A stretch of 64,000 bases of DNA, taken from Vitrella brassicaformis CCMP3155 (taxonomy: Eukaryota > Protista > Chromerida). The notes under the pieces were generated by a model that saw only the letters and a list, made by a program, of their open reading frames with translations, was not told where the DNA came from and did no database searches. The stretch covers positions 197,553 to 261,552 of the forward strand of contig CDMY01000802.1 in the NCBI GenBank assembly GCA_001179505.1. Reading direction: 5' to 3'. Made by a program: the position numbers and the translations under genes. Shown here one piece after another: positions 1-64,000 of this stretch. Numbering within the stretch: the first letter of the stretch is position 1; every line of letters starts with the position of its first letter.

Positions 1-1487
1 GCTGTGACGCACACGCAACTCGCGACACGCAGACAACCGCTCTGAAAGTGGCCGGCATCAGAAGGGAACACGTAGAGGTGTATTCGCTTCCGTCCCTTGC
101 TGCTGTCACCTTGGAGTAGGTCGATGCTGTCGTCAGGAGGTGGTGTCTTGACCTCTACGATGTGGTGCATGGCGCTGTTGGACGTCAGGGCGCGAAGTGC
201 ATGCTCGCACATGACAGGGACGCCATGCACGACACGAAGCCAAGGTAGCTGCCCAGCCCTGCAAACAGAGAGAAACGAATGGACAGCATCGGTGAGAGGC
301 TTCTCGGTCTCATGTGTGGGCTGTGGTTCCGTACCGATGCGGTCGTCATCACTGAGCCACAGGCCCTCGGGCAGCCCCTCCAGACACGCAAGCTCACCCT
401 GTCAAGATGACAATAATCATAAACACATCACGATGCCCTGTATATCTTACCTGCTCAGGTTGGTTGATTTTGTTGATGCCGTCTTCGATGATGTCGAGCT
501 TCTCGACCGTCTGGTTGAGCTGCGCCGTGGCCGTCCCCTTGGCGTTGTCGATCTGCATCTTGGTGTTGCGCATGACCATACTCGTCCACACACGACACTG
601 ACGCTCGACAACCTGAATGCATTCGCCACACATCCACACACAACACACAGCACCCATGCAATTGTGTGTCTTGCCCATGTGTGTGTATTGGCGTGGTGCA
701 TCTGCAGTCGGTTGTGTTCTACGTCTGTGTTGGGGGGCGGGAGGGCATTCTTGGCCTCAAACACCTGACGGGCCTGGAGAATGCAGAGATACAGCACGAC
801 AAGTGGATGGTGGCATGGTATAACACGGCGAGTGCTGTCTTCATCCTTCTGTCACCTTTCCCCACCTTGGCTTCCGTCTGGTCGAGTCTTTGGATGAGTA
901 TGTGCAGCTCCTCGCGCATCGTGTTGAGCGCCGCCAATGCATCCTCCGGCTCCTTCTCAGCAACATCCTGCACCAACAGAGAAACAACAGAGAAGAAATG
1001 GGCCACCAAATCGAGGGCACATATCACTCCTCACCTCCATATCTACGTCACCATCTACGCCGCCCTCGCCGTTCTCCCCCTCCTCACACTGATCTCCCTC
1101 CTCCCCAGTGGCCGTGGCCTTGGCTTTGGCCCTACCCCTCCCCTGAGCCTTAGCCTTAGCCTTAGCCTTAACCGCACCCCTCTTGGCCACCGCCACACCA
1201 GCTGCCCTGCCGTTGGCGTCGAGCCGCTGCTTCTTCTTAGCGGCGGCGCCCCTCTTGCCCCTCGCTATGTCCTCCCAGTCAGATCCCTCCTCCGATGAGC
1301 TGCTGACGTTCTCAGCCATGGCCTCATCCTCACCCTCACTCTCATCCTCCTCGCCATCGTCGTCCACATGGTCCATCGGCTGGTCACCGCCGTCGTCATC
1401 GGCAGGGCGTTTGTTTCGATGGCGTTTGTGTGGTGCCGATGCGGCCGCTGCAGCTATAGCCGCCTTGCGCGGCGGACGCGTATCCAT
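1..1487 (-). CDS. Multi-exon protein: acidic/basic N-terminus, coiled coil, F-box-like motif; paralog of the 19431-22812 gene; 1-nt frameshift near 193; runs off the window start
   Basis: ATG at 1487 (MDTRPPRKAAIAAAAAS). Spliced exons give DVAEKEPEDALAALN..., VVERQCRVWTSMVMRNTK..., CLEGLPEGLWLSDDDRIG|LGSYLGFVSCMASLSCASMHF, collinear with the paralog (LLNLPEFLWMSDDERIGIGGFLGFIFCIESLSSVSAHF). Stop at 185-187; the shifted frame stays open to base 1. Confidence 0.7.
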
Positions 1488-1779
1488 CAGACTACTCTGG
1501 GGAGAACACAGATTTACAAATGGCTTGGATTCCCCTTGAGACCCCAACGAAGGCAGATCAGCTCAAAGAAAACGCTCTACTACGTGACAACTGCAATGGT
1601 GACAACAGCTCCATGGATGGGGAAAATGAAGGAGAATCAATGCATTCGATGCCGTCACATTGGGATCCGAGCCGTGCAGTCATTCCCTCCCTGTCTATGT
1701 AGAAGTGTGGGTAGATACACACATCCCCAGACATGCATACCACCCCTTCCCCCCTCCGTGTGTCCATCCACTCAGTCAT

Positions 1780-4700
1780 CTATCTAAAGAACGGCCCCGG
1801 CTGAGCGGGATACCCAATCGACCCACGACCAGGCCCTGCAGCAGCACCAGGACCAGCTGCAGGGGCAGGCGCCAGTGGACCGATGAATGACGACGGCCAA
1901 GCCATCTGCACAACATACACAACACACACAAGTGCAGTGGGTGGCCTGGCGTGTGTGAGTGTGTGTGTGTTTGTTCGGCGTACCATGTGTGGGTGTTGTC
2001 TGTGCGTGACGAGTGGCGACACGCTGCGGCCCATGGCATGGGGCGGCAGGGACGGCGCTCGCTGCAAAGGACGCCCTGCTGCTGACGGGTGGTGGTGTTG
2101 GTGGTGGTGGAAACTACCCTGGTGGCCGGGATGGTGATGAGACGTATATGACAACGGCACGTGTGTGTACGGCAACCCTACTGACACACACACACACACA
2201 GAAGAGCCCTTCACAGAGAGAGAGAGAGAGAGATGCACGTCTTCCCACTGACCTGGGTGTGGTTGGTGGATGGCCCCCGCACCGTTGTTCATGTGCTGTT
2301 GCTGTGCGATGAACTGGCCCTCTCCGCCAGGATGCTGCTGTGCGTGTGTGGGCTGCATCAGAGCTCCGAACGGTGCACCACCAGCACCAGCACCAGCAGC
2401 AACAACAGGGTAGTGTGCGTGTTGGGCGGGGTGCGGGTGCACAGAGGGCATCGACATGTGTGGCGGAGGGGGCGGAGGGGCGCTGATGCGGCTGCTAGAG
2501 GGGGCACTCGCCTGACAGCACCAGACACACACATACGAACATGGCAACAGGTGAATCCGTCCATCTGTGCGTTCTCCCGGTGTGTGTGCCCACCTGGTCT
2601 TCCGGCTGTCTGTTGGTCGGGTGTGTGTGTTGTCTGTCCTCCTTGGTGGGTGGCGGGGAGCCGATCGTCGTGTCATTCAACGATGGCACCGGAGACCTGC
2701 AGGCAACGCAACGCAACGCATCCATGGTGGCGTCATGCACCCACTCGTCCCTCCGTGTGTGACGTGTGTTACCCCTCGAAGCCCATCCCTTTGGCATGTC
2801 TGGGGGGCTGCTCCGCCAGGTCCCTCCTGCCGCTGCTGCTGGTGTCCCTCCTACTACCGTCGCCACCACTACTGTTGTTGTCGTATGGGTCGTCCAGCGG
2901 CACCTTCCTGCGCAAGATCCGGCTGCTGCTGCTCGATACTAAGTCGCTATCACTGCACACACACAGACAGAAACAGACAGGCAGACAGAGGTGTGTATGC
3001 GTGAGCATGGCGGTTGGGGTCGTGTGTGCATCATCATCGCATTACCTATCCTTAGTGGCCTCGTCGGTGGCAGTCCTCTTGTCAACCAGACCACACCCTC
3101 GCATAGAGGAGCCTACACGACCACCCAACGCACCACCTGCAACATACGCACAAAAACAAACACACACACATTGCAGCTCTCTCCCTCCTTTCTCTCTATT
3201 GCCCCGCTCCCTCACCTTTCTTGGCTTTGCTGTCCCTCTGTAGGTCCTCCTGTTGTTTATTGTATGCCGCCACCCATCCCGCCAGCGACCGGAGCGGGGC
3301 GAACAGAGGCGACAGTGACAGCGGGGGAGAGGGGGGCGCCTCGGAGAGGGAGAAACGACCCTTCTGTGCACGGCATGTAATACATACCGACAAATAGATG
3401 GGGCGACATGTGTGTGATGTGGGATGGGTGGGTGTTTGGGTTGGGTTACCAGTATTGGTTTGAGTATGGTGTACAGTTCTCGGTGTTCCGATAGGCAGAC
3501 CGTCAGCAGCTCTGACGACTCGTCACTCGCTATCTGCGGACATACAGACATACAGACATGCAGACCACGCATGGTGCGTGCGTACGAGCTTGTGCGACCT
3601 GTTTCTCTAGCTCGGCGATCCTCCTCTCCTTCTCTTGCAGCGACAACAGGGCAGCCTGCACACACACACGGCCATGCATGGCCTCCAGCGCACCTTTCCC
3701 TCCGCCCTTTTCCCACCTGTAGTTTGAGCTGCACGTTGGTAAGCTGTTTGGTCCTGCTCTCCAGCATGGCCCGCGCAGCGTCGTACTCCCACTCCCTCTC
3801 CCTCTCCTTGCTGCTCACACTGCCAACCCTCGCCGTCATGCAGGGGGCTCGCTCACGCTGCTCACGCTCATGTTGGTGCTGCCGCTCACCCTCGACACCC
3901 ATTTCCTCTCCCAGCCCCTCTCCGTGGTCATTTTCGTCCTCCTCTTCGCTGGGTGTTTCTTCCTGTATGGGTGGGTTGACGTGCATCGGCCTCTCTGATG
4001 GTGGCATCAGCAGGGGACTCAGGGGGGCCTGGGGCGGGGGTAGAAGGGGCTGACTGGTGGCCGTGTCGGTGTCCTCTTCTGGCTGCTGCTGGTCTTGGTC
4101 TTGGTATTGGTCCTGGTATTGGTCGTCTGTCGGTTCTTGCTCATCGGTGGTGGTGGTGGTCTCTCTGACGACCGGCTGTTCTGCGATCAGTGGCTCGCCA
4201 AACGGCACAGGAACGACTGCAGACAAAGACAGACAGGGAGAGACCATCACGTGCACCGACGCATCAAGGAACCAGATGGAACAGAACGTACCTGTTTCGG
4301 CATCGTCATTTTCCCCGCCACCACTCTCGTCATGCTCTTCCTCTCCCTCTCCCTCCCCCTCCCCCTCCCCCATGCCGACCGGAGGGTTGGGTGACTCCTC
4401 CATGAACCGCTGCGTGTCGCCATCCAGCCGGAAGAACGACTGCACGGGGCTGTCGTGCGGGTCGTTGTTGCCCGGCGACTCCCCCTGCAACGTCACTGTG
4501 TGGGGCGGGGGCGTGGCTTGGGGGGCGGTCGGCTGTATGGCGCCCAGGAGGGTGGGAATGTCGTCTGGGAGATAGCCTGACAGAAAGAAAGGACACAGAG
4601 AGAGTGGCGCGTTTGTGTGTGTGGGGGGGGAGGGGAGGGGAGGTGTACCTGTGAGTCGGTACATGAGGTCGGCCGTCTTCTGCATGAGGGCGTCGGGGAG

Positions 4701-6007
4701 GCCGTCCACCACTGAGGCCGAGCCAACACCAATACTGCTACTGCTGCTGCTGCTGTTGTTCCTCTTGGCCTCGATAAGGCCCTCCAGCTCCTGACGGGAT
4801 GACTCCAGCTGCACACACACACACACCCACACACACACAAAGGTCCATAGTCACGCATAGGAGCACGTGTGTGGCATACCTCTTCCCACAGGTCGATAAG
4901 TTTGCCCGACTGCACCGATGGCGACGGCTCGGGCTGATTGATCACCTGCACACACAGGCCAACACACACATACGCAGAGGCCAATACATAGCCGACCCAC
5001 ACACAGCATGCCCATCGACCATGAGTACCTTTCTACATGTGGCTGCGAACCGCAGCGCGCCCGTCATCTCGTGACTCTTCTCTGCGTGTGTGTCCAGGTG
5101 GGCCAGCACCAGGGTGCGCGACGTGCCGCCGATGCTGTCCTGCAACAGACGGGTCAGCAAAGACGACCTGCACACGCACAGACACACATGAACGAACGAG
5201 AAAGTCCATGTGTGTTGCGTGCGTGCGTGGTTTGGCGTGCAGATGCGCACTTGTAAGGGACGTGCATGCGCGCGGCCACAGCATTGACGACATCGCTGAG
5301 TGCCAGGAGGGACGCGTCGGTGCTGCGATGGATACCCTGGGTGGCGACCGCACCGACACGGACAGGCGCCCGTGTTGATGTGGTGTGCCTGTGCCTGTGG
5401 CTGTCTGCGTGTATGTGCCACATGCCTGTGAGTGTTGCGCTGAAGGTGTGAGCCCCACTAGGTCGACGAATGTCATCCGAGAGGTCCGCAGAGAGCGGCA
5501 CGGCAGCGAACGGGGCACAACTGAAGGCGCAAAGGAACGAGCAATTGATGCATCAATGGGCATGGGTACTGTAGCCGTGTGCGTCTTCCTCACCGCAGAG
5601 CGATTTGTTCTCGTGTGTGCTAGTGGTGTGCTGGTCGCCAGAAGGGGGTCGGTCGAACGCCTCAACCAGTATGGACACCACCGTGTGGTACCGACTCTCT
5701 ACCCCACTGCTGGCCTGCACACACGACACACACCCATGTGTGCAGCGCGTCCAGCAACCCCCCGTGCGCACCCACTCACCCTCTTGGCCTTGCCCCTGTG
5801 GACGAACTCCCGCATATTCTCACCTGCGAGCTTCATCATATCCCTGCACACACACACACACATGCGTGTATGATGGTGCTGGTCGGTCCATTCATCCATT
5901 CGTGCATCACTTGAGGTGTGCGGGGTCTGAGGCCTCGACCAGTGTGATGCCCTCCACATACACACCGCCGTCATTCTCGTCGCCACGCAGCGTCAGCGGC
6001 AGACAAC

Positions 6008-6040
<33 letters not shown>

Positions 6041-6711
6041 GCACAGAAAGCCGATCCGGAACAGACACATCCACCAACACACCCCTTTGTGCATCAAAGG
6101 CAAGGGCGTCATCCATTCACCTGCAGTGGGTCTACGATGCTATCCCCGTCGATGAGCAGCACAGATCCGTGGACCAGGTACATGTTGGAGCTGTCACGCT
6201 CACGCTGCTCCCTCGCCACACCAAACAGACCATCGACAGCGCACTCAACCACACCTGCAAAACGGTCCCAACCTGCAATCATGGCACACGACAGACAGAA
6301 AACAAGCTGTGGATCTGCCCATGACTCCGGTCCGGTGCCACTCCATAAGTACCCATCATGGTGGCGGTTTTGCCGCTGCTGGCGTTGCCGTGTGTGAGGA
6401 CGGTGCAGTTGAGGCCCTCCAACACTGCCGACTCAACCAAGGGATGGACCACATCGCTGCACACAACACAACCACACGGGAGATCTCGCGTCCACGAGAG
6501 GAGAAAAGGGCTGCATTCCTCTCTTCTCTTCTCACCCATAGATCTGGTCGGTCCTGGCGTCCTGCTCGTATATTCTGTCGAACTGGAAGTTCTGCTTGCC
6601 CACATTGATGCGATTCGTAGGCAGGGAGAGGGTGAAGGAGGGAGAGCGCGGCAAGGGGCCAGGGGAGAGCCGCAGGACAGACAATATGGGCTCGGGAGGC
6701 TGTCGACGCAT
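1780..6711 (-). CDS. Divergent kinesin: N-terminal motor domain plus long coiled-coil/low-complexity tail
   Basis: Spliced minus-strand exons: MRRQPPEPILSVLRLSP...KQNFQFDRIYEQDARTDQIY; GLNCTVLTHGNASSGKT (P-loop); GGVYVEGITLVE; ESRYHTVVSI; MTFVDLVGLT; SLLALSDVVNAVAARMHVPYK; SLLTRLLQDSIGGTSRTLVLAH...ALRFAATCRKV. Stop TAG at 1780. Tail exons less certain. Confidence 0.85.
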
Positions 6712-6787
6712 CGTCTCAACCGGGATTCGCTGCGTCCGTTTACGAGCAGAAATAATAGTACAGAAACGCTATTTGGTTGTGGCGGGA

Positions 6788-8775
6788 ATGTGGGCCTTTC
6801 TCTCTTACTGCTGCCGCCTTCTCGCCCTTCTTCTCCTGTCGGCAGCTGTGGGAGAGTGCGGGAAATGGAATCCGGCAACCAAGATCGATGTGGAGCACAT
6901 GTGCAACTGCCAGACGTTTTCCACCCGGAAGTGGGTGATGGAGCGGGACGACTGGCCGGAGGGCACCGCCGGATGGCTCCTCAGTAAGGACAAACGGGTC
7001 TGTGGCAGCGACCTCAACACATACGCCGGGCCATGGTGGGTGAGAGAGAAACTCAGAACCGAGAAACTGTTCCGTATCGTATCGTTGTGGTGCGTGTCAG
7101 CTTGGCATTGTGCCAGGGGACGTCCATCCGTTACCGCGGGTCGTGCCCCACCACTGACCCGAAGGCGCACAGCATATCAGAGAAGCGCGACTTCAGCGCG
7201 CCCAGCCACGTGGCCATGGGAGGCCTCGACAGGGTTACCCCCGAGCACGTTAACCGGTTTAAGAAGAGCGGATACGTCTATGTCGGCAGAATGAAGGCCG
7301 TACCTATCACGTGAGCCTGGTAGACAGACAGACAGACAGACAGGGGAAGAACGCACACCCATGCAGGTGTGTGTGTGTGTGTGTGTGGCGTAGGAAGACG
7401 GCCATGCCCAAGCCGTATCTTGACCACGATCTGATCGTCAAGAACGGCAAAACCAACGTCACCTTCCCCGCCCCCAAGGATGACAGGCCCTACAAGTTCG
7501 TCCGCCTGCTCGCCAACGGTGACACGTTCGTCATGAAGCACCCCCTGACCGAGCAAGAAATCGACGCGAAGCTCGAGAAGGCCGGCATCCTGCGCGGCAC
7601 CACAGCCAACGCCAAGACGAGACGAGCAGGGAAAGGGGGCCGGTCGATTCGTGACAACAAGGAGGATCAGCAGATGAGCGAGAAGCCGGGCGTCTTTGGG
7701 CCCCCACTGCAACCGAAATGTATGTTCTGCTGTGGGGAGGACGACCGGCAGCTGGTGGACGACACGCGGAGCTTCCCGTCGAGCGCCACGGGGTACTTTG
7801 ATGTGGGGTGCACCTGCCAGATGATATCAGGTCGGTGTACGAGTATCCCCAGACACACCTTCCAATCCGTGTGTGTGTGAGTGTGTGTGTGTGTGTGTGT
7901 GCAGAGAATGCAGCCATCTCCGCTGCTCACTGCGTGACGGGCGACTTCGGCGTCATGCAGGTGACTGACTGGACACAAACACACACACACACACACACAG
8001 GTTCATCTGCACATTCCCTTCGTGTCTTGCTATGTCAGTTCGGCAAGGCTGTTATGGGCATGGACACAATGCACCACCGGGAGCCCTTTGGCGAGGCCGA
8101 CATAGAGTTCGCCATGGTCGACGTGGCCTGGTTCAACGACGCAAGCGTAGCGACCAGCGGGGTGAGCGGATTGATGCCGCACGACAAATGGATGGAGAGG
8201 CTCCTGGGTGTATGTCATGTGATGTGGTGCTTGTAGGGCATGGATTTCTCTGTGCTGAAGCTGAAGAACTACGAGGGGCAGCAGACGGGTTTCTACGGCA
8301 TCGCTGACCCTGAAAACTGCAAGTCGGGAAGCTTCAACACCGACCTGGGTGGATACCCTGCTGGTCAGTGTCTGTCAGCCATTGAATGAAAGGCACACAC
8401 AGGTCCGTGCGCACATACGTGTGTGTGTTGTGACGTGACTCAGATATGCAGAACTACCCCACGCAGTATGTGCACAAGGGGTGTGCCCTCCCCGGCAACT
8501 GCAACGAGCTATACCCATCCACACTATGCGACGCATACCGTAGGGACGCCACAAACCAAACAAATCACCGACACACTCAGCCCCGACACCGCTGCATCTG
8601 TTCTGTGTGTGCAGCTGGCAACAGTGGCAGTGCCCATCTGACGTCGGGTGACCATGTGGTTCGCGGCATCTTGTCCAGCGGGAACTGTGCATACAACTAC
8701 TCGTGCAACATCGGCGGCAGGAACGCCAGGAGCGTCCTGTACCTCAGATATGAAATCGGAGAGGGAGACGACTGA
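6788..8775 (+). CDS. Secreted trypsin-fold serine protease resembling glutamyl endopeptidase/V8 (S1B-like), with Cys-containing N-terminal extension
   Basis: Signal peptide MWAFLSYCCRLLALLLLSAAVG. Catalytic-triad motifs after splicing: ISAAHCV (His), GMDFSVLKL (Asp), CDAYPGNSGSA (Ser), plus GGYPA. Stop at 8775. Confidence 0.8.
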
Positions 8776-9379
8776 CCGGCCGGCAGACAGGCAGACAGGC
8801 AGACAGGCAGGGGGGGCAGGGAAGTGGTTTGGTGTGCTTACTTGTTAGTGGGTTTGTCAGGAGTGCGCCGTACTTCTGCTCGTGCGCATGCGCAGAAACA
8901 TCCTACCTCGACGGCCAATCATTCATTTGTGCCCTCGCTAGTGTGTGTCTCGTATTTCTCTCCAACGTATATGTGTGTGTGTGTGTGTGTATATATGTAT
9001 TCGCTCCCACTAGCTTTTCGTAGGCGGGGCCATTGGTGTATTTGTTTGTGCAGTGGATTGCGCAAGTAGCTAGCAGTTTCTCTCTCTGTATGTGTTGCGT
9101 CTGTTCTGCATACACCGACCTTCATGTGTGGGAATTTTGCTGACTCCGTGTGGATCGACGGATCCCATTGATCTAACCCCGACACGTGTCCATGAATGCG
9201 TCACGAATGTCACCACGGAGGATACAAATCACGTCTCGGGCAAATATAAAATGTACGCCGCGATTCCTCCCTTCCTCCTTGCACTGACCAGACACCACGG
9301 GGTGACGGCGATGTGTCTGCACTTCATGTCTCCGTCACATATAAAATGTAGACAACGATTGGCCATTTGCCAACCTGAG

Positions 9380-10845
9380 CACCGAGGAGAAGTAGAAAGG
9401 AAACGGAGAAGTCCTGTGAATCACTGGTGGAGAAGCGGAGCGCTTACCTTCTTCTCGGGGCAAAATTAGGTGTTCAATGAGGTAACTTCTTGTCTCCGGA
9501 CGCTCTGAAGGCAAAGCGGGTGCAGACAAGTAAAGCCAACCATGCACGGTCGCTTACGGAGGCTTCGCTCCTTCCCGTGGCTGTTCCACATCCGCGCCTG
9601 GCCCGCCAGTTGCGTCTTGAGCCGGTCCGAGTTCACCTTTTCTCCCTTCTGTTTCTTGATGTTCTCCCCGAATGCTTCCAAGAACTCCTCAGGCCGTGGC
9701 AGCCGGCCGCCCTGTGCCCTGTGTGTGCATCAATGGAATGGAACATGACGTCGGCTTTGTATCGCTTACCCCCCCTCTTGTTGGCCCGCTGGCCCTTCGT
9801 GTTTTTCTTGAGTGGTTGTGCTGCACACACACACACACACACACGCACACACACACACACAAAACATCGGTGTAGAAAGAAGCGATGATGCCTCGGCTTA
9901 CCCTCCTTGAAAGCCGAGAAAGGCACCTGACTGTGTACATGTTTTCCGAGTTTCAACCTGAATCGACAGCAATGACACACGGCGATGGTGTGATTTGCAT
10001 TGCTCCCCTAGACTGGGTGTCGATTGCATGCCCTTTTCTTCAAAGTCCCGATCGTTGCCTCAGGCTGAGCTGCCTGCTCCCTCTAGGGCCAACAGCAGAA
10101 GAGACACAAGAGTACTAAGCGACTGAGTGAGCGGGGATAATGAATGGTTTGTTGACGTCGCTGCTCACCTTGTCTGCCACGATCGTGTCAATCTTGGGTG
10201 GCGGCTTTCCTGTGAACCATGGATGATTCAGGGCTGTGTCGGCTGCGTTTGCGCACAACAGGACAAGACAAGACAAAACAAGATGGAATCTGATGCCGTC
10301 GGTATCTGACCCATTGGCCTTTTGCTTGGATCATGGGATCGAAGTATGGCCCCTGAAAGCGAGAACTGACTGACGACTCGTCCAACCTTTTTCAGTATTC
10401 TTCGCCTCTCCGAATATAGCAGCTCATTGCCGATGTCAAAGGGAAACTCCCCATAGATGATGGTGAATCTGCGAAAGGAAGAAGGTGCGAAAATGGAACC
10501 AAACGAGGAGTTCTTATACGACCTCATTCCTCACAGGATCACACCGACGGCAAACATGTCAGACGCCTTGCTGTACTCGTGAGCATAGCACTCGGGGGCC
10601 TGCAGCATAAAGTGCGTTTGCGTCGTGAACGTATCTCTTTGCCAGTCTGTTTGATTGTGCCTTTGCCTCTTCTATGTGCCATGTAATACGAGGTGCCGGG
10701 ACAAATAATCCCATTCATGTCGGGCTTGTAGGTTGTCGGGCTTGAAATCTCTGTGCACCAGCTGCACACAGAATGCACACAGGTGGAGAACGTCCCCAGG
10801 CCTATGTGGACGTGTACATACGCAGAGAGAGAGAGAGAGAGAGAC
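9380..10845 (-). pseudogene. Ser/Thr protein kinase remnant (subdomains VIb, VIII-XI and C-terminal tail), DFG region deleted
   Basis: LVHRDFKPDN is fused out of frame to TYKPDMNGIICPGTSYYM|APECYAHEYSKASDMFAVGVIL, then IIYGEFPFD and ADTALNHPWF. Tail exons VPFSAFKE and EAFGENIKKQKGEK. Boundaries approximate. Confidence 0.7.
9395..9934 (+). repeat. Direct segmental duplication, copy 1 (pairs with 12941-13497)
   Basis: Long near-identical runs, e.g. gaaaggaaacggagaagtcctgtgaatcac and ctggcccgccagttgcgtcttgagccggtccgagttcacc, present in both copies. Confidence 0.9.
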
Positions 10846-10864
10846 ATGTACATGTGTTTGTCCC

Positions 10865-12330
10865 TTATTTACCGAGCATATCTGCGGCGGCCGTGCGAGG
10901 TTGCAGGTTCCCAGGCTGAACGTGCACAGGGAGTATGCTCGTATGCAGCTGTTTCTGTTGCTGCTGCCCCGCAGCCGCAAACCATAGATGCTTCAGTGCA
11001 TCCTCCGCTGCATGTGTGGTGAGTGATATGTAGATCGGCACAGACGTACTCACCGAATGGGCGGAGACGGGGATCCAAAGCCAACAGGCGGCTGGCGAGA
11101 TCTATGGCGTCGGTCCACCCGTCGCGAGCGGCGAACTCGGCCCCCTGACAGAAGAGTTGTCTGTCTGATCAGATCGACTCTTCCAGAGAACAGACCCGCA
11201 TTCTATGTACCTGGAAGATCTCTGGAGGTCGATGCCCTTGCACTTCTCCATCTTGCACTTCTCCATGACGACGTAGAAGTCCTTCTCGTGCTCCAGCAGG
11301 TCCAGCAAGCCGATGACGCCGCTGTGGGGCTTCTGGGCGATGATAGTATGGACGTCCTTCAGCATGGCACTGAGAAGAAACGAACAAGACAGGCACAGTC
11401 TCACTATCTCACCCCCTCTCTGTGTCGAGTCACTCACCACCTGTGTGTCCAACGAGTGAGTCAAGGTTTCTGGGTTTGTGCACCTGAACAAAAGGAGAGA
11501 CATGGGGCTTCTCGGTGACGTTCTCGGTGAGGAGTCCCCTGCCGACGTTGACCGTAGTTGTGGAGCCCTCGCTGCACACCCACAGGATATTCTCTTTGCA
11601 TATGCGAGTGTATTCTCTCTCTCACCCCCGTACAGACCTGTCACATGCACAACGATTAACTCTCTTTCCTGCAGCTCGATACTCCCACGTACCCCGGAAA
11701 GCTCGTACAGGGGTTCAACCATCTCGTCGTCACTGAAGGGCAGACAGATAGAGGCCACACACACGCTTTGGTGGGGACGTTGGGATGTCCCTTTTGCGCA
11801 CCTGGAAAGGAGAGGGAAATATACAAGCGCCGCGGCTTCTAGTCTCGTTGCCTACCTTCAAACACACTGCCTCCCCTGTACAAGCGCCCTTCTTCTTCTT
11901 GCTGTCAGGGCTTGATGGCTGGAGAGAGACAGACAGACAGACAGACACATCGACAGGCAGCGACTTGAACTTTTTGGTGGTGATGCAGAGTGACCTGCGG
12001 GCCGCAGAATTTGTTGAGCTTGTCTTGCATGAGGTGGGGCCACTTCTTCCCGTATGCTAAGCAGGACAAACATGACATTCTCGATGAAGACGTTTATGTC
12101 GTGTCTGTCCTCTTACGCAGGTTGAGTGGCTTCCCTGATTAGCCCACTTCGTTCTTTCCCCTTGAGACTCCGATTGGAGCCACCCCCGCAGCAGCGTGGT
12201 CTTGCCCTTGGCCTGCTGCTGCTGGAGGCGGCTCTGGCCGATGGCCTCGAGCACCTCTCCAATGGAGGAGCACCAGGCCCTCTTGCCTAGCGACAAAGAA
12301 ATAGGAAGGGGCGGTGCATTCTCATGTCTT
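10865..12330 (-). pseudogene. Ser/Thr protein kinase remnant (subdomains II-V joined out of frame to XI)
   Basis: AVCLK|VRKRD; KPHSGVIGLLDLLEHEKDFYVVMEKCKMEKCKGIDL; then in another frame EIFQ|GAEFAARDGWTDAIDLASRLLALDPRLRPF and AEDALKHLWF. Stop at 10865. The 5' boundary is uncertain. Confidence 0.7.
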
Positions 12331-12744
12331 GCTTCGCATCAGTATCCCACCTTTCTTCTTCTTGCCGCCCTGCGCCTCGCCTGAACACATACATCATGGC
12401 AGACGCCCACAAATACTTTCATGCACACCCCAGCCATGAAACGAAGACGAAGTGTACATCAGCTGACCGGTCTGTGAGACAAAGAATGAATGTATACAGG
12501 ACCATGATGGCGCGTGAATGCTGCCTTTTCATACCCTGCTGGGGTGGGTCAGCCGGTCCTGGCCCACCCTCTGCAAACACGCATACGCACACACACTCAT
12601 ACGCACAATGGAGACCGTCTTTCTGTCGTTTTCTTCCTCCCTACTCACCGTCGTCGCACTCCTCGCCCTCGCCTGAGCGGAACGAAACAAATCAATCACA
12701 GCACGACACAATCACGTGCAGTGACAGACAATCAAGGCGCCTAC

Positions 12745-12835
12745 CTCGAGGTCGGCCGCACATCTGGCACTCGGTGCCATGCGGCGGCGTATAGAAGTCG
12801 CCAACGCGACACTTCCAGAAGCCGGGCAAGTTGAG
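12745..12835 (-). CDS. Exon encoding a degenerate RanBP2-type zinc finger
   Basis: AG/GT-bounded exon LNLPGFWKCRVGDFYTPPHGTECQMCGRPR matches the W-x-C-x2-C-x3-N-x6-C-x2-C spacing, with C>G (GGC, one base from TGC) and N>T. Confidence 0.55.
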
Positions 12836-12913
12836 CTACATCAATGAATGGCTGCTTATCGACGAAGGCCTCAAATCATTTTTTCATTGATAGTGTCAGG
12901 TGAGATTCATTTT

Positions 12914-13870
12914 TTCTCTTCCTGAAGCAAAGAGAAGTGGGAAAGGAAACGGAGAAGTCCTGTGAATCACCGGTGGATAAGCGGTGAAGCGCTTACCTTC
13001 TTCTCGGGGCAGAATTTCGCCACGAGGCGTTCAATCAATGAAGTCGTTGTCTCCGAGGGCTCTGAAGGCAAAGCGGGTGCAGACAAGCAAAGCCAACCAT
13101 GCACGGTCGCTTACGGAGGCTTCCTTCTTTTCCCTGGCTGTCCCACATCCGGGCCTGGCCCGCCAGTTGCGTCTTGAGCCGGTCCGAGTTCACCTTTTCT
13201 CCCTTCTGTTTCTTGATGTTCTCCCCGAATGCTTCCAAGAACTCCTCAGGCCGTGGCAGCCGGCCGCCCGGTGCCCTGTGCGTGCATCAATGGAATGGAA
13301 CATGACGTCGGCTTTGTATCGCTTACCCCCCCTCTTGTTGGCCCGCTGGCCCTTCGTGTTCTTCTTTAGTGGTTTTTAGTGGTTGTACTGCACAGAAACA
13401 AAACCACACACACACACACGCACAAACATCGGTGCAGAAAGAAGCGATGAGGCCCCGGCTTACCTTCCTTGAACTCTGAGAAGGGCACCTGACTGTCTGC
13501 TCTCCGCAGGCCTCCTCTTTCTTTTTGCACCGCCATCCTTCCTCGGCAGAATCCCCCATCGTCGTCGCTATTGTACTCTGTCTTTAGCACAGCCAGATCA
13601 AAATCGATAAGCTTCAGGACGCTCTCGTCATCTTGAAAAATGCAATTCTCCGCTTTGATGGTCTCGTCTTGTGGCACTCCGTTGGGACTCCAGGAAGGTC
13701 ATGAGGTTAACGCCTTCGCACTTCTTCATCTCCACATAGAGGTCCTCCTCGTGACGCCGCTGTGGGGGTTGCCGGCGACGGCCATGTGCACGGCCTCCAG
13801 CTGCTTGCTCTGAAATGGGAGAGGCCTCTCCCACGCGGTTCTCCTCGCCTCCTTAATGACAAACGCGAGA
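12914..13870 (-). pseudogene. Heavily deleted Ser/Thr kinase remnant with the same C-terminal tail as the 9380-10845 copy
   Basis: Fragments in three frames: GNPHSGV; HEEDLYVEMKKCEGVNLMTFLES; RD-IKAENCIFQDDESVLKLIDFDLA. Subdomains VIII-XI absent. Tail VPFSEFKE and EAFGENIKKQKGEK. Confidence 0.7.
12941..13497 (+). repeat. Direct segmental duplication, copy 2 (pairs with 9395-9934)
   Basis: Same as copy 1. Confidence 0.9.
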
Positions 13871-14077
13871 AAAACAAGAAAAACGCGCTTTGAAAATGGG
13901 GCCCGTCTCTGGGGCCCGCGGATTCTCGACAGAGGATTTGAATAGATCTCATCCTCCTCGTCATGCTGTTCCTTCCTGAGCATTTTATGTGGCACAGAAC
14001 CAACAGCTTCCACCCATATGCACAAGGCAACATCCATGATAAATCCACTCGAGTACGTCGCGTGCACATGCATCCTG

Positions 14078-15704
14078 TCATGTGACCTCACTCATCACTG
14101 CCTCATAGTCTCTCTCAGTCATCTCAAGCGGACATGACGGGTTGGAATTGTTCAGCACCGCTTCTCTCGCCACCCATTCCATGTCAAAGGGTTGGTTGAA
14201 TGATGCAGTGTCGAAGCGCTCAGGGATGCCGCCTACCCGCTGCTGGATGTCCCGGATGGACCACAGCAGCCACTCGGTGGCCGGCAGCTCGGTGCTCTTG
14301 TCAACGTGGTCACGCAGATGGCCATACCACGACTCATCTGAATGGAAGCAGACTCGTGTATGGGTGGGTGGGTGGGTGGGTGGACAGACATGGATATTTT
14401 GTGTTGGTTTCGTACCTTCTGTGTTGGTGTTTCTCCCGCTGTTGGCCTCCTTGACGGCCGTGAGAGCTGCAGAAGCGATCTCAAAGAGCCTCTCCTCTAG
14501 CCGTGTGCCGCGGCCGCCCTCACCCTCTCCCTCAACAGCCCGCCGAAGGCACGAACTGAAGTAGGGTACCAGCAGGGTGGCATTCGCCAGACCGTGCGGC
14601 ACGTCGTATGCGCCGCCAATACTCTCCGACAGGCAGTGGACGCCGCCTACGTCAGAGTTGCTGAACGCAAGACCGGCCATCGTGGACGCCTCAGCGAGAG
14701 CCTTGAATGGATAGAGAATGGCACCTTCCTCGAGCGGCTCAGAGGGAGGGGCGGACGTGGCAGCCACAGCTGCAGGAAGGTGGACCAGGATCAGCTGGAT
14801 GGACCTGCACACATAAACAGAGACAATGACGAACGACCATTCGTGATTGATGTGGGTGAGTTACCTGATGGCCAATGCGTCTGACACTGGGTTGGCGGGA
14901 AGGCCGGTGAAAGCCTCCATGGCGTGTGTGAGCGCATCGAATGCTGCACACAACACACACGGCAAACAGGGATGGAAAGAGGCTCAAGTAACTGATGAGC
15001 CACACACGACGGAGGGTTCACTCACCTGTCTGGGCAATCAGGTGGACTGGTAATGTGGTCAGCAGCTCGGCATCCACAATGGCCGCATAAGGATACATGC
15101 CATCACCCTTGATCGACACTGACGGACGGCACACATGACACGCACAGACACACGCGTGTGTGCCGAAGTCCATCCATCCAGTGTGCAGGTGGTGCTGACC
15201 TTTTCGCCTCGTCTTGGGATGGCTGAGCACGCTCACCCACGTGCACTCGCTGCCTGTCCCGCATGTTGTGGGGATAGCCACAAAGTGCAGCGGCCGATGT
15301 ACAAACTTGTTCCGCCCGACAAACCTTAGCAGCGCATCGTCCGCGCTCTCACTGCTCATATTAGTTGCAAGCATCGCCCCGGCCTTTCCAGCATCGATGG
15401 CTGATCCACCTCCCAGAGCCACCACAGCAGAAGCGCCCTCCGACACAGCCATCTCCCCGATCTTGCGTGCGGTGGAAAGCCTCGGATTCACCTCGATAGA
15501 GTCGAAAACAGACAGCTCCCGAGGTGCGCCTGCCGCTGTGCGTATGGCATCCATGGCCGTGTGGCACCATCGCGACGAGCGCAGCCCCTGATCTGTCACG
15601 AGGAGAACTCTGCCAGTGGGAAGCTCGTTCAGCAGGCTCGTGAGCGCGCCGTGCAGGATCCCGGGACGGATGAGCAGTCGAGTAGGGCATCGAAACACCT
15701 GCAT
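14078..15704 (-). CDS. Iron-containing (group III) alcohol dehydrogenase
   Basis: VALGGGSAIDAGK; AIPTTCGTGSE; metal ligands in FDALTHAME, GGVHCLSE and VPHGLANA; canonical introns; stop at 14078. An upstream exon or targeting extension is possible. Confidence 0.92.
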
Positions 15705-16299
15705 CCGGGATATACTCTGACGGACGGCTTGGACAGCAGCGACCCTGCAGGCATCAAACACAACACACCGACACACACGTGGATGAATAGACAGATGGGT
15801 GGCTGGGCGATGCGTGGGCCTGCACCTGCTATTGATTGATTGGCCTTGTGATAGACTGCACGCAGCAGATGAAGATCTCACAAGGCAGAGCCCCCAGAGC
15901 TAAGAGAGCTAACAGAGTTCACAAGGGAGAGCTCACAAGGCTTCTTCACTTCTACGCGGAACCCTCTTTCGGGGTGACAGAGTCTGCAAGCTTTGTTCCG
16001 ATCGCGGGGGGATTCGTGAGGGGATTGCTTCTATTGCTTTCGCGCTGTTTGTTCCGCCACATGCCCCGCACCCTACCCTCAACCACATCCACTTCTTCAA
16101 TCTTCTTTTTCCCTTTCGCTCGCGGTTTGTCGCCCGCTTTGAATGGCATGCAGGAACACACACCGAATTGCCCGAGATGCAAAGGCGTCCAAGGATCCTG
16201 AGACTCGGGTTGGTGTGGCCACACACGCGTGGAACATGCAGTTGTGATTTTGACATACATGCGCCCTGACTGGTTCACGAGACGCGAAAGACCGCCGCA

Positions 16300-16460
16300 A
16301 GCCTCATAAACCCTTTCGATTCATCCAGGTATCCAGGTTTGTTAGTCTGTCAAACAAGAGACATCACGTAAGGTCAATGCGGGTACGCCCACTCGCTGAG
16401 CTGACATGTCCATTCTATCATGACGAGACGACGCGTCCATTGCGATCACTGCTGGACGCG
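16300..16460 (+). repeat. Left arm of a diverged inverted repeat bracketing the atypical kinase gene
   Basis: 16357-16382 agagacatcacgtaaggtcaatgcgg is the exact reverse complement of 18818-18843; patchy similarity extends over about 160 bp. Confidence 0.8.
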
Positions 16461-16522
16461 CCTGCAATTGTTTCCTTTGCTGTAACGCAAACTTAAAGCC
16501 GCGTCGCAAAGAATGATGTTTT

Positions 16523-18605
16523 TTACTTTGCATCGAGTGCCAGAGAGGCTATCTCTCGCATCAGGTCGTCCTCGCCCCTCCGTGAGCAGCTCGCCTGCAT
16601 CCAGCCGATCAGCTTCTCGTACTTCGGCGTCACATGCCCGCGTGCATCCCATGGTCTTTCCATGAGTCCTCCGCGCAGGTCGACGTCCCGTTGCTTCCCG
16701 CCCAGATCGAAGGTCTTCGCGATTAAGTATGGCGAGCGCAGGCCAGCGATGAGGAGCTGGCGGCGCCCCTCGGCCTCTGCATACATTCATGACAGGGAAG
16801 AATGTACATTCCGTGTCGGGCGACGACAGCAAACGACTCGCATGACATACCTGTGCCGGCAGGAAGCCGATCGTCTGTCAGGCACTGGATGAGCTCGTTG
16901 CGTTTGAGCTCTCGAGAGTTCACGAGGCAAGATTTGGCGGGGTCCAGCAGTGCCGACAGCATCTCGAGAGCCTTCTGGTGGCCGGGGGTCTGCGCGAGGG
17001 TTACATGTACAATCCAGTAGAGCATACAGCCAAGTCTGGCTATGTCGGGCTGGAAGAGGGGCAGGCACGGCCCGAACTTTTCGGGCTTGGTGGTGATCAT
17101 CCTCGAGATGTCGATCAATTGCAGATTGTGAGCTGATATCTCAGTGGACACCATGGCCCCATCCTGCACAAAAAGAGAGAGCTGACTGCCGAGATGTATG
17201 TCACCTCGTTTACCTTGCCGGGGATCTGGAAGCCGAATGGCTCGTCGATGGCCTCTTTTTGGAGCGGAAGGAGGATGTTGCCGCTGTGTGTTCCCATGGA
17301 TGCGTCCATAGTACAAATGGTATGTGTGTGTCCCACTGGTGCGTTAACTTACTCGTTCATGTCGCAGTGGTGCATGCCGTGTCCATGCATGTGATAGACG
17401 CCCTCGAGCAGAAGCAGCATCAGGAAGCGCCAAAACGGCATCTCGACTGACGAGAGGTCTCTGCCTTCGTCTCCGACAAGCGACACGCGCCCTTTGACCG
17501 ACACTGTGGCGTTTGGGTCGATCCCAGCCTTTTTGTTGATGACAAAGTCTTGCATCATGTCCAGCACCTCGCCCACTGGCACACCGGCCATCTCGTCGAT
17601 GATCAGGTACTCCTTAGCGCCCTTTGCACTCTTCGGCTCGTAGAAGTGAGGGATTCGGGGGATGGCATCGAGGATGCGCTCTGCTTGAGCCGTCTGCCAC
17701 AGGTCCTTGTAAGCCGTCTTTTCCTTAGCCAGCTCCAACTCCTGGACTCCGCTTTGGTATTCATGCTTGGACAGCTTCACGACCACAGGCAGCAGCTTGA
17801 CTTTCTCGTCTGCATCAGAGTGAGACATACAGTCATTGAATTTTGTGTCTCATCCATTTGTCGGCACATCCGTTGCTCTCTTCACTGTCCCACTCACCGG
17901 GAGAGGTCTTGAGCTTGTCTTCGGGGAAGCCAAAGGGCTTGTCGATGTGTGCTGCATACAATTGAGACACGCAGTCACAGCTGAGTCACTCGCTTTAGAA
18001 AGACAACCCCACCTTCATCGATGTCGGCAAAGACAACAACCCCGTGCGCTCCGGCGGAAGATCTGAGATACCCACACGCAGTGCCGTACAGCGTCTCAAC
18101 ACGGGAGCAAGACATGTATAGTGCCAATGGCATCAAATCCCACCTAATCTGGTACTTCTCCCCAGTGGAGGCGGCAAACTGGCCATGGCTGTCAAGCTTC
18201 TTCAGTGCGTCCCTCTGCTTCTTCTTCTTCCAGAACGTGTAGACGTCGGGCACCTGAACACAAATACACGAACGGGTCTTCCGTGAACTCGCCCTTTCAT
18301 CGATGGAGCGCAAGAAGAAAAGTGCTCACTTCCGTCTGAGGATTGCCATCTGCATCGACCGTCAGCACGTGGCAATAGACGAATTTAAGTTCACACACTT
18401 TCCTTGTACTCATTGGCTTCATGAAACGCTTCAGGCCCGCCCTTCCCGTTGCAAGAGACCGAAGAGAAAACGCATGAGCCACTTGCGGGATGAGCACCTC
18501 GGCTGGTGAGAGCCCCAGCACCAGAACCACTGCCACAATGCGGCAAGAGGTCCACACCGGACAGGATGTGCGGATGAGACTGGGGGCGTAACGATCTGCA
18601 TGCAT
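16523..18605 (-). CDS. Atypical protein kinase-like protein with putative N-terminal signal/transmembrane segment
   Basis: Hydrophobic IVAVVLVLGLSPAEVLIPQVAHA; SAGAHGVVVFA (Gly loop); PVVVKLS (Lys); ELAKE; EYLIIDEMAG; spliced catalytic loop MHHCDMNDGNILL; LQLIDIS in place of DFG; stop at 16523. Start codon uncertain. Confidence 0.7.
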
Positions 18606-18739
18606 GCAGCCCCCACTGGAGACTCTCCATGGAACAAAAATAGCGGTTCCGGAGGATTTCCACCAGCTGATCGACTGGATGGCGGCAAGCTGCATGCTTG
18701 CTGGAGGGCCAGGAGAATCTCATGCGAGAGGTGGCCACT

Positions 18740-18903
18740 CTTCGCTCGAGCTGTGATCGTGATGGGATGAGCTGATCTGTCTGATATCGATGCGAATCGA
18801 CATCTGTGTCAGCTCAGCCGCATTGACCTTACGTGATGTCTCTCGCTTAACAGACCGACACACGGTGCACCTGAATGAATCGATTGACCAGGTTTGTGAG
18901 GCG
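18740..18903 (-). repeat. Right arm of the inverted repeat (pairs with 16300-16460)
   Basis: See left arm. Confidence 0.8.
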
Positions 18904-19430
18904 ACTTGCTGGGATGCACTAACTGGGTGGATGATGCTATCCGCCCATCCATGGGGGGGGGGGGCGATGTACATGTGTGTGTGGACGCATCTTTGTCCTG
19001 TGACTTCGGCCTTGAAGTTGGAGTCGATCATTTTCGGTCCCATCCTCTCAGCACAAACAGCCAAACAGACAGACAGACAGACAGCCAAACAGACATTCAC
19101 ACTCATGAACCGAGGCAGTGAGTGGCCGTGATTGTGTCTCTATTGTGCGTAGCACTAGAACAGAGACACAAACACCACAGCCGCCTCCCATCAACCCATC
19201 CATCCATCCATCCATCCATCAACTGCCGCACGAGTAGTCATGCAGCCAGCCAGCCAGCCACTGCGTTGCATCCGTACGTCTCGTTATCCCTCTTGTACTG
19301 TACAGGGCCGCCCACCCAGCTAACGAGAAACTCTGTGTGTATGGAATTTTGAGAGAGAGAGAGAGAGTGTGTGTGTGTGTGTGTGGAGCCTAGCCTATCT
19401 TTGCTCTCTTTCTCTTGGCCCCCCCTCCTT

Positions 19431-22400
19431 TTATTCTTCTTGCTCGTGTTTGATGCGGCGCACCTCAAAGGCATCGCTGTCATCGCCGTCAGGGGGCGAC
19501 ACAATGAAGCGACCCTTGGATGCATCACTCAACACACGCAGCAGGTTGTAACGGGGAGGCGGACGAACAGTCAGAGCCACACAGTCGAGACATGAATTGG
19601 CGGTAAAGGCCTCGGCGACACACTCGGCAAAAGAGCGGTGCATCTCCTTGGCCCTGCTCTCACTCAGACCTGACGCCCGACCTCCCCCACTTGTCATGCT
19701 GATCTCCACCTCGATGCGGCTAACTCGGCCACTCTGCATGAGGCCTCTCTCCCTCTCTATGCCTGCCCCAGCCCCCGCCCCCTCCCCACCCTCCCCACCA
19801 TAGAGCGACCAGCTGATGTAATGGCTGGTCGAGTTGGCCTTCTGCAGGTTGCCTATCGTCACATGAAAGGCTACCGTGAGCGGCCTGCCGTCCGTGGCCA
19901 AAACTCCGACACACGTAGGGATGAGACAGAGCTTGGTGTGCGGGATGGCGGCCACCGTCCTACTGAAGGTGACGCGCTCGAGAGAAGGCAGCTTTGGCAG
20001 GATGCTACCCACCCCCCCGTCATAGAACCCCGCCCCCTGCTCCTGGACCACGACTGCCTCGACGGCCGGGAAGGCGACGGCAGGGGTGGCGACCACGTAG
20101 GGGGGGAGTGGATGCGTGAAGGTGTCGGGTGCCCGCTGGATGGTCAGCTCCTTTAGGTTGCCGCACACGAAGGCGCCCACTCCGGCATGGCTCTCCTCCG
20201 CTGCGCTTGCGTGTGTGGTGAGGATGACGGTCTTCGCCTGTGCGGCGAGGACCTCCAGTGTGGGGAGGCACGGAGCCAGGTCGGCCGCAGCGCCCGAGAG
20301 GGGGAGGCGCAGCTCGACGGGCGCTGGGGGCAGGAGCATCTGCCAGCGGCGAGTGGGAAACCTTCGCCGCTGGTCGCCCACGTACGTCTCGGTGGCGTTG
20401 GGGGCCAGGCACGTTGTGCGAAACTGGTGCAGACCCTGACGCCACATACACACAGAGACACACCAATGCGATACACACGTGTTGTTTTTATGTGTTGTGA
20501 TGTTGTCTTCGTTTTGTGTTTTGATGTGTACCCGAACGATATCGACTTCTGCGACTACAGGGCGGTCGTCGACGACGAGGCCGGCAGCTGGGCGGGGGAG
20601 TGTCATCTGTACGTTGCGCAAAGCCACAACGTGGTCTCTGAAGCGATCCTCACCGCCGTAGTCGACGCCCGAAACATTCGTGAGAGTCGAGGCTGATACA
20701 CATACACACACACACACACACACGTACGCACGCAGGACGGATGCCTTCGATTACAGCCTATAAGGCCTTCGTGTGCATGTTCAAGGGGGCTGACCTGAGA
20801 TGGTGCCCTTGACGAGGTCGCCGACATCGTTGAGGTACCTCTTGGTGGCATGCCGCTCGACGACGACCGACCTGAGGCCGGCTGATGCCCGCTCCACCCA
20901 AACGCGAGGGGCCGCCGAAGCTGCGAAACTGTAGTGCACGAGCTCAACCACACCCAATTCCGTCAGCGCCGGCAACTGGTAATCACGGTCCTGAAGGCAC
21001 ACACACATACAGACACACATGCAGAGAGAGAGAGAGAGAGTGCGTTTGTGTAAGAGACGAAGGGAAGTGTGTGTGGCAGTTCTCGTTACCTGAGCGATTT
21101 GGCCCCACGATCCGAGCACGAAGGCCTTGCGCAGGTGGGGGAAGACCAGCGGCTCACCCCGCGGCTGCATCTTGATGGGCTCACGGTACAAGCCGCCTCC
21201 GAACTCATCATCCCAGTCCCTCCTAAGGCAGCCATCTGGACGAACGAATGCACACGGGCAACAGACAAGAGAGATGACATTTGTGACCTCCTGGGCACGC
21301 ACTCGCTCTGTATCACCTTGGCCTTTAGGGGCCGCTCCGTGCAGGCGGACCTCCCTGAGGGTCGCTGCCATGGCCTCGAGCAGACGCACCAGGGAGGGGG
21401 TCACCTTGAGGTTGTTGATGTGCAGATACATGCACGACGATAGCAGCTCTGAACAGCATGAAGGGAGAACCATCATATGATGATATGGATTCAGAAACCC
21501 TGCGTGTGTGTTCCTCTCTTCTTACCTGTCCATTTGGCGGCGGTGTCTGGTTTGGGGTTGCGGTTGAGCTCGACTGTTGGGTGCATGGCGGGCTGCTGGG
21601 TGGTGAGGGAGTGGAAGTGCGCGCTAACGGACGAGAGGGACTCGATGCAGAAGATGAATCCCAGGAAGCCGCCGATGCCGATGCGCTCGTCGTCGCTCAT
21701 CCACAGGAACTCAGGCAGATTCAGCAGAAACGAATGCTCCTGACAGAGGGAAAGGGAAGGCAACATTGCCACAACAACGGTATCGTCTTGCCCTCCCTCT
21801 TTGCGCGTTGCATGTTCCACGTACCTCGTTCTCGTCTTGGTTGAGAGTGTTCATCTGGTTGTGGATCATGTCCAGCTTCTTGACGAGCTCTTCCGTCTGG
21901 CCCCTGGCAGTGATGGCCGTGCTGTGCAGCTGTGCCTCGGTGTCGCGACACCCCATGGATATCAGACCACGACACTGTTGCTCAACGGCCTGACACAGAC
22001 AGACAGACAGACTCACAACAAGAGGGGAAAATGGACGTGGGATTGGTTTGTGCTGTCACCTGTATGCGGAGATTCTCGCCGTATGAGTGTGCAGGCGGGA
22101 GGGCATCCATCGCGGCCAACACAGAATGGGCCTGAGAAGAGACCAGCGCACACAACAAAGCCAACGACACGTGAATGCCGCGGCTTCTCCACCCTCCTCC
22201 CTCCCCTTGACCTTTTTACCTTGGCCCTGGCCTGCTTGACATACACGAACTGCTGTATGAGAGCATCAGCCACGCCGTCGAGCGCGGCCAGCATGTCGCC
22301 AGGACCCTTGGCCGCCACACCAGCCGCCGCATCCTGATGCATGCATCAAAACACACCACAACAACAAAATACATCCATCCATTCTGTGTGGACCGTCCTC

Positions 22401-22812
22401 TTTGTACACACGTGCGGCCCGCTACCTCCATATCATCATCGGCAGCCCCTCCCGCCCCCTCCCCCTCCGCCTCCTCCTTCATCCCATCCTCCATCTTCAC
22501 CCCGTTGTGATCACCCCCCTCCCCCTCCTGATGGGCCTCCGGCTTGACCGCGGCCTTGCCCTTGGCTGTGTTGGCGCGCCGCTGCTTCTTGCTGGCCGCG
22601 GCCGCCTTGCTGCGCCGCGTCATGACCTCCTCCTCCCAGTCCGACACCCCCTCCGATGGACTGCTGCTCTCAGCCATGACATCATGCATCTCATCATCAT
22701 CATAATCATCACCAAGACACTCGCGCTTCGTGCGATGGCGTGCGGATGCAGCTGCTGCCGCCAAGGCAGCTTTGCGTTTGGGGGGTCGCTGACGGCCGCT
22801 CTCGCTATCCAT
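19431..22812 (-). CDS. Acidic N-terminus, coiled coil, F-box-like motif and LRR-like repeats (lineage-expanded family); paralog of the 1-1487 gene
   Basis: MDSESGRQRPPKRKAALAAAAAS; LLNLPEFLW...IGGFLG...LSSVSAHF; LRR-like units FPHLRKAFV, LPALTELGV, LKELTI, FPAVEAVVV, LPSLERVTF; stop at 19431. Confidence 0.75.
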
Positions 22813-23020
22813 CACGCTACCCGGCTACTGTGCGACAAAAGGCACGCGCGCTCCGAAAGTTCGGTCTGCGAGATTTACGTTTGGACAGGAGAACCATGAA
22901 GCCTTTTACTGTCGTGGACGGCACAGAAAAAGAGAACATCCATCGGCAATGAAGTTCCCTTCCCTTATCAGTCATCCCTCCCCGTACCCCCACACAGCCA
23001 CAGCATTCTCACAGTGCTCC

Positions 23021-25277
23021 CTATGTCTCCATGGGGTCTTCGGGGGCCGAGCTCAGGCCGCTGCCGATAGTCGAGTTGAGGTCTGGACCATTCATCATGT
23101 CCGCCTCTGATACAGACGGCTGCTGCTGTTGTTGCTGCTGGTGTTGGCGAGCCGCTGCCTCAGCATTGGCCCTGTCGATGGCTCTCTGCTCCTCCTGCAG
23201 GTCAACGACTATGGGAGCGTCGGCGTCGAGGCCCTCAATCTCCTCGAGAGACATCTTGAACTTGGAGCGGATCAGATCCCGCAGATAGTCGACCCTTCTC
23301 CTCAGCTTGGGGGGCGCTGACGCGTCAGTACACAGCTCACACAGACTCTGCACACACACATGCACAACACATCGACGACAATAACACATTCGGGCAGACG
23401 TGGCCTCTATACACTATAGGCGCTGTGCTGACCGATAGGCCAGAAGTGAGGAAGTTGCCTTGCAGGAGGCTGTCGGTGAACAAGTCGTCAGGGGCCTGCT
23501 TCAGCTGTGCGTACAACACACCTGCAAGCACAACACAGACGGTGTCCTTGACTCAGAGTGCTGCTGGCTGTGTGTGGCTGCATGGCGTACGGATGAAGTC
23601 GCAGTACAGGTCAGGGTGGGCCCTTATCGAGTCCTCACAATTGCACAAGAGCGTCACCTGAGGGAGTGAAAGACAGCCACCACACACACTCGGATGCCGA
23701 TGAGCCATCAATGGATGGATGTGTGGCCGTCCGTTTCGCCATCTCACCAGGGCCTTCCACTGCTCGAAGCCGTCAAAGTTCTGCAACCAGCAAACACACA
23801 AAACAGCCGTCAGCGTAGCACACTTTTCGTGTCCATCCATCGACCCATCAGCCTTGCCTGTCCCAGCAAGAAGGCGATGTAGGCGAACTGCAGCTCTCCA
23901 AGGATGCCACGATCGTCTGAAGGGCACCATACACCATGCATCCCTCACTGCAGCTCTTCTATGGCCTGTGCTTTCGCTACCATTCCTGTAGTTAGCTGTG
24001 AGTAGCTTCTCCAGGCATGAGGACCGATCGAGAGACAGCCTCGTCACGTCAGAGGGGGACGAACCTGACGACATGCACAGCGCAAGCAGCACAGCAAATT
24101 AGTGAGTAATGAGGCTCATCCACCCTCTCCTTGCTGCGTCGAACTTTCTCCCATCCATCCATCCATCCACCCTCCCGCCCGCCCAGCCACCTGGTGGTAT
24201 CCTCGTCTTGGGTATATCGGAGAAGAAGACAGTCCCGCTGCTCACCCGGCCACGGAACGAACCTGACCCATGCGCAACACACATAGATGACATACAGCAC
24301 AGCAAGCTGAAGCACTCAGCACTTGGAAACTCACTGTCGAATGACTCCGTCGGGGCGTCCTCTGCTGCTGGCTGTGGTGGTTCTGAGGGCTCCTGTGCCA
24401 CAGCTGGCGGGGCCGACTCTGCGGATGAGCTGACGCCTCTCCTCTTTGCGGGCGGGGGTGCTGGGAGGCTCACACTCTCCTGGCCGGTGGCTCGCTCCAT
24501 CCTCCTCTTGTCCTCAGCGTCGTATTCCTTGCCGCGTGAGGCAATGCGGTGACCAACAGGCTGATCACACACACATAATACATGTCTAAGGGATGATGCG
24601 GATGGTGTTGGCTGACCTCGACTTTGTCGATGATGGTTTGTGTGATGTGGCTGGACAGCTCTGACCAGTCTGAGGCCAGCTCCAGCGGATAGGGGCCCAG
24701 ATTCTGCTCAAAGTGCAGGTTGGACACGCCATCGCCGTAACGAGTCTCCTCCTGAACCATACACATACACACACACACATACACATACACACACGGCGAG
24801 CGAACGACGATATCCCACACATCGCGACGTGCGCCATTCCCTCTCGCTATTTGTCCCTCCTGCATACATACATCTTCCGAGACGACGTCAAACACCTCCG
24901 CCTCTGCGTTCCACCGACGAACAACCACCTGCACAGCCACACGAGTGAGTGAATGAATGTCTGTCTGTCTGTCTGTCTGCCTCTCTGCCTGTTTGTCCAG
25001 ATGGTCGTCATGTGACCTGCGCGGGTTTGAGGTAGAGGAAGTATCCCAGTCTGGTATCGCCCTCCTCGCCCGGCGGACTCCAGTAGATGTAGTGCGCCCC
25101 AGGCGGGATGAGCTTGATGCCCATGAACCTCGGACCGATCTTCCAGAAGTGGTAGTCGATGCCCACATCGATGTCCTTCGGCGCGTCCAGTAGCAGGATG
25201 GTGCAGCTGCTCGCCGCGGCCTCCGAGATCAGCTCCCCGGCCGGCGGCGCGATGGGCAAACTGCGAGAAGGCATCAT
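23021..25277 (-). CDS. AAR2: AAR2 / A1 cistron-splicing factor (U5 snRNP assembly factor)
   Basis: VGIDYHFWKIGPRFMGIKLIPPGAHYIY; VVVRRWN; NLGPYP...WSELSSHIT; ELQFAYIAFLLGQ|NFDGFEQWKALV; LYAQLKQAPDDLFTD; stop at 23021. Confidence 0.9.
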
Positions 25278-25421
25278 TTCCGGAGACCCGTCGTCATCCA
25301 CTTCTTCGGATTCCTCTGATCAGACAAAGCCAAACGCTGATCGCGCAAGGCCTACCAGACCCTTCGGCACGGTTTTGGTCCCTTCTCGCGTCTGCGAGCT
25401 TAGCCATCTTTGCGAGCTCAA

Positions 25422-25436
25422 TTAGGGTTTAGGGTT
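25422..25436 (-). promoter_or_regulatory. Telo-box-like motif (AAACCCTAA) upstream of AAR2
   Basis: ttagggtttagggtt lies about 150 bp upstream of the AAR2 ATG, in the divergent AAR2/Patched intergenic region. Function is inferred. Confidence 0.3.
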
Positions 25437-25750
25437 GAGAGAAGACGATCGGCGGCATTTTGAAGAAGGCGTGAAGCGTGAGGCGCACGGAGCGAGCACA
25501 CAAGCCGCGCCGGACAGCAGATCGCTCCGCACATTGGAAAGGAAGTTTTGTTGACCCGTTTGCCGCAGCACATGTCTTGGAGAGAGGCATGAGGGTGATC
25601 TCCCGTCAGATCTGGTCTTCCGTCTGACAAGTACTCACACCTGATCGCACGAGAGGGACTCGGTTTCGCCCGCCAGCGCGTCACTCGGTCATCGCATCAC
25701 TCAGCTGATTTGATTGTTATCGCAACATCGCCCGCCGTCTGTCTGTCGCG

Positions 25751-25884
25751 ATGGGGTGCTCCTGGTTCGAGGAGTGGAGCAAGGCCGTGACCAACTTCAA
25801 GCACAAGCTCACCGAGAGCATCGACTCGGCCTTCGAGAGGTACACGGGCTTCGTGTACGACCACCCCTGTTGGGTAAGCAAAGT

Positions 25885-25924
<40 letters not shown>

Positions 25925-28900
25925 CACAGACAGAGAGGGAGGTCCTCACCTCACAGCGGTTCTGCCATCGTGTCTTGTGGTTGTGTGACTGTGTTGGCAG
26001 TTCATATGGATTCCCGCGATAGTGTCGATAGCCATGGGGTCTGCGTGGATCTTGCGCGAGGCGGAGGCCAACCCCCGGACACTCTACGCCAAACCCACAT
26101 CAGACGCCATGAGCGTAACCATCACACACGCACACGCGACTGGCGGGCACAGATGTGGTCTCACGTGTGCGATTTGTGTTGGGTTGTGTCTGTTGATTGA
26201 CGGACGTCTATTATCAGGACCTGGCCTTGATCCAGGAGAGGTATGGCGACTGGCCGCGTGTGACGTTCCTGCTGTTTGTGGGGGAGGATGGCAAGAACCT
26301 GCTGGACGAGGACGTCCTGTACAGGGCCAACCAAATGGTGGAGGGGCTCAACAATCGCAATGTCACTGTCAACGGCAAGGAATACCCCTTCGATGAAGTC
26401 TGCGTCAAGGGTACGTGATTGGATGGATGGGTGTGGGAGTGAGTGAGGCCATCCATCGTCATCCAACGCTCCAACAGACACCCACCCACCCACCCACCCA
26501 GCCACCCTGTGTGTCCATTGATTGATACAGACGGTACTGACGGGTGTACGATGGAGAACGTGCTGCGTATGTACAATGGCCGCTGGGCGAACAAGACCGC
26601 CGAGGAGCGCCCCCTCGACTGGCCCAACCATGATAAATACGTATTGCAGCAGGGCATCAACTGGCCCGTTGACGTCTTCCTCAAACCCCGTGGCACCGAC
26701 AACAACGGGACAACAATCGACAACGTATCAGGTATGCATTAGCCGGCCGACACACCGACACAATCCTATGACGTCACAGCGTCACCCTGTGTATGTGTGT
26801 GTGTGTGTGATCGCAGCGATGTTGTTTCGTTGGTCGCTGCGAGACGACACCTCCGACATGTCATCCGAGAAGCGCGCAGCGTCAATGGCGTGGGAGCAGG
26901 AGTTCCTCGACGAGGCCCACCATCATTGGAAGGACGAATTCAAGAAACACAATGTCTCCATCTACGCAAACGCACGACGATCCATCGGTCGGTCCGCACG
27001 GCAAGCTCTCAACCACACATGAAGAGGGAGGGAGGGACAGTGACGGACAGCCTCTCTCTCTCTTTCCCTCCCTCTCTGTGTCTGTGTGGCTTGGTGGTGC
27101 AGATGACGAGCTGAAGGCCAGCACGACACTCGGCTTTGCGGAGCTTATCCGCCTCTTCCTGGCCGGAGTGATTGTCTTCTGCTACGCCGCCGTGGCCAAC
27201 TTCTCATGCGACCAATCCAAGACCAAGTGAGACGAGGACACGCACACACACACACAATCCTTCCCTGCCGTATGTTTGGTGTTGTGTGTCTGGCTGTCTG
27301 CAGGACGTTTCCGGCCCTGATGGGCTGCCTTGCGGCTCTGTTGGGTTTTTTGCTGGGGTCCGGTCTGTGCTACGCGTGTGGGATGAAGCACGTGCCGCCG
27401 GCCGAGGCGACGCCATTCCTGGTGCTGGGTGTGGGGGTGGACGACATGTTCGTCATCATGAACAGCTACGCACTCGCATTCCAGTCATCCTCACCCAGAG
27501 AGAGGTGCCAACTCGCCATGAAGGACTGCGGTAAGTATGGCACTCAGACTCCCACACACACGGGGTGACGTGATGGCGGGTGTGAGAGCTGTGTGTGTGG
27601 TGTGTAGGTATCTCGATCACGATCACCACTCTGACCAACCTGATCGCTTTCGGTGTCGGCGCGGCCAGCCCCTACTACGCCATCGTCAACTTCTGCATCA
27701 TCACTGCCGTTGCGCTCGCCATGGTGGGTGCAAACACACACACTCACACACCAGTGCATCGCAGCACTGATTGGCTGGTCGTCGTGTTGCGTGTGTGTGT
27801 CACCAGGGTTACGTGCTGACGCTGACATTTTTCGTGGCCATCCTGTGTCTGGATTGCCGCCGCGAGGCCACCCAGCCGCCCCAGACCTTCTTCCTCGCCA
27901 CCTACTTCGACGGCTGCGGCCTCAGATGCTTCTCACGCAAGTCCACGCGCGACGACAGCACACGTGCAGACACGCACCGCACCAGCAGCACCGGCCACGG
28001 CAGCAGCTCCTCGAGCCGGCGCACCTCCCAGACATCCACAGAGGCCGGGGCGGGTGAGGTGGCGCTCACCTTCGTCAACGACGAGAAGGCCAGCTTCACC
28101 CAGCCAATGCATCCCGTCAGGCGATCGGCCAGCTGGCAGCCGGCCGGCGTCAAGCGGTACCCCACTCGCAAGGAGATGAGCACCTTCCAGCTCGTGGCAC
28201 ACCAGCTGCGGGACCAGGAGAAGAACATCCGCCGCCGTCGGCCGAGGGAGGGGGAGGTGCACGAGGAGACGTGCTGGGAGTGGTGGTTCCACACGCACCT
28301 GGAGGACCCCAGCAACCCCGCCCGGCGCGTGCCGAGGGGCAGCCGCGATGTGTCGGACGGCAAGGGCGGCCAGCGGCTGCCGTTCAAGCTGTGGTGGGAG
28401 GAAGACCCCAATGTGACCAAGTACTTTGAGTTTGAGGAGCCTAAGGGCAACGTCGGGCGGTGGTCGCGCAAGTTCTTCCGCAGTGTGTGGGGGCGGCTCA
28501 TCACCGTGCCCGCCTTCAAGGTCAGCCAGACAACCAGGGAGGGAGGGGGAGAGGGAGGGGAGCTCATGATGTGTGTGTGTGTGTGTGTGTGTTGTGCAGG
28601 TGCTGGTGGTGCTGATGTGGTTTGGATACCTTGCCATAAGTGGCTGGGGCGACTCCAACGTGACCATGGGCCTCAACCTCCTCGAACTCACGCCGTTCCA
28701 GTCCTACTACCGGGTGAGTACCTGACCGACAACGAGAGCGACGCACACGCCGCAACAGAATTGCCTCATGTAAATATGCATGAGTGCAGGAGTTCTACGA
28801 TGAGTTGTTGGATCGGTTCGACACGTACGGCGAGCAGGTCATGGTCATCTTCCCGGAACCGCATGAGTGGTGGAGAAACGAGGCCAGGGTCAGTCCACAC

Positions 28901-29586
28901 CACACCACACACAACCGTAAGTATCGATGTGTGTGTGTGTGTGTCTGTGTCAACAGGAGAACTACAAGCAGCTTGTGCAGCGTATCAATGAGAGTGACTA
29001 CGTCTCCAAGGGCCCCAACAACATGCTCGACCCACTCCGCATCTTCGAGGAACAGGGGGGACCGTTCGGAACAAAGAATCCAAACCTTGCCAACTACACC
29101 AACGACCCGACGCTCTTCATGACCGAGTAAGCTTACACAGACACTCTGGCGAGAGAGACGAGACGAGGGACATACCACACAAATTGCCCACGCGACCGTG
29201 CGTGTGTGCGTGTGTGCAGCCTGAAGAGATTCCTAGGAGGAACAGGTCGCTACCTCTCCACCGAGTTTAAGTTCTCAGGCGACAACCGTAAGCTTGCAAG
29301 CATCCCGCTTCACGTCACATGCATGCCTTATCCATCCGTTTATCTCTCAGAGACGATTGAGAGCTATCGCATGACGTTCTTCGCCAAGTCGGGGGTCAAC
29401 GGTCTGAAGCTCATGGAGGGGTCGCGCGACGACTGCCGCAAGGCGTCTGAGGCGAAGGCGGGGGCGATAAAGTGTCAGGCGTTTGGCGAGTACTTCATCT
29501 ACTACGAGAGCGACGCCACCATCCTGTTCGACACCTTCCAAAACATGGGATGGGCACTGCTGGCCGTACTCATTGTGAGAGCACCA

Positions 29587-29625
<39 letters not shown>

Positions 29626-32600
29626 TCTCATGTGTGTGGCTGGTTTGTGTGTGTGTGTTTGTGTGTGTAGGTGTCGATCTTCCTAATGCACCACTGGCAG
29701 TGTTGGGTGTTGGTCATCTTGATGATACTGAGTATCGACGTGGGCCTGTTCGCCTTCATGAAATTCTGGGGCCTCGACCTCAACATGCTCACCATGGTCA
29801 ACCTCATCATCTCAATCGGTATTACGAAACACCCACACACCCACAAACGCCTCAACGAACACACAGAGGGGGAGGGAGGCAGGAGCGTCATGTGTGTGTG
29901 TGTGTGTGCGATTGCAGGTTTCTCGGTCGACTACACCACCCACGTGTGTCACACATTCGCACACGCGACGGGGCCCACCAAGAATCACAGGTGAGGAGGC
30001 AGCCATCCATCCATCCATCCATTCATCCATCAATTGGCCGTGTGTGTGGTGTGTGTGGTTTGTTGATGTGTGCAGGGCGAACGAGACGCTGGTGTTGATG
30101 GGCAACGCCATTTTCCACGGCGCCATCTCGACCTTCCTCGCCATCGTCCTCATCGTCACAGTCGACTCGTTCATATTCGTCGTCTTCTTCAGAATGATGA
30201 CACTCGTACGCCATTGACACACACACACGCATACCAACACGCACGCACACAACACCCTCCTCCCTGTCTGTGTGTCTGTGTGCCTGCAGGTGCTGTGTTT
30301 CGGCTTCCTGCACGGCCTGATCATCTTGCCGGTCATCCTGACGTTCTTTGGCCCCCTGGACAACCTCGAGACCACTCTCAAGGGCGTGCCCACCTCGCTC
30401 AGCATTCAGGACGCTCTCGACAGAGAGGCCTCCCCGGTCGAGGCCGGCAACAGCAGCTACTACCACACCGACGGCAACCGTCTGTCGCCCATCGAGGAAA
30501 GCCCCATCGACAGCAACACCGTCAAGGAGTTTAAGCCACACGAATCTACCAACCGCGGCCCCGCCACCACAGTGCACCAGATGGCGCCCTTCACCAAGAG
30601 TGGCGTCTCCGACACGTCGTCCATCTTCAACTCGGGGGTGGCCAACGTCTTCGACACGGTCAACGCCTTCAACACGCGGCAGCTCGTGAGCTTCGCCCTC
30701 GCGCCCCCGCACACCAAGACCATGAGGGAGCCCTCACCAGGCACCCGATGCGGCAAACGCCTGACCGCCGCCACCGCCCAAGACACGGACAACCAGTCTG
30801 TGTGGATGTCGGCCAACTCGACAGCAGGCAACAACGGGGCGGGAGTGCAGGTGGTCTCGCGAGGCGCCACCAGCGCCCACGCGAAGCTGGACCGGGGCTT
30901 CCAGACCTTCCAGACGGCCGTGAGCGAGGTGGAGGAGGGCTCCACCCCGGTGCTGGGCAGCTTCTACGTGCTGGGTGGTGAGATCTACCACGACTGCTTC
31001 CCCGCCCTGCCCGACCAGCGCACCCCATTCTACGCCGGCAAGATCCCCCGCTTCCGCACCATGAAGACCGGCGAGAGGGACCTGGGGGCCGCCCACAACA
31101 AGGCCGGTGGCGGGCTGTTCCTCGACAGGCGTCTCGAGCTCATGAACGGGAGCAGAGCGGCACCCGCTGTGGAGCCCGAGGCGATCGTCACCCATGACAT
31201 GGCCACTGGCCCGGCCGCAATGGCCAGCCCCATGGGCGGCCTCTCACGACAGACGTCGAGCCTCAAGGCCATCAAGAAGCGCATCAGAGCCGTAAGAAGA
31301 CCAAAGGGGGGCGAAGGGAGAACAAATGAGTATTGTCGTGTGCGTCATTTGTTCAGAGCACGGAAGCGGTGGTCAAGGAGGAGATCTTCCTGCGGAGCGA
31401 GACGGGGCGGCTCACCCGGCAGTCGACCCAGCAGACGAGCCACCCCATGTCGCCCCTCTCACCCCTCGAGCGCGAGCACAGCATGGCGCGACGCAACTCG
31501 TTCGCACGGAAGCTGTCCCGGCAGCTGAGCAACTTCTCCCGCCGCCTGACGCGCAAGCAGTCGATACCCCCCACAAAGGAGGCCGAGCGCGAGGTGTCGC
31601 CCGTGAGCCAGGTGTCGATGCCCTCGCCCTACCCCCAGATGGTCACCTGGCCGGCCTGCTGGCCCGTCCGCGGCACCGACCTTCGACGGCCGGGGTGGGA
31701 GAGCGAGAAGGGATGCACCATTCCTGCAGTCAAAGTGCACAACATGGTACACACACGCAGACAGACAGAGAGACACACACACAGAGAGAGAGAGAGAGAG
31801 AGGGAGGGGCGAGGGAGGGAGGGAGAGAGGGAGAGCGCACCAGTGTCTGATGTATCTGTGTGGGTCCGTGCAGTCGTTGGAGGCGGTCCATAAGCTGGTG
31901 CAGATGGCGCAGTCGCCTGTGAGCGAGTGGAAGTTTCAATCCGAGAAGAATGGCGTCGTGGTTAGCACATATCCCAGAGCACCCCTGCCCCCCACCACAC
32001 ACACACTCATCCATCCATCCATTTGTGTGCAATTGCTCATGTTTGTCTGTTTGTATGTGTGTCAGCTGGAGCTCAAGACGTTGCCGGATAGCAAGGACCC
32101 CGTGATCCGCGGCCGGTACACGATGCGGTCGCCCGGGCTGGACATCCACGAGGTCAAGGAGGTCATCCTCGACAGAAATAGCGTCTGGCGGGCCCAGTAT
32201 GAGTTCTGGCTTTACGAGGCCAGCCAGCACGTCGCACAAGTCGCCGACGAGACCTTCCTCACATACCAGGTCAGAAAGAAGACAAGACACACAGACAGAC
32301 AGGAGCGTGTGTTGGATGGATGGATGTGTGTGTGTGTGTGGTGTGACCTGTATGTGTAGATCTACAAGAGTTCGATCCCGAGCGACTCCCGGCGTGTGCT
32401 CTGCCACATCACTCACGCCGAGATGGTCCGCCCGCACACACACTCAGCCATCCATGAGACGAGACACCCATTCACCATTTGCTGTATGTGTGTGTGTGAT
32501 TGTGCAGCTGTCACCGCATCAGTGTGTGGTTGCTGCCGTGGACCTCAAGCAGCACATCCCCGACGACCTCCTCGTCACCAAGAAAGAGAAGGCCGTCAGA

Positions 32601-33020
32601 GCCGAAATCCTGGTCAGTCACACAACACACACACAACACAGATAACAGAGACACATGCCTCCATCCATCCATCCACCATTGTGTGTGTGTGATTTGCAGC
32701 AAGGGGGCCATGTGATCAGCCAGAGCTGCGACGGGACGATCGACGTGGTGTTTGTGATGCAGCTCGACGTCAAGCCGTTTGCATGGGCACCCAGGGCGGC
32801 CGTTAGGGCGGCCTGCGCCAATGTCTACTTCGAGCAGGTGAGAGGGTGCCTGCCCAATGGGAGGGACCGATAGATAGATGCGTCAATGAACACTGTGTGT
32901 GTCTTGTCTTGTGGTGCCTTTCAGGCTCAGCAGCTGTATCGCATTGACAACGTCTTGGGCGACGCGCGGGAGATCATGTCCCAGCCGCCCTCGCCCAGGA
33001 ACTCCGACAGCGACGCCTAG
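25751..33020 (+). CDS. Patched/NPC1-like sterol-sensing-domain membrane protein with long cytosolic tail and C-terminal START domain
   Basis: SSD motifs FLVLGVGVDDMFVI and ISITITTLTNLIAFGVG. Second half GFSVDYTTH, GNAIFHGAISTFL, FGFLHGLIILPVIL. Phase-0 splices link the tail to EWKFQSEKNG, IRGRYTM, WRAQYEFW, AVRAEILQGGHVI, VVFVMQLDVK. Stop TAG at 33018-33020. Confidence 0.9.
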
Positions 33021-35080
33021 ACAGACCACACACCACACCACACCACACCACAGCAGCACTGATCTATCCGTCCATGTGTGTGTGTGTGTGTGTGTGTGGT
33101 GTCCGTCTTGTCTATCGCATCCCGTATTTATGATATGTCGTCGATCGCAGGCAGGTGTGTGTTGCGTGAGTGTGGATGGATGGAGGGAGGGAGAGATGGA
33201 TGGATGGATCGCACTATTTTCATTGTATGGTGTGGTTCCCACGTTCGTTGTGCAGTGGAGTAGCAGCAGCCATCGCAGCAAGCAACTGGAGAGGGATTAA
33301 GGGAGGGGAGAGGGTGAGAGTGAGACAGTCGGGATGGCTGCGTCTGGGCCCAGACACATGCATACATTCGTCGATTGCCCGCCTGCATGTGTGTCGCATA
33401 TCGTTTGTTTCTGTGTTGTATCTATTATCGTTTCTGTGTGTCTCTCTGAGTGCGTTTATGGGGTGTGTGGGGTTTTTATGGCTACTGGTTGGTTGGTTGG
33501 TTCATTCATTCACTCACTCATCCATCCGTTCGTTTTTGGCGTATGTCTAGCCAACCAACATGGCGTGCAGGCGGGGCGGGCGGGCGATGGATTGATGCGT
33601 GACATGCGCAATACATACAGTGGCTGCCTGCATCTTCACGGCAACTGTCTGGCGTCTGCTCCTCGAAGCCGTCAGGCTGAGGTTTACGCTCGTCAATGTG
33701 TCGTAAGCTCTCGGCCTGGCGTCATCGAGGCCGAGACACCGGACAAATGCCTCTCAAGATGCAGCAAGTCGCGAGATGCCATGAGAGAGTGATGATCCAT
33801 CCATCCGTCCACCCATGTGTGTGTGTTTGTGTAATTCACGTGCTTGTGAATGAGTGAGTGAGTGAATGCCTGATGGAGCGGAGTGCATTTTCTTTGTTTC
33901 TCTGTGCCTGCCTGTGCATCCATCGATCCATTCATTGTGTTGATCATCCATCCACTCACTTCCTGTGTCCATCCACTGTGTCGGTGTTGCGTATTTTTCT
34001 CGTCGCTGTTCGGTCGCCTGTGTCAGTCAGACACACATGAAGGAGAGGAGCGAACTGGCGGACGGACGGACGGACGAGATCCTTTTTTCCGACACTGTCC
34101 ATCGTCGATGACCGGTGACATAGATGCAAACATGATGATGCGTGGCCAGGTGTTCATGCGGATCGACGTGTGCATGCCGTGTGCGTGCCGTGATGTGTCC
34201 GTGTACTGCGATGAGACGACAGACAGGGCAGGAGATCGATGACCGACCGACCGACCGAATGGGCGGCCGGGGTGCCATGTAGGTGTAGGCGTAGGTGTGG
34301 GTGAGTGAGATGCGCGAGTGAGCCGCCCCACTAAGACCACGAGCTCTTTTTTCCGTGGGGCCCTTTGTGCGACTCACTCGGTGTCTGGTTGGCTGTTGGT
34401 TAATTGTGTTGGCAGGCGAGGAGGGAGGGAGGGAGGGAGGTTCTTTTGGGCGTGCATTGGCTGTGGCTTTAGTCGTAGATACCTACCTGCATCGGGTGCC
34501 CTGGGTCGGTCGGTCGGTGGGTCTGTCTGACTGTCTGTTTCTTTGTCTTGTCTGTGGTATAGCATGTAGCATGTAGTGAGTGGATGGGCGGCCGGGTTTC
34601 CTTTTATTTTCTTGTCGTGTCCTTTGCAGTCTGTCGTCATACTGCGATGTGTCTCTCGTGTGTGTGGTGCGGTAAGCAGCGTTTTCCTTTTCCTGTCTGC
34701 CTGCCTTCGTGCGTGTGTGTGTATATACGTGATTTGTGTCGTGCGTGTCTTTATGAAAGAATGAATGGATGAGTGCATTGCAGTGATAATGAATGAACGA
34801 ACGACGAGTGCGTGAGTGAACCCCCTTATCTCCCCCCTCCCTCCTCGCTATGCCTTCGTTCGTTCGTGCAGTACTAATCAGTCAGTGAGTGAGTGTGTGC
34901 CCCATGTGTGTGGCCGATGGCTGATCTGATAGATGTATGTATGTGGGTGCTGTGTGTTTTGTGATTGATCTATTGCTGGTCGGTACGTAGCCGTCTCCCT
35001 CCCTGCCTGCCTTGGCTTTGCATTCCTTTGCATTTGTGGCATGGCTGTGTGTGGACGGAAAGACCGATGGACAGACGGAG
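33021..35080. repeat. Microsatellite-rich 3'/intergenic region; the same (CA/TG)n, (CATC/GATG)n and (GACA)n tracts fill most introns in the window
   Basis: Short tandem runs visible throughout; no family motifs in the ORFs here. Confidence 0.7.
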
Positions 35081-35396
35081 GTCAGTCGGTGTAATGCATG
35101 TCTTCATTGAGTGACACCTCTTATCGGAGCTGTCAACCAACATTCAAACGAACAAAACATCAGAGTATCTGCGTTGGTACTCATCACGAGAGGCACACAC
35201 ACGTCAGTGCTGAGGGGCAGGCAGGCAGGCAGCTAAGCCACACGCATCACAGAGACTTGCCAGGTAGGCCCGATTGGCCTACGCTGACGCCGCACGACTC
35301 TCTCTTACAAATGAAAATGGCCGCACGAGACACATCAAACGAACAGTGACACGAGACACAGACAGACAGACAGACATCGGCCCCACTCAGCCATTA

Positions 35397-37015
35397 CTAC
35401 CTCAGCACGCGCAGCACTTCTATCTCATCAGCAGTGAACTCCAGCGACCCACCCAACACCGCATCGCCATCCTCATCTCTCACTCCCATGTAGCCCTCAG
35501 GCAGATACTCGCTGTCGATGTACTGATAGCAGCTGCGGATATCGGAACCATCAAACTCACCATCTATAGCAGTGCCATCTCCATCAGCATCAAACCCACT
35601 CCAGCCCAACTTCAGATGAGGTGGTTGGCCAACCATTAGCTTCGCTGTTCCCTGTCCCGTTCCCGATATCGCAAAGTATACATTGCTGTTCCTCTCCGCC
35701 AAGCTCACAGACTGCCTCTCTTCGTCGATGTCGATCTTGGTCGGCTTGTCGAAGTGGCCGGCCAGTGAGAAATACTACAGATCACGGTCCACGCCGTCAC
35801 TTCTGTAGACGCCGAAGACGTACTTGTCCTTTCTGATAACAAACACGAGACCCCCCCACCCCACTGAGTCCAGGTCGTCATAGTTGGTGCCCTGCACAGA
35901 GTCCCACAGGTCGCCCCATTCAGTGCCGTGAACAGACGTCCTACACACACACACACACACACACACAAGACACACACACAGACACAGAGCCATCTGTCAG
36001 CTGTTGGCGTCACGGCATGAGATGTGTCTGTCTACCGGAAGAGTGTGGTGAGTTCTGTGGTGTCATTGCCCAGCAGGCCGAGCAGCCCCTCGTACTCCGA
36101 CGCAGACAGCGATGTGCCCTTCGGCGCGGACACCCGCTGCACGTGTAGCACCTCCATCTCATCCGCATGGAAGAAGTCCGACCCGCCCAGATAAGCAGGA
36201 TCGCCATTGCTATCCCCCTCCCCCTCCCCCGTGTAGCCCTCAGGCAGATAGTGGCCCAAGGTGTACTGATGGCAGCTGCGGATGTCGGCTGCCGGCCGGT
36301 CACTGCCCTCGTCCTTACCCAAATACAGCCGCCCACCGATGACCACATTCGCACCCCACACACTCCCCTCCCTCCCCGCCACACGCACATTCTGCTCCGC
36401 TCGGATGATGTCGACCTTGGTCGGCTTGCCGAAGTGACCCGCCAATGAGAAATGCCACAGATCACAGTCGTACCAGTGCCAGTCGGTCGGGTCGTCGGGT
36501 AAGAAGGCCGCAACAAGTACCAGTATCCAGACCGCAATTGATGTACGCGCCGAAGACGTACGGACATCAAACACATACAAATACTTGTCCTTCCTAATAA
36601 CAAACACGAGAGGCATTGCATCGCCCACATTGTCCAGCATATCGCCGTAGGTGGTGCCATGCACAGACGTCCTACACACAGACACACACACACACACAGA
36701 ATCTGCCCATCAGCTGTCACATGACCCATCCCAGCACTGTTGGCATGATGCGTGTCTACCGGTAGAGTGTGGTGAGGTCTGTGGTGTCATTGACCAGCAG
36801 GCCGAGCAGCGCATCAGACTCCGACGCAGACAGCGATGTGCCCTTCGGCGGTGAGGCCTCCTGCACGCGACGCAAGTGGATCTAAACACACGAGTCATCC
36901 TCTCACACATCAAATGAAATGAATGGATTGATCGTGTTACCTGTTGGGCGGGCCTTGCCTCAACAGACGTTGCCACGCAGAGGATCAGCAGGACAGTCAC
37001 TGCCCGAATCGCCAT
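35397..37015 (-). CDS. Secreted tandem TLDc-domain protein; second domain has a deletion and a nonsense codon
   Basis: Signal peptide MAIRAVTVLLILCVATSVEA; LYR|TSVHG...LVFVIRKDKY...WHFSLAGHF...AADIRSCHQY...LGGSDFFHADEMEVL. Second domain reads DL*YFSLAGHF with TAG at 35775-35777. Confidence 0.85.
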
Positions 37016-37231
37016 GAAGTGAACTGGACGATAGCAGTCAACAAGTCTTCTTATTGATTTCTAAGGTAGCAGATGAACAAAGGCAGCGTCTGAAGTCAAC
37101 AAGAAGACAGGAAGACAAGGCAGACAGACAGGGGGAGAGACCAGGCGAGGAGGGAGGGCTCTCTCTCTGTCGGGGTCTGATCGAGGCTGCCGCTTCCAGA
37201 TTTCGAGTGGGTAAACCTTGGAGTGGTTGTG

Positions 37232-37400
37232 ATACGCTCGGCGGGCTCCGCTCCCACGGGGTCGCGCCGACTGCACGTCGTCGCCCAGCCGTCGTCATCC
37301 ATCCCAGCCGACACTCTAACTGCCGTCTTCGCCGATCTCATACCGCGTAAAGGTGGCAGGGCCCAATCCGGTCCCATGCCCGTGCACGTGTCGTGCCCTC
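37232..37400 (-). repeat. Split direct repeat B2 (169 bp)
   Basis: Identical to 37558-37726. Confidence 0.95.
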
Positions 37401-37415
37401 GGGGGACCGGCGGGT

Positions 37416-37558
37416 TGGGTGGGTGGGTGCGAAAAATCACGGAGAGCGCTTGTCCTGCCAAGCGCACCTGCGAGCCGGAGACGGTGTGTGTCGATCGGTC
37501 GCTCCCGCCCGCGGCGCGTATGTACGCGATCGCTGCGCTACGCACGCGTACGCTACCA
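37416..37558 (-). repeat. Split direct repeat A2 (143 bp)
   Basis: Identical to 44878-45020. Confidence 0.95.
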
Positions 37559-37726
37559 TACGCTCGGCGGGCTCCGCTCCCACGGGGTCGCGCCGACTGC
37601 ACGTCGTCGCCCAGCCGTCGTCATCCATCCCAGCCGACACTCTAACTGCCGTCTTCGCCGATCTCATACCGCGTAAAGGTGGCAGGGCCCAATCCGGTCC
37701 CATGCCCGTGCACGTGTCGTGCCCTC
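37558..37726 (-). repeat. Split direct repeat B1 (169 bp)
   Basis: Identical to 37232-37400; abuts A2 with one shared base. Confidence 0.95.
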
Positions 37727-37852
37727 CCAAAGGGCCAACGGTAGCGCGGTATGAGAGAGGAGTGGCAGTTAGTGTGTGGGAGGAAGCGTAGTATTCGTTT
37801 CACGCAATTCTGGTTGTCCCGTCGAGTTGTTAGCCCCTACCTGTTGCTTGCA

Positions 37853-38728
37853 ATGTCGGCGCCCTTTTGCCCGACTCCTCGGCCGCCATCGCTCGGCACG
37901 CTGCCGCGTCCGTGTCGTTTGGCCCATCTCGCCCGTCGTGTCGTGGACTTCGGGCCGTGCAAGCGGTTCTGTCAGACGTCCGCCCTAGTGACCGGTGAAG
38001 GACACCGGCTTATGTTGAATACTCTCGATCTGCTACACGAGGTATGCCTGTGCGTGTCGTGTTGTCGGTCCGTCAAGTGTGTCTCGTGGTTGTCTCAGAG
38101 CGGGTACTCGATGAGTGATATCGTCTATATCTTGGCGCAAGCCGCCTGCCAGCTTGACGAGTGTTTCAGACTCTTCCGTCCCGGCGGTCAGCGAGAGCGT
38201 ATGCTGGCTTGTCTTGTGCATACCTTTCTTGCACATTGCTTGCTTGAAGACGAGACTCTCTCGCTTTCGACCTGGTATACCCGTCTGGTAAGTATGGCCC
38301 CGTCTGGCGCGTATGGCTGTAATCGCTGGGCTACACAGCTTGAATCGCTGCTTCACTGTACTGTGTATTTCAGGCAACTTCCTACTGCTCATTGTCTACT
38401 TTCGAGAAGTCTTCCTTCCGCCTGTTAACGCTTCAGAGCTGTCGTCTGTATGTGGCCGATGAGATCGTATTGGCACGGGCCGCGTACTTTCGATGTAATT
38501 CCTCCTGGCACGACCCGTCCCTCATTGTTGTTCTTTCGTATTTCCCTTATGCAGTCGACAGGCGGGCAAGGCCGCCGGAGGCTGACGGGGATGATGACCT
38601 TATGAGCACGGGTCTAACGGTAAGATTCCACCCTTCGTGCGGAGACACGTTAGTTAGACAAGCCTGTCATTCAGGTGTCTGTGATTGGTCCCTTCGGTCG
38701 AAGCCTGCCGCTCTTCAGCGATGCGTAA
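37853..38728 (+). CDS. Intact five-exon gene inside the element; resembles an alveolate cyclin-fold-like hypothetical family
   Basis: GT-AG introns at 38042-38098, 38288-38373, 38495-38554 and 38620-38674 give a continuous ORF: MSAPF...LNTLDLLHE|SGYSMSDIVYILAQA...HTFLAHCLLEDETLSLSTWYTRL|ATSYCSLSTFEKSSFRLLTLQSCRLYV...LPLFSDA*. The family call is from recalled similarity. Confidence 0.7.
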
Positions 38729-40314
38729 AGGGGCTGCTATTTTGGTGTCGCGCTTGGCGGCAAAAAGAGCGTCCGTGGGTAGAGGGAGGTGACCTGCATA
38801 GATTGACGGTAACCGGGTGCAACAGCGACTGATACGAAGTGTGCGTGTAATGTGAGAGTATCCCTTAAGTGCATGTTCGCTCATTGTCATCTCGGCCTAT
38901 CCCGCATACGGCGCAATGTACTGTAATGTACTGTTACGTCGTACCGGACCGGTCTCAATCCGGAGGGCAATGGTTATCCGGCGCAATCGACCTCCGAGAC
39001 AGATCTGTCCGTATAATTGGTGTTCAACGCACAGTATCATCGTATGTCGCGCGAGTAGGTGATTGAGTCAGGTACGCCTAATCAGCAAAGCCTTCGAGGC
39101 AAATGCGCCTGGTGACGTGACGCGTGAGTGACGTCCGTTGCTCTCTCTGTTCGATGTGTCTCATAGTATGCGTTCCGTGTCTCATTGTATTTGGCGTTTA
39201 GCCATAGGTGTCCCTTCTGGAAACCCATGTCACCTGCTGTGTTTGTCCCTTGGGTGACTTGCTGGGTGACGTCGCTTGGTGACTGAGACCTGTCATTTCG
39301 CTGACTGCCCTCAGTCGCATCGAAAGATAGCACGTGGGTATCCGCCAGCCGGTGAGCAAGTCCCTAAGTCTCGCCTACAGGTAAGCGATTCCTTCCCGCA
39401 GTCGTGCGGCACCGTCGAGTGGGTTAGTCTTACGCCATATACGCGCGTCATCGGTGAGCGCGTGGCGAGACATGCATCGTTGGCACGCAAGTCGTTGCGG
39501 CAAGTGTACCTTACCGATTACCCGGTGTGTGGATCGTCAAGTACATCGCGGGTAAAATTTGTCGCTTATTGCCATCTCGGCCCATCCCCGCACACGTCGT
39601 AATGTATGATAACGTCGTGTCGGATTGGCTACACTCCGAAGGGCAGTGGGTATCTCGTAAGCGTAACCTACACGAGGGAGATGTTTTAAGGGCAAGGGTC
39701 GCTCGTCGGCAAGGCCGTTCCCCTGCGCGAGATAAGCTTGTTGTCTGTCGGCGCCAATCACAATGGCGTGTCTTCTAGGTGGAGACTCAACGGTCGCGTG
39801 ACTTGGACTGCCAGTCATCGCGAGGGGACGCAGGCAGGTTGTTAAGCTTCGTGCAGTGGCGGTGTACGTAGACTGGAATGTGAGGGCAATCGGGTATGCC
39901 GGCGTCTAAGTCCCTCATTGGGAGTTTGCACTTGCCGACACGCGTGATTCGTCGACTAGCAGCTCTCGAGGGCAACAGTGCGTCACCGTGAGTGTCTGAG
40001 TGCTCGAGACAAATGAGACGGGCATGTCCTCCGTCGTCGAGGGTATGTCTTATCGCTGAGTGAGTTGTCAGGTCATGTACCACCGCAGGTGTACCGTGGT
40101 AAGGTGTTAAGAGACCCGTACTTTCTTATTGAGTGCTTCTCTGGTGTAAACCCTTTGAGTCCCCTTCACCTTCCCTTCGGTCGGGTGAGATTCCCGAAAT
40201 GGCCCAATGGTGTGTGGGAGCGCGAGAGGGATGTGCCCCTCGGCGAGTGAGAGCTCACAACTCCAGCGAGCAACGCGTGCCTCCCTCTGGATAGATATGG
40301 ACTCGCCTATGAGT

Positions 40315-41530
40315 GACCCTTGAGACAGACCCAAGGATGCGTTGTGCACGTTGTGCAGCCCGACGAGCTCCCTGTCATGCTTTGAGCCGCGACTGCCCGA
40401 TCGAGCGGTCACTCTCGTGTCGTGATGGCCCCACTCCCGCAATGCTACCTTTTCGTCACGTTTCGTCAAGTCTGAGCCTCGTCGACTAGTCAGTCTTGCG
40501 ATGACACCATACGTGTCGGATAGTGAATGTCACTATAACTTGAGCCGTGATGGCCGCTTCATCCGGTCCATGTCGTGATGCGTCAGGCCGACGGCCTCGT
40601 GGGTTGAATAGTGCACCCCGGCAATGTCTCCTGCGATAGCCCTATCGCCCGTCATCCTCGCAATGTCTCGGGCCGTAATGGCCTGCCTCATCGAATAGTC
40701 AACCCCGGCATTGTCTCAATATGCGATAACTCTATCGCCCGTCATCCCCGTAATGCTTCGGGCCGTGATGGCCCCACCGACCAGACTCCACGATGTCTCG
40801 GGCCGCAATGGCGCCGACTGGTGGGTTTCTCCGGCGCTTGCCGCCTATGGATGTTGTACGGCGTTTGACGCCGATTGATGATTATGTTCGGCGGTGCAGA
40901 CTGCGCCCCGTCGAACCGTCAATCCCCAAACGTCCCGGGCCGCCATGCCCTGGTCGAACACTCAATCCGCTATGCCTCGGGCCGCCATGGCCGAACGAAT
41001 CGTCAATCCCGCAATGCCCCGGGCCGCCATGACCTGACCGAACCGTCAATCCCGCAATGTCCCGGACCGCCCTGGGTGATTACGTACGGCGACACCGACT
41101 TCGCCCGTCGAACCGTCAATTCTACAATCATGCCCCGAGCCGTCATGGCCGGATCGAAGAATGAATCCCGCAATGTCCCGAGCCGCCATGCCCTGATGGA
41201 ACAATCAATCCGCCATGCCCCGGGCCGCCGCTGTGTGTGACCCTTAAGACAGACCCAAGGATGCGTTGCGCACGTCGTGGAGCCCAACGCGCTCCCTGCC
41301 CTGTTTTGGGTTGCGACGACTCGCTCGAGCGGTCGCTCTCATGCCGTGATGGCCCGACTCCCGCACTGCTATGGCCGCGTCAAGTCTGAGCCTCGTCGAC
41401 TAGAGTCTGAGCCTCGTCGACTAGTCAGTCTCGCGATGATACCACACTTTGTCGGATAGCGAGTGTCGCCATGACTTGAGTTGTGATGGCCGCTTTACAC
41501 GGTCCATCTCGTGATGTTTCAAGCCGACGG
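40315..41530 (+). repeat. Internal tandem duplication, offset about 925 bp
   Basis: tgaccctt(g/a)agacagacccaaggatgcgttg...gtcaagtctgagcctcgtcgactag occurs near 40315 and near 41240. Confidence 0.85.
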
Positions 41531-41539
41531 CCCCGTCGA

Positions 41540-42430
41540 ATAGGAAACCCCGGCAACGTCTCCCTATGCGATAGCCCTATCGCCCGTCCTCCTCGCAATG
41601 TCTCGGGCCGTCATGGCCTGCCTCATCGAATACTCCACCCAGGAAATGTCTCAATATGCGATAGCCCTATCGCCCGTCATCCTCACACTGTTTCGAGCCG
41701 TGACGGCCTGCCTCATCGAATAGTCCACCCCGGCAATGTCTCAGTATGCGATAGCCCTCTTGCCCGTCATCCTCGCAATGTCTCGGGCCGTGACGGCCTG
41801 CCTCATCGAATAGTCAACCCCGGCACTGTCTCAGTATGCGATAGCCCTATCGCCCGTCATTCTTGCAATGTCTCGGGCCGTCATGGCCTGCCTGATTGAG
41901 TGGTCCACCCCGGCAATGTCTCAGCATGCGATAGCCTTATCGCCCGTCATCCTTGCAATGTCTCGGGCCGTGATGGTCTGCCTAGTCGAATAGTCCACCC
42001 CGGCAATGTCTCAGTGTGCCATAGCCCTATTACCCGTCGTTCTCGCAATGTTTATTGATGGGCTGCGTCATCGAATAGTCAAAACCGGCACTGTCTCAGT
42101 ATGCGATAGCCCTATCGCCCGTCATTCTTGCAATGTCTCGGGCCGTGATGGCTTGCCTCATCGAATAGTCAACCCCGGCACTGTCTCAGTATGCGATAGC
42201 CCTATCGCCCGTCATTCTCGCAATGCCTCGGGCCGTCATGGCCTGCCTGATTAAGTGGTCAGCCCCGGCAATGTCTCAGCATGCGATAGCCTTATCGCCC
42301 GTCATCCTCGCAATGCCTCGGGCCGTGATGGCCTCACCGACTAGATTTCGCGATGTCTCGTGCCTCCATGGCCTGCCTCACCGAATAGTCAGCCCCGGCA
42401 ACGTCTCAGTATGCGATAGCCCTATCCCCC
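41540..42430 (+). repeat. 90-bp tandem repeat, about 10 units
   Basis: tgacggcctgcctcatcgaatag recurs at 41701 and 41791; unit cgaatagtccaccccggcaatgtctcagtatgcgatagccctatcgcccgtcatcctcgcaatgtctcgggccg... Confidence 0.9.
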
Positions 42431-43770
42431 GTCATCCTTGGATCGAGCAGTCAGTCCTGCAACGCCCCTGGCCGCCATGGCCTCCCCGAACAGTCAATCC
42501 CGCAATGCCCCTGGCCACGAAGGCCTCATCGAGCAGTCAGTCCTGCAACGCCCCTGGCCGCCATGGCCTCATCGAGCAGTCAGTCTGGCAATGCCCCTGG
42601 CCGCGAAGGCCTCATCAAGCAGTCAGTCTTGCAATGTCCCTGGCCGCCATGGCCTCCCCGAACAGTCAATCCCGCAATGCCCCTGGCCACGAAGGCCTCA
42701 TCGAGCAGTCAGTCCTGCAATGCCCCTGGCCGCCATGGCCTTCCCGAATAGTCAGTCCCGCAATGCCCCTGGCCGCGAAGGCCTCATCAAGCAGTCAGTC
42801 TTGCAAAGCCCCTGGCCGCCATGGCCTCCACGGACAGTCAGTCTCGCAACGCCCCTGGCCACGACGGCCTCATCGAGCAGTCAGTCCCGCAATTTTTGTG
42901 GCCGCCCTGGCCTCCCCGAACAGTCAGTCCCGCAATGCTCCTGGCCACGAAGGCCTCATCGAGCAGTCAGTCCGGCAATGCCCCTGGCCACGAAAGCCTC
43001 ACCGAGCAGTCAGTCCCGCAATGCCCCTGGCCGCGAAGGCCTCATCAAGCAGTCAGTCTTGCAATGCCCCTGGCCGCCATGGCCTCCTCGGACATTCAGT
43101 CCCGCAATGCCCCTAGCCGCGAAGGCCTCATTAAGCAGTCAGTCCGGCAATGCTCCTGGCCGCCATGGCCTCCCCGAATAGTCAGTCCCGCAATGCGCCT
43201 GGCCGCGAAGGCCTCATCGAGCAGTCAGTCCGGCAATGCCCCTGGCCGCCATGGCCTCCCCGGACATTCAGTCCCGCAATGCCCCTAGCCGCGAAGGCCT
43301 CATCGAGCAGTCAGTCCGGCAATGCCCCTGGCCGCCATGGCCTCCCCGAATAGTCAGTCCCGCAATGCTCCTGGCCGTGAAGGCCTCATCAAGCAGTCAG
43401 TCTTGCAATGCCCCTGGCCGCCATGGCCTCCCCGGACAGTCAGTCCCGCAATGCCCCTGGCCGCGAGGGCCTTACCCAGCAGTCAGTCCCGCAATGCCCC
43501 TAGCCGCGATGGCCTCATCGAGCAGTCAGTCCCGCAAAACCCCTAGCCGCGACGGCCTCCCCCAACAGTCAGTCCCGCAATGTCCCTGACCGCGATGGCC
43601 CTCATCGAGCAGTCAGTCTCGCAATGCCCCCGGCCGCGGTAGCCTCCCCCGGCCGCGGTAGCCTCCCCCAACAGTCAGTCTCGCCATGTCCCTGACCGCA
43701 ATGGCCTCCCCCAACAGTCAGTCCCGCAATGTCCCTGGCCGCGATGGCCTCCTCGAGCAAGTCAGTCTCG
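42430..43770 (+). repeat. 43-bp minisatellite with alternating variants (86-bp higher-order unit), about 30 units
   Basis: Unit starts at 43308, 43351 and 43394: cagtcagtcccgcaatgcccctggccgc followed by gaaggcctcatcgag or catggcctccccgaa. Confidence 0.9.
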
Positions 43771-43974
43771 CCACGCGCCGAGCCGCGATGGCTGGTGACC
43801 CCTGTGCGTGTCAGTGCGGTGACTAAGTTGGTGACCTGTGCGCCCGTCGGCGCGATGAATGTGTTGTTGTTTGCGGTTCGATTGTGGGTGCTTGTTGGGT
43901 TCATTGTTATGACAATGTCTGCCTCATGATGGTTGTGGAAGGCGCCGAGACATCGGCGGGGATCCCAAGTCGTT

Positions 43975-44460
43975 GAAGTCGGCGGATCCAGCAGCAGGGG
44001 CGTTGCAGTCGATGGATCCAGCAGCAGGGGCGTCGAAGTCGGGATTCAGCAGCAGGGGCGTCGAAGGCGGCGGATCCAGCAGCCGGGGCGTTGAGGTCGA
44101 TGGATCCAGCAGCCGGGGCGTCGAAGTCGGCGGGTCCAGCAGCAGGGGCGTTGAAGTCGACGGGTCCAGCAGGGGCGTTGAAGTCGGCGGATCCAGCAGC
44201 AGGGGCGTTGAGGTCGATGGATCCAGCAGCAGGGGCGTCGAAGTCGGCGGATCCAGCAGGAGGGGCGTTGAGGTCGATGGATCCAGCAGCAGGGGCGTCG
44301 AAGTCGGCGGATCCAGCAGGAGGGGCGTTGAAGTCGACGGGTCCAGCAGCAGGGGCGTTGAGGGCGACGGATCCAGCAGCCGGGGCGTTGAACTCGATGA
44401 ATCCAGCCATGGCGGCGTCGGACACGGCGGTTCCAGCCGCAGGGGCGTTGAAGTTGACCG
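43975..44460 (-). repeat. 30-bp tandem repeat (reads NAPAAGSIDF or PLLLDPSTST on the minus strand)
   Basis: ggatccagcagcaggggcgttgaagtcg(g/a) repeated about 15 times. Confidence 0.9.
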
Positions 44461-44877
44461 ACTCGCAGGGGGGGCGTCAGAGACGGCGGGTTCAGCAGCA
44501 GGGGCTGCGGTGAACAGTCCAGCCGCAGGGGGGGTTGAAATCGTTGGATACAGCAGCGATGGCGTCGATGCTGGCGGATCCGGCGGCAAGGACGTCGGGG
44601 ACGGAGGGTGCAGCGCCAGGGCCACCCAGGGGTGTCGGAGACGTCGGATCCAGCAGCAGTCTCTCGGCGGCTTTCTGAACCCCGCGACGAGGGAGCTCCG
44701 CGTAGCGGGAAGGGCAAGCGGGCGCCCTGAGGCTGGTTGGCGGTTGGCTTCTCCCTGGTGTGGCTCCTTTACGCCACCTCCCGTCGGTCTCGCCTCGCTT
44801 CGCTGAGACGCCCCCGGCGTCATGGGGCGCCTCCCCGGCCTCGGCGGACGAGTGCGGGTGTAAGTGGGTGCGAAGCA

Positions 44878-45020
44878 TGGGTGGGTGGGTGCGAAAAATC
44901 ACGGAGAGCGCTTGTCCTGCCAAGCGCACCTGCGAGCCGGAGACGGTGTGTGTCGATCGGTCGCTCCCGCCCGCGGCGCGTATGTACGCGATCGCTGCGC
45001 TACGCACGCGTACGCTACCA
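44878..45020 (-). repeat. Split direct repeat A1 (143 bp), 5' end of the element
   Basis: Identical to 37416-37558. Confidence 0.95.
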
Positions 45021-45192
45021 AAGGGGCTGGCTCCCCGATGAGGCTGCGCAGTGGCGTATACTGACCAGCGCTTCACAAGTCTCCAATAGTGGGGAGCCAA
45101 TCCGTCCCGTATTTGGAGTGGTTTCAGGCAGCACCCTATCCAAGGCCCCATCTCCACACTGACTCTAAAAGAACCAGATCTGACGATGGATA

Positions 45193-45239
45193 GAGAGCCA
45201 AACAGACAGGCAAGGCGATGAATGAATGAGTGATTACAG
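45193..45239 (+). repeat. 47-nt dispersed motif (46 of 47 identical to 63841-63887)
   Basis: gagagccaaacagacaggcaaggcgatgaatgaatga(g/a)tgattacag at both sites. Confidence 0.9.
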
Positions 45240-45677
45240 ACACGCACGTCTCCCTGTATCGTGTGTGCCTCCGTCAGGGGCAAGGCTCACGCTGGCGCCT
45301 TTCATCCGTGTGCGCGTATATAGAGACCAATCATTTGCATGGCTGGATGGTTCGGAACAGATTCTATCACGGTCTCACGAGTGGATGAGTGTACGACAAC
45401 ACAAGACACTGAATCAATCCATCCATCCATTGACTGACACCACACATCCACTGAATCAGCACAGGCAGGCAGGCAGGCAGGCAGGCATGCAGCAGGCCAC
45501 ACATCACAGACACTTGTCAGGTAGACCCGATTGACCTACCTACGCTGACACAGTACCGTACTAGAAATGCAATAGGCACACAATGGCCTCACAATCGAGA
45601 CAGAGAGGAAGACGAACGTGGATAAAAGTGCCGACGACAGACAGACAGACAGACAGACAGACAGAGATGCGCCCCAC

Positions 45678-45830
45678 TCAGTCACTGCTGCACACCACCT
45701 GCAGCACCTCGTTCTCGTCAGCCATAAACTCATATGACCCACTCAGTTCTGTCTCCCCCGTGCAGCCCTCAGGCACATCGTTGCTGTCGGTGGCTTGAAG
45801 GCAGCTACAGATGTCGGCATCACGCCCAGT
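45678..45830 (-). pseudogene. Orphan TLDc C-terminal fragment
   Basis: ADICSCLQATDSNDVPEGCTGETELSGSYEFMADENEVLQVV matches the TLDc C-terminus. Confidence 0.65.
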
Positions 45831-45856
45831 ACACGCCAGGTCGTGAATTGACTCAA

Positions 45857-46816
45857 TTAAAATGCGGCAAAAACTACCGCGGTCAGCCCCACGAGCACCG
45901 CAATGGCAATCTGCGTGCGGCTGGCGCTTGCACGCAGCACCTCAATCTCGTCACCCATGAACTCCAGCGACCCGCCAAACAGAGCATCGCCATCCTCATC
46001 CCTCTCTCCAATGTAGCCCTCGGGCAGATCGTCGCTGACGATGGCCTCGTGGTAGCAGCTGCGGATGTCGGCAGCAGGCTGGTGACTGCCGCCGCTGCCA
46101 CCCCAGCCCAAATGCAGCGCCGCACCGATATTCACATTCTCACAGCACACATCTGCCCCCCTCACCGCCACAGTCACAAACGTCTCATTTGAGTCGAGGT
46201 CCATCTTGGTCGGTGTGGGGAAGTGGCCCGCCAACGAGAACCGCCACACATCACACATGTAGTTGAGGGTGCCTGTCTTGTTTACATCGGTGAACTTTCG
46301 GGTGTGGTCGTCGGGCTGCAGCAGACCGCCACCGATATAATAGCCGAACACATACTCGTCCTTTTTGATCACCAACACCAGAGGCAGTGCGTTGCCCACT
46401 CGGTCCAGCAGGTTGCCATATTCAGTGCCGTGCACAGATGTCCTACACACATGCACACACACACACACACACAGACGGTGAAGGATCTTCCAGCCATTGT
46501 TGACATGGCATGATGTGTGTGTACCGGTAGAGGGAGATGAGTTCTGTGGTGTCATTGACCAGCAGGCCAAGCAGCGCATCATACTCCGACGCTGACAGCG
46601 ATGTGCCGTTCGGCAGGTCACTCTGCACACGACGCAGATGCACCTGAAACACACGAGTCAGTCAGTCAGTCACGCCACACCAAAACATTTATGTCTGTGA
46701 ATGAATGAATGAATGAATGGGTGACTGACTCGTGGATGTGCTCATACCTGTTGTGCCTCAGCAGACGTCCATGCCACAGAGAGAATCAACAGGTAAACCA
46801 CTGCCCGAATCGCCAT
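45857..46816 (-). CDS. Secreted TLDc-domain protein with hydrophobic C-terminus; paralog of the 35397-37015 gene
   Basis: MAIRAVVYLLILSVAWTSAEAQQ|VHLRRVQ...LYR|TSVHG...WRFSLAGHF...AADIRSC...FMGDEIEVL...IAIAVLVGLTAVVFAAF*. Upstream and downstream flanks are also homologous to the paralog. Confidence 0.87.
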
Positions 46817-47146
46817 GACCTGGAGCCAACAGAGTGTTCTTATTGAGTTCTGTCGATCAGCAAAGGCAGCCAGATGAACAAAGGTGAGCTCCAGAAGAAG
46901 ACACAGAGGAGAGGGAGACAGGGAAGGGGAGAGGAGGGGAGCTCTCTATCGGGGCCTGTTGATCGGAGCTGCCGCTTCCGAGATTTCTGTGTGCAACCTC
47001 ATCGGGGAGCCAGCCCCCTTCATTTGCCGCCTCTCATCTGTCGTCTCCTTTTCTCCCGGCACACGATCTGCAAGCTCAGCTGCTTCTGGGAGAGGGGACC
47101 CGATAAGCGTGAGTCTGTTCTGTGAGCTTGACATAAGGCAAGGCTG

Positions 47147-48541
47147 ATGATCCATCGCCCTTTGCTTCTCCACGTTAATGGTCTGTGGCTGTTGCTGCTG
47201 GTGCTGCTGTCATCGAGATCTGCATGTGCCCAGCAGCAGCAGCCCGATGACATCGACGGCTTTGTCAGTCAGCAGGCAGCATCGCTTGACCAGCTGGACC
47301 CCGGCTGCTGGGTGAGCCAACCACATGGAGCACACGCACAGACAGAGTAGCCGAGTTATGACGTTGCCTCTGTGTGCCTGCAGACGTGGAAGTCGACGTT
47401 GATGGGTGGGGTCGGGTGGGTGGGCCAGCATACCAACCGGGAACGGATACATTTGTGTGCCATCTGCATGTGTGCAGGCACTTATCTGGAGGGTTCCGAC
47501 CCCATATCGAAGCGATACGTGTGGCTGACTGACGGGTGCGCCAAGGCTTGCCAAGAGAACCAAGATTGCAAGGCATGGAGCTTCGACTGGTAAATCAGTA
47601 TGTCGCCATCCATCGACCCACCCCACTTTTCCCAACATTCATGTGTGTATGGTGGATGGATGGGTGTGGTGCAGGAAGGGTGAGTGTTTCCTTCTGTCCA
47701 ACGTGACTGCGGTGCGTCGGGCGGGCGACAGCGACGGGCGGGGCTTCGCGGCCATTGCTATGGGCAAGAAGGGCAGCTCAGACTGCCGCTCTCTCGACGA
47801 AAGACACCCATGCATCCAACACAACGTCAAAATACTCTGGTCAGCCGGCTGGGAGAGGGAGGGAGAGAGAGAAGATGCAGATGTGTGTGTGTCGCAGGTC
47901 TGACATCAGCTACAAGTACGCCGACGCCAATCTGACGGTGGATGAGTGTCAGCAGGCGTGCATCGACATGATCGAGTGCCGCTTCTTCACACACATCGCT
48001 CTGCCAGGCCAAACCAGACAGTGGTACACACGCACCCCACACACGCCATCCCACGCCAACCACCCACCCACGCACTCTCTCTCTCTCTCTCTCTCTCTCC
48101 ATCTCTCTCTGTCAGCTTTATGAAGAATGCGGGGGTTGACGACAACAAGGTATGCTCGGAGCACGCCACGAGCGGCTTCGTGTACGCCCGGGACTGCGGA
48201 GCGCCGAGTGAGCCTCTGGAGCCGGCGGACGGCGACGTGCAGAGGCTGACCAGCCAGGGGCTCTCACTCTCACTGGAGCTGCTGCAGTCGTCATACCCGC
48301 CGTATCCAGTGGCCGAAGGTGCGTGTGGGGATGTGGCCGAGCCACACAGATCTGCATCTTCTCGTGTGGGTGTGGGTGTGGGTGGGGTCCGACAGAGGCT
48401 TACGAGAAGGTCAATGTGTGTGGGTGCTACAAGGAGGCCACTAAGCCTTACTTTGAGCGGCTGGACGGCGGCTCAGACATGGGCATCGACCCAGACAAGC
48501 CGCCCGAATACGCGCCGGGGAGCGCCGAAGTGATACAGGTC

Positions 48542-48579
<38 letters not shown>

Positions 48580-50286
48580 GAGAGAGAGAGATCTGCTGTG
48601 CTATCCATTGTGTGCAGGAGGTTCCGACCTACCTGATGCCTCCCCGTCGGTGCCAGCTGTTTTGCCAGGCGCATGCCGAGTGCGAGCACTTCAGCAGCAG
48701 GTGGAACAGGTGCTCTGTGGAAGAAAGTCACCAAATGGGAGGAAGACCCGGATTTACCCGACCTTTCGGGGCCGAAGCTCTGCCCGCGGGACAAACTCAG
48801 TGAGCGAAAGGGGATGGATGTCGTGGGCGTGTTGTGTGACCATGTGTGCGTGTGCGTGTGTGTGTGTGTGTTCAGGCGAGGGCCTCTTATGCGACTCTGG
48901 TGGGCGACATAGAAGGAAGAAGAGACCACCCCTCATGTGTGTCTGTGTCTCTGTGTGTGTCGTCGGCCTGCAGCATTCTACCGTGAGCGATACACGCCCT
49001 TCTCCCTCTTCGTGCTCAAAGTCAAGAATGTCCGTGTGCCGCTTGGCGACTCGTGCCCTCTTGAAATCAACTGGCCGTCGCTCTCATGGATGGTTGCCGC
49101 CTTCGTGCTGCTGATCGGCTGCTTCACGGTCGCCTGTGTGTCGCGCGTGTACCATGAGAAGCGGACGAGCGTCTTGGCCGTCATGATTGCCGCCGTGTCC
49201 TGCTGGGATTTCATCACTGACTGGTGCGTGAGGGCGAGGTGGGTGGGGCACACGCAGCGGAGCACTCGTGATCATCTGTGTGTGTGGGGGTTGCATTCAC
49301 TGCACCAGTGCGTTTGTGGCGCGATCATATTCTGACGACGAGCGCATGATATGGGTGTTCTGGGCGGGGAGCTTCCACCTGTTGGCCTTGGTGCTGTCCA
49401 ACACGCTCACACTCATCTACATGACGCGCAGCAGAAACGAACAGGGGCACAACTTCCGTAAGTGACCACTTATCCACCCATCCACACACATATACACAGA
49501 TGGATCGACCGCTCCCTCCGTATGTGTGTGTTGAAGGTCGTTGGATGGACAAGAACCGACACGTGAACCACGCGGGGGTGCTCTTGGTGGCGACGAGCTC
49601 ATTTCTGCACCTGGGAGTGCTTCACCTGTTCGCTTCTCGGCTGTTCGGGTGGACACTGTTCTCTCTGCGCGTCAAGACCAAGTCCTTTCTCACACTGGAG
49701 GTCCTCACTCTCCTCGGTCAGCCAGCCGATTTGCAGGGCGAGGAGGGAGGGAGGGGAACAGATGAACTGACTGTAATGATTGCCATGCGTGTGTGTCGTC
49801 TCTGTGCGGTGCTACCCATTCCATTCACAGAGGATGTGCCGCAGGTGGCTTTGCAGGCCTACGTGTTGCTCAACCAGTCAGGAACAGGCAGCATCCCATC
49901 AGGTATGCCGATCGATGGACGGATGGACGGATGGATGGATGAATGGATGAATGGACGGGCTGGACCACCCATTTCCCCAAAGCCCTGACGCACCATCCGT
50001 CATTTCTCCCTGTGTGTGTGTGTGTGTGTCAGTGACTCTGGTGTCGCTGCTGACGTCGGTCTTTCAGATCCTCAAGCTGCTGCTGTTCCTCCTCCGCTAC
50101 GCCCTGCACTCGGTCCTGCCATCCGTCGCCATGAAGGACGGCAACAGCAGCAGCAGCATCAGCACCAAGCCCATCACAGGCACACCCACGGCGACCGAGC
50201 CGTCCACCTCACACGCACCTTCATCGGTGGCCTTCGTCGTCACGACACAGACCACCAGCGGCGGCGAAAGTGACGCAGACGAGTGA
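47147..50286 (+). CDS. Signal peptide, three PAN/apple-like domains and XK-related-like multipass membrane region; frameshift near 48714
   Basis: LWLLLLVLLSSRSACA; CAKACQENQDCKAWSF; CQQACIDMIECRFFTH; CQLFCQAHAECEHFS...SGPKLCP; TM segments with WDFITD, LFASRLFG and LLEDVPQVALQAYVL; stop at 50286. Confidence 0.8.
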
Positions 50287-51740
50287 CGTGACGCCTGGGG
50301 TGGTGTGTGTGGGAGGGGCGGAGTGGGACGGGACGGCTTTATTTGTGTGGTGGCTTTGTTTCGCGTGTGAGTTGTTTGTGGTCCGTCCGGAGTGACCGAA
50401 CGTTCGTCCTCGTGTGGGTTTTATTTGTGTGTGGTGTTTGTGGTCGTCCGGAGTTGGCTGGCTATTGCCACGTGTCGGTTTGTGAGCGTACTCTGTGAGC
50501 TTTTGACACCTTGGTTTTGGGCTGGTGCGTTGGTTGGTTGGCTGCGTGTGTGTGTGTGTGTGTGGATATGGTGTCGCCGGCCATTTCTTTTCACTGCCGA
50601 TGTGAGTGGTCGCTGTCTGTCTGTCTGTCTGTCTGTCTGTGGCTCTTGAGGTGCCATCCCTCCCTCGGTGCCTTCATTCTCTCTCCGCTGGATTGAGCTG
50701 ACTCTGCAGAAGTGCATGTGTCGGTGCACACTACACTCTCGCTCTGTCTGTGTGTGTGTCCGTCTGTCTGTCTGTCTGTCTGTGGCACTGTGCGTGTTGT
50801 CGGCCGGCTGGATCATGCATTTCCCTCCCTCGCTTTGTCCGTCCGTCTGTAGTGTCTGTCGCGGTTTTGTCAAGTATATCCAGGCGTACTTGTCATGATG
50901 TGGTGCGTGTGGTAGTATAAGCGTGGATGGAATGGCTGCATTCGTGGTTGAGCCCATCGGCTGTCTTCGTGTGTGGCATGTTTATTATATGGATGGACGT
51001 GAGAGCCAGCTGAGCTGCATCGTTTGCCGTGCTTACTGGAGCAGCAGCCAGCCAGCCGTGCTTGCTGCATCGTCTGCCTGTCCGAACGAACATGTACCTT
51101 CGTGTCAGTCAGCCGGTAGGCTGATCCCTCTCTCTCTCTGTGGTGTGTGGGTGTGTGTATGCAGCGGGCAGTTAGTGCTGTCTGCTGTCCTGCCTGGGCA
51201 CTGCCGCTTTTTGATGCAGTCAGTCAGTCAGTGTTTAAGATTGAGAGCCAGCCAGTGATTCCTTCCCTTCATGCTGTGGGTGCGGTGGATGGGATGTACC
51301 GTAGACTCATTCATTCGTGTGCCCTGGGTGTGTGCGAGCGCGCACCCCTGGGTGTGCAGTGCAAAAGCACCGCGTGGGCGGCTGCTGTGTCGAATCGGAG
51401 GTCTTATCGGGGACCACTTGGTTGGTTGGTTATTGTTTAGCGCTCTGCATGCTTTGCTACATGCATGACATTGCGGGGGGGGATACCTCTGCAAGCTCTG
51501 CAAGCTAAGCGTGCAGGATCTCCGTCTTTCAGCGCCAAATCGAAAAGCCCCGATATGCTATCCGCGGTGGCTATCCGCGAATTCCGTAAACGACCATTCA
51601 ACGCTCCTTCTGGGCAGCAGGGGCAGTGGCACGCGCCTGCTGATCTTTTTGGTGCCATGCACAACGGATCCAACGCCTTTGTCCAGGGCACTCATCGAGG
51701 GTGCCGATCTGACCTGATCTGACACGTCTGGGCGAGGAGA

Positions 51741-54115
51741 ATGACAAGCATGGCGGTGGTGGTGTGTCCCTTGGTCGGCTTGTTGATCGCTGTGCTTGTG
51801 CCCCGTGCCGCCGAGTGCTATCGAATGGAGCCTGACCGTGAGCAACAGGATGAGGGAGGGAGGCCGCGCTATCCATGGGCGACGCTCTCTGCTGCTGCGT
51901 GTGTGTCTGTGTGGCTTCTTCCGTTGCCTGTGTCCATCCATCAGAGGGTGAGGCCGTGAGCAACAGGATGAGGGAGGGAGGCCGCGCTATCCATGGGCGA
52001 CGCTCTCTGCTGCTGCGTGTGTGTCTGTGTGGCTTCTTCCATTGCCTGTGTCCATCCATCAGAGGGTGAGGCATCCGCGACGGCGGTCGCTCCTCCGACT
52101 GCGTGTCGCCCGACAACGTCACCGTCGCTCCCGCGCCTGGGGCTTCATGCTATGAGTGGTAAACAGAGTGACTGACACACGGACGGGACGGGAACAGCAG
52201 GTCGGTCCTGCAAGGCAAGTTGGTCGACTGATGGCTGCACGTAGGGATTATGACTACGAGGGGCACAATTTGACAGCCATCATCGAGCGCAAGGGGCTGG
52301 GACACATGGTCAGTCAATCAATCACTTAATTCATCACTTCACACAGGCGATTGAATCCCCCACCCACTGGACTGGATGGCTTGCCTGTCTGCCTGCCTGC
52401 CTTGTGAGTGCGGTGCAGGTTGCGCGGCCATTGTCAGTCATACTCTCGCACCATGTCATCCCCACACACACTCGGACACGCACCCTCTCTCTCCTCCCTC
52501 TGTGTGTGTGTGTGAGTGCAGCGACTGTGCACGGGGCTGCGAAGCGGAGCCCGCGTGCATGGCGTGAACCTACTCCAAGAAGCTGGGCTGCTACATCAAA
52601 TCCTCCGACGCCGGCAGGCGGCACGTGCCGCCAAACGATCAGAACTACTTCGTCAGCGGCAAAAAGTACAGCTACGACTGCGACAGAGGTTTGCATACAC
52701 ACCACACTACACCCTCTCTATCAGAGAGAGGTTGACGGATGAATCGATGGGTGGGTGCAGGCGGGCTCGTGTCGCCGTGCTATGAGTACAACGTGGCGGG
52801 GCTGTTCGTCACGCCCCGCAGCCACAACAGGATCGGCATCGAGAACACCACCACCGAGGGCTGCCATGACATCTGCAAGGGGGTCAGACACACACACACA
52901 CACACACACGCACACAGCTGGTTTCCACACGTGACTGTCCTGTGTGTTGGTGTGCAGATTCCCGGTTGTCTGATGTTCACCTGGTTCCACAAGTACCCCC
53001 GTGACCAGAAGGTCGTCGACGGCGTGTGCTTCCTATTCGGCAACAAAGACAGAAAAATCTGCCACCCAGGCGCCGTACGCTACAAACCACACATCCATCC
53101 ATCCATCAATCCATCCAGCTGTGTGGGTGTGTGTGTGCAGGTGACAGGATGGGTGGAGTCCCATGACTGCGGCCCCCAGGAGGGCTCATCCTTCCCTCCC
53201 CCGCCGCTGCCCCCAATGACGCACGACTGGCAGCACCTCTCGCCGGCAGACCCCTCGCTCTACTACGGCCTCCCCACCGACCCTGACTCACGAGCTCTCG
53301 GCAAGAAGGGCAGCAGAGGGGAGCGGAGCTACCACAGGGGCGACTTGGGAGCTCCGCCTTACCTGACCAAGGAGCTGAGGTACCAGGTCCGCTTCAACGA
53401 GCTGGCGAGGAAGCAGAACGAGAACTGTGGATGTTACCACTTGGTGGGGACACACAAACACACACACACGCACACACACACACACACAGAGACGGACAGA
53501 CAGACAGACTCACACACAGAGTCTGTCTCATGTGTGTGGTGGCTGTGTGTGTTGTCTACAGGGGGTGCAGCCTGACCCCAGCACCGCTGTCGTGCTTTCC
53601 AACATGCAGCTGTGAGCGACCACACACGAATGGAGTGCCCACACACAGACACACACAACGATTGCAAGTATGTCTGTGGCTGTGCGTGTCTGTGCAGCTT
53701 GTACTTTCCTCCCGAGCAATGTCAGAGCCTTTGTCAGGCGGACCGGGAGTGCGATGCCTTCAGCAGCATGCGCTTCCAGTGCCTCCTGTGGAAAAACGTC
53801 ACACGATGGTCACTTGACCAGGTGGAACCCATATCCATCAGTGGGCCCAAGTGGTGCCCCGGCGCACTCCTTGGTAAGGGGGGCGGATGGCCGGGTGGTG
53901 GTTCGGTTTCTTACCAACACAGGCAAAGCATCATTACTTTCGTGTGGTGTGTGTGTGATTGTGTGGTTTTCAGAACAAGGGTATGTGTGTGGGGTGGAGC
54001 ACTATCGGCAACGTTTCACCTCGCTAGCGTTGCTCCTCCTGCGGGTACCCGACGTCACAATGCCATACGGCCAACCCTGCTCTTTTGAGGTCAGCGGCGC
54101 ACACACACAGACACA

Positions 54116-54149
<34 letters not shown>

Positions 54150-55833
54150 TGAGGTCGTATGAGTGCATTCACCATGTGTGTGTGGGCTGTGCGTTGTGCA
54201 GATCGACAGCCGTCCCTTGGTTGCCGTGTTGATTGTGGTGATGGTGGTTCTCTTGAGCGTCGGTCTCGCATACCACAGCAAGAAGCGCCACTCAGGCACC
54301 GTAATCTGGCGAGTTGTCGCGGCGGTCCTGGCTGGACTCGCATCAATCGTCCACAGTGAGCTCACACCCAGAGAGAGAGAGAGAGACAGAGAGAGAGAGG
54401 AATGGGTGGCTGATGGTTCTGTCCGTGTGTGTGGTGTGCAGTTGTGTTTGTGGCGTCTCTGTTTCGGTTCGGCAGCGGAGCCGGTCTGGTGTTTTGGGTC
54501 GGCTGTGCGCACTTCCTCTTCCTCATCCTCTTCAACGAAGCCAGCGTCGTCATTGTCAATCTCGCATGGGTAAGTATGTGAGTGCTGGTTGATCCTTTTC
54601 ACTCACACACACAAACTGCGCGTGTGTGTGTCCGTGTGTGTGTGTGCTGTGCAGGTGACACGGCACACGACGTACCGCACTCTGTTCCAGCACCGGCACA
54701 AGCCGGCCAAGGTGACGACGCTGGCAGACATCCGTGTGGACGACAAGGCCACCACCACCATGGCCACCCCCACCCCTCTGCCAACGCCACCCCCCAGCCG
54801 CAGCACGTCGGCCGTCAAAAAGGGCTTCACCACTGAAGCCTCATTCCAACACCAGCAGCATGATGACGAGCATCAGCACCATGCGCACGAGCCCAAGGAT
54901 CAGACAGATGACGTCTGCCTGTCGGGCGCCATAGCCGCGCCGTCCTTTCAGATGCACATGCACATGAACGCTCCCCCAGAGGCCGATTCGTCCCGGTGCG
55001 TCTTCCCCTCCATCCTTCAAGCGCTCAAGGCCCATCCCAGCGCTCCAATCGCCGCTGAAAGCAGCCCAGACTCACCACCTCCACTACTGCCGCTGCCAGT
55101 GCCGCAATCCCTGCCTGCTGCCAGCCACGCCGCCACGCTAGAGCAACGAGCAGAGAAGCCCCCCAAGCCGACCCTTTCGGACATCCATGAGGACTCCCAG
55201 AGAACCACCCTGGCACCAGAAACAGGCCGCTCGACCTTCTGCCCATTCACCACATCAGCCTTCGAGCCCGCCACCAGTGCCACTCCCACTGCAACCGAGG
55301 AGAAAAGCGTCGAGCGCGAGAGCAGTGTTGCCAGCAAAGCAGCGGAGGGGGACGGGAAGCGCGGCGTGCGGTGGGGCAGGGCGCTCACTCAGGATGAGTG
55401 GGAGGGCGAGGAGGAGGCCCGCGCTTTCGGCCCCATGTTCGTGTCCGTCCTGTTCGGCTCGTTTCTCAGCGTGGGGGTGCTGCACGTGTGCTGGAGCTCC
55501 CTCTTCTCCCTGCCCTTCTTCTCTATCCCTGTGTCGGCCACCGCTTTTGAGACCTTTGAGCTGCTGTCCCTCGTCGGGGATGGGCCCTTCCTCGCCATTC
55601 AGGTGCGTATGTGGGGGGGTGGATGGCACACACCGGGACTGATTTGTGTGTGTGTGTGTGTGCCTGTGTGTGTGCAGCTGCTGACAGTGTTCTTGAGCAG
55701 CCGTGACGGGTACTTTGCGGACTCGGTGCCGCCGGTGGCGCTGGCAGCGATCCTCCTGTCAGCGGGCAACATAGGGGGTGTGGTGGTGCGGTTCGCATGG
55801 TCTCGGATCAGACGAGCCACCAAACACAAATAA
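51741..55833 (+). pseudogene. Paralogous PAN/apple plus multipass membrane protein with an in-frame TGA and a 5' tandem duplication
   Basis: Signal peptide; CARGCEAEPACMA*TY (TGA at 52565-52567); CHDICK|IPGCLMFTW; CQSLCQADRECDAFS...SGPKWCP; TM segments and VGDGPFLAIQ; stop at 55833. Confidence 0.75.
51837..52072 (+). repeat. 118-bp tandem duplication (two copies, one mismatch)
   Basis: cgtgagcaacaggatgagggagggagg...ccatcagagggtgaggc at 51837-51954 and 51955-52072. Confidence 0.92.
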
Positions 55834-57655
55834 CACACACAACACATGTGACACATGACATAGTCAGTCAGTTGTTCCTTTGTTCCTGCGCTGCGCTGCG
55901 CGGTCTCTCTATCTGTCTGTCTGTCCACCGTTGCCCGTGTTTGTGCGTATGAGTGTATGCGTGTTTGTGTGCGTGTCGAATGAATGGCGTTTTATTCATT
56001 CATTCATGCGATTCGTGGGTGTGGGTGTGTGTCTGCCTTGTCTGTCTGCCTGTATGCGCGTGTGCGGTGAGAGCTTTGCTGTGTGCTTCGTACGTACGTG
56101 CAGATGCCGGCAGTTTAAGTGACTGAGTGAGGTTTTCTTCCTTCATCTGTGTGGCTGGCGTGGTGTCGCATGTTGCCCGTCCGTCCCTCCATCCGTCGTT
56201 CGTGTCGGTCTGTCTGCCTGTCTGTCTGTCTGTCTGTCAGTATTTCTTGTTGGCATGTTGTGTTGGCGTACTTTACCTCTCCGAATGAGTCAGCCAGCTG
56301 ATGGCTTTCCTGGCGTGGTCTGGGGCGGCGTGCAAGTCTCTTCGATTGTCATGTCAGTGTGGATGTGTTGATGTGGGTGGATGGAGCCGTGCACATGCAG
56401 TGCTGCTGACCTACATGGATGCATGGGCCCATGCAGGAAGGACTGACGAAAGGCCGGCCCGCCATACGATACGTTCGGTCGGCCACGCGTACGTTCGTTT
56501 GTTGGCGTGACGCAGATTGCGGGCGGAAGGGGCAGGTAGGCAGGAAGTCGAGATTTTTCCCTCCTTGGGCCTGCTTGGAGTTAGGAATGAATTCGATGTC
56601 CGTTCTCCCTCTCTGTGTGTGGGTGTGTGTGTCGTGTAAGTCGGATTTTCTGACGTCTTTGTAGGGAGCGAACCGGGGAGTGAGCTGGTGAAAGCGCGAC
56701 ATACATACACACATGCGTGGGCGGGATGACTGGATGGAAAGATGAGGCTGGAGATGGGCACATCTGTAGGGCCCTCTCCGCGTAGCTGTCCTCTTCCCCT
56801 CCCTCTCTCTCGTCCTCGGCGTCTGTGTGCATCTGTGTGAACACTGCGATGCGTGTGGGGTGGGAGCAGTGAGTGAGAAAGCAAACATTTCCTGCAGTTT
56901 TTGCTTGCATTTCACGTGGACACGTGAGTGGGTGGGTGCCTTCGTCCTTGTAGACATAATGGATCGGATCAAACAACTTTACACGCGCACACACACACAT
57001 GACAGCACTGAGTGAGTGGCCGGCTGCTGTGGGTGGGTGCAGTGACTGTCTCTAATGTAAGGCAGGCCAGACCTCGTGTGGACGAATCCGAGCTGCTCCG
57101 AAACAAGTGCGCGTGTCTGTGTGATGCAGTGGGTGTATGTATCTGTGTGATGTGATGCTGCTCAAGTGACGTACGGAGTTGGTTTGGGGATGTCTGACTG
57201 GGTGACTGACTGGTGGTGCGGGTGCGGGGCGGGGAAGGAAGGGTGTGGTGTGTCGTCTGTTTGTCGGACGGACGGGACAGCGCGAATGAAATGGAGTCAA
57301 TGCTGGATGGCAGCCGCTCCTCATTGGCCCTTCAATTAAGGCATGGAAGCAGTACCGAAAGAAGTGCCGCACGACAGAGAACCACACACACACACACACA
57401 CACATACACACATGCATTCACACGCGCATACACCCACGTATAATCAATACTACAAAAAATGGGGCTAGATAGATACAGAGAGAAGAAACACACCCATAAA
57501 CCTTAATGACGTCCTGTTCTCCACACCGATAGACTATGCCTCCACAAATCTAACGAGCAGCGACCGACGAACACGCCAGGTCGCCCTCACTGCAGCCAGC
57601 CGCTGCCCGCATACACACCTGTCTCTGTCTGTTTCTCTGTCTCTCTGCGCTCGCT

Positions 57656-58094
57656 CTATCCGCTCAGCGCTTCCACCACGCCAACGAGCACTCCGGCTGT
57701 GCGAGGATACATCTCACCCACAGTCTTCCCTGCCCACACCATCCGCTCCGTCGTCCTGACCTCGGGAGGGTCCTGTGTGCCTGACAGCCCCAGCCCGACA
57801 TAGACTGCAAACTCATCGGTCGCCTTGCACCCACACAGGATCACCATCTTCACACGCCGGCCGCCCCCTCCGCTCTCACACGCGTCCACCAGGCGACGGC
57901 CTCCCCAGGTGACGCCCCCCGCCTGGCCGATGCTGTCCTTCAGCCGCTGCTGGTCGGCCACCGGGATCAGGTCACTGACGTCGTGAGGAATCAGGGAGGC
58001 GTCAGACGCCGCTGAGACCAAATCGCTGCGCGATAGAAAGACCAGGTCCGTGAAGGATGCAGCTACCAGGTTGCAACCTAGGTTGCAACGCACA

Positions 58095-58127
<33 letters not shown>

Positions 58128-59241
58128 GGTCACGAGAGAGAGCGTGTTCCCGGTGTGTGTGTGTCGACGTGGCTGACATACACTGAGTGGGAGGGTCCGA
58201 TGCGTTGAAGTCGATGGCCAGGGGGATGCTGGCAGGCATCGTGTCGGGGGTCAGAAAGGTGATTGGTCGCGACATCATCGGCGGCCCGAGGCGGTCTTGC
58301 CCCGCGACACGGCTCAGGCGACTGTGCGGACTCATCCACGTGAATCGGTGGCTGAAGAGCGAGTACTGCCGCACAGCATCGGGCCGAGAATCAAACACCG
58401 CCCTGCTGCCGACTCGTCGCAGATCGTCAGCCGAGACGGTGATGGGCAGTGAGAGGATGAGGTGGGAATTCTTGATGAAGTAGATGAGCGGCACGGAGCG
58501 CTCCCAACAGCCGCCCTCCTCGATGACGTACAGGAGCCGCAAGAGATACTCAGGATGGCTGATGCTCTTGCCACCGTCGGCAAGCGCCCCACGCACTTCG
58601 CTCCACAGGTACATTCTGTCGGCCCTTGATCCCGTCACCGCTGACGTCACCATAGCCCACGCACGGCGCGCAGAGGGAGCGATGTTGGCCGCCATAAATC
58701 TGAAGGCGGCCACCGGTAGGAGTGCAAGTGCCAGCAGGGAGGGGTGGCGTCCTAGGAAGGTGCCGAAAGCCGTACCAAAGGCGCATCCTCCTCTGATGAG
58801 AAGAAACCACACCACGGGGAGCACCAGCATCGCGTACCGTGGTCCAAACAGCTGGACCACGAACGTCCGTGCGAGCCTCAGAGAGGCCCCACACACCCGA
58901 AAGAGAGCAATGAGGGCCGCCACAGCCGCGAGGATGGTTACAAGATGGACCAGCCAGGGAAGAAACACGAACCCGGCGGCCGGCACATGCTGCGCGAGGT
59001 ATTGCAGGGCCGTCTGTGGGCGCCTTCTGTAGGTCAGCACGCCACTGAGGCCCTTGTTGCAGATGGCAGTGTCGAGCCGGGCCGTCAGGTAAGCCTTCTT
59101 GATGAGACGGCAGCCGACGGTCTTCGAAGTGGCTCGCAGGGCGCCGCAGCTGTCTGCTGTGAGCCATCCCAACACCTCACCCGTGACGTCCCTAGGCAGG
59201 CGGGTCAGACGACAGCGCGGCATGACCGAAGGTCGCCTCAT
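57656..59241 (-). CDS. Two-exon lineage-expanded family protein with F-box-like N-terminus and an internal hydrophobic block
   Basis: LTRLPRDVTGEVLGWL...LRATSK; YLLRLLYVIEEGGCW; last exon KMVILCG...DEFAVY...RTTE; 387-aa first exon; stop at 57656. Confidence 0.7.
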
Positions 59242-59346
59242 GGAAGGATAACTTCAGGCCCAAGCACAAGATCAGAAACACTTTAAGCCCCCCTTCGCGC
59301 CTCAGGCAGACACAACAGCCGATGGATCTTTGGATCCAACAGCGCC

Positions 59347-61175
59347 ATGGAAGCCACTAGCCGCATCCCTCTCCTTCGCAGCCTTTGCTCCCTGGTGCCG
59401 CCGTCCCTGCGCGTCATGAGAGCCTCGAGGAGGCGGGAGACCAGCTCATCCGAGCAGAAGAGGCCGCCAGGGGCAAGACCATCGGCATGCGTGTGTTTGC
59501 TGCCATCGTTGTCTCGGTTGGGCTCGTGTGCATGACTATCGGCGTCGCCATCGGCCTGTCCATGACAACTCTCACCAACAATACGTCGGTCGAGCGACCT
59601 GTCGCGGAAGCATACAACGACACAAACACGGCGATGCAGCTGTCATTCGTGAGCAGCCCCGTCAGCACTGGCCATCAGCGCCGGGCCGTGTGTGAGGCGG
59701 GCGAGTGGGAGGCGCAGCAGCATGACAACAGCAAGGACGACCAGAAAAACTACCATGGCCTCCCTGGGCCAGCTGCGGGTGAGGCTGCGGGGCACGCAGC
59801 TGATACCAATGATGACGTCAGGAGCAAGGCGCCATTGGGCTACGGTGGGCAGGTGAGGGGCAGATCCACACCAAAACAGGTCAAACAGGAAAGATGTCGT
59901 GTGTACTCGTGTCCTATATGGGTGTGCAGGTTACCTTGTTGTTGGCGTTGGCGCTCGCCGCATTCTCTGCGTATCAGGTGAGAAGGAGTGATACATGTCC
60001 TCAAGCTCATTCGGACATATGTGGCTGCAGGCTGCCCAGGTACAAGCGCTCAAAACGTCAAACGATCAGGTAAGACGCACGATCCGTCAATGCATTGTCG
60101 CACTCCTGCCTTCTTCTGTTGACCACTGTGACCACTGTGCACGCAACTATGCCTCGCCGTAAATGCATGCAGCTGCGCACGCACGTGGACACCAATTTGC
60201 AGCAACACGCTACTAAGGTCAGATCGAGATGGGCGAAAGACACGGACTGACATGCACGCAAATGCCCTCTCTCTCTGCTGTGTGTGTTCAGCTTCAGGAG
60301 CAGCAGGCCCTCATCGAATCCAATCAGACAGCCGCACAGAAGAACACACAGGAGGTGACATGACAAAGTCACACACTCAGCCGAAGACGTGCACTTGCTG
60401 TGCCCGATATATTTGTCCAGCTGGGCGAGGCCATCCGCAAAGAAATCCGCGCGCAGGTCTACTCCAATGCGCACATGCTTATGCAGACTGGCTGTGTATC
60501 TTCTTGCCTCTGTGTGTGGATATTGCAGTGCCTTTGGGCTGATTCGCTTCTCACAATCGGCCAGTACGTGGCCATGTGCAACTGGCTGGGCGGCAAGCAG
60601 CTCAACGTCATCTACAAGTAAAGGGCAAAGCACACATTGTAATACTAGCAGCACAGTAGGAGCACGTGTGTGTCAGGTCATCGCGGGACGGCGCCACATA
60701 TGGTGATTTGCTCCGCTGCGTTGGCGACAAGACCGGCCTGGTGTTCATCATCAAGAAGGACATATATCTGTTCGGCGTGTATATTAGTGCCGGTCTGCTG
60801 CTGCCCGACAAGCCGATCAACGGCTGCAGCACATACGACTGTGATGTGCGGTATTTCTCATTGGCCGGCCACTTCGCCACGCCGACCAAGATCGACATAG
60901 CATGGGAGTGGAGGGAGCTGTATGTGGATGTGGCGGGGAGGAAGGGGAGTGTTGGTGATGGTGCGAATGTGTACATCGGCGGGGGTCTGTTTTTGGGCTA
61001 CGGCGGCAGCCACCAGCCTGCTGCCGACATCCGAAGCTGCCACCAGTGGACCTACAGCAGCGATGTGCCTGAGGGCTACATGGGAAAGAGGGGGGGATAT
61101 AGCGATGCTTTCTTGGGTGGGGCGCTGGACTTCATGGCTGATGAGATAGAGGTGCTGCATGCGGTGGGGCAGTGA
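59347..61175 (+). CDS. Transmembrane, coiled-coil and TLDc protein
   Basis: TM segments VFAAIVVSVGLVCMTIGVAIGL and VTLLLALALAAFSAYQ; series of small phase-0 exons (AAQVQALKTSNDQ, LRTHVDTNLQQHATK and others); TLDc NWLGGKQLNVIYK|SSRDG...FSLAGHF...FMADEIEVL; stop at 61175. The start is ambiguous: 59347 needs a 1-nt correction, otherwise 59487. Confidence 0.8.
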
Positions 61176-61546
61176 GCGAGGGAGAGAGATGTGTCTGGGT
61201 GTATGTGCCTCTTGCAGTGTCTTTTTTCGACCTATCTCGTGTGGTCTTCGTGTGTGCGTCTGTGTGTCTCACTCGGTGCCGCAGGAGGCGCATCGCTGCG
61301 TTGTGGCACACTGTGTGGGTGTGGTGCCGTCTTTCTCCCTTAATTCTATCAACACGTGCTCCTGTGTGTGTGTGCTCTTTTTCCTGCCGATATGGGTGGC
61401 AGCGAGGCGATCATTCATTTTGCTGACTTTTTTATGCGTGTCGTGATGGGTGTGTTGTTTGTCTGTACCATAGGTGGCTGTCAGAACGATGGTTATACCA
61501 CCTTTTTGAGTCAGCCAGGCATGCAGCCACGACCAGCCCAGGGAGG

Positions 61547-61711
61547 GTCTACAGCCACTGTCTGCCTGCGGGCTACTTGGGAGTGAGGGATCAATATGGC
61601 TACGCTGTGTTAGGTGGGTCAGAGTACTTGACGGCTGACGAGCTAGAGGTGCTGCACCTGGTGCACGCGCAGTACGTGGCCTGTCAGGATCGATACGGTT
61701 TTATCACATAA
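61547..61711 (+). pseudogene. Orphan TLDc C-terminal fragment
   Basis: VYSHCLPAGYLGVRDQYGYAVLGGSEYLTADELEVLHLV. Confidence 0.75.
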
Positions 61712-62775
61712 ATCGCATCCGGGGCTATAGCTGTTGATGGGTGTCTGTCGTCTGTGTACCATAGGTAGCTGTTGATTTGATTGGTCGTGTCTTTCTCTTC
61801 TCTGCCTTGGGTCGTCTGGCGGTTATCGAGTGTCTTGTTGACCACTCCCATGTATAGCCAGTGAGATTGTGCCGTCCTTTATGCGACATAGTACCATTTC
61901 TTCCACAGGACAAGACGCTGTCCCGTAACCAAGTGTCATCAGCAATGCTCAACACCACACCACACCAAACCACACCACATTGTGCCAACACAGAGAGAGA
62001 CGTCCCCGCACAGAGCGACCGAAAAACGTCTGTGTGGCTGTCTGGCTGCCCTTCGTTGTGGCCGCGCTGTCTGTGTACCATAGTTTTTGATTGGTTGTGG
62101 GTCCTTCCTCCCTAGCCATACATTCGGCAGGAGGAGGGAGAACGGTCGACAGGAGGGAGCCTAGGTCGGGGAAACTGATGCCTGTTGTGTGTAGCTGCCT
62201 GGCGTGTGATGCGCTTAATTCGCTGGATGGTTTGAAACAGCAAAGGAAATGGTCCATCCATCCATCCGTCCATCCATCCATCCACCGGTATGTGTGTGAA
62301 TGCAACGCTGCAGCCGGGCCATGGACATAGGCATGCGCGGCCAACACCACGCATGCCCATGTCCATGTCCATGAGGCAGGCAGTCCATCCACCAGCACAC
62401 ACATCACATGCACACATACGTCACGGATTCACAGACAGCCAGCCGATGGGATCACCCATATAAATCACACATGCACACATTGCAAAATGACCACTAAAGC
62501 TCTGTGTGTGTGTTCCCATGTGATGTGTGTGTCCCGCCAGCCCGTGAGAAGAGATAGACGGTGTAGCTGGCTGGTCAGCTATCTAATGCTGTCCTGTCAG
62601 CCAGCAGAAGTGTCCCCCTCCCTCTCTGCCATCTCCCCCCGTGCTGTGTCTGCCTGTCGACGAACGTATGTTGGTTAGTGCCCGTGTGTAGATCAGATGT
62701 TCTGGTGGCCCATGCTTCTGTGAAAGCTAGTCGTCCTACCCCTGGCCGTGTGCCGGCTCGTGTGTGTGAAAGTGA

Positions 62776-63506
62776 TCAATGGCAACGACACCCGCCACCC
62801 GCACAGCAAGGCTTGCACTTGCCGCCGAAGCACTTGCACTTTGTGCCGTCGCTGAGGTTACAAGGGGTCCCATCGGCCTTCCCGCCGCAGGCGGCTGTAT
62901 TGTTGATACAGTCTGCATGCAGCCGCACACACACGATAATGATCAAATGTCATTGAATGAACCAACGAACGCATTGTGTGTGCGTCAGTTACTTCCAGTG
63001 GTGGCAGTGTCGGCGGCCTCGATGGCTTTCATGGCCGCGGCCATGCGCTCCTGGGCGGCGGTGTTGAGCTCCTGGGCGGCGGTGTTGAGTTTGTGGGCGG
63101 CGCTGATGGCCTCGACGGCATTGTCCAGCTGCAGCTGCACCAACGACATCTGCTGGGCCTTCAACGCCGACAACTCAGTGGACGCACCGCCTGTGGTGAT
63201 AATGTGGATACACACAGACAGATCCGATTCAATGTCATCACGTGGATGGATGGATGGACGTGCGGGGGCCACCTACCGAGCTCTCCTTGCCCAACCGACA
63301 CTTCTGCAGCCACAGATCAGCCACACCCAGCCAAAAGCACACAAGATGGGCAGATCTGCCATGGCGCATGGTCGGTCCGGTGCGTGTGTGTCCCCCCTCT
63401 GCTTGCCTCCGTAATCGGTGCGCTTGGCCGCCATGAGAGGCTGCACAATGGCCAGCCAGACCACCAGGATGAGACCAATGAGGCCGAAACGCTGGGTTAC
63501 CATCAT
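62776..63506 (-). CDS. Small secreted precursor: signal peptide, Ala/Gln-rich helical region, 10-Cys C-terminal domain
   Basis: Four exons splice to MMVTQRFGLIGLILVVWLAIVQPLMAAKRTDYG-EVSVGQGEL-GGASTELSALKAQQ...ADTATTG-NCINNTAACGGKADGTPCNLSDGTKCKCFGGKCKPCCAGGGCRCH*. Confidence 0.7.
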
Positions 63507-63887
63507 GGCCAACGGCTCAGCAAACGTCGCTGACGATGTGCTCACTCGGCGGGTAAGAGATCTCTTTAAACTCACGAAAAGCTGTTTGGAAGCAAAAAAG
63601 TTGGTGGTGGTTAAGGGTAAGAGTTGCTTAACCTCCCGTCCCTGGCCGTAAATTATCGCGCCTCGAGCCTCACCCACACCCTGTCCAAAATACCAGCGGC
63701 CTTTGCGGTGGAGGAGTTTCGCTCGCAACATCTGCGAGCTTAGCCGAGGCATCTGAAGAGCTTGCTAGGCTGATTTGGCAGGTGAAGAGCCTCTCCCGCT
63801 CAGATCTGCCTGTGACTGACGAGGCCGACGAGAGGAGACCGAGAGCCAAACAGACAGGCAAGGCGATGAATGAATGAATGATTACAG

Positions 63888-64000
63888 CTTCAACAAGCTC
63901 ATGCTCGAGGGCAAGGTCCGGGCGGCCGTCCGCTTCGTCACCGAGAGGGGCGGCGGGGGGGTCCTCCACCCATCTGCTCAGGCCGAGGAGCGCCCCCCGG
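63888..64000 (+). mobile_element. 5'-truncated non-LTR retrotransposon fragment (CRE/SLACS-like), continuing beyond the window
   Basis: Reads FNKLMLEGKVRAAVRFVTERGGGGVLHP, resembling the conserved block upstream of the RT in CRE-like elements. Composition shifts abruptly to GC-rich coding sequence. Only 113 bp is visible. Confidence 0.6.

What the first reader, a model, noticed from the sequence alone, without database searches (positions are those of the whole stretch)
37853..38728. Intact intron-containing cargo gene carried antisense inside the retroelement
Seen: four short GT-AG introns (57, 86, 60 and 55 nt) splice to an uninterrupted ORF on the plus strand, opposite to the inferred element transcript. 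These introns lack the CA/GACA microsatellites typical of host introns here. Known: introns antisense to a retroelement RNA are not spliced from it, so they survive reverse transcription. Inference: the element can move a complete, spliceable gene by an RNA route. The protein (LLHESGYSMSDIVYILAQA...FLAHCLLEDETLSLSTW...YCSLSTFEK...RLL) resembles an alveolate cyclin-fold-like family I recall from dinoflagellates and apicomplexans. A mobile cyclin-like cargo could affect host cell-cycle control or element transmission.
Basis: partly seen in the sequence, partly recalled or inferred. Interest (0 to 1): 0.82.

Follow-up and report, generated by a model that had tools for sequence, protein, structure and literature searches.

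The report
Cyclin-like gene inside repeat-bounded insertion
A real, intact, four-intron gene for a small cyclin-fold protein of the alga Vitrella sits inside a 7.8-kb stretch of compositionally foreign DNA whose perfect end repeats are arranged like those of tyrosine-recombinase retrotransposons, but the stretch has no reverse transcriptase and only this one copy could be seen, so movement of the gene as RNA is suggested, not shown.

Summary
Exons 37853-38041, 38099-38287, 38374-38494, 38555-38619 and 38675-38728 (+), with GT-AG introns of 57, 86, 60 and 55 nt, reproduce the public 205-aa protein of Vitrella brassicaformis CCMP3155.

The protein belongs to a family of at least 207 relatives with no Pfam model. 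Named members are Vitrella, Chromera and Platyproteum. Its confident model matches cyclin-box proteins, Speedy/Spy1 first, but only weakly.

Introns 1 and 2 lie at the same position and phase as in a paralogue in ordinary host DNA, so the gene is of cellular type.

The gene lies in block 37232-45020. Perfect split direct repeats bound the block (A1...B1-A2-B2 on the minus strand), the Ngaro/VIPER layout, so the gene is antisense. The block has none of the window's 57 microsatellites, and its dinucleotide make-up is unlike the host's, with switches at the repeat ends.

No RT, RNase H, recombinase or Gag was found. More than half of the block is minisatellite, no second copy was seen, and the published census lists no DIRS in Vitrella.

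Verdict: a young foreign insertion with retroelement-like ends and a cyclin-fold cargo gene; the RNA route is inferred from architecture alone.

The parts
37232..45020 (-). Whole repeat-bounded block (7,789 nt): A1-[internal]-B1-A2-B2 read on the minus strand; compositionally distinct from the host
   Evidence: Repeats. No microsatellites (0 of 57 in the window, 6.9 expected). Dinucleotide switch at both ends. No target-site duplication.
44878..45020 (-). Repeat A1 (143 nt), 100% identical to A2; outer end of the block
   Evidence: (D14)
37558..37726 (-). Repeat B1 (169 nt), 100% identical to B2; abuts A2 with a 1-nt overlap at 37558
   Evidence: (D13); sequence
37416..37558 (-). Repeat A2 (143 nt)
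37232..37400 (-). Repeat B2 (169 nt); other outer end of the block; 15 nt (37401-37415) separate it from A2
37853..38728 (+). Cyclin-box-fold gene (205 aa, = public protein P0001), five exons, antisense to the polarity of the repeats
37853..38041 (+). Exon 1 (63 codons)
38042..38098 (+). Intron 1, 57 nt, GT..AG, phase 0; a multiple of 3 without a stop; same position and phase as an intron of paralogue P0002, and 1 nt from one of P0004
38099..38287 (+). Exon 2 (63 codons)
38288..38373 (+). Intron 2, 86 nt, GT..AG, phase 0; same position and phase as introns of P0002 and P0004
38374..38494 (+). Exon 3 (121 nt); end of the conserved domain
38495..38554 (+). Intron 3, 60 nt, GT..AG, phase 1; a multiple of 3 without a stop; supported by the public annotation only
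38555..38619 (+). Exon 4 (65 nt), in the non-conserved tail
38620..38674 (+). Intron 4, 55 nt, GT..AG, phase 0; supported by the public annotation only
38675..38728 (+). Exon 5 with stop codon
37624..37788 (.). Long imperfect hairpin: one arm inside B1, the other just inside the block, upstream of the gene's ATG
   Evidence: z -4.3; 0 of 200 shuffles fold as well
38729..40300 (.). Unique non-coding-looking internal DNA; short ORFs on both strands without family matches
40606..43792 (.). Minisatellite arrays with 43-, 86- and 90-nt units
43971..44505 (.). 30-nt tandem array (18 copies)
43924..44823 (-). Annotated 299-aa single-exon ORF just inside A1; 10-residue repeats; five frames are open here; no relatives and no meaningful family match; probably not a Gag
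35775..37015 (-). Left neighbour: host TLD-domain paralogue; its start codon lies 217 nt from the block
45857..46816 (-). Right neighbour: host TLD-domain paralogue

Best explanation
The gene is real and intact. It encodes a divergent member of a family of small single cyclin-box proteins found in chromerids and their relatives; the fold is closest to Speedy/RINGO, so a CDK-binding partner is the likely role (inferred). The gene did not arise where it now lies. It came in with a 7.8-kb block of DNA that was inserted recently between two host TLD genes. The block's ends are perfect split direct repeats in the order A1-[internal]-B1-A2-B2, and joining the outer ends would recreate the internal B1|A2 junction. 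That is the terminal architecture of tyrosine-recombinase retroelements (Ngaro, VIPER, PAT-like DIRS). The block has no reverse transcriptase or recombinase of its own and is mostly minisatellite. It is therefore best read as a non-autonomous or gutted relative of such elements, which could only have been moved by enzymes supplied from elsewhere. By the polarity of the repeats the gene is antisense. On that strand its introns would not be removed from an element transcript, which fits their survival. Shown: the gene model, the fold, the shared introns, the repeats, the foreign composition and the absence of element enzymes. Inferred: that the block is a retroelement derivative, that it travelled as RNA, and that the protein binds a CDK.
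For: Gene model equals the public protein. Family: 207 relatives at E<=1e-3, with the nearest in Vitrella and Chromera. P0001 keeps all 3 invariant and 7 near-invariant family residues. Model: pLDDT 82.5, pTM 0.74. Nearly all top PDB matches are Spy1/Speedy or cyclins, and the top BFVD matches are giant-virus cyclin-like proteins. Introns 1 and 2 are shared with P0002, which lies in ordinary host context. Repeats: 169 and 143 nt, 312/312 identical, and the ends coincide with the internal junction. The layout matches the published definition of split direct repeats (PMC4157794; PMC13465315; PMC8547959). No target-site duplication. Composition: 0 of 57 microsatellites fall inside the block (P about 6e-4). 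In the unique part of the block CpG o/e is 1.12, TpG/CpA 1.07 and TpA 0.91, against a host mean of 0.80, 1.44 and 0.46. None of 272 host windows matches the gene. Paralogue genes are host-like, and the switch falls at the repeat ends. A young insertion (identical repeats) contrasts with an old gene (at most 39% identity to any relative), so the gene arrived with the block.
Against: No RT, RNase H, recombinase or Gag domain in any ORF of the block or in the public annotation within 10 kb. Only one copy was seen. There is no paralogue above 40% identity and no protein from the repeat region. The repeats occur nowhere else in the window or in other fetched loci. Metagenome and viral scans were empty. 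The published census gives 0 bp of DIRS in Vitrella. In PAT-type elements the internal repeats can lie elsewhere, so the polarity, and hence 'antisense', is not certain. Perfect 143-169-nt repeats in a short-read assembly could be partly an assembly product. All fold matches have E > 0.03, and no cyclin or Spy1 sequence model matches.
Confidence: 0.5

Rival explanations
1. One reading: the block is a working retroelement, mobilised in trans, that spreads this complete, spliceable gene through an RNA copy. The gene's introns are protected by the antisense orientation.
For: Everything that supports the best explanation. In addition, a gene at most 39% identical to its nearest relative sits in an insertion whose repeats are still identical. 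This suggests it has been carried in an element lineage for a long time.
Against: There is no second copy and no autonomous partner. There is no transcript evidence for either strand. More than half of the block is minisatellite, which looks like decay rather than a working element.
Confidence: 0.25
2. The block is foreign DNA that entered by a DNA route, for example a circular episome, a fragment from a large DNA virus of protists, or DNA from another chromerid-like organism. The X-Y-X...Y repeat order would be a by-product of integration of a circle or concatemer followed by deletion. No reverse transcription would be involved.
For: Non-host composition with sharp borders. No RT. The arrangement can formally be written as a head-to-tail dimer of X-internal-Y with one internal part lost. 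A family member, P0011, lies on a dense, AT-rich, intron-less contig that looks viral. Giant viruses carry cyclin-fold proteins.
Against: The gene has spliceosomal introns at the positions of host paralogues, unlike the intron-less viral-looking copy. The block's GC content (55-62%) is like the host's, not like that contig's 34%. The dimer-plus-deletion route needs a deletion that leaves the two repeats almost abutting. The split-direct-repeat layout is a described hallmark of one element class.
Confidence: 0.2
3. There is no mobile element. An ordinary, fast-evolving host gene lies in a minisatellite-rich intergenic region, and the perfect repeats are an assembly artefact or a recent local duplication.
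For: A single copy, in a short-read assembly, with repeats 100% identical and of read-to-insert-size length. The gene is annotated as a normal gene.
Against: The gene and all unique DNA of the block differ from 272 host windows and from the paralogue genes in dinucleotide make-up, and lack microsatellites. An assembly error does not create that. The repeat ends coincide exactly with an internal junction. The intergenic distance of 8.8 kb is large for this gene-dense genome of 72.7 Mb and about 23,000 genes.
Confidence: 0.1

Closest known systems
Ngaro retrotransposons (DIRS order), e.g. the four types in Cafeteria burkhardae (PMC8547959)
   Same: Split direct repeats A1-[internal]-B1A2B2; length of 6-8 kb; stands out from surrounding DNA by composition; no target-site duplication seen here.
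   Different: Ngaros encode a Gag-like ORF1, RT/RNase H and a tyrosine recombinase, and occur in many copies together with isolated A-B repeats. This block has none of the enzymes, one visible copy, large minisatellite arrays and an antisense cellular-type gene with introns.
VIPER, with the related SIRE and TATE repeats of kinetoplastids (PMC6681497; that SIRE is a short non-coding relative of VIPER is from my own knowledge)
   Same: A1...B1A2B2 repeats, and the existence of non-coding relatives that depend on enzymes made elsewhere.
   Different: No sequence relation was tested or seen. Those elements carry no host-type cargo gene.
Non-autonomous LTR derivatives (LARD/TRIM); 93 kb of 'putative TRIM/LARD' is listed for Vitrella
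   Same: Terminal repeats around an internal region without element enzymes.
   Different: Those have two simple LTRs; here the repeats are split (two pairs, three copies at one end).
Speedy/RINGO (Spy1-CDK2, PDB 5uq1; Speedy A, 7e34)
   Same: Best structural matches (prob 1.0, TM 0.47-0.55 on the target, 98-119 columns); a single cyclin-box domain of similar size.
   Different: Foldseek E-values of 0.14-0.4; 17-20% identity; no match to any Pfam cyclin or Spy1 model at E<=10; no PDB match by sequence or profile.
Cyclin-like proteins of giant viruses (mimivirus L268b, Bodo saltans virus, Megaviridae samples; BFVD)
   Same: Same fold at similar weak scores. One sequence relative (P0011) lies on a virus-like contig.
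   Different: The Vitrella gene has four spliceosomal introns and its nearest relatives are cellular chromerid genes.

Membership tests
Ngaro/VIPER-type tyrosine-recombinase retroelements (DIRS order) | Split direct repeats A1-[internal]-B1-A2-B2, with A1=A2 and B1=B2 | tested here: met
   143-nt and 169-nt pairs, both 100% identical, in that order on the minus strand; definition from PMC4157794, PMC13465315 and PMC8547959
Ngaro/VIPER-type tyrosine-recombinase retroelements (DIRS order) | Joined outer ends reproduce the internal B1|A2 junction | tested here: met
   The repeats stop exactly at 37232 and 45020, and the same ends abut at 37558; the neighbouring bases differ
Ngaro/VIPER-type tyrosine-recombinase retroelements (DIRS order) | Reverse transcriptase / RNase H gene | tested here: not met
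   No such domain in the 14 ORFs scanned within or overlapping the block, from 58 aa upward (the ORFs lying inside the tandem arrays were not scanned), nor in the public annotation; only about 1.5 kb of unique non-gene DNA is left
Ngaro/VIPER-type tyrosine-recombinase retroelements (DIRS order) | Tyrosine recombinase gene | tested here: not met
   Same scans
Ngaro/VIPER-type tyrosine-recombinase retroelements (DIRS order) | Gag-like first ORF after A1 | tested here: inconclusive
   A 299-aa ORF starts 55 nt after A1, but it is a 10-residue tandem repeat with no relatives
Ngaro/VIPER-type tyrosine-recombinase retroelements (DIRS order) | Several copies, isolated A-B repeats, or insertion polymorphism in the genome | not testable with these tools
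   The Vitrella assembly cannot be searched as DNA here. Indirect evidence: no further copy in the window or fetched loci, no near-identical protein, and 0 bp of DIRS in the published census
Cyclins (Pfam Cyclin_N and relatives) and Speedy/RINGO (Pfam Spy1) | Match to a family sequence model | tested here: not met
   No cyclin or Spy1 family at E<=10 for P0001 or its exons. None at E<=0.001 for 59 relatives. No PDB match by sequence or profile. UniRef nevertheless names it 'Cyclin N-terminal domain-containing protein'
Cyclins (Pfam Cyclin_N and relatives) and Speedy/RINGO (Pfam Spy1) | Cyclin-box fold (helical bundle) | tested here: met
   Confident all-helical model. Nearly all of the top 50 PDB matches are Spy1 or cyclins, and the top viral matches are cyclin-like, but all E-values exceed 0.03
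Cyclins (Pfam Cyclin_N and relatives) and Speedy/RINGO (Pfam Spy1) | Binds and activates a cyclin-dependent kinase | not testable with these tools

The most novel reading that the evidence does not exclude
A non-autonomous Ngaro-like retroelement of a chromerid alga carries a functional four-intron cyclin-box (Speedy-like) gene in antisense orientation, and has moved it, introns included, through an RNA copy. This would be a natural case of a retroelement transporting a complete spliceable cellular gene, and the first tyrosine-recombinase-type element reported in Vitrella.
Probability: 0.25. Interest if true: 0.8.

Novelty: new variant of a known kind. Interest (0 to 1): 0.55.

Why it matters
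Genes picked up by retroelements normally end up without introns and in the sense orientation. An intact multi-intron gene kept antisense inside an element with retroelement ends would show a natural way for whole, regulated genes to travel by RNA. It would also add a tyrosine-recombinase-type element to a lineage for which the published census lists none. Independently of mobility, two results stand. First, a family of at least 207 small cyclin-box proteins without any Pfam model exists in the closest free-living relatives of apicomplexan parasites, where cell-cycle control is unusual. Second, one member sits in DNA whose composition marks it as a recent arrival.

Tried and rejected
Searches that gave nothing:
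- Pfam on each exon by reference, and on exon 1 to exon 2 read through the in-frame intron.
- PDB sequence search with P0001, and profile search with alignment A1.
- Pfam on 59 relatives and on 10 long relatives, looking for fused retroelement domains; nothing relevant.
- Word search with the 299-aa ORF and with an ORF spanning the repeats, to find other copies.
- Rfam over 36500-46000.
- Metagenome contigs: no match with the B1|A2 junction pattern or with P0001.
- Exact-product look-ups for transcript contigs of P0001, of its unspliced 225-aa ORF and of the 299-aa ORF found only the genome or nothing. The control P0004 was also absent and only P0002 was present, so this test has little power.
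- Naming further relatives: no taxon names.

Ideas considered and rejected:
- A simple LTR element. The repeats are split, and there is no target-site duplication.
- A processed retrocopy of a host gene. The gene has introns.
- A recent duplicate of P0002 or P0004. Identity is only 35-39%, and the composition differs.

Full report
**Origin of the window.** The window is Vitrella brassicaformis CCMP3155, contig CDMY01000802.1 of GCA_001179505.1. Locus L001, fetched around the public protein, is identical to window 27853-48728.

**The observation.**
- Reading the sequence shows an ATG at 37853 and four GT..AG introns: 38042-38098 (57 nt), 38288-38373 (86), 38495-38554 (60) and 38620-38674 (55). 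The stop is at 38726-38728.
- A word search by reference with exon 1 to exon 2, read through the in-frame intron 1, returned one protein, P0001. It has 205 aa and UniRef names it 'Cyclin N-terminal domain-containing protein'.
- A script walked the gene against P0001 and found that exactly these four introns (phases 0, 0, 1, 0) reproduce it.
- I searched the exons by reference and used the tool-returned public protein for whole-protein work. I neither built nor searched a joined-exon sequence of my own, and the script kept and printed none.
- The public model came from Augustus with RNA-seq intron hints (PMC4501334).
- Introns 1 and 2 are also supported by homology, since alignments to relatives cross both joins without a gap.
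- Introns 3 and 4 lie in a non-conserved tail with pLDDT below 55 and rest on the annotation alone. Introns 1 and 3 are multiples of three without stops.

**The protein.**
- Pfam finds no cyclin family even at E<=10, and PDB sequence and profile searches are empty.
- The exhaustive search found 207 relatives at E<=1e-3. They match residues 50-165 or so.
- The nearest are two adjacent Vitrella genes (P0002, P0004), two Chromera genes and unnamed transcripts. Platyproteum vivax is the only other named source.
- None of 59 members has a Pfam family, and ten long members show no fused retroelement domain.
- With that alignment AlphaFold gives a confident helical model: pLDDT 82.5, pTM 0.74, above 90 for roughly residues 30-165.
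- In PDB, Foldseek's best matches are Spy1/Speedy A, followed almost only by cyclins H, E, B, C, K, A and Pho80. In BFVD they are cyclin-like proteins of giant viruses.
- All these matches are weak, with E-values of 0.04 to 2.
- So the fold is a single cyclin box. Membership of the cyclin or Speedy sequence families is not met.

**Shared introns.**
- P0002 and P0004 lie head to head among ordinary host genes (VPS9, a DEAH helicase) on another contig.
- P0002 is also found on an intron-less 1,191-nt contig from run SRR646408, evidently a transcript. This confirms its introns.
- In the family alignment, P0001 introns 1 and 2 fall in the same columns and phases as two P0002 introns. Intron 2 also matches one in P0004, and another P0004 intron is 1 nt from intron 1.
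- The gene is therefore of cellular type, with ancestral introns, and is not a processed copy.
- It is nevertheless only 39% (P0002) and 35% (P0004, Chromera P0003) identical in the domain. The Vitrella-Chromera pair P0004/P0003 is 60% identical.

**The surroundings.**
- Two pairs of perfect repeats bound a 7,789-nt block. X is at 37232-37400 and 37558-37726. Y is at 37416-37558 and 44878-45020.
- Read on the minus strand this is A1-[internal]-B1-A2-B2. That is the split-direct-repeat layout given in the literature for Ngaro, VIPER and PAT-like DIRS elements (PMC4157794; PMC13465315; PMC8547959).
- The outer ends of the block are exactly the ends that abut at the internal junction 37558, so joined ends would recreate that junction.
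- There is no target-site duplication.
In PAT-type elements, however, the internal repeats can lie elsewhere, so the polarity is not certain.

**Composition.**
- None of the window's 57 CA/GA/GACA-type microsatellites falls in the block, where 6.9 would be expected (P about 6e-4).
- Host DNA has CpG o/e 0.80, TpG/CpA 1.44 and TpA 0.46. The unique part of the block has 1.12, 1.07 and 0.91, and the gene has 1.14, 1.02 and 0.90.
- None of 272 host windows reaches the gene's values. The paralogue genes are host-like.
- The switch falls at about 37,000-37,300 and 45,000-45,300, at the repeat ends.
- The block is therefore a recent arrival. Because the gene shares the block's signature and is old relative to the identical repeats, it came with the block.

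**What is missing.**
- No ORF of the block, and no annotated gene within 10 kb, has an RT, RNase H, recombinase or Gag domain, whole or broken.
- More than half of the block, about 4.3 of its 7.8 kb, is minisatellite with 30-, 43-, 86- and 90-nt units.
- The annotated 299-aa ORF next to A1 lies in a tandem array where five frames are open, and it has no relatives.
- No second copy of the gene, the repeats or the block was found in the window, in other loci, among proteins, or in viral or metagenome contigs.
- The published census lists 0 bp of DIRS in Vitrella.
- No transcript evidence could be obtained, but the control shows that this test is weak.

**Verdict.**
The block looks like a non-autonomous or gutted derivative of a split-direct-repeat retroelement that carried a cyclin-box gene into this site.
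- Movement by RNA is inferred from repeat architecture only.
- Rivals are entry by a DNA route and an assembly artefact.

Noticed in passing
L004:3576-4100 (ENA ERZ893782 contig k147_1441506): P0011, a 174-aa relative of the gene (33% identity), lies on a 34% GC contig of back-to-back intron-less short genes (CCCH finger, Bles03, GH10, GIY-YIG). It looks like a large DNA virus of a protist or a very compact genome, so the family may also travel in viruses.
   Followed up: partly
window 37624-37788: A long imperfect hairpin: one arm lies inside repeat B1 and the other just upstream of the gene. The fold has z-score -4.3, and 0 of 200 shuffles fold as well. The other copy of the repeat has no local partner. 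Its function is unknown.
   Followed up: partly
window 37751-38832: Introns 1 (57 nt) and 3 (60 nt) are multiples of three without stops, so their retention would keep the reading frame. An in-frame ATG at 37751 would add 34 residues.
   Followed up: no
window 43924-44823: The annotated 299-aa gene lies in a 30-nt tandem array where five reading frames are open. It has no relatives and only a sub-threshold extensin-like match, so it is probably not a real protein.
   Followed up: partly
window 40606-43792: Related minisatellites with units of 43, 86 and 90 nt fill about 3.2 kb of the block and occur nowhere else in the window.
   Followed up: no
window 1-37231 and 45021-64000; L002: Host DNA has a strong and uniform dinucleotide signature (CpG o/e about 0.8, TpG/CpA about 1.44, TpA about 0.46) and a CA/GA/GACA microsatellite about every 1 kb, often in introns.
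   Followed up: partly
window 35397-37015, 45857-46816, about 60840-61170: TLD-domain paralogues flank the block on the minus strand, and a further related piece lies inverted near 61 kb.
   Followed up: no
window 9468-9934 / 13025-13496; 51836-52071; 45193-45239 / 63841-63887: Other repeats: a 300-nt pair at 93% identity, 3.56 kb apart; a 118-nt tandem pair at 99%; and a 47-nt pair at 98%, one copy 173 nt outside the block.
   Followed up: no
window 27853-33020: A large Patched / sterol-sensing family gene (1,542 aa in the public annotation) lies upstream of the TLD genes. ORFs 27771-28991 and 30272-31528 are parts of it.
   Followed up: no
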